Shown here in pieces: positions 1 through 64,000 of a stretch of 64,000 bases of DNA. How positions within the stretch are numbered: the stretch's first letter is position 1; each line of letters opens with the position of its first letter. Made by a program: the position numbers and the translations under genes. A model generated the notes under the pieces. The model did not search any database and was not told where the DNA came from. It saw only the letters and a list, made by a program, of their open reading frames with translations. Source of the DNA: Nemertoderma westbladi (lineage: Eukaryota; Animalia; Xenacoelomorpha); the NCBI GenBank assembly GCA_032718475.1, contig JAUCBJ010008809.1:1-64000 (forward strand), read 5' to 3'.

Positions 1-634
1 TGTTTCGATCAGTCGATAAGTTACATATTAGAATGTAGAATAAATGGACTCAAAGCAAAATTATGTAACTTTCAACGACCATTATACTGCCATATCTCAG
101 ATATTCCTTTTTAAAAATTATGTTCTGGATTTATTACATTATTTAGATTCCCTGCAACAACGTCATCTTCCATTCGTTACCAACGAACCCTCTATAAGAT
201 TAAAAGGTCGACTGAGATACCTATATAAAGCATGCAAGGATTGAAACCGAAGGCGGGTTGATATCTCGACACGGGAAATTAACAACAAATTTAATTATAA
301 ATAAATTTGTTTTAGTTATTCTAACGAAAACAATATATGACGAAATTGCCGGGATATGAAAATACACCTTATATTATCAGACTTATATTGACAGTGCAAA
401 AACAGTTCATGGTGTTTGGAAATATGGGACAGGGTTGGGAAGGATTGAAATGTACGTAGGAGTTAATAGTTATACTGTAATACCCGATCAGAGTTTGTTA
501 CGATTATTTGAATTTTAAATTGTATGTACAAAGTGTAAAAAGTGCCGGGGACATATGATATTGTGTCACCCCCCCCCCCCCCTACCTGAAAAGTGGGGTT
601 AATAGAAAAATAAAAAAGTTAATAGGCCACCATA

Positions 635-1111
635 CACCGCAGTTATTTCTTCTATCTTATAGCGATTTGTTGATATTGACGGAAACCTGGGCATGCAAGG
701 ATTCCACATATGTATCACAATCTGAATTTCGTCGTACAATAGCTGAGGTATGAGCATTTAATTCTTGCATGGTTTTGCACCTGCACTAGGCTATTTTATT
801 ATATTTAACAAATCCACCATATTTTGGAACACTTCGTTTATGTACGAATAGCTACGCAATAGTTTGATTATAGAGTAATTGCATTGTTGCCAAGCTACGT
901 ATGGGATAAACAATATATTCTAGAATATGGTGTATTTATTAAATATAATAAAATAGCTTCGCCCAGGTGCAAAACCATGAAACTTTTGAACGCTCGTATC
1001 TCAGCTATTCTACGACAAAATTCAGATTGTGATACATATTTGGAATCCTTGCATAGCCAGCTTTCCGTCGATATCAACAAATCGCTATAAGGTTGAAGAA
1101 TAACTGCGGTG
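635..1111. mobile_element. Foldback/MITE-like element with ~220-bp imperfect inverted arms
   Basis: CACCGCAGTTATT...AATAACTGCGGTG; the arms match along their length (ATGCAAGGATTCCA/TGGAATCCTTGCAT, CATGGTTTTGCACCTG/CAGGTGCAAAACCATG). Confidence 0.8.
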
Positions 1112-2115
1112 AACATGTTGCAATATCGTCAGAGACACCTATTTTAAACACTTCTAGCTAAAGAATGAAAGCGAAAATAAAAATTTTGGCTCACCCAGCA
1201 AGGAAGAGGGAGGTGAAACTATCTCCAGATCTGTTTCAAATTTCACGCAATCTCATTAAGATTTGTTGAAAATTTTTTTAGTTTTTTGTGGGGGTGGGGA
1301 TGTGGGGGGGCGGGGGGGGGGGGGGGGGGGGGGCAGGTACCTGAATAACGACACTATATTCCAGGACATGGTAGGTACAGTAGCAGTAGGCCAGTACTGC
1401 AGTAGGCCTACGTTTGTACAGTAGCAAACCTAAAACATGGAATCCTACGAATGTGATCACACTGTGTGTCCCAATGTTTACTTCATCACAAACATCCAAG
1501 TAAAAGGTAATAAAATACGTAGCATGTCTTACTGTATTATATAGTAGGCCTACTTACAGTAAGTTAAGTAGTAACCCTCTAGTTAACCAGCGCTAGTTTT
1601 CCCCAGGAAATCCGCAAATAATATCCACTTAAGATTTGTTCTTCCCTGCTGATTGTCACCATAGACATCACTATATGTCTACCACTGGGACTGTAACTTG
1701 CAAAACCAAACAATAACTGAGATAAGAATTGATACAAAACCCTAGACCTACTCACTCATGTTCATGGAATAATTTTTATTTGAAAGCTATATATTGCCAC
1801 TAATTGTACAGAAAGTAAATTTTCCAATCTTAAAGTACTGTAGGACTACTCATCAGTCAGTACAGTAGGTACAGTAGTAACAATTTAAAATTATTAAATA
1901 CAAAAGCTTATTATTTGTTGTGATTATTTTTAGATAAACTATAAATATTACTTTTATCAGCTCGTTGTTTAAAGTCAAATTTTTAAGCACTTCATACTTA
2001 GGTTGACGATATTACTTTACATCAACTTTACATATATATATTCTAGACCAACATCTATTAATTGTGCCTGATATAGAGATATTTTCGGTCGAGATTTTGT
2101 TGGGATTTTATCAGA

Positions 2116-2321
2116 GAGTGGAGTGGCGCACAGTGACCGCAAGTGAAAATAGTAATCTTCTGCTCGAATAATATGAAATAATGCATAGTTTAATTTTTTG
2201 GTTAGAAAACACCGCCATTGTATGCGGCTCCTTTTCCTTTATTTTTTTAACTTAATTAAATTAATTGTTCAAACTCTATAAAATTTATTTTGTTTTTGCG
2301 GTCATTTCGCGCCATTGACTC
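2116..2321. mobile_element. Possible decayed MITE
   Basis: Imperfect terminal inverted repeats GAGT..TGGCGC..TGACCGCAA / TTGCGGTCA..GCGCCA..ACTC. Confidence 0.35.
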
Positions 2322-2888
2322 AATTTTATACATGAAGAATTTGTATTATTTTTAATTTCTCTTTATTAAGTAATAAGTGTTTTATAGCGCTTATTTCAGT
2401 CTTATAACCTGTAGGTACAGATACTAATTCGTTAATTGTTTTGGTTAGATTAAGGCCGTCTGAAACCTGAGTGAAAACCTGTTATACAGTACAGTACTTC
2501 ATATGGGGGTAAACGTCCCATGTCAAGTATACCGTCAGTGAAGTTGTTAAAATTGATATTTGGTTGTTGGATTTATTTTTGTTGTATATTGGTTTTTATC
2601 TTATGTAATATAATAAACTATGATTCATAGATAATGTAAGTAAGTATATGTAATGTGAATATATTTTTTATATGACCCGCCATTGAGTAGGACTTCCCAC
2701 TGTCTCTTTTGTGTTGTTTTAATATTGTTTTGGTTATTTAGTGGTGCGGCATGGTGTGTTTTTTTTTTGGAATTATATAATTATTAAATAAACAATAAAT
2801 ACCAGACTGTCGCTATTGTATTTCAGTTTACAAATTCTTCATATAAAATTCAACTATAAATATTTCATTTTAAATGTAACTAAATTTA

Positions 2889-2973
2889 ATGATGTTCAGA
2901 TTTATAGTAATATTATGCAACATTTGCTTTGGTATCATTGTATGCTTCAAAGTTGTAACTTCAACTGAAACTG
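2889..2973 (+). CDS. Laminin exon 1 (signal peptide)
   Basis: [28 protein letters not shown], a hydrophobic leader. Donor G|GTAAG, phase 1, matches exon 2. Confidence 0.72.
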
Positions 2974-3663
2974 GTAAGATTGCGTTAAAATTAATATATA
3001 CTGTATGCGATTTACTGTAGAATAATAATAATAAATTGTTGCTGAATCAGAACCCACCACAGAACAAGCTGCGCGGAATAGGTAATAATTGGAAATCGAG
3101 CATGATTCCAATAGCTCCGTGACCCCAGAGCCATTATAAGAATATATTGTATTTTGTACTACATTATACTACAATATCAAGGAGTTGGTATGGGGGGCGG
3201 TTATATTTAAAGCTTTTCATTGATAAAATTCAAAATTGTAAAAGAAATTTAAACGACACGAAATGCGAATTTAAAATCGCAAAAACGAAACGAAAATCTC
3301 ATAGGTTGATAAAAAAAACGAAACGAAACAACGAGTACACCTCACGGTATGGGCGCGTTGACCCTACAGTATGACCACAATGGATTCCGCCACTGACACT
3401 TATTTTATTAGCAGATGTTTAGGTCTACCGGGTTACGGTACATGTATGTGGGGCGAGCCACGAAGTTGGCGGAGCCTTAGCGAATTGACACTGTTAGGGG
3501 GTGGGTCAATTTATGCAAATAGTTGTCGTCGTCGTCGTCGTCGTTGTCGTCGTTGGGGCAAGCCACGAAGTTGGCGGAGCCTTAGCGAATTGACACTGTT
3601 AGGGGGTGGGTCAATTTATGCAAATAGTTGTCGTCGTCGTCGTTGTCGTCGTCGTCGTCGTCG

Positions 3664-3694
<31 letters not shown>

Positions 3695-6600
3695 TACGAT
3701 TTTGACATGCTAATAACTTTGTCGGATTTAAAGCTGCCAAGTTGAAAATTTGTAGGTATCAATATGAGCAAAAGTTGAGATTTTTGAGAGACTTTCAGAC
3801 ACCATCAGTGCAATGGTCTCCCGCTAGAGGGCCACATGTCTAAACATTAAATGCCCTCCCATTTCTTTGCTTTTAATCCGTTTAAGCTGAAATTTGGCAG
3901 ATATGTATTAGACCATTAGCTGTGACTTTCAAAGGAGGCGAATCCATCTGCAGTTCTCCAGTCTGCCGCTAGAGGGCCAAAGGTCTGAAAGTGAAATCGT
4001 TGTCGTCGTTACGATTTTGACATGCTAATAACTTTGTCGGATTTAAAGCTGCCAAGTTGAAAATTTGTAGGTATCAATATGAGCTAAAGTTGAGACGTTT
4101 GAGAGACTTTCAGACACCATCAGAGCAATAGTCTCCTGCTAGAGGGCCACATGTCTAAACGTTAAATGTCCTCCCATTTCTTTGCTTTTAATCCATTTAT
4201 GCTGAAATTTGGCAGATATGTACTAGACCATTAGCTGTGACTTTGAAAGAAGGAATTGAATTGAATTGAATTGAAGGCTAATCCGTGTGCAGTTCTTCAG
4301 TCTGCCGCTAGAGGGCGAAATGTTTGAAAGTGAAATCTTTCTCCCATCTCGTTATTTATGATCCGTTCAAGCTGAAACGTAGCAGATATGTAGTAGAAGT
4401 CGGCCTGAGTCTTTGGTGGGCAGTAAACGGTCTGGAGTCCTCCAGTCTGCCGCTAGAGGGCGAAATGTATAACTGTCCCCAATTCCTTGATATTAATTTA
4501 TTTAAAGTGAATATTGGCATATGTACTAGATCACATGCTGCGTCTTTCTGAGGAAGGTGGTCGATCTGCATTTCTCCAGTCTGCCGCTAGAGGTAAGCGG
4601 AAATTCAAGACGCTGGTCACACTTCTAAACGCATTATTTCAACATTCTCAAATATACGCTCCATAAATATTTCACGTTACTATTTTATTGATAATCAAGA
4701 TATAAACCAAGCGGAATTGGGGTGTAAACGTTAAGCAGACACCTGGTGCAGACACCTGGTGCAGACACCTGGTGCAGACAACTGGTGCAGACACCTGGTG
4801 CAGACACCTGGTGCAGACACCTGGTGCAGACACCTGGTGCAGACACCTGGTGCAGACACCTGGTGCAGACACCTGGTGGGTGCAGACACCTGGTGGGTGC
4901 AGACACCTGGTGCAGACACCTGGTGCAGACACCTGGTGCAGACACCTAGTGCAGATACCTGGTGCAGACACCTGGTGCAGACACCTGGTGCAGACACCTG
5001 GTGCAGACAGTTAGGCAGACCGGTACTGAAATGAATTACACAATAGCCTACATTCGCAGAAAAGCCTTTCTAGAATTATCACTTATGACTACTTATTTGC
5101 GTGCATTTTTCACTGGGATTGGCTGCGTGCGTGTCTAGCGTCGTCTCTTTGATTACGTTGAACCATTGGCAATATACAGAATGTTTTGATTGGACCTATA
5201 GGACTAGGAACTTTGCGTGGAAGAATATAATGGTAGAAATCATAACAAATAATACTCATATAACTTATATATAACTACCGGACTGCTGATTCATATACAT
5301 TCCTAACATTCCACACCACATTCCAATAATATCCTAATACAGTAATACTTTCGAATTAGTACTTAAATTAAATTTAAGTCACGTGCTGCGCGAAGGCCCC
5401 ACTTCGTGTAGGTGTAGGCGTATGCGCATAGGGGGCAGGAGGAGCAATTGCCCCCCCAGCAAATATCTAGGGGGCGAAATCACAGGCATACAGAGGGGCG
5501 GAATTTTTGAGTATTAAACCAGAGTAAAGCTTTTTATTAGTATTATACAGTAGTACATCATTGCTCAATCTCAACATTGTTTAAAAGATTTCCACTCGCT
5601 ACGCTCGCATTTTCATAATTAATATTCCTATACGGAACTATATTAACATCCGCAATTTCCTTTCCATTTCTAATGACTTCATATTATCTACTTTCATGTA
5701 CAGTATGTGTATCGTGTGTGTGTGTACCATGGGGGTGTATTAGGTGTGTGTACCATGTGTGTGTGTACCATGTGTGCGTGTACCATGTTTGTGTGTACCA
5801 TGTTTGTGTGTACCATGTTTGTGTGTACCATGTTTGTGTGTACCATGTTTGTGTGTACCATGTTTGTTTGTACCATGTTTGTGTGTACCATGTTTGTGTG
5901 TACCATGTTTGTGTGTACCATGTTTGTGTGTACCATGTTTGTGTGTGCCATGTTTGTGTGTACCATGTTTGTGTGTACCATGTTTGTGTGTACCATGTTT
6001 GTGTGTACCATGTTTGTGTGTACCATGTTTGTGTGTACCATGTTTGTGTGTACCATGTTTGTGTGTACCATGTTTGTATGTACCATGTTTGTGTGTACCA
6101 TGTTTGTGTGTACCATGTTTGTGTGTAACATGTTTGTGTGTACCATGTTTGTGTGTACCATGTTTGTGTGTACCATGTTTGTGTGTACCACACCTTTGCG
6201 TTTTTCAACGTCATTTTTAAAGTGTATTCATTGTACCCTCATGGTTTATCCTACTCCTTGACCGAAACTTAAATACGCCACAGTTAAATTATCACGAATT
6301 ACAGTAGAGGCCTAACTAACAATAAAATATACCGCAAAATAAGAAACAATGGGATAGAAGTTGCACTAAGATATATAAATGTTTTGCATTACTTAATATC
6401 CTTGGTGGCCCCTACGCGACACCGCACTATGTCCACAAATTATACAATTGTTGAAATATTATTTTATTTTTATTAATGAATTTTTTTGTTAGTTCAGTTA
6501 GAAAGTTTTTTTTTAGTTAGAAATATTATTTTATTTTTATTACTGATTTTTTTTGTTAGGGGGGGGGGGGGGCGAAATTGGCAATGACCGCGAAAATTTG

Positions 6601-9600
6601 GGACTTGCCCCCCCCCCCCCCCCCCCCCCCCAGTGAAAATGTTTCCGGTACGGTTATGCGTAGGCGCATGTCGATGTAGACGTAGCGTTTACCCCCCGTG
6701 TTTGAATGGTTTTGCTAGCGTTGAACTACCAGTGAACTACTACCTGTTGAGTCGTTCATAATGTCAGCCATAACAGTCAAACTGTCGCTCAGTTGCATAC
6801 TGTATATACCGAGGCATACCGGTAGGGGTTACCGGTGACTGTACCACAAGCCTTTCTGATCATTGTACGCGAAATTTACATGTACACACCTTTTATTTAT
6901 AAGAACCAACCAATTTGTTTTTTTTGAGCCTCATTTTTTTTAATACATGGAAACAACAGCCTGACATTTCCAGATCTAGGCCTAATCAAATGATGAAATG
7001 AAAGTGGTTAAAAATTAAGTTAGCACAGAATGGCATCATATGTAACTTGGGTCTAAAGCTTTGACCTTTTTTATTAGTTAATGGTAACTAATTAATTAAT
7101 GATAAATTATTACTTGTAATTAGTATTTGAAATAGTTATTGCATTTAATATTTAAACACGTCTTTGATATTAACACGATTGTGATCGATGAATTCTGTTT
7201 TGATATAATGGTACAAGAATGTGTGCCTTTGTATTATATTGTTCCATCACCTAACCATATATAGTAGGTCATGATTGTTCTTATTTTTCCACGAATTTGC
7301 GCTTCGTGTTCTTATATAAACTGGGTTCTTATAAGATAAAACGAGACCACACTACAACTACAACTAACTTACTACAAGTTATTCAAAATATAATTATGGT
7401 TTTCAGAATGCAGTGGGATTTGCGACGCCAATGGTACTAACACGTGCATCAATGACACGGATTCCGATCTCCCATCAAATCATCAAGTTTGTATCTGTAA
7501 AGATGGATACATCGGTGGACAGTGTGGAGAATGTGCCGTTGGTTATAGAGGATTCCCTAATTGTATTAAGTGTCACTGCGATGTCGAAGGTGTTAGGAAT
7601 GGTGATGGTACTGACATATGCGGAAAAACATGCAAGTGCAAGGTATATGAAATTGGGAAATTTATGAAATTACATAGAACTTGAAACATTACACCACTCT
7701 GCTAAACCTGTACTCATATATTTTCATAATTTATTATTGGTGTTATGGGTGAATATTTGCCAAGTCGGCACATCCAGGTGAGATTGAAATGGTGACCTCT
7801 GCGTTGAAAGTCTGACGCTCTAACCATTCAGCTAGAGGCTCATACGTCCTCATGGCCTCCCATCTGCCAATACCAAGATTTGCTGCCACTGTGCTCAATC
7901 GTACTGTACTTGGCGGTCTTTAACCACACGCTGAAATAAAAGGCTAGTGTATATTGAGCGTCAGACTTCCAACATGGAGGTCACCTGTTCGACCCCTCCT
8001 AGACGTAATTGCCGACTTTGCAAAGCTGTGCCCAACGAAAGTTATAAAAATAAAGCACAAATTCAACCATAACACCACTAATAAATTATAAATATACCGG
8101 TCGCATTATTTTCTCTATGGGTGTAACTGCCCTGCCTAAATTAGTAATTAGATTGTATAATTAATCATTGTGGCCGTGATGGTTCATGATTAATATACAC
8201 TACCCTTTCATTGTAGCGAGTTGTTAAAGACGGACATACAAGGTATCAGGTATATAGTATTTGCAGGTCTACCTTTTACCTAAACCGCTAGCTGAATGGT
8301 TAGAGCGTCAGACTTCCAACCCGGAGGTGACCAGTTCGATCCCACCTGGACTAGGGCGGTGCGTTTTTTACTTTTTTCGATTTCATTGTTCTACCGGTGC
8401 ACAAAAGTTTCCAAGTGGTAAGAAAATAAGGCAAAAAAATTTATATAAATTTCATCTATATCTTCACGGATCCCAAGAGGATTGAAATTTTGAGCCTTCG
8501 CGATGCACCATATAATGAAATTTATAACAATCTAACACATTATGAAAGATCAATGACTCAAGAAAGAACTTCGTGCATGCATCAAATGTCATAAAATGGG
8601 TCCAGACTAATATCGAAATTTTGATTTTGGGACCAAGGGAAGTAGTGCCATAGGTACATGGCCAGAACCTACCCTCTGGCATAAATGACTCTTATTCTCA
8701 ATTTTCGCGATGGACAACTTTTACTTCTCCTACTGCAAATATTATGCTCATTAGAAGCGCAATGACCGATTTAGTGGGGGTAAACACCATCAAAACAAGC
8801 GCAGACTCTATGGACACATTTTGATCCAACTTTGATCAATGTTTGATCAAAGTGTGCTCAAAGGAATGCTTTTTGAGAGCGGGACTGTAGTTATTGAGAT
8901 ATTGCAGAAAATGTTAAGTCCGGCACAAGTCAACATGACTGCCTTGTTGATTTATAGACAAATACATTACAAATGTTACTTCTAATTATCTTAAGGCATC
9001 AAAAATATACACATCACTGCAACAAATTGATTTAGTGTATACAGACACCTTCAAAATGAAAGAGTAGTGATTAATTCACTATAGTTTTTGTACAAAATGT
9101 GTGGAATGGGTCAACTCAATATCAAGTATTAATTTGTGGACATAGACTTGACATTTTGTAAAATAACTCAAGAACTAATGACTCTACTATTATTTTGAAG
9201 GTGTCTACATCCATACATTGATCATTTTCTGTGATGTGTCTATTCTTGATTTCTTGAGATAATTCAAAGTATCATTTTTAGTGTATTTGTCCATATCGCA
9301 TCAAAGCGGTAATGTAGACTTGTGCCAGGCTTCACATTTTCTTCGATATCTCAAGAACTATTCGCTCTACGTTTGTTTAGAAGTTGTCTACCCCCACTAC
9401 ATCGGTACTTGCGGTTCTAATGAGCATAACATTAATGCAGTAGGAGTACTAAAAGTTTGCCATCGCGAAAATTTAGAATAATCGTCATTTACGCAGAAGG
9501 GTAGGTTCTGGCCATGTGCCTGTGGCACTAGTTAGTTCCCTTGATCCAAATATTAAAATTTTGGTATCGAACTAAGTTTGGACCCATTTGATGACATTTG

Positions 9601-12600
9601 ATGCATGCAGGAAGTTCTTTCTTGAGTCATTAACTTTTCATTAATGTGTTATATTGTTATAAATTTCATTGTGGTGCATCGCGATGGCTCAAAATTTTAA
9701 CCCTCGTGGGATCCGTCAAGATAGCGATGAAATTTTTTGCCTTAATTTTTTACCATTTGGCAACTTTTGTGCACCGGAAGAACAATTAAATCCAAAAAAA
9801 AGGTAAAAAACGCACCGCCCTAACCTGGACGACATTGCCGACTGTGCCAAACGAAAAGTTATAATAATCTCAAACCACTCATTCACCCAAAACACCAATA
9901 ATAAGTTATAAAGATATTTGGATGGCACATATAGAAAAATGCTATCTGGCTTATTGTGTCAAGTACAATGCAAATATCACCAACCAGACACGATACACAG
10001 AATTAGAGGTGTCTCATTAGTCCCTCCAAACTTGAAACTGTTCAAAACTTAAGTTCATTTAAGACATTAAGGAAAAGGAGCAGGTTTCAGTGTCGGTGTT
10101 TTCCAACTAAATCAATAAACAAAACTTTATTTCACATGTGATTAATTAATGCTGGAGACCCCTTTTTCACTATCTGAGATTTAATAGTTACTGTACTCTA
10201 ATATGTTATTTTAGGATCTGGTCACGGGTCTGAATTGCAATGAATGCAAAAATAATTCCTACAATTTGCACAGAGATAACCCTATTGGTTGCACACCATG
10301 CTTCTGTTTCCTTCACTCGTCTGCCTGTAAACCAGCTGAAATCTCTGCAAAAAATATACCATTAATCGTTGGCAAAATTGAAAGCGACAAAAGACATTTC
10401 AAATTCAAACTGGGAATCCAAGAAGAAAAATCGTGGATCAAATTTTATGGTAAAGTTATTGAATGCAATGTTAAATTAATTATTAGTAACGATGAAAGTC
10501 ACAAACATCATAATCATTTGTTTATGTACAACATATATTTGGATACTATTCATATGCGATACATATATAATACCAATACAACTGAACTCATAGGCGGTCG
10601 TTTTTCACCTATTCGTATAGAGCTTTCGGAAAATGTTTGGCATTTACAAACCAAAACAAGGAACGATACTTACAATAAGGCATCCGGCAAATTGAACTTC
10701 ATGACCTCTTTCAATAACATGAGTGGATTAATCATTGATGGGTTGAAAAGGGCATATAAAAGCATTTCCGTTGAATCATGCCGCTTGCTTTATACAGACG
10801 ATACAGTATACACAGCAGAACAGTGCCAATGTCCACCGCAATTTGCAGGAAGTTCGTGTGAACGATGCAATGATGGATTCTTCCGAAACAACGGGAATCG
10901 TTACTATTCGCACCAGGAACCCTGTGTCCCTTGCAACTGTTCGGGACTTACAAGTAGCTGCGACGAAAGAACCGGCGAATGCTACAATTGCAAAAACAAC
11001 AGCTTCGGATTCAACTGCCCACAGTGTCGGCAAGGTTATGTGGATTACAATAACGTCGTGGGATGTAGCAAATGTCATTGTCCTTACACAGATTACTCTA
11101 GAGGCGGTTTGTGTCAAGACGTCGTCGGAGGCCAGGTGCGTTGCTCAGAATGTCGTGAGGGCTACGAAGGAAATACGTGCGAGCAATGCTCACAAGGTTA
11201 TTATGGTGATCCTTTGGCGAGGATAGATTGTCTGCCGTGTTTCGCGAAGTGTAATAATAGAAGTCGCAGATGCACCAGTTTGCGTGGAGTTTGTCTTAAC
11301 TGCAAAGATAATTTCAAAGGCGACGATTGTGAAATTTGTCCAAATGGTCATTTTATGTTGGTAAATGAATGCCGTCCTTGTAGGTGTCACATAGAAGGGT
11401 CCGTTAATTCATCATGTGGTGCGTCTGGAAACTGTTATTGCCGTGATGGTTACCACGGAAAATTATGCGACATGTGTAGTTCTACCACGCTTTCCGTTAT
11501 GGACAAACAAGCACAACAAGGTTGCCGAAATGGTGCATGTAATTCTTGCCAGGATTCTTGCATTCGACATTTAAAGTACAATATAGAATACCACGCAGCA
11601 ATTATTAAAAATTTAATTTCTATTTTGGAAATTCGTTCAACATTAGTTAACATATTAAATTCTGTTAACGTCGTCAAAGCAGACGCATATTATATTAATT
11701 TAATTCCTAAAGTAAAACAGAATTTCAAGGATGTAGAAAATCTATTAAATGACGTAGAGAGTGAAATATCTTATTATTATAAAAGATTAGATATTATTGA
11801 ATCTGCGACTTGGAAAACATTTTCAGATGGAAGAACCACGTATAGTAACATCGACATGTTGGAGAATGATATTGAAGAGTTGGTTAACCGATGTACCGAA
11901 GTGCTATTGGCAATTGGAAATGATAAAGCACATATCGATGAAGGGGAACGACTGCTTCGCGATTTTTCATATGTTCTAGAAAATGTAGCTGAAGACATCG
12001 ACCTTATACCCACAAAAATTTCTGATCTAAACCAAATAATTAATATTGTCAAAGATTATGAAATTGTTATTAAAAAGTTAAGCAAACAAAATCTTAGAAT
12101 AAAGGAGTATAAATCCAAGTTTGAAGAACTTGGTGATATTTTTGAAAAAGTAAAAATAACTTTAAAAAACACACAAACAAAGATGGAATCGATTCGAAAT
12201 TATGAATTTACTCGAAACATTCTTAACACAACTAACTTCATCAGATCGACCAATTATTTGATAAAGGACATTACTCAGCGCAACCTAGCTATAAATAACG
12301 TTATGGTTCACATCGATTATGTAAATGAAATTTTAAAACAAAAGCTTGAGTCAGTCACTAGTAATCAAGAATATAAAAAGTTGAATAGTATCGTTGGAGC
12401 CAGTGAGCTACATAGCAAGAAGCTAATGGAATCACTTGGAAAGTTTATGCCTGTAATGGGTTCATATTCAAAACATTACAAATCCCTGCTTGGTTCTATG
12501 GTCTTGGGGTATAACACGTTGGAAGAGGTTAAGAATGCGATGCAGCAATTATTATTTATGCACAATTATGGACCTGGTAATTTGATTGACGAAATTAACG

Positions 12601-15600
12601 ACGTAATCGAGGAATGTCAAGATTTACTACAAAAATTACTAAGAAGAAGAAATATAAAGCAACACGATTCTGAAATTTTGAATAATAATAATTCATTATT
12701 AGAAGTGGCAAATAAAACTTCGTACATAGGTAAATTACTAAAAGAAAATTCTGAGATATTTCGTCAGCTGAAAGATGGTGTGTCAGGCCAGAAGAACAGA
12801 TTTATGTACTCAAAGATAGAGGTAGATAATTGCTGTAACAATGACATTTCTGCGGTTATTGGTCGAGATATTATGGGAATTTTTGAATATTTTATATATT
12901 CGAATGAATTGGTTTCATCTGATAAATCGACACAAATGGAAGCGGAATTGGTCGCAATGGATTCAAAGCTACGAACGTTGGATGAACAATACGGGTCGAT
13001 AAGGAACACAACTATTATCATAGGATCGAAAGCGAAGAACAGGTATGTTGGCGTTTGAAGTCACACTTACTAGTACACATAAATAGGATCACGTGCAAGC
13101 AGTTTGAACTAACATTTGTATACATTAATTACCACACAGGGATGAACTGGGAAAGTGTAGGGTAGGATCGTGAGATCTGGGGCCGCTATGTTGCTGGGTC
13201 CGTCGGCACTGTGTGTGGCTGACCGTGAGATCTAGGGGGCGCTATGTTGCTGGGTCCGTCGGCACTGTGTGTGGCTGACCGTGAGATCTAGGGCCGCTAT
13301 GTTGCTGGGTCCGCCGGCACTGTGTGTGGCTGACCGTGAGATCTGGGGCCGCTATGTTGCTGGGTCCGCCGGCACTGTGTGTGGCTGACCGTGAGATCTA
13401 GGGCCGCTATGTTGCTGGGTCCGCCGGCACTGTGTGTGGCTGACCGTGAGATCTGGGGCCGCTATGTTGCTGGGTCCGCCGGCACTGTGTGTGGCTGACC
13501 GTGAGATCTAGGGCCGCTATATTGCTGGGTCCGTCGGCACTCTTTGTGGCTGACCGTGAGATCTGGGGGCGCTATGTTGCTGGGTCCGTCGGCACTGTGT
13601 GTGGCTGACCTGAGATCTAGGGCCGCTATGTTGCTGGGTCCGCCGGCACTGTGTATGGCTGACCGTGAGATCTGGGGGCGCTATGTTGCTGGGTCCGTCG
13701 GCACTGTGAGTGGCTGACCGCGAGATCTGGGGGTGCTATGTTGCTGGGTCCACCGGCACTGTGTGTGGCTGACCGTGAGATCTAGGGCCGCTATGTTGCT
13801 GGGTCCGTCGGCACTGTGAGTGGCTGACCGCGAGATCTGGGGCCGCTATGTTGCTGGGTCGCCGGCACTGTGTGTGGAGCTGACCGTGAGATCTGGGGGC
13901 GCTATGTTGCTGGGTCCTCCGGCACTGTGTGTGGCTGACCACGATATCTGGGGGCGCTATGTTGCTGGGTCGCCGGCACTGTGTGTGGCTGACCGTGAGA
14001 TCTGGGGGCGCTATGTTGCTGGGTCCTCCGCACTGTGTGTGGCTGACCGTGAGATCTTGGGGCGCTATGTTGCTGGGTCGCCGGCACTGTGTGTGGCTGA
14101 CCGTGAGATCTGGGGGCGCTATGTTGCTGGGTCCTCCGGCACTGTGTGTGGCTGACCGTGAGATCTGGTGGCGCTATGTTGCTGGGTCGCCGGCACTGTG
14201 TGTGGCTGACCGTGAGATCTGGGGGCGCTATGTTGCTGGGTCCTCCGGCACTGTGTGTGGCTGACCACGAGATCTGGGGGCGCTATGTTGCTGGGTCCTC
14301 CGCACTGTGTGTGGCTGACCGTGAGATCTGGGGGCGCTATGTTGCTGGGTCGCCGGCACTGTGTGTGGCTGACCGTGAGATCTGGGGGCGCTATGTTGCT
14401 GGGTCCTCCGGCACTGTGAGTGGCTGACCGCGATATCTGGGGGCGCTATGTTGCTGGGTCGCCGGCACTGTGTGTGGCTGACCGTGAGATCTGGGGGCGT
14501 TATGTTGCTGGGTCCTCCGGCACTGTGTGTGGCTGACCGTGAGATCTGGGGGCGCTATGTTGCTGGGTCGCCGGCACTGTGTGTGGCTGACCGTGAGATC
14601 TGGGGATGCTATGTTGCTGGGTCCTCCGGCACTGTGAGTGGCTGACCGCGATATCTGGGGGCGCTATGTTGCTGGGTCGCCGGCACTGTGTGTGGCTGAC
14701 CGTGAGATCTGGGGGCGCTATGTTGCTGGGTCCTCCGGCACTGTGTGTGGCTGACCGTGAGATCTGGGGGCGCTATGTTGCTGGGTCGCCGGCACTTTGT
14801 GTGGCTGACCGTGAGATCTGGGGGTGCTATGTTGCTGGGTCCTCCGGCACTGTGTGTGGCTGACCGTGAGATCTGGGGGCGCTATGTTGCTGGGTCGCCG
14901 GCACTGTGTGTGGCTGACCGTGAGATCTGGGGGCGCTATGTTGCTGGGTCCTCCGGCACTGTGAGTGGCTGACCGCTATATCTGGGGGCGCTATGTTGCT
15001 GGGTCGCCGGCACTGTGTGTGGCTGACCGTGAGATCTGGGGGCGCTATGTTGCTGGGTCCTCCGCACTGTGTGTGGCTGACCGTGAGATCTGGGGGCGCT
15101 ATGTTGCTGGGTCCTCCGGCACTGTGTGTGGCTGACCGTGAGATCTGGGGTCGCTATGTTGCTGAGTCGCCGGCACTGTGTGTGGCTGACCGTGAGATCT
15201 GGGGGCGCTATGTTGCCGGGTCCGCCGGCACTGTGTGTGGCTGACCGTGAGATCTGGGGGCGCTATGTTGCTGGGTCCGCCGGCACTGTGTGTGGCTGAC
15301 CGTGAGATCTGGGGGCGCTATGTTGCTGGGTCGCCGGCACTGTGTGTGGCTGACCGTGAGATCTGGGGGCGCTATGTTGCTGGGTCCGCCGGCAATGAAC
15401 CAAGCATCATAATTATTATAATTCGTATCATAAATTGTTTAATACGTATTATATTAATAAACTTAAATATAGTAAATATAATGTTATGAATGGGAGTTAT
15501 GAGTGGGAGAATCGTTTAGGCTCGTTATGCCAAGGAATGCCTGTTCACCACCATGGGTGATCTTCCACAGTAAACCCTTCCACTCTGTTTCCCAAGTTGC

Positions 15601-18600
15601 CTTTGTTCCCATTTATCGACCACTGAAGGATGAAAGCCGGGGTTGGGCTATGCTGCAGCATTTAAAGCACTGTGCCCAAATAGTGCTGCCCCATCTACGG
15701 ATCGAACCAGGGCTCCCTAATTGGAAGCCCAGGAATTTCACCACTAGATCAAGCTGCTGCTTAATATAATGTTAAATTATAAGTGTTTACATGGTTTTTC
15801 GAATATGTGGTACTTCCGCGTTTCCCTTAACTTATGAGTGTTACAGTTAGTATTATGATATTGCTTTATTTTTTAGTTACAGCATGAATTATGAAAAGAC
15901 CTTGACTTTGTATGAAACTGAATATTTGTATGTGAAAAAAGTCCTTCTTCTTAGACCAAACATTTTTTAGTTCACTTAGTTTGGTCTAATTGATTTATGA
16001 AGTAACGTTGCAGAATTATTAGGCCTATTTATTATTAATGCTTTGTAATTTTACGTTAATAGTGAGGATATTATTGCGAAATACAACTCAACTAAAGTAG
16101 AAACAGGGCGACTAACTGCTTCACTTGATCACCTAATATCGCGTATTAAAACAACAATAAGGAAAACCTGTGATGCTGCCGCTAGGATTACTTTGCCGCT
16201 GAACTCTACAGGTTAGACACTAGGATTTACCCGACAACAAGCTGCTAATAGTAAAACATCAATCCGCTAGGTAGTCCTACAGTGTGTACTACTGTGCGGT
16301 ACGTGAACCGTGAATCACATAAAATTCGCCGGGTGACCCTGGTCTTGTCCCTCGTAACTTTACTTCTCTGTCGCCCTTCTAGCTTTTGCTTCCAGGAGGG
16401 GTGGTGTAAAATCTACGAGAGTTATAAATAGTGGACCTAGTCATTCGTCCCCTAGTGGCCGCAGATGTTCTAAAGAAGTCTTCCTGTGAGAGACTACATG
16501 GAGTACCAAGTTTCGTTCAATTTCGACTGTGATTACGTGCATCTGTCCACATAGTGAACTTGCTTTTCTTCTTATACGTTCATGACTGAGGTCAATATGA
16601 GCAACTCTTTTCATACTACTGTAATTGGTGCAAATTTCTTACAACATGCCAATAAAACATTTACTTTCCATTACAATCTACCCATAGTAGATTTAGATTT
16701 ATTTTTAATAACAAATAAATGCGTTGAAAGACATTTTGGCGGCATTATAATAACGAGCTACTCACTCCTGCGACCATCAGTCACAGTCTGAAGACTCTAA
16801 TATCAGTAAGTATAGTAGATGTACAACTAAAATGATGATGATTGTCAATAATTCACCTGAACTAATATTTATAAGAGACAGGTTGGGGGACTTGACCCAA
16901 AACCCATATCAGCGAATTAATATCCCGTTTCAATGTTAAATTATCAATTAAGGGAAGGATAAGTTTACACTGGTAGGTTATTCAAACCAAAATAATAAAC
17001 GAAAGTCAATAGAAAAGTTTAGAATTTTACTTTTGGAAGTAATTGAGAGTAATTTTGATTGCCTCGAAAATGTATTATATTATAAAATTTATATAATATT
17101 AATTTTCGTAGTGTAGTGTTAACATTGACATTGAAGATAAAGAATGGAGGCACGAAATTGTGAAAAATGTTTATATAGCTGTTATGCCTGACTTATATTT
17201 TATATTATTTATTTTAGGCAACTGTCGACGGAAATACGTAATCCCTGTAACAAAGCACAACCGCGAAATTAGGTTGAAGTTTAGTTTGAAGACGGAGGTT
17301 AATGACAATCAATTGATGTATATTAAACCAAATACAGAGGGAACTGAATACATATCTGTTAGACAGACAAATGGAAGTATAAATGTAAGTCACATGCTGT
17401 CCATTACCTCCTGAGCCAATTAATTCCTTTTATGGACAGGTTTTCTTCCAATGAGAGTGGCAGGGCTATTCAAGTATTACTAGTATTCAAGTATTTTCAT
17501 GCTATACAGGTTCAATGGGATACCGGGTTACGAATATATCGTCTGACTTGCCAAGATATGAATACCTCCGATGGGCAGTGGTACGTGATCAACTTTACGA
17601 GGTAAGTGAATAACTCCGAAGATAAAGAAAGTACAACAAGCCACTCAAAGGTGTATGAAAATTGTCGGAAAAAAAATTCCACTATCGCTTTGAGAAAATA
17701 GTGGACAATTTTAAAGAAAGAAGCTAACTATCTACCCGCTGTTAACTACTAACTGTGTCGACCTGTAAGTAACCTTTGAAGAAAAATATACATTAACAAT
17801 ATATTTCTGTGAGAAGCGTCGTATATTTTTTAACAAATGACTCACATCTTATCAGTGTAGCACAGGAGGGCTTACACATTTTCATTACCTTTGGTTTATT
17901 GATTAGTTTTACAGGTGAAGCAAAACTGTTTGTGTATCCGTTGTTAACATCGTTGCGCCACAATCAATGCGATACTCGGATTGAATACGGTTATACGAAT
18001 ACGTCAAATGTACCAACATATATTTCGGACAATGTGTTTAATGTGTCGGAGACTGCAGACATATACGTGGGTTTGGAGGACGTTGTTAAAGTTAATCATA
18101 ATGTAGGTTATTTTATTAAATCATTATTTAATCGCCGATTCCCATTTTACCATATTGGTGATGTTGCCACAGGTGTCGTCAGCAAGATTGGGATCTGAGC
18201 TTACTGAACCATTCTAAAACCATTCTGAATTCACTGGAATTTTAAGAAAAAAGACTGGCATTTGATCATTATATAATATATTACTTAAATAATGCGTTAT
18301 CAATCAAGCCATGTAAATTAAACAGTATCCATAACGACCATAACGATAGTGAAACTATATCTTATTCCCTATTCTTAATTCTAAATTGTGCACCATAGTT
18401 TTTAGATATGGCATTTTTATGCTAAAACAAATAATATTATAAAATAAAATATAATTATTTCGATGAAACGCAGGTAATGAAAATATCAACACCATAGTGG
18501 AACTACCGCATATTAACAGCGTAGTGAAATTGTATCACGACCATAAGGGAAACTATGGTCAAAGTCTAAATCTCCTATCTGAAATCCTTGGATGGGGGGT

Positions 18601-21600
18601 TGGGGGGGGGGGGGGGTGGGGGGTGGAACTGCACGCACTTTTCGGCGAGTTATTATCTCGCCTTAAATGTGTATTTATGAATTTTTGGAAAGGAGCAGGG
18701 TACAGTGGCACGTTATTCTACTACTACTATAATCGGCCTGCTGCATTGAATCTGCACATTGAGATGCTATGACAGGTTAACAAAAACATTTTGTCACCAA
18801 CATATAATCCACAATTGGCAAGCCCAATGTAGCGTCCATTAAGAATGCTATGCCGGCTTATCAATAAAGTTGCACCGCCACAACTCCCTATCCCCCATGA
18901 CTTTCGCGAGATTTTCCGCATCTTCAAGGCCTGTGTCGTTTATGAGGCGTCTCACAAAAGTCATGGCCTGTCCACAATGCTTATTTTCTCCATGGGGCTG
19001 CCCAAGCACAAGATTGTGCACAGACTGTTCCTAACGGCGATAACAATGTCCTGCAAAGCGGAGGCGGCTTCGTTCTAGTGTCAAGCTTGTGGGAACCAAT
19101 GAGATACCTCCAATGTTATATAGTGTCTGGATGGAGATGTGTGCATTGTACTTGACACAATGAACCCGGCGTAGCATTCTTGTGAATGTGCCATCCAGAG
19201 ATTTGGTATCCTCGGCAGTTAGAGCCCAGCATGGACTCTCATAGAGGAGTACTGGATCTACTGCTGCTCTAAATAATGCTCGGACCTTAAGTTTCCGATG
19301 AATTCTGTGTGATTTCCAAATCCTGGAAAACCATTCAAAGCTGCCAACTACTACTACTTTTGTGATTTGCTGAGGACTTTCAAAGTTAACTGTCAAAATT
19401 TTAGTCTTTTTGGAGTTGATAAAAAGACCAACACTTGAAGCAGCCTGTTCTAATAAGCTGAGGAACCGTTGGGCTCCATCTAGTGATTTTGAGTCATCAG
19501 CAAAGTCTAGATCAGTTAGGTACTTGGCAGCATTTCCTCGACTTCTGGAGCCAGTAGGTGGAGTTACCATCACCCAATCATCATTATGATGATCTAAGGA
19601 CATGCGTAGAATATAGTCAACCACAATTATGAATAAGAATGGTGTAAGTGTTTCTCCCTGGAGGACTCCCCATAACACTTCGAATGGTTCTGTGTCACCT
19701 CAACAGTAGACACAAATGTCGTCGAACCATCGTATACTGATCTGATTGCTGCAATAATTTCATCAGGAATCCCATATAATGAAAGTCTGCTGAACATACG
19801 TGAGCGAGAGACTGAATCAAAGGCCTTGAAGTAGTCAACAAAAATAACAGCTAGATGCCTGTCTTCCTTTTTTGATAACGTTCGCGAAAAAATATTGAAA
19901 CAATCGAATACGGGGTAACAAGGTGCCCTGAATCGCGTGGCGGAGTGAGTTTTTTGTAAAAACACGTGGAAACGGTCGAAATTGCGGGTTTAAGTGAGCC
20001 CGGGAAGCCAATTTTGAAAAACGGCTGTGATTGGCTGCTACATATTTGGCATCACTACGCAGTGCTCAGATAATTTCTTACATTGTTTTCTATGGAGGGT
20101 GATTTTCGCTCGATTTAAATACACATTTAATCTAAATCATTTCACACATGGCTTATATCAATTGAAAGCTGAGATTCTTGCGCGTCTTTTAACACTACAA
20201 TCACCTACATTCATGATCAGGAACACTTAAAAAATACTGTTTGCCATTTTGCAAACTTGGTAGATTGCCTGACCCCGCATACAAGCACTCACCAACTCAG
20301 ACCTGCTAGCCACATATTGCATTGCAGTACCGGAGTAGGCCTATTGCTGTATTGTTGCTTAAGTTCATTACGTTGAGTAAACCTACCGCTGTACCACTCT
20401 TACGCTACCTCCGCTGACCGGTACACATTTCAACTTAATGAACTTAAGCTGCAATACACAATACTCCAATACTGCAATGCAATAGGTGGATAGGGCTGAG
20501 TGGTTCAGTACTACTTGCATACTGGTCAGGCTATCTGTGAGTTTATAATTGTGAATTGATTTGTTTTATCAATGTTCATCACCATGAATTTAATTAATTG
20601 TAGTGTTAAAAGACGCGCAAGACTCTCCGCTTTCACTTGACATAGGCCACATGTGAAACGATTGAGATTAAATGTGTATTTAAATCGATCGAAAATCACC
20701 CTCCATAGAAAACAATGTAAGAAATTATCTGAGCACTGCGTAGTGACATCAAATCCTACTCAAACCCGCAATTTCGACCGTTTCCACGTGTTTTTACAAA
20801 AAACACACACGCCACTGGATTCAGGGCACCTTGTTACCCCTTATTCGATTGTTTCTAGCACAACAATTTTTTCGCGCACCAACCCAATTATCCTTCTAAG
20901 TGCCAAAATGGGCTCCATGGTCCCACGACCTTTACTACGGAACTCACTCTTATTTCCATATGGAGCTATCTCTCAATGGGATCCCTGATGCGATTTAATA
21001 GATTTCTATTGTATCCCAATTATTGTATCTATTGATATTTAAACAGTTATGTATCAATGAATATATGTATCAACCAGGGCGATAGTGAACCAGCGCGATA
21101 GTGAACCAGGGCGATAGTTAAGTTAACCATGGCGATAGTGAACCATGGCGATAGAGAACCAGGGCGATAGTGAACCAGGACAGGGGTGAACCAGGGCGAT
21201 AGTGAACCAGGGCGGAGGTGAACCAGGGCGATAGTGAACCAGGGCGGGGGTGAACCAGGACGGAGGTGAACCAGGGCGATAGTGAACCAGGGCGGAGGTG
21301 AACCAGGGCGAGAGGTGAACCAGGGCGGAGGTGAACCAGGGCGATGATAGTTAACCATGGCGATAGTGAACCATGGCGATAGAGAACCAGGGCGATAGTG
21401 AACCAGGGCAGGGGTGAACCAGGGCGATAGTGAACCAGGGCGATAGTGAACCATGGCGATAGAGAACCAGGGCGATAGTGAACCAGGGCAGGGGTGAACC
21501 AGGGCGATAGTGAACCAGGGCGATAGTGAACCATAGCAATAGTGAACCATGGCGATAGTGAACCAGGGCAATAGTGTACCAGGGCGGAGTTGAACCAGGG

Positions 21601-24600
21601 CGATAGTGAACCAGGGCGGAGATGAACCAGGGCGATAGTGAACCATAGTAGTAATGTGTACCAGGGCGAAAGCAACCAAGGCGGTAGTGAACCAGGGCGA
21701 TAGTAAACCATGGCGATAGTAAACCAGGGGGCGATAGTGAACAATGGCGATGCTGAACCAGGGCGATATTGAATCATGGCGATAGTGAAACATGGCGATA
21801 GTGAACCAGGGCGATAGTGAACCATGGCGATAGTGAACTAGGGCGATAGTGAACAATGGCGATACTGAACCAGGGCGATAGTGAACCATGGCGTCAGTGA
21901 AACATGGCGATAGTGAACCATGGCGATAGTGAACCAGGGCGGAGGTGAACCAGCGCGGAGGTGAACCAGGGCGATAGTTAACATGGCGACAGTGAACCAT
22001 GGCGAAAGAGAACCAGGGCGATAGTGAACAAGGCCGGAAGTGAACCAGGGCGATAGTTAACCATGGCGATAGTGAACCTTGGCGATAGTGAACCAGGGCG
22101 CTAGTGAACCAGGGCGATAGTTTACCATGGCGATAGTGAACCATGGTGGTAATGAACCAGGGCTATAGTGAACCAAGGCTGTAGAGAACCAGGGCGATAT
22201 TGAACCAGGGCGGAAGTGAACCAGGGCGAAGGTGAACTAGGGCGATAGTGAACCAGGGCGGAGGTGAACCAGGGCGATAGTGAACCAGGGCGACAGTGGA
22301 CCAGGTCGATACTGAACCAGGGCGGTAGTGAACCATGGCGATAGTGAACCATGGCGATAGTGAATAATGGCGTTAGTTAACCATGGCGGTAGTGAACCAG
22401 GGCGGAGGTGAACCAGGGCAACTAACCAGGGTGATAGTGAACCATGGGAGTTCAACCCCCGGTGACGCGCTTTCTCATTTTTTTTTTCTAACAACTTAAC
22501 AATAGTGAACCATGGCTGTTGCCGTTATTTCTAACGCTGATGTAAAGTTCGAGAGGGTTTGCGATCTCAGCGATACTAGTCACCAGTACTGGCTGTCGGG
22601 GGTGGTTGGATAATGCAGGCAAAATGAAAAAGAACAAGTTGGGTTGAATCATCAATTTATTGTAACTGATCTTGTTCTCTAACAATTCTAACGCTGATTC
22701 CAAATATATGGGACTACCCAATACGCCAATATAAATAGAATATGCACAATAAATAATTTTACAATAATATTAATAAGAACTTTTCTTTAATTTTAAATTT
22801 ACAAATTTATAAGATTCTAAGTTATAAAATTATAAATTACAAATTTATAAGTACAAATTATTTAATCGGGTACTTAATTCTGGGAACTCAGGGCCCCTTT
22901 AAAAGCACGGTGAGTGACGGTTTTATGTTCAGTTGTCCGTAAAACCGCCGCAACTCAATTAATTTTAACTTTATGAACTTCCGGTTTTTTGCGCACGGTG
23001 CCCGGGAATTTTCGGATTATTCATTTATTAGAGTTTATGAGATTTATGCATGCCCAGCACCGGGAAAATAAATAACGCGAACAATGGCCGGAACATGTAT
23101 TATGAAGACCTTTATGGACCGGTAGGCGGTAATTTATAATAATCGGAAGTAGCCGGTTCTAGAAAACTTCACAGTTAATCGTGATAAAATTATTTGGTAA
23201 TTGTTTATAATTTATGTTATTTAATTTCTCATGTTACATTTAATGCCATTTATTTTAGATTCTTCGTTTAATTTGTTCAGAACATTCCTATCGGTTTCAC
23301 TGGCTGTATCAAAGACGTTGTGTTTAACGGATATTCGGTTGGCTTATGGAACTTTGAAGCCAGTGACGGAGTCTGTTCCAGTTGTAAACCACCGGAAACC
23401 ACTGCAACGAGTTTCAGTTTCTATGGAAACGGGTATTCAATGGTAAACCACAATACATCCACTTGGAATCCATCATTCACAAATGTCTCTTTTACGGTAA
23501 ATAAAACTTCCAGTTAATGTTTCTTAAATAATGACCTTCAAAAGTATAATAGGCAGTTTTAAATATGATTTAGCCTACCATTATTTTGAATTTATTTATT
23601 TAATTCTTCGTTGAAATTGTGGTACAGTAGGTTGGGTAGAGTAGAGTACCGTTGTCGTGTGATAGGACTCCACCCCTTACAGAACTTCCTCACCCCGGGT
23701 ATTTTACTACATGGTATTATTCCACACGGGCATTGTACCATATCGTACTTTGTCCGGGGAGGCAAAGTAAATCCATGTCTGAACTATGGGGCACCGTTCC
23801 TGCCAAAAGTACCTGAAATTCTCTGCCCGAGAATGTAGATAAAACTCGGCCCGAGAATGCAAACCAAACTCGGCCCGAGAATGCAAACCAAACTCGTCCC
23901 GAGAATGCAAACTCGGCCAGAGAATGCAAACTCGGCCCGAGAATGCAAACTCGGCCACAGAATGCAAACTCGGCCCGAGAATGCAAACTCGGCCCGAGAA
24001 TGCAAACTCGGCCCGAGAATGCAAACTCGGCCAGAGAATGCAAACTCGGCCCGAGAATGCAAACTCGGCCAGAGAATGCAAACTCGGCCCGAGAATGCAA
24101 ACTCGGCCAGAGAATGCAACCTCGGCCAGAGAATGCAACCTCGGCCAGAGAATGCAAACTCGGCCCGAGAATGCAAACTCGGCCAGAGAATGCAACCTCG
24201 GCCAGAGAATGCAAACTCGGCCCGAGAATGCAAACTCGGCCACAGAATGCAAACTCGGCCCGAGAATGCCAACTCGTCCCGAGAATGCAAACTCGGCCCA
24301 AGAATGCAAACTCGGCCCGAGAATGCAAACTCGGCCCGAGAATGTAATCACGTACATAGGGCGCAGCAGTAGCCCGCAGCTACCGGACCTGAAGGTAAGG
24401 GTTGGGGGTTACTCAACTGGCTAAATTCAAAAGGTCCTTTCAGCTGGAAAGGGTAGCGGTGTGATGTTAACATGTAACACCGGTAGCATAGATTTGAATT
24501 GTCACTCTTTCGAATCTGTCGATATTTTACACCCATTTTACAGTTGTTGATAAAAGGTATTTTATAATCCATCAATATAAATTTTATGATTACACACATA

Positions 24601-27600
24601 ATTAATCGACTACTTTAGTTAACTAAACAACAGGATATTTTCTACAGATTCGAACACTTCAACCAGATGGATTTGTGTTGGGACTGTGGAATATTACAAA
24701 CGGGAATGGTGATTTTTTCGTCATCTATTTGAAGGGAGGGCTACTTTTTCTTCGCTTTAATTTGGGTGGTCGGAACGACAATATTGCCTCTACCAGATAT
24801 CCTGTAAGTCTTTGATAATTTAATGCCTTTTGATATGATATGAGTCATCCCTTTTTGATATGATGAGTCCTGCTGTTTCGTCTGATAGGATTCATGCCTT
24901 TTTATATGATATGAGTCATGCCTTTTGATATGACATGAGCCCTGCCTTTTGATATGATGATTAGTCATGTCTTTTGATATGATATGAATCATGCCTTTTG
25001 ATATAATATTAGTCATGCCTTTTGATATGATATGAATCATGCCTTTTGATATGATATGAGTCATCATGCATTTTGATCTGATATGAGTTTTGCCATTTGA
25101 TATAATATGAGTCATGCCTTTTGATATAATATGAGTCATGCCTTTTGATATGATATGAGTCATCCCTTTTTGATATGATGAGTCCTGCTGTTTCGTCTGA
25201 TAGGATTCATGCCTTTTGATATGATATGAGTCATGCCTTTTGATATGATATGAGTCTTGCCTTTTGATATGATATGTGTCATGCCTTTTGATCTGATATG
25301 AGTTTTGCCTTTTGATATAATATGAGTCATGCCTTTTGATATGATATGAGTCATGCCTTTTGATATGATATGAGTCCTGCTGTTTCGTCTGATAGGAGTC
25401 ATGCCTTTTGATCTGATATGAGTCATGCCCTTTCTTCTGATATGAGTCATGCCTTTTGATATGATATGAGTCATGCCTTTTGATATGATATGAGTCTTGC
25501 CTTTTGATATGATATGTGTCATGCCTTTTGATCTGATATGAGTTTTGCCTTTTGATATAATATGAGTCATGCCTTTTGATACGATATGAGTATTGCCATT
25601 TGATATAATATGAGTCATGGGTTTTGATATGATATGAGTTTTGCCTTTTGATATGATATGAGTTTTGCCTTTTGATATAATATGAGTCATGCCATTTGAT
25701 ATAATATGAGTTTTGCCTTTTGATATACTATATAAGAGTCATGCCTTTTCGTGAGTCATGCCTTTGATCTGATATGAGTCCTGCTTTTTGATATGATATG
25801 AATCATGCTTTTTGATATGATATGAATCATGCCTTTTGATATGATATGAATCGTGCCTTTTGATATGATATGAGTCATGCCTTTTGATCTGATGAGTCTT
25901 GCCTTTTGATATGATATGAACCATGCCTTTTGATCTGATGAGTCTTGCCTTTTGATATGATATGAATCATGCCTTTTCATATGATATGAATCATGACTTT
26001 TGATATTATGTGAATCATGCCTTTTGATATGATATGAGTCATGCCTTTTGATCTGATGAGTCTTGCCTTTTGATATGATATTACTCATGCCTTATCATAT
26101 GATATGAATCATGCTTTTTGATATGATATGAATCATGCCTTTTGATATGATATTAATCGTGCCTTTTGATATGATATGAGTCATGCCTTTTGATCTGATG
26201 AATCTTGCCTTTTGATATGATATGACCCAAGCCTTTTTGATCTGATGAGTCTTGCCTTTTGATATGATATATGAATCATGCCCTTTCATATGATATGAAT
26301 CATGCCTTTTGATCTGATGAGTCATGCCTTTTGATATAATATGAGTCATGCCTTTTGATATAATATGAGTCATGCCTTTTGATATAATATGAGTCATGCC
26401 TTTTGATCCGATATGAATAATGCCTTTTGATATGATATGAATCATGCCTTTTGATCTGATGTGAGTCTTGTCTTTTGATCTGAAATTAAATAAATAAATT
26501 TGAGTTGAGCTGTTAATGCAACTGTAATTAAAGATGTAATATTAGGGTTTTGTTCAGAAATGGAAAAAATGAGAAAGCGCGTCACCGGGGGTTGTTCCAG
26601 CGCTATACGTACGTTTCAGCCTATCAGACCTCATCAGTAGCGCTAACCCGTTCAGCCACTTGTACCTGACATTCACTATCCCACCAGATCCACTTCTATT
26701 GAACAGGCAGCCTTAAGTTGCATATATTCTATCTCTAACAGCGGACCTACCGGCCTCAAGTATGTTAGAGTGTAACAGGAGGAAAGTACAAATAAATAAA
26801 TATTCAGCTCGAGTATTGCTGCCAGGTGATATTAAATAAATAAATTAGAGTTGAGCTGTTAATGCAACTGTAATTAAAGATGTAATATTATGGTTTTGTT
26901 CAGAAATGGAAAAAATGAAAAAGCGCGTCACCGGGGGTTGAACCAGCGCTATACGTACGTTTCAGCCTATCAGGCCTCATCAGTAGCGCTAACCACTTCA
27001 GCCACTTGTCCCTGACATTCACTATCCCACCTTATTTTACACAAAAAAAAATATATTACAACAATTAAAACACATTACAACTTACCTTGCACATTTATTT
27101 ATTTAATATCGCCTGGCAGCAATACTCGAGCTGAATATTTATTTATTTGTACTTTCCTCCTGTTACACTCTAACATACTTGAGGCCGGTAGGTCCGCTGT
27201 TAGAGATAGAATATATGCAACTTAAGACTGCCTGTTCAATAGAAGTGGCTTAGGTGGGATAGTGAATGTCAGGGACAAGTGGCTGAACTGGTTAGCGCTT
27301 CTGATGAGGCCTGATAGGCTGAAACGTACGTATAGCGCTGGTTCAACCCCCGGTGACGCGCTTTCTCATTTTTTCCATTTCTGAACAAAACCCTAATATT
27401 AGATCTGAAATTAGTCATGCCATTTCGTTTGAAATGAGTCATACATTTCCTTTTGACATGACATTTTGTCTGATATGAAACAAAGCCTTTATTTGAAAAA
27501 ACATTAGAAGATTATTATTTACATCAATGATTGGGTGGAAAGCCTTACGTCAATAAATCACAAATCGGATTCATTTCAATTCGACTATTACTTGTTGTTC

Positions 27601-30600
27601 ACTAATAGTAGTATCGTTGTTGCTCTTTGGAAAAGCTATGATCAGATGATCAGATCAAAAGCTATGATCTCTATTGAATTAAGAGAAAAGGCAGAGACGT
27701 TTCCCCAATTGATTAGTAATTGTAAGTTATAAAATTGTAATTTTTAGGATCAGTTAAATTTTCCTTCGTTGGCCTACACTAAATGTATATGACATATCGA
27801 AAAGTTAGCTAATCAGTAAGCAACTAAACTTTTGCTCTGTGTAATGTTTTTAGCACTCGTGTCGTGTCAACTATATAGCCCAATTTCCTCTCATTCAAAG
27901 TAAATCTACACGAACGGGCGATGGCATTTGCTCTTTGTTATTCAATATTCATAGATTGGTCTTAACGCTGATGTAATAGTCCTACTATTATATTAGTACT
28001 TATCTGTTACAGATAAACAACGGGAGTGACGTCACTGTTTCGGCTTCACGATCTTCAAAGTTGACGAAACTATTTGTTGGAGGTACAGTGGAATGGTACA
28101 AGGATATGAGCAACGAAACAATGAATCAGTTAAATGTCCCCCCTCTGTGAGTCAGCCAGAACCCCCCTCCCTGAGCCACCCCCCTCCCCCCCATCTGTAT
28201 GTCAGGCAGAACGTCCCCCCCTCTGTGAGTCAGGCAGAACGCTACCCCCTCTCCATTTGTATGTCAGCCAGAACGACAGAACATTCCCTCCTCTGCGAGT
28301 CAGGCAGAACGTCCCATCCTCTGTGAGTCAGACGGAACGTTCCCTCCTCTGTGAGTCAGGCAGAGCGTTCCCTCCTCTGTGAGTCAGACAGAATGTTCCC
28401 TTCCTCTGTGAGTCAGACAGAACGTTCCCTCCTCTGTGATTCAGACAGAACGTTCCCTCCTCTGTGAGTCAGACAGAACGTTCCCTCTTCAGTGATTCAG
28501 GCAGAACGTTTCCTCCTCTGTGAGTCAGACAAAACTTTCCCTCCTCTGTGAGTCAGACAGAACGTTCTCTCCTCTGTGAGTCAGACAGAACATTTCCTCT
28601 TCAGTGATTCATGCAAAACGTTCCCTCCTTAGTGAGTCAAGCAGAACGTTCCCTCCTCTGTGAGTCAGCCAGAACGCTACCCCCCTCCATTTGTATGTCA
28701 GCCAAAACGACAGAACGTTCCATCCTCTGCGAGTCAGGCAGAACGTCCCATCCTTTGTGAGTCAGACGGAACGTTCCCTCCTCTGTGAGTCAGGCAGAAC
28801 GTTCCCTCCTCTGTGGGTCAGACAGAATGTTCCCTCCTCTGTGAGTCAGACTGAACGTTCCCTCCTCTGTGAGTCATGCAGTACGTACCCTCCTCTGTGA
28901 GTCAGGCAGAACGTTTCCTTCTCTATGAGTCAGGCAGAACGTTCCCTCCTCTCTGAGTTAGGCAGAACGTTCCCTACTATGTGAGTTAGGCAGAACGTTC
29001 CATCCTCTGTGAGTCAGACAGAACGTTCCCTCCTCTGTGAGTCAAACAGAACGTTCCCTCCTCTGTGAATCAGACAGAACGTTCCCTCATCTGTGAGTCA
29101 GACAGAACGTTCCCTCTTCTGTGAGTCAGACAGAATGTTCCCTCCTCTGTTAGTCAGACATAACTTTCCCAGCTCTGTGAGTCAGGCAGAACGTTTCATT
29201 CTCTATGAGTCAGGCAGAACGTTCCCTACTCTCTGAGTCAGGCACTCCTTTGTGAGTCAGACAGAACGTTCCCTCCTCTCTGAGTCAGGCAGGCAGAACG
29301 TACCCTTCTCTGTGAGTCAGGCAGAACGTTTCCTTCTCTGTGAGTCAGGCAGAACGTTCCCTCCTCTCTGAGTCAGGCACTCCTGTGTGAGTTAGACAGA
29401 ACGTTCCCTCCCCTGTGAGTCGGACAGAACGTTTCCTTCTCTGTGAGTCTGGCAGAACGTTCCCTCCTCTGTGAGTCAGGCAGAGCGTTCCTTCCTCTGT
29501 GAATCAGGCAGAACGTTCCCTCCTCTGTGAGTCAGTCAAAACGTCCCAGCCTCAGTGAGTCAGGCAGAACGTCCCATCCTCAGTGAGTCAGACAGAATGT
29601 TCCCTCCTCTGTGAGTCAAACAAAACGTTCCCTCCTCTGTGAGTCAGACAGATCGTTCCCTCCTCTATGAGTCAGGCACAACGTTCCCTCCTCTGTGAGT
29701 CAGACAGAACGTTCCCTCCTCTGTGAGTCAGGCAGAACGTTTCCTTCTCTGTGAGTCTGGCAGAACGTTCCCTCCTCTGTGAGTCAGGCAGAGCGTTCCT
29801 TCCTCTGTGAATCAGGCAGAACGTTCCCTCCTCTGTGAGTCAGTCAAAACGTCCCAGCCTCAGTTAGTCAGGCAGAACGTCCCATCCTCAGTGAGTCATA
29901 CAGAATGTTCCCTCCTCTGTGAGTCGGACAGAACGTTCCCTCCTTTGTGAGTCAGACAGAACGTTCCTTCATCTGTGAGTCAGATAGAACGTTCCCACCT
30001 CTGTGAGTCAGATAGAACTTTCCCTCCTCTGTGAGTCAGACAGAACGTTCCCTCCTCTGTGAGTCAGACAGAACGTTCCCTCCTCTGTGATTCAGACAGA
30101 ACGTTCCCTCTTCTGTGAGTCAGACAGAACGTTCCCTCCTCTGTGGGTCAGACAGAATGTCCCCTCCTCTGTGAGTCAGTCAAAACTTTCCCTCCTCTGT
30201 GAGTCAGGCAGAACGTTTCCTCATCTGTGAGTCAGAGAGGACTTCCCTCCTCTGTGAGTCAGACAGAACGTTCCCTCCTCAGTGAGTCAGACCGAACGTT
30301 CCCTCCTCTGTGAGTCAGACAGAACATTCCCTCCTGTGAGTCAGACAGAACGTTTCCGCCTCTGTGAGTCATGCAGAACGTTCCCTCCTCTGTGAGTCAG
30401 GCAGAACGTTCCCTCCTCTGTGAGTCAAACAGAACGTTCCCTCCTCTGTGAATCAGACAGAACGTTCCCTCCTCTGTGAGTCAGACAGAACGTTCCCTCC
30501 TCTGTGAGTCAGACAGAACGTTCCCTCCTCTGTGAGTCAGACAGAACGTTCCCTTCTCTCTGAGGAAGACAGAACGTTCCCTCCTCTATGAGTCAGGCAG

Positions 30601-33600
30601 AACGCTCCCTCCTCTGTAGTCAGACAGAACATTCCTTCCTCTCTGATTCAGACAGAACGTTCCCTCATCTATGAGTCAGGCAGAACGTTCCCTCCTCTGT
30701 GCATCAGGCAGAACGTTCCCTCCTCTGTGAGTTAGACAGAACGTTCTCTCCTGTGTGAGTCAGGAGTGTGTCCTCCTCTGTGAGTTAGGCAGAACCTTCC
30801 CTCCTCTGTGAGTCAGACAGAACGTTCCCTTCTCTGTGAGTCAAACAGAACGTTCCCTCCTCTGTGAGTTAGGCAGAACGTTCCCTCCTCTGTGAGTCAG
30901 GCAGAACGTTCCCTCATCTGTGAGTCAGGCAGAACGTTCCCTCCTCTGTGAGTCAGACAGAACGTTCCCTCCTCTGTGAGTCAAACAGAACGTTCCCTCC
31001 TCTGTGAATCAGACAGAACGTTCCCTCATCTGTGAGTCAGACAGAACGTTCCCTCTTCTGTGAGTCAGACAGAATGTTCCCTCCTCTGTTAGTCAGACAG
31101 AACTTTCCCTGCTCTGTGAGTCAGACAGAACGTTCCCTCCTCTGTGAGTCAGACAGAACGTTCCCTCCTCTGTGAGTCAGACAGAACGTTCCCTCCTCTC
31201 TGAGTCAGACAGAACGTTCCCTCCTCTATGTGTCAGGCAGAACGCTCCCTCCTCTGTAGTCAGACAGAACATTCATTCCTCTCTGATTCAGACAGAACGT
31301 TCCCTCATCTATGAGTCAGGCAGAACGTTCCCTCCTCTGTGCGTCAGGCAGAACGTTCCCTCCTCTGTGAGTCAGACAGAACGTTCTCTCCTGTGTGAGT
31401 CAGGAGTGTGTCCTCCTCTGTGAGTTAGGCAGAACCTTCCCTCCTCTGTGAGTCAAACAGAACGTTCCCTTCTCTGTGAGTCAAACAGAACGTTCCCTCC
31501 TCTGTGAGTTAGGCAGAACGTTCCCTCCTCTGTGAGACAGGCAGAACGTTCCCTCATCTGTGCGTCAGGCAGAACGTTCCCTCCTCTGTGAGTCAGGCAG
31601 AACGTTCCCTCCTCTGTGAGTCAAACAGAACGTTCCCTCCTCAATAAGTCAGACAGAACGTTCCCTCCTCTGTGAGTCAGGCAGAACGTTTCCTCCTCTG
31701 TGAGGCAAACAGAACGTCCCCTCCTCTGTGAGTTTGAGTTATGCTGAGTGATGATCTCCAACTGTTGTGTGTCAGACTGTGCATTCCATGTCTGTACATC
31801 TGTCATATCATCCCCCACCTTTAACTCAGACTGAACTTCACTCCTTTGTAAGCCAGGCTGAAATTTACTTATCTGTGAATCAAATTGACCAGATGAGAAT
31901 AGCACTGGCCTTCAAATACAAAATTGACAGTTCGAGTTGCGCTCTTAAAGTCTAAGAAACCCGAATCTTTTCAAATACTATGACGGACTACCACGACAGT
32001 AAAAAATATATATTTCTATAGATTACATATTGGTGGAATGGGAGTAAATGGTACAACCCTCGCTGTTGGTAATGACACATCTAGAAATGGATTTATTGGA
32101 TGTTTATCGAATATACAGGTTAGTGTGTTGGATTGGTGTTTATCGAATATACAGGTTAGTGTGTTGGATTGGTGTTTATCGAATATACAGGTTAGTGTGT
32201 TGGATTGGTGTTTATCGAATATACAGGTTAGTGTGTTGGATTGGTGTTTATCGAATATACAGGTTAGTGTGTTGGATTGGTGTTTATCGAATATACAGGT
32301 TAGAGTGTTGGATTGGTGTTTATCGAATATACAGGTTAGTGTGTTGGATTGGTGTTTATCGAATATACAGGTTAGTGTGTTGGATTGGTGTTTATCGAAT
32401 ATACAGGTCAGTGTGTTGGATTGGTGTTTATCGAATATACAGGTTAGAGTGTTGGATTGGTGTTTATCGAATATACAGGTTAGTGTGTTGGATTGGTGTT
32501 TATCGAAGATACAGGTTAGTGTTATTGCATTGGTGTTTATCGAATATACAGGTTAGTGTGTTGGATTGGTGTTTATCGAATATACAGGTTAGTGTGTTGG
32601 ATTGGTGTTTATCGAATATACAGGTTAGTGTGTTGGATTGGTGTTTATCGAATATACAAGTTAGAGTGTTGGATTGGTGTTTATCGAATATACAGGTTAG
32701 TGTGTTGGATTGGTGTTTATCGATTATAGAGGTTATTGTGTTGGATTGGTGTTTATCGAATATACAGGTTAGAGTGTTGGATTGGTGTTTATCGAATATA
32801 GAGGTTATTGTGTTGGATTGGTGTTTATCGAATATACAGGTTAGTGTGTTGGATTGGTGTTTATCGAATATACAGGTTAGTGTGTTGGATTGGTGTTTAT
32901 CGAATATACAGGTTAGTGTGTTGGATTGGTGTTTATCGAAGATACAGGTTAGTGTGTTGGATTGGTGTTTATCGAATATACAGGTTAGTGTGTTGGATTG
33001 GTGTTTATCGAATATACAGGTTAGTGTGTTGGATTGGTGTTTATCGAATATACAGGTTAGTGTGTTGGATTGGTGTTTATCGAATATACAGGTTATTGTG
33101 TTGGATTGGTGTTTATCGAATATACAGGTTAGTGTGTTGGATTGGTGTTTATCGAATATACAGGTTAGTGTGTTGGATTGGTGTTTATCGAATATACAGG
33201 TTAGTGTGTTGGATTGGTGTTTATCGAAGATACAGGTTAGTGTGTTGGATTGGTGTTTATCGAATATACAGGTTAGTGTGTTGGATTGGTGTTTATCGAA
33301 TATACAGTTTAGTATGTTGGATTGGTGTTTATCGAATATACAGGTTAGTGTGTTGGATTGGTGTTTATCGAATATACAGGTTAGTGTGTTGGATTGGTGT
33401 TTATCGAATATACAGGTTAGTGTGTTGGATTGGTGTTTATCGAATAAACAGGTTAGTGTGTTGGATTGGTGTTTATCGAATATACAGGTTGGAGTGTTGG
33501 ATTGGTGTTTATCGAATATACAGGTTAGTGTGTTGGATTGGTGTTTATCGAATATACAGGTTGGAGTGTTGGATTGGTGTTTATCGAATATACAGGTTGG

Positions 33601-36600
33601 TGTGATGGATTGGTGTTTATCGAATATACAGGTTAGTGTGTTGGATTGGTGTTTATCGAATATACAGGTTAGTGTGTTGGATTGGTGTTTATCGAATATA
33701 CAGGTTGGAGTGTTGGATTGGTGTTTATCGAATATACAGGTTAGTGTGTTGGATTGGTGTTTATCGAATATACAGGTTGGAGTGTTGGATTGGTGTTTAT
33801 CGAATATACAGGTTAGTGTGTTGGATTGGTGTTTATCGAATATACAGGTTAGTGTGTTGGATTGGTGTTTATCGAATATACAGGTTAGTGTGTTGGATTG
33901 GTGTTTATCGAATATACAGGTTAGTGTGTTGGATTGGTGTTTATCGAATATACAGGTTAGTGTGTTGGATTGGTGTTTATCGAATATACAGGTTAGTGTG
34001 TTGGATTGGTGTTTATCGAATATACAGTTTAGTATGTTGGATTGGTGTTTATCGAATATACAGGTTGGAGTGTTGGATTGGTGTTTATCGAATATACAGG
34101 TTATTGTGTTGGATTGGTGTTTATCGAATATAGAGGTTATTGTGTTGGATTGGTGTTTATCGAATATACAGGTTAGAGTGTTGGATTGGTGTTTATCGAA
34201 TATACAGGTTAGTGTGTTGGATTGGTGTTTATCGAATATACAGTTTAGTGTGTTGGATTGGTGTTTATCGAATATACAGGTTAGAGTGTTGGATTGGTGT
34301 TTATCGAATATACAGGTTATTTGTGTTGGATTGGTGTTTATCGAATATAGAGGTTATTGTGTTGGATTGGTGTTTATCGAATATACAGGTTAGAGTGTTG
34401 GATTGGTGTTTATCGAATATACAGGTTATTGTGTTGGATTGGTGTTTATCGAATATAGAGGTTATTGTGTTGGATTGGTGTTTATCGAATATACAGGTTA
34501 GTGTGTTGGATTGGTGTTTATCGAATATACAGGTTAGTGTGTTGGATTGGTGTTTATCGAATATACAGGTTATTGTGTTGGATTGGTGTTTATCGAATAT
34601 AGAGGTTATTGTGTTGGATTGGTGTTTATCAAATATACAGGTTAGAGTGTTGGATTGGTGTTTATCGAATATACAGGTTATTGTGTTGGATTGGTGTTTA
34701 TCGAATATAGAGGTTATTGTGTTGGATTGGTGTTTATCGAATATACAGGTTAGTGTGTTGGATTGGTGTTTATCGAATATACAGGTTAGTGTGTTGGATT
34801 GGTGTTTATCGAATATACAGGTTATTGTGTTGGATTGGTGTTTATCGAATATAGAGGTTATTGTGTTGGATTGGTGTTTATCGAATATACAGGTTAGTGT
34901 GTTGGATTGGTGTTTATCGAATATACAGGTTAGTGTGTTGGATTGGTGTTTATCGAATATACAGGTTAGTGTGTTGGATTGGTGTTTATCGAATATACAG
35001 TTTAGTGTGTTGGATTGGTGTTTATCGAATATACAGGTTAGTGTGTTGGATTGGTGTTTATCGAATATACAGTTTAGTGTGTTGGATTGGTGTTTATCGA
35101 ATATACAGGTTAGTGTGTTGGATTGGTGTTTATCGAACATACAGGTTAGTGTGTTGGATTGGTGTTTATCGAATATACAGGTTAGTGTGTTGGATTGGTG
35201 TTTATCGAATATACAGGTTAGTGTGTTGGATTGGTGTTTATCGAATATACAGGTTAGTGTGTTGGATTGGTGTTTATCGAATATACAGGTTAGTGTGTTG
35301 GATTGGTGTTTATCGAATATAGAGGTTATTGTGTTGGATTGGTGTTTATCGAATATACAGGTTAGTGTGTTGGATTGGTGTTTATCGAATATACAGGTTA
35401 GTGTGTTGGATTGGTGTTTATCGAATATACAGGTTAGTGTGTTGGATTGGTGTTTATCGAATATACAGTTTAGTGTGTTGGATTGGTGTTTATCGAATAT
35501 ACAGGTTAGTGTGTTGGATTGGTGTTTATCGAATATACAGGTTAGTGTGTTGGATTGGTGTTTATCGAACATACAGGTTAGTGTGTTGGATTGGTGTTTA
35601 TCGAATATACAGGTTAGTGTGTTGGATTGGTGTTTATCGAATATACAGGTTAGTGTGTTGGATTGGTGTTTATCGAATATACAGGTTAGTGTGTTGGATT
35701 GGTGTTTATCGAATATACAGGTTAGTGTGTTGGATTGGTGTTTATCGAATATAGAGGTTATTGTGTTGGATTGGTGTTTATCGAATATACAGGTTAGTGT
35801 GTTGGATTGGTGTTTATCGAATATACAGGTTAGTGTGTTGGATTGGTGTTTATCGAATATACAGGTTAGTGTGTTGGATTGGTGTTTATCGAATATACAG
35901 TTTAGTGTGTTGGATTGGTGTTTATCGAATATACAGGTTAGTGTGTTGGATTGGTGTTTATCGAATATACAGTTTAGTGTGTTGGATTGGTGTTTATCGA
36001 ATATACAGGTTAGTGTGTTGGATTGGTGTTTATCGAATATACAGGTTAGTGTGTTGGATTGGTGTTTATCGAATATACAGGTTAGTGTGTTGGATTGGTG
36101 TTTATCGAACATACAGGTTAGTGTGTTGGATTCGTGTTTATCACCAAAGCGGGTATCTTCTGTGTTGGTGAGCTTCCCTGTCAAGGTAAGTTGTAAATTA
36201 GATACAAAAGATTATTTTGCTCCCTCACATAATAATAAATACATAATCTTTGCTTCAATTATATTAGATTAATCAATTTTGGAAGAATTATTACCTTGAT
36301 ATAACGGAGCCGCATTCATCTCAATTGGAAAATGTTGATTTAAACTGCGACAACTGCAATAGAGATCTTACTAAGGTTTGTTATTTTGTTAATAAATTGT
36401 TATTAATATTGTTTAGAGATATTCTTTCAGCCCGGAGAACTGGCAGAACGGTGTTCTTATCCTCAACTACGTTCTCAACAATGAGGAACGCCTCTCGTTG
36501 AACCTGAAACCCCGGAACAGGGACAATGGCCGATCTGGTGGGGTCGAGGTAATCAATCATCCCGGTGGAAGCGGACCCATCAGGCCAATCCTACGCTACC

Positions 36601-39600
36601 AGAGGGATCCCCAACAAGTGTGTGACTTTATGTTTGGGCTGCTCTAAACACTACCGTTACCAGGCTAGTCTACTGAAACACCAGAAACTCTGCTCGCTGT
36701 ATCAAACTCTAAACAACCGTAGTGCCTTCGACGAACTACCATTCTCAGTCCCACTGTACACAACAACATCGCCATGTATCGAACGTCGGTCTTCAAGCAT
36801 CAACATTCTAACATGGAACGTCGAGGGAATCAGATCTACAGTTAATACAACCACGGACAAAACGTTTGAGCAAACAGACATCCTTCTCCGGCGGAGACAA
36901 TGGTTGAAGACTTGGACTTTCCAGGTTTCACTTGTCACAATGTTGGTAGCATACGTGGCGACCACGGGCGACCTCGTGGCGACCACGGGCAATCTCGTGG
37001 CGACCACGAGCGACCTCGTGGCGACCACGGGCGACCCCGTGGCGACCACGGGCGACCCCGTGGCGACCACGGGCGACCACGTGGCGACCACGGGCGACCT
37101 CGTGGCGACCATGGTCGACCACGTGGCGACCACGGGCGACGACGTGGCGACCAGGGGCGACCCCGTGGCGACCACGGGCGACGACGTGGCGACCAGGGGC
37201 GACCTCGTGGCGACCACGTGGCGACCACGGGCGACCTCGTGGTGGAGTTTCTATTGCGATAAACACTTAATTTAACTTGATACCTCGCAATCGATTATTT
37301 ACAAGAATGATAATCGAATCGCTGTCGACACAAATAATTTATCTGTTATATGCGGATATTACGTTCCCTCTACAGACGTTACGGATATCCTGCATGAACT
37401 AATTACAGCAATAACTACAGTTCGCAATAAATCGAATAATCCAATTGTTCTATCTGGGGATTTCAACTGTAGAATTGACAAGCAATATGATCGTGGTGAA
37501 CTACTATGTAATGGTCTACGTGGTGCTGGTTTTCACTGTCTCAATGACCCATTGATCGCTACTTACATTTCATGGAATGGGGAAAGCGCAATAGAGTTAG
37601 TATTCATTGACGAGGAACTTATAGAAATTTCCACTTTTGATGTTTTACCTACAATGAACACCAAGCATCAACGCGGGTCTCTATACATCTGCTATTGGAC
37701 GATTATCTAAACAAACGAAATGAGAGAACTCCATCAATTAGACGAATTAATGTAGACAAACTTGGGGATATTCTGGACATTAATGAGTTTGAACATCTAC
37801 TCCATGAGGACATTAACACTGCTTGTACTTACCTAACTGACAAGATAGCAGCATCACACCAAACTCCGCGGCCGCGAAAGGCCAACCCTTGGTTCGACAA
37901 GACTTGTTATCTGTCTCGGAAGGACCTTTCAGCAGCCTACCAAGAATAATGAAGGTAAAACCGACGTAGCTAAACCGAGATAACTATAGATTATCACAAA
38001 GATAATACAAACAACTAATTGTTGAAAGAAAGAGGATCTATGAGTCGAACAGGGAACATCGCCTAATCGAAATCTGTGAAACCGAGAAAGATTCGTTTTG
38101 GAATATTCTGGAGACAAAGAAGAATACACAACCAATGGTTCAACAAGTCCAAGAAGAGATTGGTCCCAACACTTTAATAACCTCCTGAATACAACCAAGG
38201 ATACAGTCCTACCAAACATCTATTCTAATCCCTGCGATGATTTGGATAAGCCTATCGAGGCCTCCGAGATAACCTCTGCAGTCAATTCCAACAAGAATGG
38301 GAAGGCACCAGGTCCAGATGGAATTACCAATGACGCACTCAAGGCAGGCTTTTGCCACCTACTGCCATTTCTATTGGCTCTCTTCTCCCTGTGCTTCTCT
38401 GCTGGAGTCTGCCCTCTCATCTGGTTGACCTCTTAAATCATCCCCCTTTACAAGGGCAAGGGCAGCCGATCCTTTCCAGACTGCTACAGAGGCGTGGCAC
38501 CTGTCTGTTGAAGACTGTATACTTCAATTCTTGGCACTCGCTTATACATCTGGGCAGAGTCAAACTCCATATTACCGTGCGCAATACGGCTATCGCAAAC
38601 AGAGATCTACAACTATGGCTGCCAAAGCAATTCACACTATTATTAAGGACGCACTTCAGCCAACAAGGGGTCAGATTTACTGCGTCTTGGTTGATTTTAG
38701 AAAGTGCTTCGACTCTATTAACAGATCAAAAGTATGCTCGAAGTTATCCTGTCTTGGCATCAGTCGAAAATTTATCACCGCGATATGGGCCATACTAGCA
38801 ATAAACTTTGTTTGTATATGTATTGCTGCCCTGTTGGCTTGTTTTACATTTAATGGGGGGCACCAAAACAGATATATTTTCGCAATATAAAATCAATTCG
38901 TGGCTGCTAGATCTCCCATCACTACCTTCACTGAGTGTCAATAAATACGGAATTAAAACTCTTCTAAAACGAAAGAGGTGTAGTGAACAGCAAGATATCT
39001 CAGACGTGGATCTTATAAAAACCTGGTTTATAACTTGTGTATTAAATATGAGGGTTACTACTTTTACTGATTTCGCGTCCAAGCAAGAAGTAATTATGGA
39101 CTATATAAACCAAAGTTAATATAGTCACCGGGGTGTTAGCCATTTAATTGAACTCGGCAATGGTTAATAAATGTATTATGGTTTATTTGTTTCGTTATGA
39201 TGTTTGTAGACCAACAATGTTCTTTTATATTCATTCCGATAGTATGTGTTGCTCTGTGCCTCTATGGTATTTTTACTTAAATGTGTTTGTTTGTAATTCA
39301 GTGCAAAACCATTTTATTATTCTGTGTTCTGGAACCGATCACACAGACCATTGGAGTTATTCAAGGTGACAAGCTATCCCATCCCCTCTCTTATTCACCT
39401 TATTTGTTTCCGACCTCCCTGCAGTTATTATAGCAACTGGATGCCTAATATTTATGTATGCTGACGATCTAGTTATTTGTGGAAATTCCATTGCGCAAGT
39501 TCAGATTGGACTCGATGCATTACTTGACTACTGCAGAGACAACGATCTAACAGTTAATATCTTAAAAACGAAAGTTGTTAAATTCAGACGTGGAGGCCGG

Positions 39601-42600
39601 TTATCACGGGACGATGTTCTCTTTATGATGGACAACAACTTGAGTTTGTTAATTTATTAAATTACCTCGGCGTTGTTCTTTCCACAAAGGGCGGTTCCAG
39701 TGGGCACTACAAAGACCTTTATAATAAAAGGGGTGACCTGTCGCATCCGGCTGGCGTTGAAGGTGAACCTAACCTTGTTATCATTGGAGTCGGCAAAACG
39801 ACTCTGGCAGAGCATAATTCTACCGGCGGTATCATACGGCTGCACCACCTACGTCAATGTAGATGAGGTCGCTAAACTCGAACACGTTTTCCGAACCAGG
39901 GCTTTCTTCTGGAAGCTCTGGTGCGGCCTCAGTAAATTCGCCTCGTCATCGTCCATTCTTGCAGCGAGACCACCCCCAATGATGAATGATGAATAGATCT
40001 GACCAGTTTAACCGGTTTCCGCCGTCGATCAGCTGCGCAACTGATCTCCAATGGCTTTCATCACAAACTGTGTCAGTCCCCAAAATGCTGGAGGCCCACT
40101 GAAGACTGCATTTGCTGGCTCTGCCACGGCAAAGCGGTCTCCAAAGACCACTATTCAATTTGCTACGCTCTCCCCCGATTTAACTCCGACCTTGGCAGCT
40201 CGCTGACTTTATTTACATATTTATTTTTATTCCATTCAGGTCACATTTTACCAATTTAAGTTTAATTTTAGTAACAGTGTGTCATTAATTCCAAAATGTT
40301 TGGTTAATATAATTAAATTCAATATTATTTTGTAAATTGTTTAATTTCATTTTAGCTAGAAGTCTTTGTACTTATGACAATTGTTAAAAAAAATTATATA
40401 TGAATCCTTTTTTCGAATTGATTCTTTTCTTGTAGTTATTATTTTCTTTAAAATCCTGTTTTAAATTATTCTTAATGTTAACATCCGATCAACCTTTAGT
40501 TTGAATATTAAAAAAAATATTTCAATAATCCATAATCTGGAATTATTATTCGCAGTCGTGGAGATTTGGTGGATCTAAATGGAGTCACATTCGGATGACC
40601 ATGGATTATACAGAAGTACCGACGTGGTCAGAGACATTTGGGTTAGTTTAGGTATATTATTAACCAGAGCATTTTTCAATAAATAGTATTTTGAAATAGC
40701 ATTTTTTAATTTGAGATCTAACTAGCATGTGATCGATTAATGATTAAAACCAGTAGGCCTATTAGCCTGAACTTTGACTGAAATTTGTAATTTGGTATCA
40801 CTTAGACTACAACAGGTCAACATCATATACACATGAGTTGTGTATTCGGCCATCTGTTGATTAATTATATTTTTTATAACTTCTGCTAAAAACTTATGTT
40901 ACACTTTATATTTCAGTTTTAAACTTACTATTGAGATGAGGAGTAGTGTTGATGCTGGAATAATATTATTGGGATGTTCGTTGAATATTAACGAGATTCC
41001 GGATTATAAATACTGTTTAACGCTTCACATGGCAGTAGGATTGGTTCACTTGTACACATTCTCCGCAAAGAATACCTTCTACAACAATCTCATTGATTTT
41101 ACTAATGTTGTTCATATTGAATCACAAAAACCTATTAACGACGGTTTATTCCACAAGGTAGGTAGGTATTATATATCAAATTACATTAATGTGCCTTTCC
41201 TTGTCTTCGCTTTGAGGTTGTGACGGCTACGTGTTTAATGTAAGAGTTTTCCTAATAAACACTTGAGTTATGAATGTTACAGGTAGAAGTAAATTACAGT
41301 TACGGGAGGTGGGAGCTCTTAATAGATGGAGCTGTTGGAGGTACAGCGAAGGGAAACTTGGTTGAGATCCTGGACTGGGTGATCGTAGGTGGATTGCAAA
41401 ATGACTATTCAGTAATACATCATTTGGAAAATGTAAGTTTATTGTTGAATCTTACATATAAATAATACCGGTAATTAAATTTAAAAAATGAATTAGGACG
41501 GATGCCAAAACTAAATTCCACCATTTCACACAACTTCAGTGTTTAACCATAACCATGTCACACAATATTGTGTACAAAACCTCCAATTTTGCTACAAATC
41601 TTAATGAAAAATTCTTGACTTTTGCGTTTAGAAGGTTAGTTAATATTTATCCGCATTAAAAATATCCAGTTACATTTACATTTATTGTTGCGACAGTAAA
41701 CTCATTTTACATACATTGATTTGCATCTGATTAACGAAATATTCACTGGAAATATTATCTTAAATCAGGAATGGTTAAATATTCCGTCATTTAATGGGTG
41801 CGTCCGGGAATTTAGCGTTTCATTACAAAACGAGGTTGTCATTTCTTTGGACAATTACAATCCCATTGATGGACATAGAATATATCATTGTTATTCCAAA
41901 GAATCAGAGGGCAACTACTTCGGTGGTAAAGGATTTATTTCTGTCTGTGAGTTTATACTGATTAGTGCAATATAGTGTACTGTAATATGCATTCTTTTAA
42001 TCTCATTCATAGAAAACGCACCAGCCCACGGTATTGTCATGTGATGCATGTAGACCTACTGTAGACCTAATAACAAACCGACCCAAATAATAAATAATTT
42101 TATTTATATTCGAAAATTTAAATATTCTGTAACTCTGGCAGGTAGATCAGGATGTATAAAATGGATAACTTTTTATGGCGGGTGGGAATTCAGTTAGTGC
42201 AAGTCTATATGGCGGGCATGCACCAAGTGAGTTGTGTCTGTTATCGGTACACCTAAACCCCCCCGCCTCATAAATTCACTAGTAGAGATAACATACTGTA
42301 TGTGGGGGACGGGTGGGGGGGGGGGGGGGGGGGGGGGAATTTCAAACATATACTGTATCAGCACTCGCACTGCAGATTGAAGCTGTAGGGTGTAGGCCTA
42401 CAGTCTAAACTTATCGGATACTAAATCGGTCTAAACTAATAAGATTATTAAACTAATTGTATTTATCGAAATAGATTCACGTTTCCGGATCGGTACCCAG
42501 ACTAAGTTTTCAATGAGAATTCGACCTTTACTACTCAACGGTATCTTGTTAGCTGTAAAGAATACTAATGGAGGGGATGATTCTTTTACTGTGTTTATTT

Positions 42601-43221
42601 CCAATGGGAAGGTAATTAATAATTAATTATAATATTAATATTCGAAAGTAAGTTATAATTTAGTATTAACTTTTATCTTGGCACGACTATTTGAGGCTTC
42701 GTAATTGAAGGAATTAAAGATCAGATTTCCAAAATATTATATTTCAGATTGTTATGAAGCTAACAAGGGGATTGACAAGTCTCAATGCAACATCAGAAAA
42801 TATTTACAGATTGAATGATAGGCGGTGGCATTTAGTATCAATTGCAAAGGATTTCAATTCGATTCGTCTGACGTTAAATGGAGTTGAAACGGTAACATTC
42901 GATGTTGCAATTTTAAATGGAACTCTGAACACAGATTCACCGTTGTATATTGGAGGTTTACCTTGGGGTAAGTACATTCCAGGTTCGGTACTCTGGGGCG
43001 AGCCACGAAGTTGTACATCTAAATAAATACGCATGTTTATTTTATTGTTTTATGTTCTAGAACACCCGCACAACCTTGATAAACTTCCACTCACCAACTT
43101 CACAGGATGTTTGAAAGACTTCCAATATTGGGGGAATCCTTGGGATTTCGGGGCTGATGTTGACTCAAAAGGAATTCAATATTACGGTGATTTTTCACCA
43201 AACGGTTGTCCAACTTGCTAA
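2889..43221 (+). CDS. LAMA: Short laminin alpha-like chain, 19 coding exons, ~5637 nt CDS, ~1878 aa (SP-LE-L4-LE-coiled coil-4xLG)
   Basis: Hand-spliced model with GT-AG introns and matching phases at all 18 junctions. It has laminin EGF Cys patterns, a long coiled-coil region and LG motifs (FxGCI/L, NDGxWH-like, LYIGGLP), ending CPTC-stop. The symbol is family-level only; no paralog is assigned. Confidence 0.88.
3449..4600 (+). mobile_element. Helentron/HINE (DINE-1)-like non-autonomous element
   Basis: Duplicated head with the hairpin GCCA-CGAAGT-TGGC, (GTC)n microsatellite, then ~310-bp tandem units with a recurring CCGCTAGAGGG. Classified by architecture only. Confidence 0.5.
4735..5009. 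repeat. 13-bp minisatellite (GCAGACACCTGGT)n, ~21 copies
   Basis: Direct reading; it explains the overlapping ORFs at 4672-5034. Confidence 0.97.
5717..6190. repeat. 15-bp minisatellite (GTGTGTACCATGTTT)n, ~31 copies
   Basis: Direct reading; it lies between GGGGGC..GCCCCC MITE-like ends at ~5430 and ~6650. Confidence 0.97.
7407..7642 (+). CDS. Laminin exon 2 (LE repeats)
   Basis: TTTCAG acceptor; [10 protein letters not shown]...[34 protein letters not shown]...CKCK; donor AG|GTAT, phase 0. Confidence 0.92.
7720..7840 (-). mobile_element. tRNA-derived SINE, copy 1
   Basis: Reverse strand reads CTAGCTGAATGGTTAGAGCGTCAGAC (A box), followed by the shared tail CACCAATAATAAATTAT. Confidence 0.7.
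7941..8092 (+). mobile_element. tRNA-derived SINE, copy 2
   Basis: GAGCGTCAGACTTCCAAC..GGAGGTCACC.GTTCGACCC plus the same tail as copies 1 and 3. Confidence 0.7.
8287..9912 (+). mobile_element. tRNA-derived SINE, copy 3, split by a foldback insertion
   Basis: Head at 8287-8351 (A box TAGCTGAATGG, B box GTTCGATCCC); the tail resumes at 9823-9912. Confidence 0.7.
8352..9822. mobile_element. Non-autonomous hAT-like foldback DNA transposon
   Basis: TIRs TAGGGCGGTGCGTTTTTTAC / GTAAAAAACGCACCGCCCTA and an 8-bp TSD ACCTGGAC (8344-8351, 9823-9830). The interior is largely palindromic, with no transposase ORF. Confidence 0.88.
10215..13042 (+). CDS. Laminin exon 3 (LE, divergent L4, LE repeats, coiled coil)
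   Basis: TTTTAG acceptor in frame with the 930-aa [15 protein letters not shown]...[10 protein letters not shown], ~160-aa insert, [18 protein letters not shown], further LE repeats, then helical heptad-rich region. Donor AG|GTATG, phase 2. Confidence 0.95.
13169..15393. repeat. GC-rich 54/55-bp minisatellite, ~40 copies
   Basis: Unit GTGAGATCTGGGGGCGCTATGTTGCTGGGTCCGCCGGCACTGTGTGTGGCTGACC; 54- and 55-bp variants alternate in the distal part. Confidence 0.97.
15520..15760 (-). mobile_element. tRNA-derived SINE with Meta-domain-like core
   Basis: Reverse strand has a tRNA-like head (CTAGTGGT...GGTTCGATCC), then GGCTTTCATCCTTCAGTGGTCGATAAATGGGAAC, which resembles the MetaSINE central domain as I recall it. 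Confidence 0.65.
16063..16211 (+). CDS. Laminin exon 4 (end of coiled coil)
   Basis: [50 protein letters not shown]; phases 2 and 1 fit the neighbouring exons. Confidence 0.82.
17218..17384 (+). CDS. Laminin exon 5 (LG1)
   Basis: [10 protein letters not shown]...[17 protein letters not shown]...[13 protein letters not shown]; TTTTAG acceptor, GTAAGT donor. Confidence 0.88.
17510..17601 (+). CDS. Laminin exon 6 (LG1)
   Basis: VQWDTG...[11 protein letters not shown]; TACAG acceptor, GTAAGT donor. Confidence 0.88.
17907..18102 (+). CDS. Laminin exon 7 (LG1)
   Basis: [11 protein letters not shown]...[23 protein letters not shown]; phase 2 in, phase 0 out (GTAGGT). The donor position is less certain. 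Confidence 0.78.
18950..19875 (-). mobile_element. Decayed RTE-clade LINE, RT fragment
   Basis: Frameshifted ORFs carry [41 protein letters not shown] and [10 protein letters not shown]. Confidence 0.88.
19880..20879. mobile_element. ~1-kb foldback element truncating the RTE LINE
   Basis: Long inverted arms, e.g. GGGGTAACAAGGTGCCCTGAATC/GATTCAGGGCACCTTGTTACCCC and TGCTCAGATAATTTCTTACATTG/CAATGTAAGAAATTATCTGAGCA. Confidence 0.85.
21071..22447. repeat. 16-bp minisatellite (GTGAACCAGGGCGATA)n, ~85 diverged copies
   Basis: Direct reading; period 16. Confidence 0.95.
23281..23496 (+). CDS. Laminin exon 8 (LG1 end / LG2 start)
   Basis: [25 protein letters not shown]...CSSC...[10 protein letters not shown]; TTCAG acceptor, GTAAAT donor. 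Confidence 0.9.
23826..24344. repeat. 19-bp minisatellite (GAGAATGCAAACTCGGCCC)n, ~27 copies
   Basis: Direct reading. Confidence 0.96.
24648..24803 (+). CDS. Laminin exon 9 (LG2)
   Basis: [13 protein letters not shown]...[21 protein letters not shown]...ASTRYP; CTACAG acceptor, GTAAGT donor. Confidence 0.9.
24823..26488. repeat. 24-bp minisatellite (GTCATGCCTTTTGATATGATATGA)n, ~70 copies
   Basis: Direct reading. It starts ~20 nt after the exon 9 donor, and degenerate units resume after 27402. Confidence 0.96.
26599..26644 (-). ncRNA. Minimal type I hammerhead ribozyme, copy 1
   Basis: AGCGCTA-CTGATGA-GGTCTGATAGGCT-GAAAC-GTAC-GTA-TAGCGCT on the minus strand. Confidence 0.85.
26945..26990 (-). 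ncRNA. Minimal type I hammerhead ribozyme, copy 2
   Basis: AGCGCTA-CTGATGA-GGCCTGATAGGCT-GAAAC-GTAC-GTA-TAGCGCT: intact core, 7-bp stem I, palindromic loop III. Confidence 0.88.
27294..27339 (+). ncRNA. Minimal type I hammerhead ribozyme, copy 3 (sense to the laminin pre-mRNA)
   Basis: AGCGCTT-CTGATGA-GGCCTGATAGGCT-GAAAC-GTAC-GTA-TAGCGCT; U-U mismatch at the innermost pair of stem I. Confidence 0.8.
28013..28146 (+). CDS. Laminin exon 10 (LG2)
   Basis: [24 protein letters not shown]...NQLNVPP; TTACAG acceptor. The phase-2 donor CT|GTGAGT is the first unit of the 28-bp array. Confidence 0.8.
28133..31735. repeat. 28-bp minisatellite spanning the exon 10 donor, (CCTCTGTGAGTCAGACAGAACGTTCCCT)n, ~125 copies
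   Basis: Direct reading; the first unit is the real exon end plus donor. Confidence 0.96.
32022..32118 (+). CDS. Laminin exon 11 (LG2)
   Basis: [10 protein letters not shown]...[12 protein letters not shown]; TATAG acceptor. The donor CAG|GTTAGT is the first unit of the 36-bp array. Confidence 0.88.
32098..36142. repeat. 36-bp minisatellite spanning the exon 11 donor, (TGGTGTTTATCGAATATACAGGTTAGTGTGTTGGAT)n, ~112 copies
   Basis: Direct reading; highly homogeneous, with +1 shifts near 32525 and 34320. Confidence 0.98.
36268..36375 (+). CDS. Laminin exon 12 (LG2 end / linker)
   Basis: [36 protein letters not shown]; ATTAG acceptor, AAG|GTTTG donor, phase 0-0. It supplies the closing Cys of LG2. 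Confidence 0.72.
36954..37243. repeat. 21-bp minisatellite (CGTGGCGACCACGGGCGACCT)n inside the LINE endonuclease
   Basis: ~14 copies; amplification of the RGDHGRP codons just before GGVSIAI. Confidence 0.95.
38817..39285. mobile_element. ~470-bp insertion within the LINE RT region
   Basis: Flanked by the direct repeat TTTGTTTGTA (38807-38816, 39286-39295); RT motifs resume afterwards. Confidence 0.55.
40556..40641 (+). CDS. Laminin exon 13 (third LG, LG4-like start)
   Basis: [28 protein letters not shown]; CGCAG acceptor, GTTAGT donor, phase 2. Confidence 0.82.
40917..41157 (+). CDS. Laminin exon 14 (third LG)
   Basis: [19 protein letters not shown]...[10 protein letters not shown]; TTTCAG acceptor, GTAGGT donor. 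Confidence 0.9.
41283..41432 (+). CDS. Laminin exon 15 (third LG)
   Basis: [16 protein letters not shown]...VIVGGL; TTACAG acceptor, GTAAGT donor. Confidence 0.9.
41769..41946 (+). CDS. Laminin exon 16 (third LG end / last LG start)
   Basis: [15 protein letters not shown]...[19 protein letters not shown]; donor T|GTGAGT, phase 1. Confidence 0.9.
42475..42611 (+). CDS. Laminin exon 17 (last LG)
   Basis: [28 protein letters not shown]...FTVFISNGK; phases 1 and 0. Confidence 0.9.
42748..42967 (+). CDS. Laminin exon 18 (last LG)
   Basis: IVMKL...[11 protein letters not shown]...[12 protein letters not shown]; TTTCAG acceptor, GTAAGT donor. Confidence 0.93.
43061..43221 (+). CDS. Laminin exon 19 (terminal)
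   Basis: [21 protein letters not shown]...GCPTC-TAA; TTCTAG acceptor. Confidence 0.92.
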
Positions 43222-43243
43222 CAATGATAAGTTAGGGAGAGCC

Positions 43244-43249
43244 AATAAA
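43244..43249 (+). terminator. Candidate polyadenylation signal of the laminin gene
   Basis: AATAAA 23 nt after the stop codon; the 3' end is not otherwise verified. Confidence 0.4.
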
Positions 43250-43999
43250 ATATATACTCTTGAATTTGAATGGGAAAAACAGTGCAGTGTACATAACGCC
43301 TACAGTATGGATTTAATTATAATTTCACTTTATACTGTAAGTGTAAAAATGTTAGAAGAATTACTTCAGTTTATTTTATTTGTAATGGACAGTATAGGCA
43401 TAATACGTGCTTATGCTTTATACAGTACTTTATACGTCACTATAAAAAAAGTATTATATATTCTTTCATTGGAAAAGTAAGCCTATAAATAATTGAAGAA
43501 GACAAATTTATTGTTCTTATAACATTTAAATGGACGTGAAATTAGAAATAAGAATGAACTCATTTAATTATAATATTTTATATCGACGAGCCGTGGTGTT
43601 TCGTGTCTTTTTTTATATTTGAGGGTTTCATGTTTCATAACATTTTCTTAAAACGTTTTTAATAAGGTAAAACGTTTTTTAATACAGTAAGCCTAGCCTA
43701 GTAGGCCTTTGGATTGGTGAACTTAATAAGCAAGCAAACATGACAGAGTGTACATTCCTATTAATATTATTATTTACATACTGTACCTGTACCCGTACCG
43801 GTACTGGTAGTGTTGAAATTGTTTCAGTTTAATATACAGTAACTCGTCTAACACTGACGATTACTGATAGGAAGTTGGACTACAGTACTAAATTGTAATT
43901 ACAGCCTGCTGTTAAAGCGTGTAATGCATGGGATAAATAGGCTGTACAGAAGAATTTAGAATTAGAATTTGAAATTGTATACATTGTGATTACAGTAGG

Positions 44000-45227
44000 T
44001 GTAAAAGCTTTTACTGAATTGTCCGGTTATTTTTCCTTATTTTTCCCGTAAAGTACTCTGTAGTTGGTTTACCAGGCATAAAAAGGCCGTGTCCTTGCTG
44101 TACTGGTGTTTTAGCGGACATAAAAGCTATTTCTTCTGTATTTGTACTTTAGAGGACATAATCCGTAATTCCGTGACGTAAAAGCTCGATACTCTTGAAA
44201 ACAGTGTCGCTACCATGACGACGGCTAGCAGCTGATATTGCCACGTCGACGTTTCTTTGTTTCTCTGTTCTCTCGTTGTTCATGTTGACCAATCAGAGCG
44301 TTTGTGATCTCTGTGTTGGAGGTATATACAGAAACTCAGTAGTTCAGTGTTATGTTTTTGTCCAGAGCCTAAGAACCGGCTTTGGCACCTCCGTGTTTTA
44401 GTTTTTAGTCTTACACTAGTAGGTTTAATTATAAAGGGCATATATCCTTTAACGCACCTACCTGACTCATGGAATCACTGCATACTGATGACTGATGTCT
44501 GCATACTGCAGTACTGCATACACTGCATACTGTGTAACATTGTGCATACCTTTATATTGTTATACTGCTATTTACCGTCAGTTCTTCATAATATGGTTGA
44601 TGAATAATTATATTTGGAATAACGATAAACAACCCCGAAACCCAATGTTCTTGATATACCGAAGGTAAGAGAGAAGGGTTACAGATAAACGATTGTGACT
44701 TATGTTAAAGTGGTTTGAAGTGAATCTAATGTTATTTGATAGACCCTACATGAGCCAGTCTGTGTTCCTTTTATATGTGACTAAAATCAGTGAAGATCGG
44801 CAGATAAGTGTGCAGTATTGTGCAGCATTGTGTATGAGTGAGTCTGTTAAAGAAGCATTCCTAAAGAATGCGCCATATATGTGAATTATAATTAAGCCAT
44901 ATCGTTGTGAGTGGTTTAAGTCATAACTCTGTTTATATAGATAAAGCGCCACGTCCTAAAGGAACTGTTAATATTCCCGAAGGTGAATAATATTGTCAGA
45001 GATTATATAATACTGTCAGTCGAATAATACATTAGGCTTACATAGCAATAAAATTAAACCGTCGAACCCAATCTCCCGGGAATTTCCAGCGGGTGAATGG
45101 TCGCGCACGGATTGGTTTCGACTAGTGTAGTGAATCAAATACTTGTCAAAGACTAAAAACTGATTTAATATCTAGAAGACATCTTAATTTGGTGGGTTAA
45201 ACTGCCAAAGGTCTGAAAGCGCGAACA
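44000..45227 (+). repeat. 5' LTR of element A
   Basis: TGTAAAAGC...GCGCGAACA; repeated at 51397-52624. Confidence 0.96.
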
Positions 45228-45239
45228 TTAAAGGATATA
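45228..45239 (+). promoter_or_regulatory. Non-tRNA primer binding site of element A (candidate self-priming PBS)
   Basis: TTAAAGGATATA is the reverse complement of LTR 44441-44452 TATATCCTTTAA; there is no TGG start. Confidence 0.7.
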
Positions 45240-45522
45240 GCTTCTTTGTTGCAGTAAGCAATAAAGTTGAAAGTACCGGTCAACCGGTAAACCTGAACCG
45301 GTACATTCTGTAGGTCAGTAGGCCTAACTGTTCTAACCGGTACTTCCGTATAAGTACACTAGTATTATTCGATTTGATTGTTGTATACCGGTAGGCTGTT
45401 TAGGGGATTAGGGATTGATCACCCCTTATTCCTTTATATGGTTTACTTATCTCTGTCAAGTTTTATTTATTTGTAGGCCAGTATTGAACAGAAGGCGTGT
45501 AAACCTGATCAGATTGTACAGA

Positions 45523-46085
45523 CAATTTGTAGGCTGAGCTGTTGTCTGATTGCTGTTAAGTCTGAACGGATTACAGTGTGTGTAGAGCACTTGTCCGATT
45601 AAGTACGATTAGGCAGTAGGGGCAGCGAACGCTGTAAGGTAATCCCCCAACTAAAGAATAAGTCGCACTACTGGGTTAGAGCGCATACTCCCTAATCATT
45701 TCGGAGTCTGCATGTCCTGTGGTTTATTTAGGCTTGAGAGTGGTCTGCCATCGTTTAGTCTGTACTTTGTTGTGTAAGTCTGTACGGGTAGCGTATAATT
45801 TTATTTAGATAATTTGTAGGCTGGATAGTTGTCTGGCTGTTATTAGGTCTGAACGGATTGCCGCGTGTGTAGATCATCTGTCCGATTAAGTACGATTAGG
45901 CAGTAGGGGCAGCGAACGCTGTAAGGTAATCCCCCAACTAAAGAATAAGTCGCACTACTGGGTTAGAGCGCATACTCCCTAATCATTTCGGAGTCTGCAT
46001 ATACCGTAGTTTGTTTAGGCTTGATAGTAGTCTGTCAGTGTTCGGTCTGTATTTTGTTTGAGTAGTTTGTACGCGTAGCGTAATA
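45523..46085. repeat. ~288-bp tandem duplication in the leader of element A
   Basis: AATTTGTAGGCTG...GTAGCGTA occurs twice (45524, 45811); element B has a single copy. Confidence 0.85.
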
Positions 46086-47408
46086 TTTATTATTCAGAGT
46101 TTATGCGATTATCCGCAACATTCAAGTCCCCAAGTTTGTTCCTACAGTAATTGTGTTTGTTATACATACCGCTATAGTTAAATTAACCCCGGTACTACAC
46201 GGGCTGCTCGGCGTAGGTCAAGACTGGTGATTTTGTGCATCGGTCACTCCAGCAGATGCCGTGGTTCTTTTAGCTGTTCAAGTATATTTAACTACTGATT
46301 ATTTGTTATACAAGTACTTGTACCTAATTTAGGGTTTAGTGTACAATACTTTCCGAAGTAATTATTGTAGGCATTATATTTGTGTTGTAAAGTGGTTGAT
46401 AGGCACATTCGATTAGCTCTATTAACTTCTAGGTAGGAACACTCCGTGATACATAACGTAGAACCTATAGCGATACGGCTATAGGTCGTCAGGCGGTGGT
46501 ATTTTCCTATCTAGACAACGCAGTGTATTTACTACTACTTATTATTTCAAATACCGTAGTACCCTGTCCGCTGTGATAACCAGTTTTCTAACCCTTTGTT
46601 AGGCTGGTTTGTAGACTTCTTGTAAAATTACCCTAAAAATTCGTATTTTGTGTTTTTTGTAAATTTTTGTGTTTATTTAGAGATTGTAATCTCAACCCGA
46701 ATTGTACGTAATTTGTAGTATAAGTAACTTAGGTAAATTAGTAATATTTGTTTTAGTGTCCTATAAGTAACACTTCACTGAAAGCGCACCGCTTTGTGTA
46801 GTGATTACTCCCCAGAAATAATAACATTTATTTCAAACATTGACAAAACCCATTAAAACGGGTATATATATATTATAAATCAAATCTAACGATTTATAAA
46901 TAGTAGGCCTACCATACAACCATTAGGTCTCAATATCAGTTGGATTATTGCTTAAATAACGGTAATAAAGTAAGTTAAAGTAACCAAGTAACCCTAAAGT
47001 TCAGAAATTCAGTTATTTTAAAATAATTGATATACCGGTATTTATGATAGGCCTATTATCTTTATTTCTATAATCTAGGCTGAAATTATACCGGTACGTG
47101 TAATTAATTCTATTTCAGAATTATATATACTACAAACTGTAAGCTGTATACCGGTATTCCGATAGGCCTATTATATTTTTATATATATTTGTGCTAAAAT
47201 TATACCGGTATTCTGAGATAAACCTAGTCTGTAATAATACTTATATAGTTATATATACTATAAGCATACCGGTATTCTAATATATTATATATATCACGCT
47301 ACACTGAGTAGCAGTACCGGTAATTAATTACTAGGCTAGCAGTTAATACTGAGTTACTAGACTTGCTCAGACTGTAATACAGCAGTAGACATTCAACTGT
47401 ACACAAAC

Positions 47409-48329
47409 ATGTCTGACGCAAAGCAGAACCTGTCAGACAGTCTACTAGATACAACGGAGAGTGAAGCGACATTAGAGAAACGGCCTGCTCAACCGCAGCC
47501 ACTACAGACCTATGCGGTAAGAACTAGAGTAGGTTGGTACCTTACTGGACCTTCCGGTAGAACGCTCAGGGAAAGACTGCTTCAAGATCGCGTCTGCCAG
47601 ATGAGTGAATGGGAAGATGATACTAGTGAGGGAGACGACCCAACTGAGGGAACACCACACTCCTCAGATAATGACAATCTTAGCTCCAATGTAGATCAAT
47701 GGAGATATTGCCCCAAGAAGTTTAATCCAACGGACATCGCTTCCAGAGGAGCAACTCCTCAAGAACTGACAGATACTACAGACCGATTAGGTGAACCCGA
47801 CTTCCTGAGTAAGGAGAATGAATGGCCTCCCCATCTTACTCCGACTGAGATTATACCAGCCAAGGGAGCGGAGAAAGTCGAACCTGAAACCCGGACGTGT
47901 GGATCGGAGTTATTTGAACCCGGGATAGATCTGTCGGTATTACATGTTGCCAGGGACGACGCCGTGGATCTGGGCCTCCCCACCGCGAGTGGATCCTTCA
48001 TGAAGATCAGAGAGAGCGATTGGAGCTCTGGAACATCAGACGTCTCGCAGGGACTCTCACCTCTCCTGCAGAGAGCGACGGACCACTATAGCTCCTGGAA
48101 TCGGCTTTGTGACGCCGTCATATACTTTGAGCGATGTTTCTATCGTCACTATTCCAGGACGAAGAGGAAACCTGGAATTGTATTCAGGATGCAGCGACTC
48201 AATCACCCAGTCGGTCGTTTGTGTTTATCGGAAGGGAATGGAGGACTCTCCGGAAACTGTGGAAGGCAAGATTCTCTTCCCACGACCACCTCCCTAATCC
48301 TTCAAACATCTAGGGACTCCATAACGTAA
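47409..48329 (+). pseudogene. Internally deleted gag-pro ORF of element A (306 aa)
   Basis: N-terminal 14 aa, ESEAT and the C-terminal ~285 aa are collinear with the 1638-aa ORF of element B. Confidence 0.85.
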
Positions 48330-49957
48330 CAACATATGGAGTGGGTGTGTGACTCTATTATTTTATATTATTTTATTATTTTTATATTTCTGTATGTATT
48401 ACTATGTAATTTTATTATAATCGTTTTCTTTAATTTTATTCAGTAGAATGTTATTTTAGCGATTATTTAGTAGATTAGTGCAATATATATTCGCGTTTAT
48501 TACTTAATTACATATATATTATATTTAATGAGACGGCAAGAAATAATTCTTTTTCTCTTTCCTTACTGTCCGTATTACATTACAAATACGTAACTACAGT
48601 AAGATGAAATGTCCGTACTTATTAAAGTACAATAAAGCCACTACTATATTCAAGTATTATTGGTAGGCAGAGTATTAGGAATGCAAAGTTCAGATCCTCG
48701 TGTCTCGGCTAAACCAAGCTCTGGGTAGACCTTGGAAACGACTTGCCTCTTCACACTGACATTGCTTCGTGCGATATTGCTCTCATACCGTATATTAAAT
48801 AATACATATAGTAGCGTGATGTCCCTTTAACAGTAGCGTATAACGCAAAATAAATCTGTTAAACCCTTTGACCATCTGTAATTCTAGTCGATTAAGATAT
48901 CGTGGCACCCACCGATATACTTGAAAGACAAATTATAGAATCAATGGTTAACGTCACCAGACAAGTTCTGGAATAAATCGGTGCCCATCTCAAATATTAA
49001 TTATTTAATATTTGCAAATCTAATACGTCAAAATCTGTAAAATTCAGATCCTTTAACAATTCTAGTCGATTAAGATATCGTAGCATTTACCGATATTCTT
49101 AAAAAGACAATTGTCATAGAATTAAGGATCTTGTGTCCCTAGACATGTTCTAGAATCAAAATATGTCCATTTAATTATCAAATAATAAAATTTCAGGGAA
49201 TAAATTTAAATTCATGTCTTTTAATGAATTTAATAAATTGCCATTTTACGCAATTTATAACATTCCCAAAATTCCATTAATTAATAGATCAAGGGAGCGG
49301 AGATTTATATTATTATGCGTATGCGTGTACGAAAGTCTCCCAAACATAGTCAATAGCCGATAAAATTCATAAAGTCATGTATAAAACCGAACATTGACTA
49401 TTAAAGAATACTATTAAATAACATCCCAGATCTGTATGCATTGGAACTACCCTAATTCTACCGCTAGCTTTGCATAATGTCACCATAGCAACAACCACGC
49501 TAGAATTAGAATTGAGTTAACGAAAAATAGAAAGCCTGTCCCATTGAATAGCATAGGGAATAAATAGCGCACTACTAGTATCCAAGGATACATAATAATA
49601 CAGTGACATTCTGGAAGGCATTGACTAACGGACAAATGGCCCGAATGTGTGTAATTTGTGACAAGTTGTGTGTGTGGTATTTGTGAGTTTATAGGTGAAT
49701 GTTACTGCTAAGGTGTGTTTACAGTAGCTAGTCGCAATCGTAAAAGTAACCTAACTCTCCAAGGAAAACCTGAAGTACATCTAAGTCTTTGGGACGGACA
49801 GTCGAGTGACTTGTGTCGGTTGTCGTTGTCGTTGTGCGGCTACGTCGTTGGCGAAAGTACAGCGGCGACGACACATCGGCGCTGAGGATCTCGTACTGTC
49901 CGGGGGTTAATTGGAGTAGGCAGCGACGCTTGCTAGCCTGAATATAAACTCCTTATA

Positions 49958-50290
49958 ATGTGGATAAACTCATATATAGCAGACATGATGGAGTTGATAG
50001 CAGATGTTCTTGGTATCGGGGAGCGATATACTCTACTTTTGCAAGCGTTTGTTGATAGCTTAATACGCGGCGACGTTAGTCCAACTGCTGCGGAGGACGA
50101 TGGTCGTTATATCGAACCGCCAATGTCCCAAGAGCAGCTCGCGCGCGAGTTGGACTATAGAAAATTCGCTGCTCGATATACGCAGCGTAATGGTACGTAT
50201 ATGGTCTTCTTAACCACTGGTCATCCTATCGATTTACACAATACTGACTATGTCGACTATATATCCTGCCCAGCGGAGTCGGAACCATAA
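49958..50290 (+). CDS. Hypothetical 110-aa ORF in the extra 3' region of element A
   Basis: ATG-initiated, non-repetitive and protein-like in composition; no motif recognised. Confidence 0.3.
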   Translation: MWINSYIADMMELIADVLGIGERYTLLLQAFVDSLIRGDVSPTAAEDDGRYIEPPMSQEQLARELDYRKFAARYTQRNGTYMVFLTTGHPIDLHNTDYVDYISCPAESEP

Positions 50291-51396
50291 ACTGAAATCC
50301 GAATGCGAAAATTCTATTCGAAATCGACTCGAAAGAAAAGGCACTAAAGAAACAAATAAACGCGGTAACTCCAACGTATATTTGGAATTCTTGATAGAAT
50401 CATTGTAACTACAAATAAATATCATCCGCGTTTCCCCTACCAGACGTGCGTCTTGGGTATTATTACGGTAAATGCCCTAGACCCAGCCAATAAACGGAAA
50501 GACATAAACATCCACGGAAACGTTGTGTTAAATACAGTTGTGTTCGTTATATTTACTGGAGTTTCGAGCGAAACTTGTTTGACGTATCACCTATGCTCAC
50601 TCGGCTCTAACGATCCTAGAGTAAACCTACGATCAGAGTCCCGGAATACTCGGTCAAACCTCCTCATTCCTTAGTTGGACCTCAGACCTGCGATCCTGGT
50701 GGTGTCGCGGATCCTCGCGGACGGTATTCACTGTTCAAAGATCTAGTGCTACCCTAACAATTAATCGGTAACACTCCGACAGTGATTTCTAGCTAGCCGC
50801 CCATCTTACCTAGCCGGATTGTGACGCGGACACCTAATATCACTATCCAACCGTATGGTCGTCCCCGTTTAACGCGATACAACCCCTCATCAAGGTGAAG
50901 GAGAGCTTTGTACGAAACGAGTTAAACGCTATTCTATAAAGATCAAAAGAGAAACCTGCGTTTGTTCAGATAAACGTAAGTTATAACAGTAAGTCCAGTC
51001 GATAAACGAATTGGCCTTATCTCAATTCGATTGGGAAATCCAGAATCTCTAAGAAGTTATCGAACTTGGACGATCCTATTCTCTGCGAGAGTTTTTGGAT
51101 GAACGTATCCAGCTACGAGCGGAGGAAAATCAGCTCGAGGAGAAGCATATCGAAACGGCAGATACCTCGACCATAAACCTACACCTTCTGATGCAATCAT
51201 ATTGCACCCTTCACCCAGGAGTTATGGCCCTCCTAGTAAAGTGGCTCCCCCCAAAGAGAAAAAGACTCTTGCTAGCCTCAAAAAACTGCGTAAACGCCGT
51301 CTGCGTAAGAAAGACTAACTGTTTAGAGTATCTTTATGTTTTAGAAACTGTGATTTTTATATTTTATAGACTGAAAATCCCATTTTCTGGGAGCGG

Positions 51397-52624
51397 TGTA
51401 AAAGCTTTTACTGAATTGTCCGGTTATTTTTCCTTATTTTTCCCGTAAAGTACTCTGTAGTTGGTTTACCAGGCATAAAAAGGCCGTGTCCTTGCTGTAC
51501 TGGTGTTTTAGCGGACATAAAAGCTATTTCTTCTGTATTTGTACTTTAGAGGACATAATCCGTAATTCCGTGACGTAAAAGCTCGATACTCTTGAAAACA
51601 GTGTCGCTACCATGACGACGGCTAGCAGCTGATATTGCCACGTCGACGTTTCTTTGTTTCTCTGTTCTCTCGTTGTTCATGTTGACCAATCAGAGCGTTT
51701 GTGATCTCTGTGTTGGAGGTATATACAGAAACTCAGTAGTTCAGTGTTATGTTTTTGTCCAGAGCCTAAGAACCGGCTTTGGCACCTCCGTGTTTTAGTT
51801 TTTAGTCTTACACTAGTAGGTTTAATTATAAAGGGCATATATCCTTTAACGCACCTACCTGACTCATGGAATCACTGCATACTGATGACTGATGTCTGCA
51901 TACTGCAGTACTGCATACACTGCATACTGTGTAACATTGTGCATACCTTTATATTGTTATACTGCTATTTACCGTCAGTTCTTCATAATATGGTTGATGA
52001 ATAATTATATTTGGAATAACGATAAACAACCCCGAAACCCAATGTTCTTGATATACCGAAGGTAAGAGAGAAGGGTTACAGATAAACGATTGTGACTTAT
52101 GTTAAAGTGGTTTGAAGTGAATCTAATGTTATTTGATAGACCCTACATGAGCCAGTCTGTGTTCCTTTTATATGTGACTAAAATCAGTGAAGATCGGCAG
52201 ATAAGTGTGCAGTATTGTGCAGCATTGTGTATGAGTGAGTCTGTTAAAGAAGCATTCCTAAAGAATGCGCCATATATGTGAATTATAATTAAGCCATATC
52301 GTTGTGAGTGGTTTAAGTCATAACTCTGTTTATATAGATAAAGCGCCACGTCCTAAAGGAACTGTTAATATTCCCGAAGGTGAATAATATTGTCAGAGAT
52401 TATATAATACTGTCAGTCGAATAATACATTAGGCTTACATAGCAATAAAATTAAACCGTCGAACCCAATCTCCCGGGAATTTCCAGCGGGTGAATGGTCG
52501 CGCACGGATTGGTTTCGACTAGTGTAGTGAATCAAATACTTGTCATAGACTAAAAACTGATTTAATATCTAGAAGACATCTTAATTTGGTGGGTTAAACT
52601 GCCAAAGGTCTGAAAGCGCGAACA
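51397..52624 (+). repeat. 3' LTR of element A
   Basis: Near-identical to 44000-45227 and followed by the TSD GTAGG. Confidence 0.96.
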
Positions 52625-52857
52625 GTAGGCCTTATACAGGCTACACTACAATACAGTAGCTACGGTACTGTGGCGAAAACTAGGCCTAGGCGTCGTAGTT
52701 TTAAGAGTCCTTCGATGTAGTAACACCAGCTGTTACCGAAGGGAATGCAACGATGTGACGGCTACCAATGTAGAGGTAGTTAAGATATTTCTTTAACGTA
52801 TTCGACTGCTCGTGAGGGGATACGGACCATTCCGGACCCAGACAATTCTAAGGAGCG

Positions 52858-54032
52858 TGTTCGCGCTTTTAGACCTTTGGCAGTTTAACCCGCCAAATTA
52901 GGATGTCTTCTAGATAATAAATCACTTTTAGCCTCTGACAAGTATTTGATTCACTACACTAGTCGAAACCAATCGGTGCGCGATCATTCACCCGCTGGAT
53001 ATACCCGGGAGATTGGGTTCGACGGCTTAATCGTATTGCTATGTAAGCCTAATGTATTATTCGACTGACAGTATTATATAATCTCTGACAATATTATTCA
53101 CTTTCGGGGAATATTAACAGTTCCTTTAGGACGTGGCGCTCTATCTATATAAACAGAGTTATGACTTAAACTACTCACAACGATATGGCTTAGTTACAAT
53201 TCACATATATGGCGCATTCTTTAGGAAATGCTTCGTTATCAGTCTCACTCATACACAATGCTGCACAATACTGCACACTGATCTGCCGATCTTCACTGAT
53301 TTTAGTCACATATAAAAGGAACACGGACCGAATCATGTAGGGTCTATCAAATAACATTAGATTCACTTCAAACCACTTTAACATAAGTCACAATCGTTAT
53401 ATGTAACCTTTCTCTCTTACCTTCGGTATATCAAGAATATTGGGTTTTCGGGGTTATTTATCGTTATTCCAAATATAATAATTCATCAACCATATTATGA
53501 AGAACTGACAGTAAATAGCAGTATAACAATATAAAAGTATGCACAGGTTGTTTGATTAGGTATGGTATATTATGTTTAGATAACGGATATATGTCCTTAT
53601 AATTAAGCCTACTAGTGTAAGACTAAAAACTGAAAACACGGAGGTGCCAAAAGCCGGTTCTTAGGCTCTGGGCAAAACATAACACTGAACTACTGAGCCT
53701 CTGTATACACCTCCAACACAGAGACAACAAACGCTCTGATTGGTCAACCGAACAACGAGAGAACAAAGAAACAAAGAAACGTCGATGTGGCAATATCAGC
53801 TGTTAGCCATCGTCATGGTAGCGACACTGTTTTCAAGAGTATCTAGCTTATCGCGTCACGAGATTGTGGATTATGTCCTCTAAAGTACAAATACAGTACA
53901 AATACATAAGAAATGACTTTTATGTCCTCTAAAACACCAGTACAGCAAGGACACGGCCTTTTTATGCCTGGCAAACCAACTACAGAGTACTTTAAGGGAA
54001 AATAACCGGTTAATGACGCAAAAGCTTTTACA
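52858..54032 (-). repeat. 3' LTR of element B
   Basis: Reverse strand reads TGTAAAAGC...GCGCGAACA. Confidence 0.96.
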
Positions 54033-55625
54033 CCGCTCCCAGAAAATGGGATTTAAGTCTATAAAATATAACAAATCACAGTTTCTAAAATATAAAAATA
54101 CTCTAAAAAATCGTAAAAATACGACAACGACAACCGGCACAAGTCACTCGACTGTCCGTCCCAAAGGCTTAGATACACCTCAGGTTCTTACTGGAGAGTT
54201 AGGGTTACTTTCACAATTGCGACTCGCTACTGTAAACACACCTTAGTAGTAACATTCGCCTATAAACTCACAAATACCACACACACAACTTGTCACAAAT
54301 TACCCACACTCGGGCCATTTGTCCGTTAGTCAATGCCTTCCAGAATGTCACTGTATTATTATGTATCCTTGGATACTAGCAGTGCGCTATTTATTCCCTA
54401 TGCTATTCAATGGGACAAGCTTTCTATTGTTCTTTTAACTCAATTCTAATTCTAGCGTGGTTGTTGCTATGGTGACATTATGCAAAGCTAGCGGTAGAAT
54501 TAGGGTAATTCCAATGCATACAGATCTGGGATGTTATTTAATAGTAATTCTTTAATGGTCAATGTCCTGTTTTATACATGACTTTATGAATTTTATCGGC
54601 TATTGACTATGTTTGGGAGACTTTCGCACACTCATACGCATAATAAGATAAATCTCCGCTCCCTTGATCTATTAATTAATGGAATTTTGGGAATGTTATA
54701 AATTGCGTAAAAATGGCAATTTATTAAATTCATTAAAAGGCATGAATTTAAATTTATTCCCTGAAATTTTATTATTTGATAATTAAATTGACATATTTTG
54801 ATTCTAGAACATGTCTGGGGACACAAGATCCTTAATTCTATGAAAATTGTCCTTTTAAGAATATCGGTAAATGCTACGATATCTTAATTGACTAGAATTG
54901 TTGAAGGATCTGAATTTTACAGATTTTGATTTATTGGATTTGCAAATATTAAATAATTAATATTTGAGATGGGCACCGATTTATTCCAGAACTTGTCTGG
55001 GGATGTTAACCACTGATTCTAGAATTTGTCTTTCAAGTATATCGGTGGGTGCCGCGATATCTTAATCGACTAGAATTACAGATGGTCAAAGGGTTTAACA
55101 GATTTATTTTGCGTTATACGCTACTGTTAAAGGGACATCACGCTACTATATGTATTATTTAATATACGGTATGAGAGCAATATCGCACGAAGCAATGTCA
55201 GTGTGAAGAGGCAAGTCGTTTCCAAGGTCTACCCAGAGCTTGGTTTAGCCGAGACACGAGGATCTGAACTTTGCATTCCTAATACTCTGCCTACCAATAA
55301 TACTTGAATATAGTAGTGGCTTTATTGTACTTTAATAAGTACGAAGATTTCATCTTACTGTAGTCACGTATTGATAATGTAATACGGGCAGTAAGGAAAG
55401 AGAAAAAGAATTATTTCTCGCCGTCGCACTAAATATATAATATACGTAATTAAATAATAAACGCGAATATATATTGCACTAATCTACTAAATAATCTCTA
55501 AAATACCATACTACTAAATAAAATTAAATAAAACGATTAAAATAAAATTACATAATAATACATACATAAATATAAAAATAAAACAAATACAAAATAATAG
55601 AGTCACACACCCACTCCATATGTTG

Positions 55626-58600
55626 TTACGTTATGGAGTCCCTAGATGTTTGAAGGATTAGGGAGGTGGTCGTGGGAAGAGAATCTTGCCTTCCACAGTT
55701 TCCGGAGAGTCCTCCATTCCCTTCCGGTAAACACAAACGACCGACTGGGTGATTGAGTCGCTGCATCCTGAATACAATTCCAGGTTTCCTCTTCGTCCTG
55801 GAATAGTGACGATAGAAACATCGCTCTAGGTACACGATGGCCTTACAAAGCCGATTCCAGGAGCTATAGTGGTCCGTCGCTCCCTGCAGGAGAGGTGAGA
55901 GTCCCTGCGAGACGTCTGATGTTCCAGAGCTCCAATCGCTCTCTCTGATCTTCATGAAGGATCCACTCGCGGTGGGGAGGTCCAGATCCACGGCGTCGTC
56001 CCTGGCAATATGTAATACCGACAGATCTATCCCGGGTTCAAATAACTCCGCTCCACCCGTCCGGGTTTTAGGTTTAACTTTCTCCGCTCCCTTGGCTGGT
56101 CTAATCTCAGTCGGAGTAAGATGGGGAGGCCATTCATCCTCCTTACTCAGGAAGTCGGGTTCACCTAACCGGTCTGTAGTATCTGTCAGTTCTTGAGGAG
56201 TTGCTCCTCTGGAAGCGATGTCAGTTGGATTAAACTTCTTGGGGCAATATCTCCATTGATCTACATTGGAGCTAATATCGTCATTATCTGAGGAGTATGG
56301 TGTTCCCTCAGTTGGGTCGTCTCCCTCACTAGTATCATCTTCCCATTCACTCACCTGGCGGACGCGATCTTGAAGCAGTCTTTCTCTGAGCGTTCTTCGG
56401 GAAGGTCCAGTAAGGTACCAACCTACTCTAGTTCTTACCGCATAGGTCTGAAGTGGTTGCGGTTGAGCAGGTCGTTTCTCCAATGTCTCCAGCGCCTCAT
56501 GCGCGTTTTGACCGATTAATATTTGTACTCCAGGATAATCGGTGTCGAATCTAGGGATGTTAAGTTGTTGGGCATGATCATCTTCGTCCCAATTATAAGG
56601 TTCCACTTGGGTGGTAGCGAAGTTCTTTATTGCCACCATTTTGACTGACCTTATACTGTATTCTCCTAGTTTATCCTGTGGAGTGGACAACTCACCTATA
56701 TAATAGTCGGCAGCTACAGTAGAATTCCAAACCTGCATGATCCCTGACATGTTTAGCTTGGTTCGGAACTTGGGTTGTCCAGCAAAGATGACTTCGGCTA
56801 GTTCTTTATCGATGAATGTTCCTGTGCTACCGGAGTCCAGGAGGGCGTTCACTATATAGCTCTTCTGAGGTCCGTGGACCCGTAACTGGACTACAGGAAA
56901 TTCTCGGATTCCTATATTGGAAGTTGGCGCTTTCCAAGATGGTTGTTGATCAGAAGTAGTTAAGGTAAGGTCGCTGTCTGTGTCTTTCTCATGCACGAGT
57001 GCTCGATACACTGCGGTGGTGTTTATTAGGTAACAGGATTCGTTTTGGTCGGAGAACTCGTCCGTATAGAATCCTTCCATCTCAGATTGATCAGTGTCGT
57101 TCACATCACTGAATTGGACATGTAGTTCGGAATCACTTACCTGATTCGGACTATTTCGCTCGAATTCAGCGTGCAACAAGATATGATGTTTCGCACCACA
57201 CTTTGCACACCTTATGTCAGAGTAACAGGTTCGCCGTTGGTGTCCTTGTCTGAGGCAATTATAACACAACCGCTTGTCCCACATGACTTCACGTCTCTCA
57301 GTTAATGATTTCTTTAGAAATTCATCACACATATTCAAGCGATGGGTCCCATCACATAGCGCACATTTTGGTTTGATGTTACTCACCTTAATCTGAGTCA
57401 CATTGTGTACACTTGCCTTTTCTTCGGGCTTTCTCACCTGAATTCTCTTGGGAGACGTAGGAGGAGTTTTTCTTACCTGTTCTCTCCTGTCATTTGTTCG
57501 AGACTTGAATTTACTTACCTGATCTTTAGGCATTTTATTTACGTAATAAGATCTATCAGTGTCTTTCCCGCTATCTTCTCCTTGAGAAGTCTGGCTTTCA
57601 CCGTCGTCTGTATAACACACTGGTGTTACCTTTCTCCTAGAGACGGGTTTTTCACTTACCTTGTTTTCCGGTGTCTTCTCTCTGGACAGTTTCAGGAGCT
57701 GTAATTTCACTTCTCCATCTAGGAATGACATGAGATCAGCCATGGTAGGGTCTCGTTGTTGTTGTTCCATCATATATAACACTTTCTTATCCCAGCGTGT
57801 ACCTACTCCACCTTTCGGTAAAGTAGAAGCCACTGCTCTAATAACCATAGTGTTCTGATACTCATGAGACTTACCTAGCCAATCTAATTGTCTGCAGATC
57901 TCCTGGATCTCATCGGAAAACTCGATAATCCCGCTGCTAATAAACTTTCGGGGCGCTATCAACTTTGCATACAAATACCCAGCGATGTTATTCCTATTAC
58001 CATACCTTATGTTTAGTGTATCCCAAACTTGTCTTAATCCGTCTGGATGTCCAATAAACTTTAACGCCATTAACTTGGGAGATCCTTCCAAGCACTCGAT
58101 GAGGAATCTAAGTTTCTCTCCATTAGATAGCACAGAGTTCTGTATGTTATCTTTGTAATATTCATTAAAAGGTAACCATTTCATCTCATCTCCATTGAAC
58201 TTGACGATCTCTCCCACCTTTACCGCTTGCCGGGCTTCGGTTCTAGCCATTTGATGCGTAAAACTTTCTTGGGCCATCGTGTTATTTAATATTGAGTTAT
58301 CGGTATATAAATTTCTCGGATTATGATCCGGTCTATAGGGAATATCATTATCAACAGGTCTATAATTACCCTTAATAGGGTTCACTATAGGAGTTTCTAC
58401 TTCGCTAGCAGTATAGATGCGTGTAGGCTCCACACCTTGCGCATGAGATACTTCAGACCTAACAGGTTGACACATTGTTACAAGGGGTGGTGGTATACCC
58501 TTTTGTAAATTTACTAATTTATCGCGTTCTAGCGCGATATTTTGCTGCACTTCCTGCAACTCTAACCTACTTTCCTTTACGGTTCCCTTTAACTGTTGAA

Positions 58601-60542
58601 CAGTCCCTTCTAACTCTCGGACCTGTTGGGAGGAGCGCCTTTGATTCTCCTCCATCTTTCCGAGGAGAATGTCCATCCCCCGCCGTCTCTCGTCTACCCA
58701 ATCAACCGCCGAAACGGGATCCGCCAACGTTGTAGCGGGCGGACGAGGGACAACGGGCGACAAATCATGAATATTTCGCTCGGAGTCCAGAGCATGAACT
58801 GTCTCATGGGCTGTTCTGCTGGGCACAGTTAGCTTAGTGCTGTGCAAAGGGAATTGAGAGGTAGGTTCAGGGAGTACAGGTGTCTCTACGACCGAAAGTG
58901 TGACTTCGGGAACAGGCCTAACTATTTCAGGCTCATCTACTATAGTAGGGAGTCTCTCTATTGTAATTATTTGGTCTGTGGGTTCTGTACTCGCTAAGTT
59001 GGTGTTATTTAGTTGCCTTCTAACAGCTGGAGGCAAATCAGGCAATTTCTGATGGTGGAATGTTCTTTTACGTCTGCTTAGGCGAGATCGATTTCCTCCG
59101 GCTTCAGTGTCGGTGGTATCGCCTTCCTCAGATGATGTATAACCCTGTCTTTTGGGAGTAGATCGATTCATCATCTGCATATTACTAGCTGTTAACTGTT
59201 TACTGAAGTCGTCTTGCTTCTCTTGAAGATTTTCCAACTCCAGTTGGGCGATCTCTTCAGCCGCTCTCCGTTCTGCTTCCGCCACCGCTGCCGCTTTTGC
59301 CTCTGCCGCTGCCGCTGCTGCCGCTTCCAAGGTCGCTTTTCTTTCTGCCTCTGCCACTGCTGCTATCTTTCTGTCTTCTATACGTTTTTTCTTTACCTTT
59401 TCTTCTTGGTCTCTAGCGATGCGGAGTTGTTCATCGAATTTAGCTTGGTTCGCCGCTAACCTATCCACATCAATTGCATCCAACACACGCTGGGCTCCTT
59501 CACTATTAGGGCTAAGTCCCGCTAGCCTTCTCCTCAACTCTTCATCTCCCAAAAAACGCTGATAGTCTGACAGATAGATGTCAATGGCATCCCTCTTATG
59601 CGGTTTCTCTGCCGTCGCTTCACTTTCCACTTGGGAAAAAGTAGCGTCCGTTGATTCTCCATGGGTTGAGCGCTCCTCCAGCTGAGCTTTCCACTGAGCT
59701 GTTCCTTGAACCTGGCGACTCACCCGTTGAAACCAAGTCTTTACGGCAACTTGCAACGACGTGTCTTGTCTTCTTTTAGAAGCCTCTTCAAAGGCTGATA
59801 ATATTAGCCTGATTCGCAGAATTCTTTCTCTAACTTGATAAAGCAGTTGTCCCTGCTCTTGAGGTCCTTTGGGTTGTTGAAACAGTTGTTTTTCTACTCG
59901 CTCCATAGAGCTGAAGAATCCCTGTGCGTATCCGGCTGCGGACCTCTTCCACACAGCTGGATCGATGGTTTCCTTGGCTACTCCCATCCGGTGTATGTCT
60001 TCCCAGGCAGCTTCTGATAAATCAAATGGGAGTCCGGGTCCGGGGAAGTTCCATTGTGACTCGACCATAGACTTCAGCTCTTCCCTTGTGTATCCCTCAT
60101 AGCTATCTTTAGTGGCTCGCTTACTTCTCGCCCAATCGATCTGGTGTTCTTCCACCGCGATCAATAACCTAGTGAGTACGGCTGCAGGAAGGATGAGAAG
60201 GGGATCTGAATAAGCCGCATCCGTCATCCTTGCTCCGCGTTCGGGTGTCAGTTCTACTGTATCTTCACTACTGGAGCTGTCGGGCCGCTGAGAAATAAGT
60301 TCTTGGCTCGCGGGTGGTTGCTGTTCCGCTGCTTCTTGGTCCCGCTTGACCTGAGCTCGAGTGCCTATGATAGACCTACGATGTTGGACCAGCCTAGGTT
60401 CTGTTATTACTACTGGAGGGATGACCTTCCTCACAGTGGGAGGTGAACTGAACTTAGGACTAGACGGTTCTACACCTCTATCTGAGTCGCAGATAGTTAC
60501 ATCTAATAAACTGTCTGACAGGTTCTGCTTAGTATCAGACAT
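55626..60542 (-). CDS. BEL/Pao Gag-protease polyprotein lacking RT, RNase H core and integrase (1638 aa)
   Basis: Gag-like core KFNGDEMKWLPF...EKLRFLIECLEG, three Cys/His knuckles (CALCDGTHRLNMC, CYNCLRQGHQRRTC, CAKCGAKHHILLH), protease ALLDSGS, then WRYCPKKFNPTDIASRG. No YxDD motif or integrase. Confidence 0.92.
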   Translation of the reverse strand: MSDTKQNLSDSLLDVTICDSDRGVEPSSPKFSSPPTVRKVIPPVVITEPRLVQHRRSIIGTRAQVKRDQEAAEQQPPASQELISQRPDSSSSEDTVELTPERGARMTDAAYSDPLLILPAAVLTRLLIAVEEHQIDWARSKRATKDSYEGYTREELKSMVESQWNFPGPGLPFDLSEAAWEDIHRMGVAKETIDPAVWKRSAAGYAQGFFSSMERVEKQLFQQPKGPQEQGQLLYQVRERILRIRLILSAFEEASKRRQDTSLQVAVKTWFQRVSRQVQGTAQWKAQLEERSTHGESTDATFSQVESEATAEKPHKRDAIDIYLSDYQRFLGDEELRRRLAGLSPNSEGAQRVLDAIDVDRLAANQAKFDEQLRIARDQEEKVKKKRIEDRKIAAVAEAERKATLEAAAAAAAEAKAAAVAEAERRAAEEIAQLELENLQEKQDDFSKQLTASNMQMMNRSTPKRQGYTSSEEGDTTDTEAGGNRSRLSRRKRTFHHQKLPDLPPAVRRQLNNTNLASTEPTDQIITIERLPTIVDEPEIVRPVPEVTLSVVETPVLPEPTSQFPLHSTKLTVPSRTAHETVHALDSERNIHDLSPVVPRPPATTLADPVSAVDWVDERRRGMDILLGKMEENQRRSSQQVRELEGTVQQLKGTVKESRLELQEVQQNIALERDKLVNLQKGIPPPLVTMCQPVRSEVSHAQGVEPTRIYTASEVETPIVNPIKGNYRPVDNDIPYRPDHNPRNLYTDNSILNNTMAQESFTHQMARTEARQAVKVGEIVKFNGDEMKWLPFNEYYKDNIQNSVLSNGEKLRFLIECLEGSPKLMALKFIGHPDGLRQVWDTLNIRYGNRNNIAGYLYAKLIAPRKFISSGIIEFSDEIQEICRQLDWLGKSHEYQNTMVIRAVASTLPKGGVGTRWDKKVLYMMEQQQRDPTMADLMSFLDGEVKLQLLKLSREKTPENKVSEKPVSRRKVTPVCYTDDGESQTSQGEDSGKDTDRSYYVNKMPKDQVSKFKSRTNDRREQVRKTPPTSPKRIQVRKPEEKASVHNVTQIKVSNIKPKCALCDGTHRLNMCDEFLKKSLTERREVMWDKRLCYNCLRQGHQRRTCYSDIRCAKCGAKHHILLHAEFERNSPNQVSDSELHVQFSDVNDTDQSEMEGFYTDEFSDQNESCYLINTTAVYRALVHEKDTDSDLTLTTSDQQPSWKAPTSNIGIREFPVVQLRVHGPQKSYIVNALLDSGSTGTFIDKELAEVIFAGQPKFRTKLNMSGIMQVWNSTVAADYYIGELSTPQDKLGEYSIRSVKMVAIKNFATTQVEPYNWDEDDHAQQLNIPRFDTDYPGVQILIGQNAHEALETLEKRPAQPQPLQTYAVRTRVGWYLTGPSRRTLRERLLQDRVRQVSEWEDDTSEGDDPTEGTPYSSDNDDISSNVDQWRYCPKKFNPTDIASRGATPQELTDTTDRLGEPDFLSKEDEWPPHLTPTEIRPAKGAEKVKPKTRTGGAELFEPGIDLSVLHIARDDAVDLDLPTASGSFMKIRESDWSSGTSDVSQGLSPLLQGATDHYSSWNRLCKAIVYLERCFYRHYSRTKRKPGIVFRMQRLNHPVGRLCLPEGNGGLSGNCGRQDSLPTTTSLILQTSRDSIT

Positions 60543-62606
60543 GTTTGTTTACACAGTTGAATGTCTACTGCTATATTACAGTCTAAGCAAGTCTAGTAAT
60601 TCAGTGTTAACTGCTAGCCTAGTAATTAATTACCGATACTGCTACTCAGTGTAGCGTGATATATATAATATATTAGAAAACCGGTATGCTTATTGTATAT
60701 ATAAGTATTATTACAGACTAGGTTTTTCACAGAAACCGGTATATAATTTTAGCACAAATATATATAAATATATAATAGGCCTATCGGGAATACCGGTATA
60801 CAGCTTACAGTTTGTAGTATATATAATTCTGGACTAGAATTAATTACAAGTACCGGTATAATTTCAGCCTAAATTTATAGAAATAAAGATAATAGGCCTA
60901 TCGTAAATACCGGTATGCAGTTTACACTTATAGTGTATATATATAAGTATAATTACAAACTAGAATTAATTACAGAATACCGGTATGATTTCAACCTAAA
61001 ATTTATAGAAATAAATATAATAATAAGCCTATTGTAAATACCGGTATATCAATTATTTTAAATAACTGAATTTCTGAATTTTAAGGGTTACTTGGTTACC
61101 TTAACTTACTTTATTGCCGTTATTTAAGCAGTAGTCCAACTGATATTGAGACCTAATTGTTGTATGGCAGGCCTACTATTTATAAATCGTTTGAGTTGAT
61201 TTATAATATATATATACCCGTTTAATGGGTTTTGTCAATGTTGAAATAAATGTTATTATTTCTGGGGAGTAACCACTACACAAAGCGGTGCGCTTTCAGT
61301 GAAGTGTTACTTATAGGACACTAAAACAAATAATGCTAATTTACCTAAGTTACTTAATACTACAAATTACGTACAATTCGGGTGAGATTACAATCTCTAA
61401 ATAAACACAAAAATTTACAAAAACACAAATATGAAATTTTAGGGTAATTTTACAAGAAGTCTACAAACCAGCCTAACAAAGGGTTAGAAATCTGGTTATT
61501 ACAACGGACAGGGTACTACGGTATTTGAAAATAATAAGTAGTAGTAAATACACTGCGTTGTCCAGATAGGAAAATACCACCGCCTGACGACCTATAGCCG
61601 TATCGATATAGGTACTACGTTATGTATCACGGAGTGTCCCTACCTAGAAGTTAATAGAGCTAATCGAACGTGCCTATCAACCACTTTACAACACAAATAT
61701 AATGCCTACACTAATTACTTTCGGAAAGCACTGTACACTAAACCCTAAATTAGGTACGAGTACTTGTACAACATATAATCAGTAGTTAAATATACTTGAA
61801 CAGTTAAAAGAACCACGGCATCTGCTGGAGTGACCGGTGCACAAAATCACCAGTCTTTACCTACGCCAAGCAGCCCGTGTAGTACCGGGGTTAATTTAAC
61901 TATAGTGGTATGTATAACAAACACAATTACTGTAGGAACAAACTTGGGGAATGAATGTTGCGAATAATCGCATAAACTCTGAATAATAAATATTACGCTA
62001 CGCGTACAAACTACTCAAATAAAATGCAGACCAAATACTGACAGACTACTATCAAGCCTAAACAAACTACGGTATATGTAGACTCCGAAATGATTAGGTA
62101 GTATGCGTTCTAACCCAGTAGTACGACTTATTCTTTAGATGGGGGTTTACCTTACAGCTTTGGCTGCCCCTACTTCCTAACCGTTCTTTATCGGACAGAG
62201 GCTCTACACACACTGCAATCCTTCAGACCTAATAACAGCCAGACAACTATCCAGCCTACAAATTGTCTGTACAATCTGATCAGGCTTACACGCCTTCTGT
62301 TCAATACTGGCCTACAAACAAATAAAACTTGACAGAAATAAGTAAAAATCTCAATAAAAAACCAGGGCTGCAGTCCCTGATTAATTATTAAGGCCTACCG
62401 GTATATAATTATCAAAATCGAATAATACTGCTGTACCTGTACTGCTGTAGGTACCGGTCCGGGTGGTTAGGTAGTCAGGCCTACTGGGTACCGGTTGCCG
62501 GTACTTCAGCTTTATTGCCTACTGCAATACAGAAGCTATATCCGTTATTGTTCTTACCAGAACAATATTAAACTGTATTTAATGCCTACACTGCAATACA
62601 GACTAA

Positions 62607-62617
62607 ATATCCGTTAT
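62607..62617 (-). promoter_or_regulatory. Non-tRNA primer binding site of element B (second copy at 62537-62548)
   Basis: Element-sense ATAACGGATAT is complementary to its own LTR segment (element-sense TATATCCGTTAT, 63340-63351). Confidence 0.7.
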
Positions 62618-63792
62618 TGTTCGCGCTTTTAGACCTTTGGCAGTTTAACCCGCCAAATTAGGATGTCTTCTAGATAATAAATCACTTTTAGCCTCTGACA
62701 AGTATTTGATTCACTACACTAGTCGAAACCAATCGGTGCGCGATCATTCACCCGCTGGATATACCCGGGAGATTGGGTTCGACGGCTTAATCGTATTGCT
62801 ATGTAAGCCTAATGTATTATTCGACTGACAGTATTATATAATCTCTGACAATATTATTCACTTTCGGGGAATATTAACAGTTCCTTTAGGACGTGGCGCT
62901 CTATCTATATAAACAGAGTTATGACTTAAACTACTCACAACGATATGGCTTAGTTACAATTCACATATATGGCGCATTCTTTAGGAAATGCTTCGTTATC
63001 AGTCTCACTCATACACAATGCTGCACAATACTGCACACTGATCTGCCGATCTTCACTGATTTTAGTCACATATAAAAGGAACACGGACCGAATCATGTAG
63101 GGTCTATCAAATAACATTAGATTCACTTCAAACCACTTTAACATAAGTCACAATCGTTATATGTAACCTTTCTCTCTTACCTTCGGTATATCAAGAATAT
63201 TGGGTTTTCGGGGTTATTTATCGTTATTCCAAATATAATAATTCATCAACCATATTATGAAGAACTGACAGTAAATAGCAGTATAACAATATAAAAGTAT
63301 GCACAGGTTGTTTGATTAGGTATGGTATGTTATGTTTAGATAACGGATATATGTCCTTATAATTAAGCCTACTAGTGTAAGACTAAAAACTGAAAACACG
63401 GAGGTGCCAAAAGCCGGTTCTTAGGCTCTGGGCAAAACATAACACTGAACTACTGAGCCTCTGTATACACCTCCAACACAGAGACAACAAACGCTCTGAT
63501 TGGTCAACCGAACAACGAGAGAACAAAGAAACAAAGAAACGTCGACGTGGCAATATCAGCTGTTAGCCATCGTCATGGTAGCGACACTGTTTTCAAGAGT
63601 ATCTAGCTTATCGCGTCACGAGATTGTGGATTATGTCCTCTAAAGTACAAATACAGTACAAATACATAAGAAATGACTTTTATGTCCTCTAAAACACCAG
63701 TACAGCAAGGACACGGCCTTTTTATGCCTGGCAAACCAACTACAGAGTACTTTAAGGGAAAATAACCGGTTAATGACGCAAAAGCTTTTACA
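62618..63792 (-). repeat. 5' LTR of element B
   Basis: Near-identical to 52858-54032. Confidence 0.96.
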
Positions 63793-64000
63793 GAGCGGGG
63801 AGCCCCTAAAGGGACATTTAATAAAAACTATTTTTCCCTTTTTCCCTCTAATTATATACCGGTAGTGCGCTCGAGATAATTATCTCGTGCACTCTAGATA
63901 AGGATCTAGCGCCCTATGTAAAATTCCAATGAATTTTAGACAAATTCAGTCGTGACACTCAAATTGTAACAATCGCTGCCTCCCCATGATGCATGACCAC

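Follow-up and report, generated by a model that had tools for sequence, protein, structure and literature searches.

The first bases past the 5' LTR of two related LTR elements, here called A and B, are complementary to a segment within the LTR of the same element, and the two positions at which the elements differ in this site are both compensated in the segment. The complementarity is a real, non-random feature. We consider it probable that the family is primed by its own RNA in some form; the more specific reading, in which a 5' piece of the element's transcript would prime minus-strand DNA as in Tf1, has our slight preference.

Elements A and B and their classification

Comparison of the window (the whole stretch of DNA analysed, 64,000 nt) with itself revealed A and B as related LTR elements lying tail to tail. 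Their parts are the following.

44000..52624, plus strand: element A, an LTR element of 8625 bp with the 5-bp target duplication GTAGG
44000..45227, plus strand: 5' LTR of A, 1228 nt, TGT...ACA
51397..52624, plus strand: 3' LTR of A, with a second copy of the putative primer segment at 51838-51849
51389..51396, plus strand: short purine tract of A, adjoining the 3' LTR
47361..48329, plus strand: remnant reading frame of A, 322 codons, late pol stretch only
52858..63792, minus strand: element B, 10935 bp, LTRs of 1175 nt, target duplication CGCTC
62618..63792, minus strand: 5' LTR of B, 1175 nt
52858..54032, minus strand: 3' LTR of B, with a second copy of the putative primer segment at 53591-53580
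55626..60548, minus strand: open frame of B, 1640 codons, with Gag (PF03564), Cys-His motifs, protease and a late pol stretch

Each element has TGT...ACA termini, is flanked by target duplications of 5 bp, and carries a short purine tract ahead of its 3' LTR. The two LTRs of A mismatch at 1 of 1228 positions and those of B at 2 of 1175, so both insertions are young. They are separated by 233 bp (52625-52857).

The proteins place the elements in BEL/Pao. The PF03564 match covers residues 784 to 911 of the B frame (E value, 1.6e-10), and all 19 homologs of B region 760-1340 carry PF05380 or PF03564, with identities of 22 to 38%. A profile made from 16 BEL polyproteins matched B residues 1026 to 1388, the protease, with an E value of 7.7e-43, the Pfam protease match by itself being below the cut-off. 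The same profile found Gag, protease, and one late pol stretch in B and the late stretch alone in A; its positions 619-1163 and those beyond 1275, with the reverse transcriptase (RT) core and integrase, had no match in either element. With RT and integrase missing, A and B are non-autonomous derivatives of BEL/Pao, dependent on RT, RNase H, and integrase provided in trans, and we class them as such and not as complete belpaovirids, the PR-RT-RH-INT order being incomplete. Of the characters that define BEL/Pao, they possess the Gag type and a protease after Gag (both in B), TG...CA LTRs, the purine tract, and the target-site duplication; they lack an 18-nt site that would pair with the 3' end of a host tRNA. 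Since their homologs are BEL/Pao polyproteins, they do not have the proteins of Ty3/gypsy chromoviruses. Protein searches found no close relatives (identities, 22 to 39%), an exact 29-base LTR-end pattern gave 0 matches in metagenome contigs, and the BEL profile yielded no confirmed relative in viral contigs; an autonomous relative was likewise not retrieved.

Several other features accompany the two insertions. The 1640-codon frame of B stays open despite the missing RT and integrase, and over its first ~640 residues the fit to the BEL profile is poor or absent. Ahead of its 3' LTR, element A carries 1.5 kb (49833-51322) that is missing from B and contains frames of 117 and 131 codons, without a Pfam match; the leader of A contains a tandem duplication of 287 bp (45519-46098). 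About 1 kb from A, at 42718-43026, a frame resembling a host exon contains a laminin G domain (PF02210). Broken frames at 37276-39100 resemble, by eye, pieces of a LINE endonuclease and RT, and tandem arrays, with units that include ~55 and 72 bp, occupy 13166-15397, 21069-22450, 24813-26489, 28119-31734, and 32095-36143.

The LTR edge and its complement within the LTR

The sequences that pair, and the variable blocks that follow the LTR segment, are these.

45228..45239, plus strand: primer-binding position of A, flush with the LTR end, without TGG
44441..44452, plus strand: putative self-primer segment of A, LTR 442-453, exact reverse complement of 45228-45239
62607..62617, minus strand: primer-binding position 1 of B, flush with the LTR end, 11-base match
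62537..62548, minus strand: duplicated site 2 of B, 12-base match, preceded, like site 1, by GAACA
63340..63351, minus strand: putative self-primer segment of B, LTR 442-453, reading TATATCCGTTAT (63351-63340)
44453..44540, plus strand: variable block of A, LTR 454-541, 88 nt, with short ACTGCAT-type repeats, non-homologous to the block of B
63306..63339, minus strand: variable block of B, 34 nt, without G, with short CATAC-like repeats

The site of A reads TTAAAGGATATA, begins at the first base past the 5' LTR, and matches LTR 442-453 at 12 of 12 positions, exactly as the first-pass annotation had described. For B, which the annotation had treated as equivalent, the LTR segment was found where it had been placed, while the flush site turned out to match over 11 bases only, its 12th base being a mismatched T; the copy that matches at 12 of 12 is site 2, 69 nt downstream of site 1. 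Also borne out was the claim that the elements differ at two positions and that both are compensated: the differences fall at site positions 1 and 5, and the partner LTR positions 453 and 449 change in step. Elsewhere the aligned LTRs of A and B mismatch at 65 of 1112 positions (5.8%). In both elements the end of the duplex coincides exactly with the LTR boundary, the geometry proposed for a primer, and the reported lack of a TGG-type tRNA site held as well, with no TGG in the first 120 nt past the LTR of A and the first one in B at +59. Segment and site are ~775 nt apart, with intron-like stretches between them.

The leader of B (62617-62537, minus strand) carries a duplication that covers the primer site and the ~30 bases next to it, with a fold-back of the LTR end and site between the copies. 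Because GAACA precedes site 2, priming there would give a longer LTR that still ended in ACA; the duplicated arrangement was absent from the read-table matches listed.

The expected number of chance matches is 2.8e-4 for the 12-mer in the LTR of A and 9.3e-4 for the 11-mer in that of B. In sets of 5000 simulated LTRs, a match of 12 bases arose in 1 (A) and a match of at least 11 bases in 5 (B). Only 2 of 6139 internal start points in A reached 12, one of them being the primer site. Each element has one further internal 12-mer that matches its own LTR. The chance that the LTR changes would match the site changes lies between 2e-4 and 1.7e-3, depending on the model.

Six public runs contain the stretch, all as contigs and none of them recorded as RNA, and two of them (X1 and X2) come from one sample. 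Across 45196-45272 in X1, X2, and X3, just two substitutions were listed at a level of at least 1%, and both are the letters of B: 45228 T>A, with 27, 43, and 38% of the summed depth, respectively, and 45232 A>C, with 25, 33, and 27%, summed depth not being equal to copy number. Since the B letters are the only polymorphisms listed in the site, A and B represent two common alleles rather than private mutations, and the mismatch at position 12 of B is not common. A further substitution, 45248 G>A, is present in another listing and missing from this one, so apparently just the centre of 45196-45272 was scored. The unequal shares at the two positions (e.g., 38 versus 27%) may reflect an allele with a single change or contamination from the flank at position 1. 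The allele evidence thus covers two alleles of one family, and site and LTR segment are linked in A and B alone, as the contigs are too short. On the LTR side, the 40 of 161 substitution rows listed include no shares for 44441-44452; among the matches listed, the B-type segment occurred in one X6 contig and one X4 loose end. At 45231, several contigs in X1, X2, and X3 follow the LTR end for four further bases before they continue with varied sequence, possibly because of a preferred target context or another type of site. Longer contigs of a more divergent subfamily, ~80 to 85% alike, cover 44641-44960 in X3, X4, and X6.

The only non-homologous block in the alignment of the A and B LTRs starts at LTR 454/455, which is the predicted end of the primer, and in the X6 contig a third continuation comes after the B-type segment. 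Apart from matches of 11 to 13 bases, the rest of the window offered no source for either block. Where reverse transcriptase runs off the end of its template and jumps, untemplated additions and slippage are known to arise, and a variable block at 454 suggests that the copied RNA may end near that base. The position of the block would be compatible either with a cut at 453/454 or with a capped start there.

A candidate own-RNA primer and competing explanations

Under the slightly preferred reading, LTR 442-453 would pair with the first 11 or 12 bases past the 5' LTR in a transcript that starts at or upstream of LTR 442, and the duplex would form inside the particle. RNase H from an autonomous relative, acting in trans, would cut after the duplex as in Tf1; once the RNA was cut or trimmed at LTR 453/454, a 3' OH would remain on the first base outside the LTR. 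Strong-stop DNA would then run to base 454 and jump to the 3' LTR; a jump at this base would create an error-prone junction and so could explain the variable block. Plus-strand synthesis would copy the primer and rewrite the binding site, whereby any change in the LTR segment would enter the site automatically. As such copying would give covariation without selection, the covariation would mark the direction of information flow, not a constraint. The position of annealing at the LTR edge defines the LTR end, and the 3' sequence of the primer must therefore equal LTR 442-453 in each subfamily; the element's own RNA is the simplest source of such a primer. The self-priming proposed in the first-pass annotation is partly upheld: at the DNA level it fits the position, the geometry, the compensation, and the lack of a tRNA-type site, and the family-wide polymorphisms in the site and the start of the variable block at the predicted primer end add to this.

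The signals that bear on the start, folding, and splicing of the RNA are listed below.

44289..44348, plus strand: putative promoter-like motifs from a motif scan, CCAAT (LTR 290), TATATA (324, A only) and TCAGT (337, 345)
44430..44435, plus strand: TATAAA at LTR 431 (TATAAG in B), a possible TATA box or weak poly(A) signal
44432..44440, plus strand: upstream extension predicted to pair (G:U, bulge) with the bases just past the site of A; weak and short
44665..44742, plus strand: putative intron-like segment in the LTR, with a GTAAGA donor, a CTAAT branch-like motif and a TAG acceptor, kept in B
44838..44940, plus strand: second putative intron-like segment in the LTR, kept in B
45241..45254, plus strand: splice-acceptor-like pyrimidine tract and CAG, directly past the primer site

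The promoter-like motifs permit three different starts and suggest one near 350 or near 460. In nested folding of A, the pairing probability was 0.98 to 0.99 for RNA starts at LTR 429-443 and near 0 for most starts upstream of these, with 0 throughout 331-401. For B, it was 0.88 to 0.89 with site 2 for starts at 429-443 and 0 with site 1 for every start tried; forcing the pairing cost 4.7 kcal/mol (B site 1, start at 442) or 12 to 16 kcal/mol (start at 347). Because folds of 800 nt are unreliable and both pseudoknots and chaperoning by Gag are ignored, these values neither prove nor refute the pairing. In duplex prediction, each site paired better with its own segment than with that of the other element (-11.6 versus -6.5 and -12.5 versus -7.3 kcal/mol), and the primer segment was the best partner of the 12-mer anywhere in its element; the 12-bp duplex itself is A/U rich and weak. 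Helices of at least 10 bp, G:U pairs included, number 60 in A and 56 in B. One of those in A could join LTR 399-421 (44398-44420) to LTR 1122-1164 (45121-45163), crossing the primer duplex to form a pseudoknot; being one of 60, and weaker in B, it was not counted as evidence.

The intron-like segments of the LTR, together with the acceptor-like motif, suggest a possible spliced message without the primer site. Among the matches listed there was no intron-less DNA joint for these segments. We considered priming across a splice junction in this family and rejected it: the segment is contiguous, and removal of both intron-like pieces leaves the predicted pairing unchanged. There is no splice donor at the primer end, no GT following position 453.

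One explanation, which we regard as unlikely, though less so than those taken up below, involves a different RNA start. A start near LTR 460 would leave the primer segment outside the RNA 5' end and present in the 3' LTR alone, so that self-priming would have to use the other copy of the segment, at the 3' end of a second packaged RNA or on a short LTR transcript, cut or trimmed at 453. The TATAAA at LTR 431 would place the start there, inside the variable block, which would then mark the capped end, and the motif scan found no TATA-like motif 25 to 30 nt upstream of LTR 442; given the great abundance of the family in the runs, its LTR transcripts could also act in trans. On the other hand, B reads TATAAG at the same position, the accessible parts of the literature contained no precedent, and cutting the 3' copy would destroy the repeat needed for strand transfer, for which a second, intact RNA would be required.

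It is improbable that the pairing, although real, is structural, serving circularisation, packaging, or a splicing or translation switch beside 45241-45254, with some other primer in use. The pairing can be extended upstream with G:U pairs, an acceptor-like motif follows the site, intron-like segments lie in the LTR, and a conserved hairpin occupies the primer-binding position of the fungal GalEa elements, according to the available text of PMC5445492. Nevertheless, any primer must anneal at the LTR edge, and in both elements the complementary bases fill that very place, with no spacer and with the duplex ending at the boundary; no other primer site was found near the LTR ends.

Somewhat more improbable still is priming by a host RNA (a tRNA fragment or a small RNA) or by an element-derived small RNA to which the LTR segment would merely be similar. 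Half-tRNA primers do occur in copia lineages, as described in the available portions of PMC6317226 and PMC5445492. Yet neither allele starts with TGG, so neither fits a CCA end, and the two alleles would call for two host RNAs, each with its counterpart in the corresponding LTR. If the alleles are read as anticodon loops, C stands in both of them at position 33, where tRNAs nearly always carry U. No tRNA-like piece was detected by Rfam in 43500-64000, where three sub-threshold matches were taken as chance, or by ARAGORN in the window; a tRNA was also absent from 20 loci examined. Finally, a functionless chance match or one-off local inverted duplication is hardly credible, for although G:U-tolerant helices of at least 10 bp are as frequent as given above and each element has its one other LTR-matching 12-mer, the position was biologically fixed in advance, the joint probability of a chance match with compensation is of the order of 1e-7 to 1e-6, and both alleles are common in two samples.

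Priming by a 5' piece of the transcript can be developed further, in a version that we advance only tentatively. A and B would belong to a divergent BEL/Pao lineage that lost tRNA priming independently of Tf1/sushi, and a capped fragment of ~100 nt from the element's own 5' end would mimic a tRNA, with its 3' end on the site and LTR 399-421 on LTR 1122-1164, the cut being recorded as the hypervariable block. The second of these contacts may be likened to the extra primer contacts of retroviruses.

Relation to other retroelements

As a control, 80 metagenome BEL loci were collected with patterns from distant BEL proteins, and 25 were dropped because the match lay at a contig edge or in mid-protein. 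A TGG site 1 to 9 nt past the CA of the LTR was present in 33 of the 55 loci examined, as judged with a motif list that was written in part after loci had been viewed, and on control LTRs that were often partial. No call was made for the other 22, some of which had no LTR end and some a TGG site by eye. In every one of the 33 loci with a TGG site, self-complementary bases numbered 7 or fewer. Two of 25 loci reached 10 such bases after any CA, neither of them convincingly. These loci are distant from the family of A and B and give the ordinary state of BEL elements, not that of near relatives.

That BEL/Pao elements are described as tRNA primed, as the first-pass annotation had stated, agrees with the ICTV profile of the Belpaoviridae (genus Semotivirus), in which a host tRNA binds a site of 18 nt and replication is said to be poorly understood (PMC8742986). 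Canonical members share with the family of A and B the Gag of PF03564, the protease, the TG...CA LTRs, the purine tract, and the 5-bp duplication; they have a tRNA site, whereas A and B have neither this site nor RT and integrase. The BEL-group Cer elements of Caenorhabditis elegans are reportedly unusual, with a tRNA-like primer that is possibly encoded by the element and would itself be a form of own-RNA priming. That primer is said to differ from the one proposed here in being tRNA derived and lying outside the LTR.

A literature search of limited coverage found no report of self-priming in BEL/Pao, and an earlier one may exist. None is contained in the available parts of PMC3601003, PMC5445492, PMC2864245, PMC5443660, PMC13524379, PMC8220671, or PMC3286476, and the terms PBS, tRNA, and priming are absent from the BEL/Pao surveys PMC3118150 and PMC554778.

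Outside BEL/Pao, self-priming has been predicted, as here, from sequence alone for the Tcn1 chromoviruses and for the TAR lineage (Houba, Osr-1) of Ty1/copia, in the available text of PMC6317226; unlike A and B, these are gypsy and copia lineages of plants and fungi. The fungal GalEa copia elements resemble A and B in lacking a tRNA site and in having reverse-complementary sequences at the primer-binding position, and they differ in that the partner sequence lies outside the LTR and the site is palindromic, as far as the accessible text goes (PMC5445492). Since self-priming has already been proposed outside Tf1/sushi, a further origin would be less surprising.

If the reading is true, tRNA-free priming would have arisen independently once more, in a family of animal elements that is abundant and recently mobile, and LTR finders for which a tRNA site is obligatory would overlook self-primed elements. 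Self-primed elements would also escape control by tRNA fragments. The mechanism being known from Tf1 and predicted elsewhere from like evidence, the surprise would be limited. The Tf1-type primer is said, going by the title of Atwood-Moore 2006, to stay on the DNA.

The closest parallel is with Tf1 itself, whose priming uses the first 11 bases of its own RNA, released by an RNase H cut, according to the available portions of PMC7175516 and PMC4600332. As described there, Tf1 and Tf2 of Schizosaccharomyces pombe and Tj1 of S. japonicus have, like A and B, a site complementary to their own LTR and no tRNA site, the complementarity covering 11 bases in the Tf1 group (PMC7175516, PMC4600332). Tf1/sushi elements belong to Ty3/gypsy, whereas the family of A and B has BEL/Pao proteins and a gap of ~775 nt between segment and site. 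Judged by its DNA, the family appears Tf1-like in all respects that can be read at that level, and it is not a member of the Tf1/sushi group.
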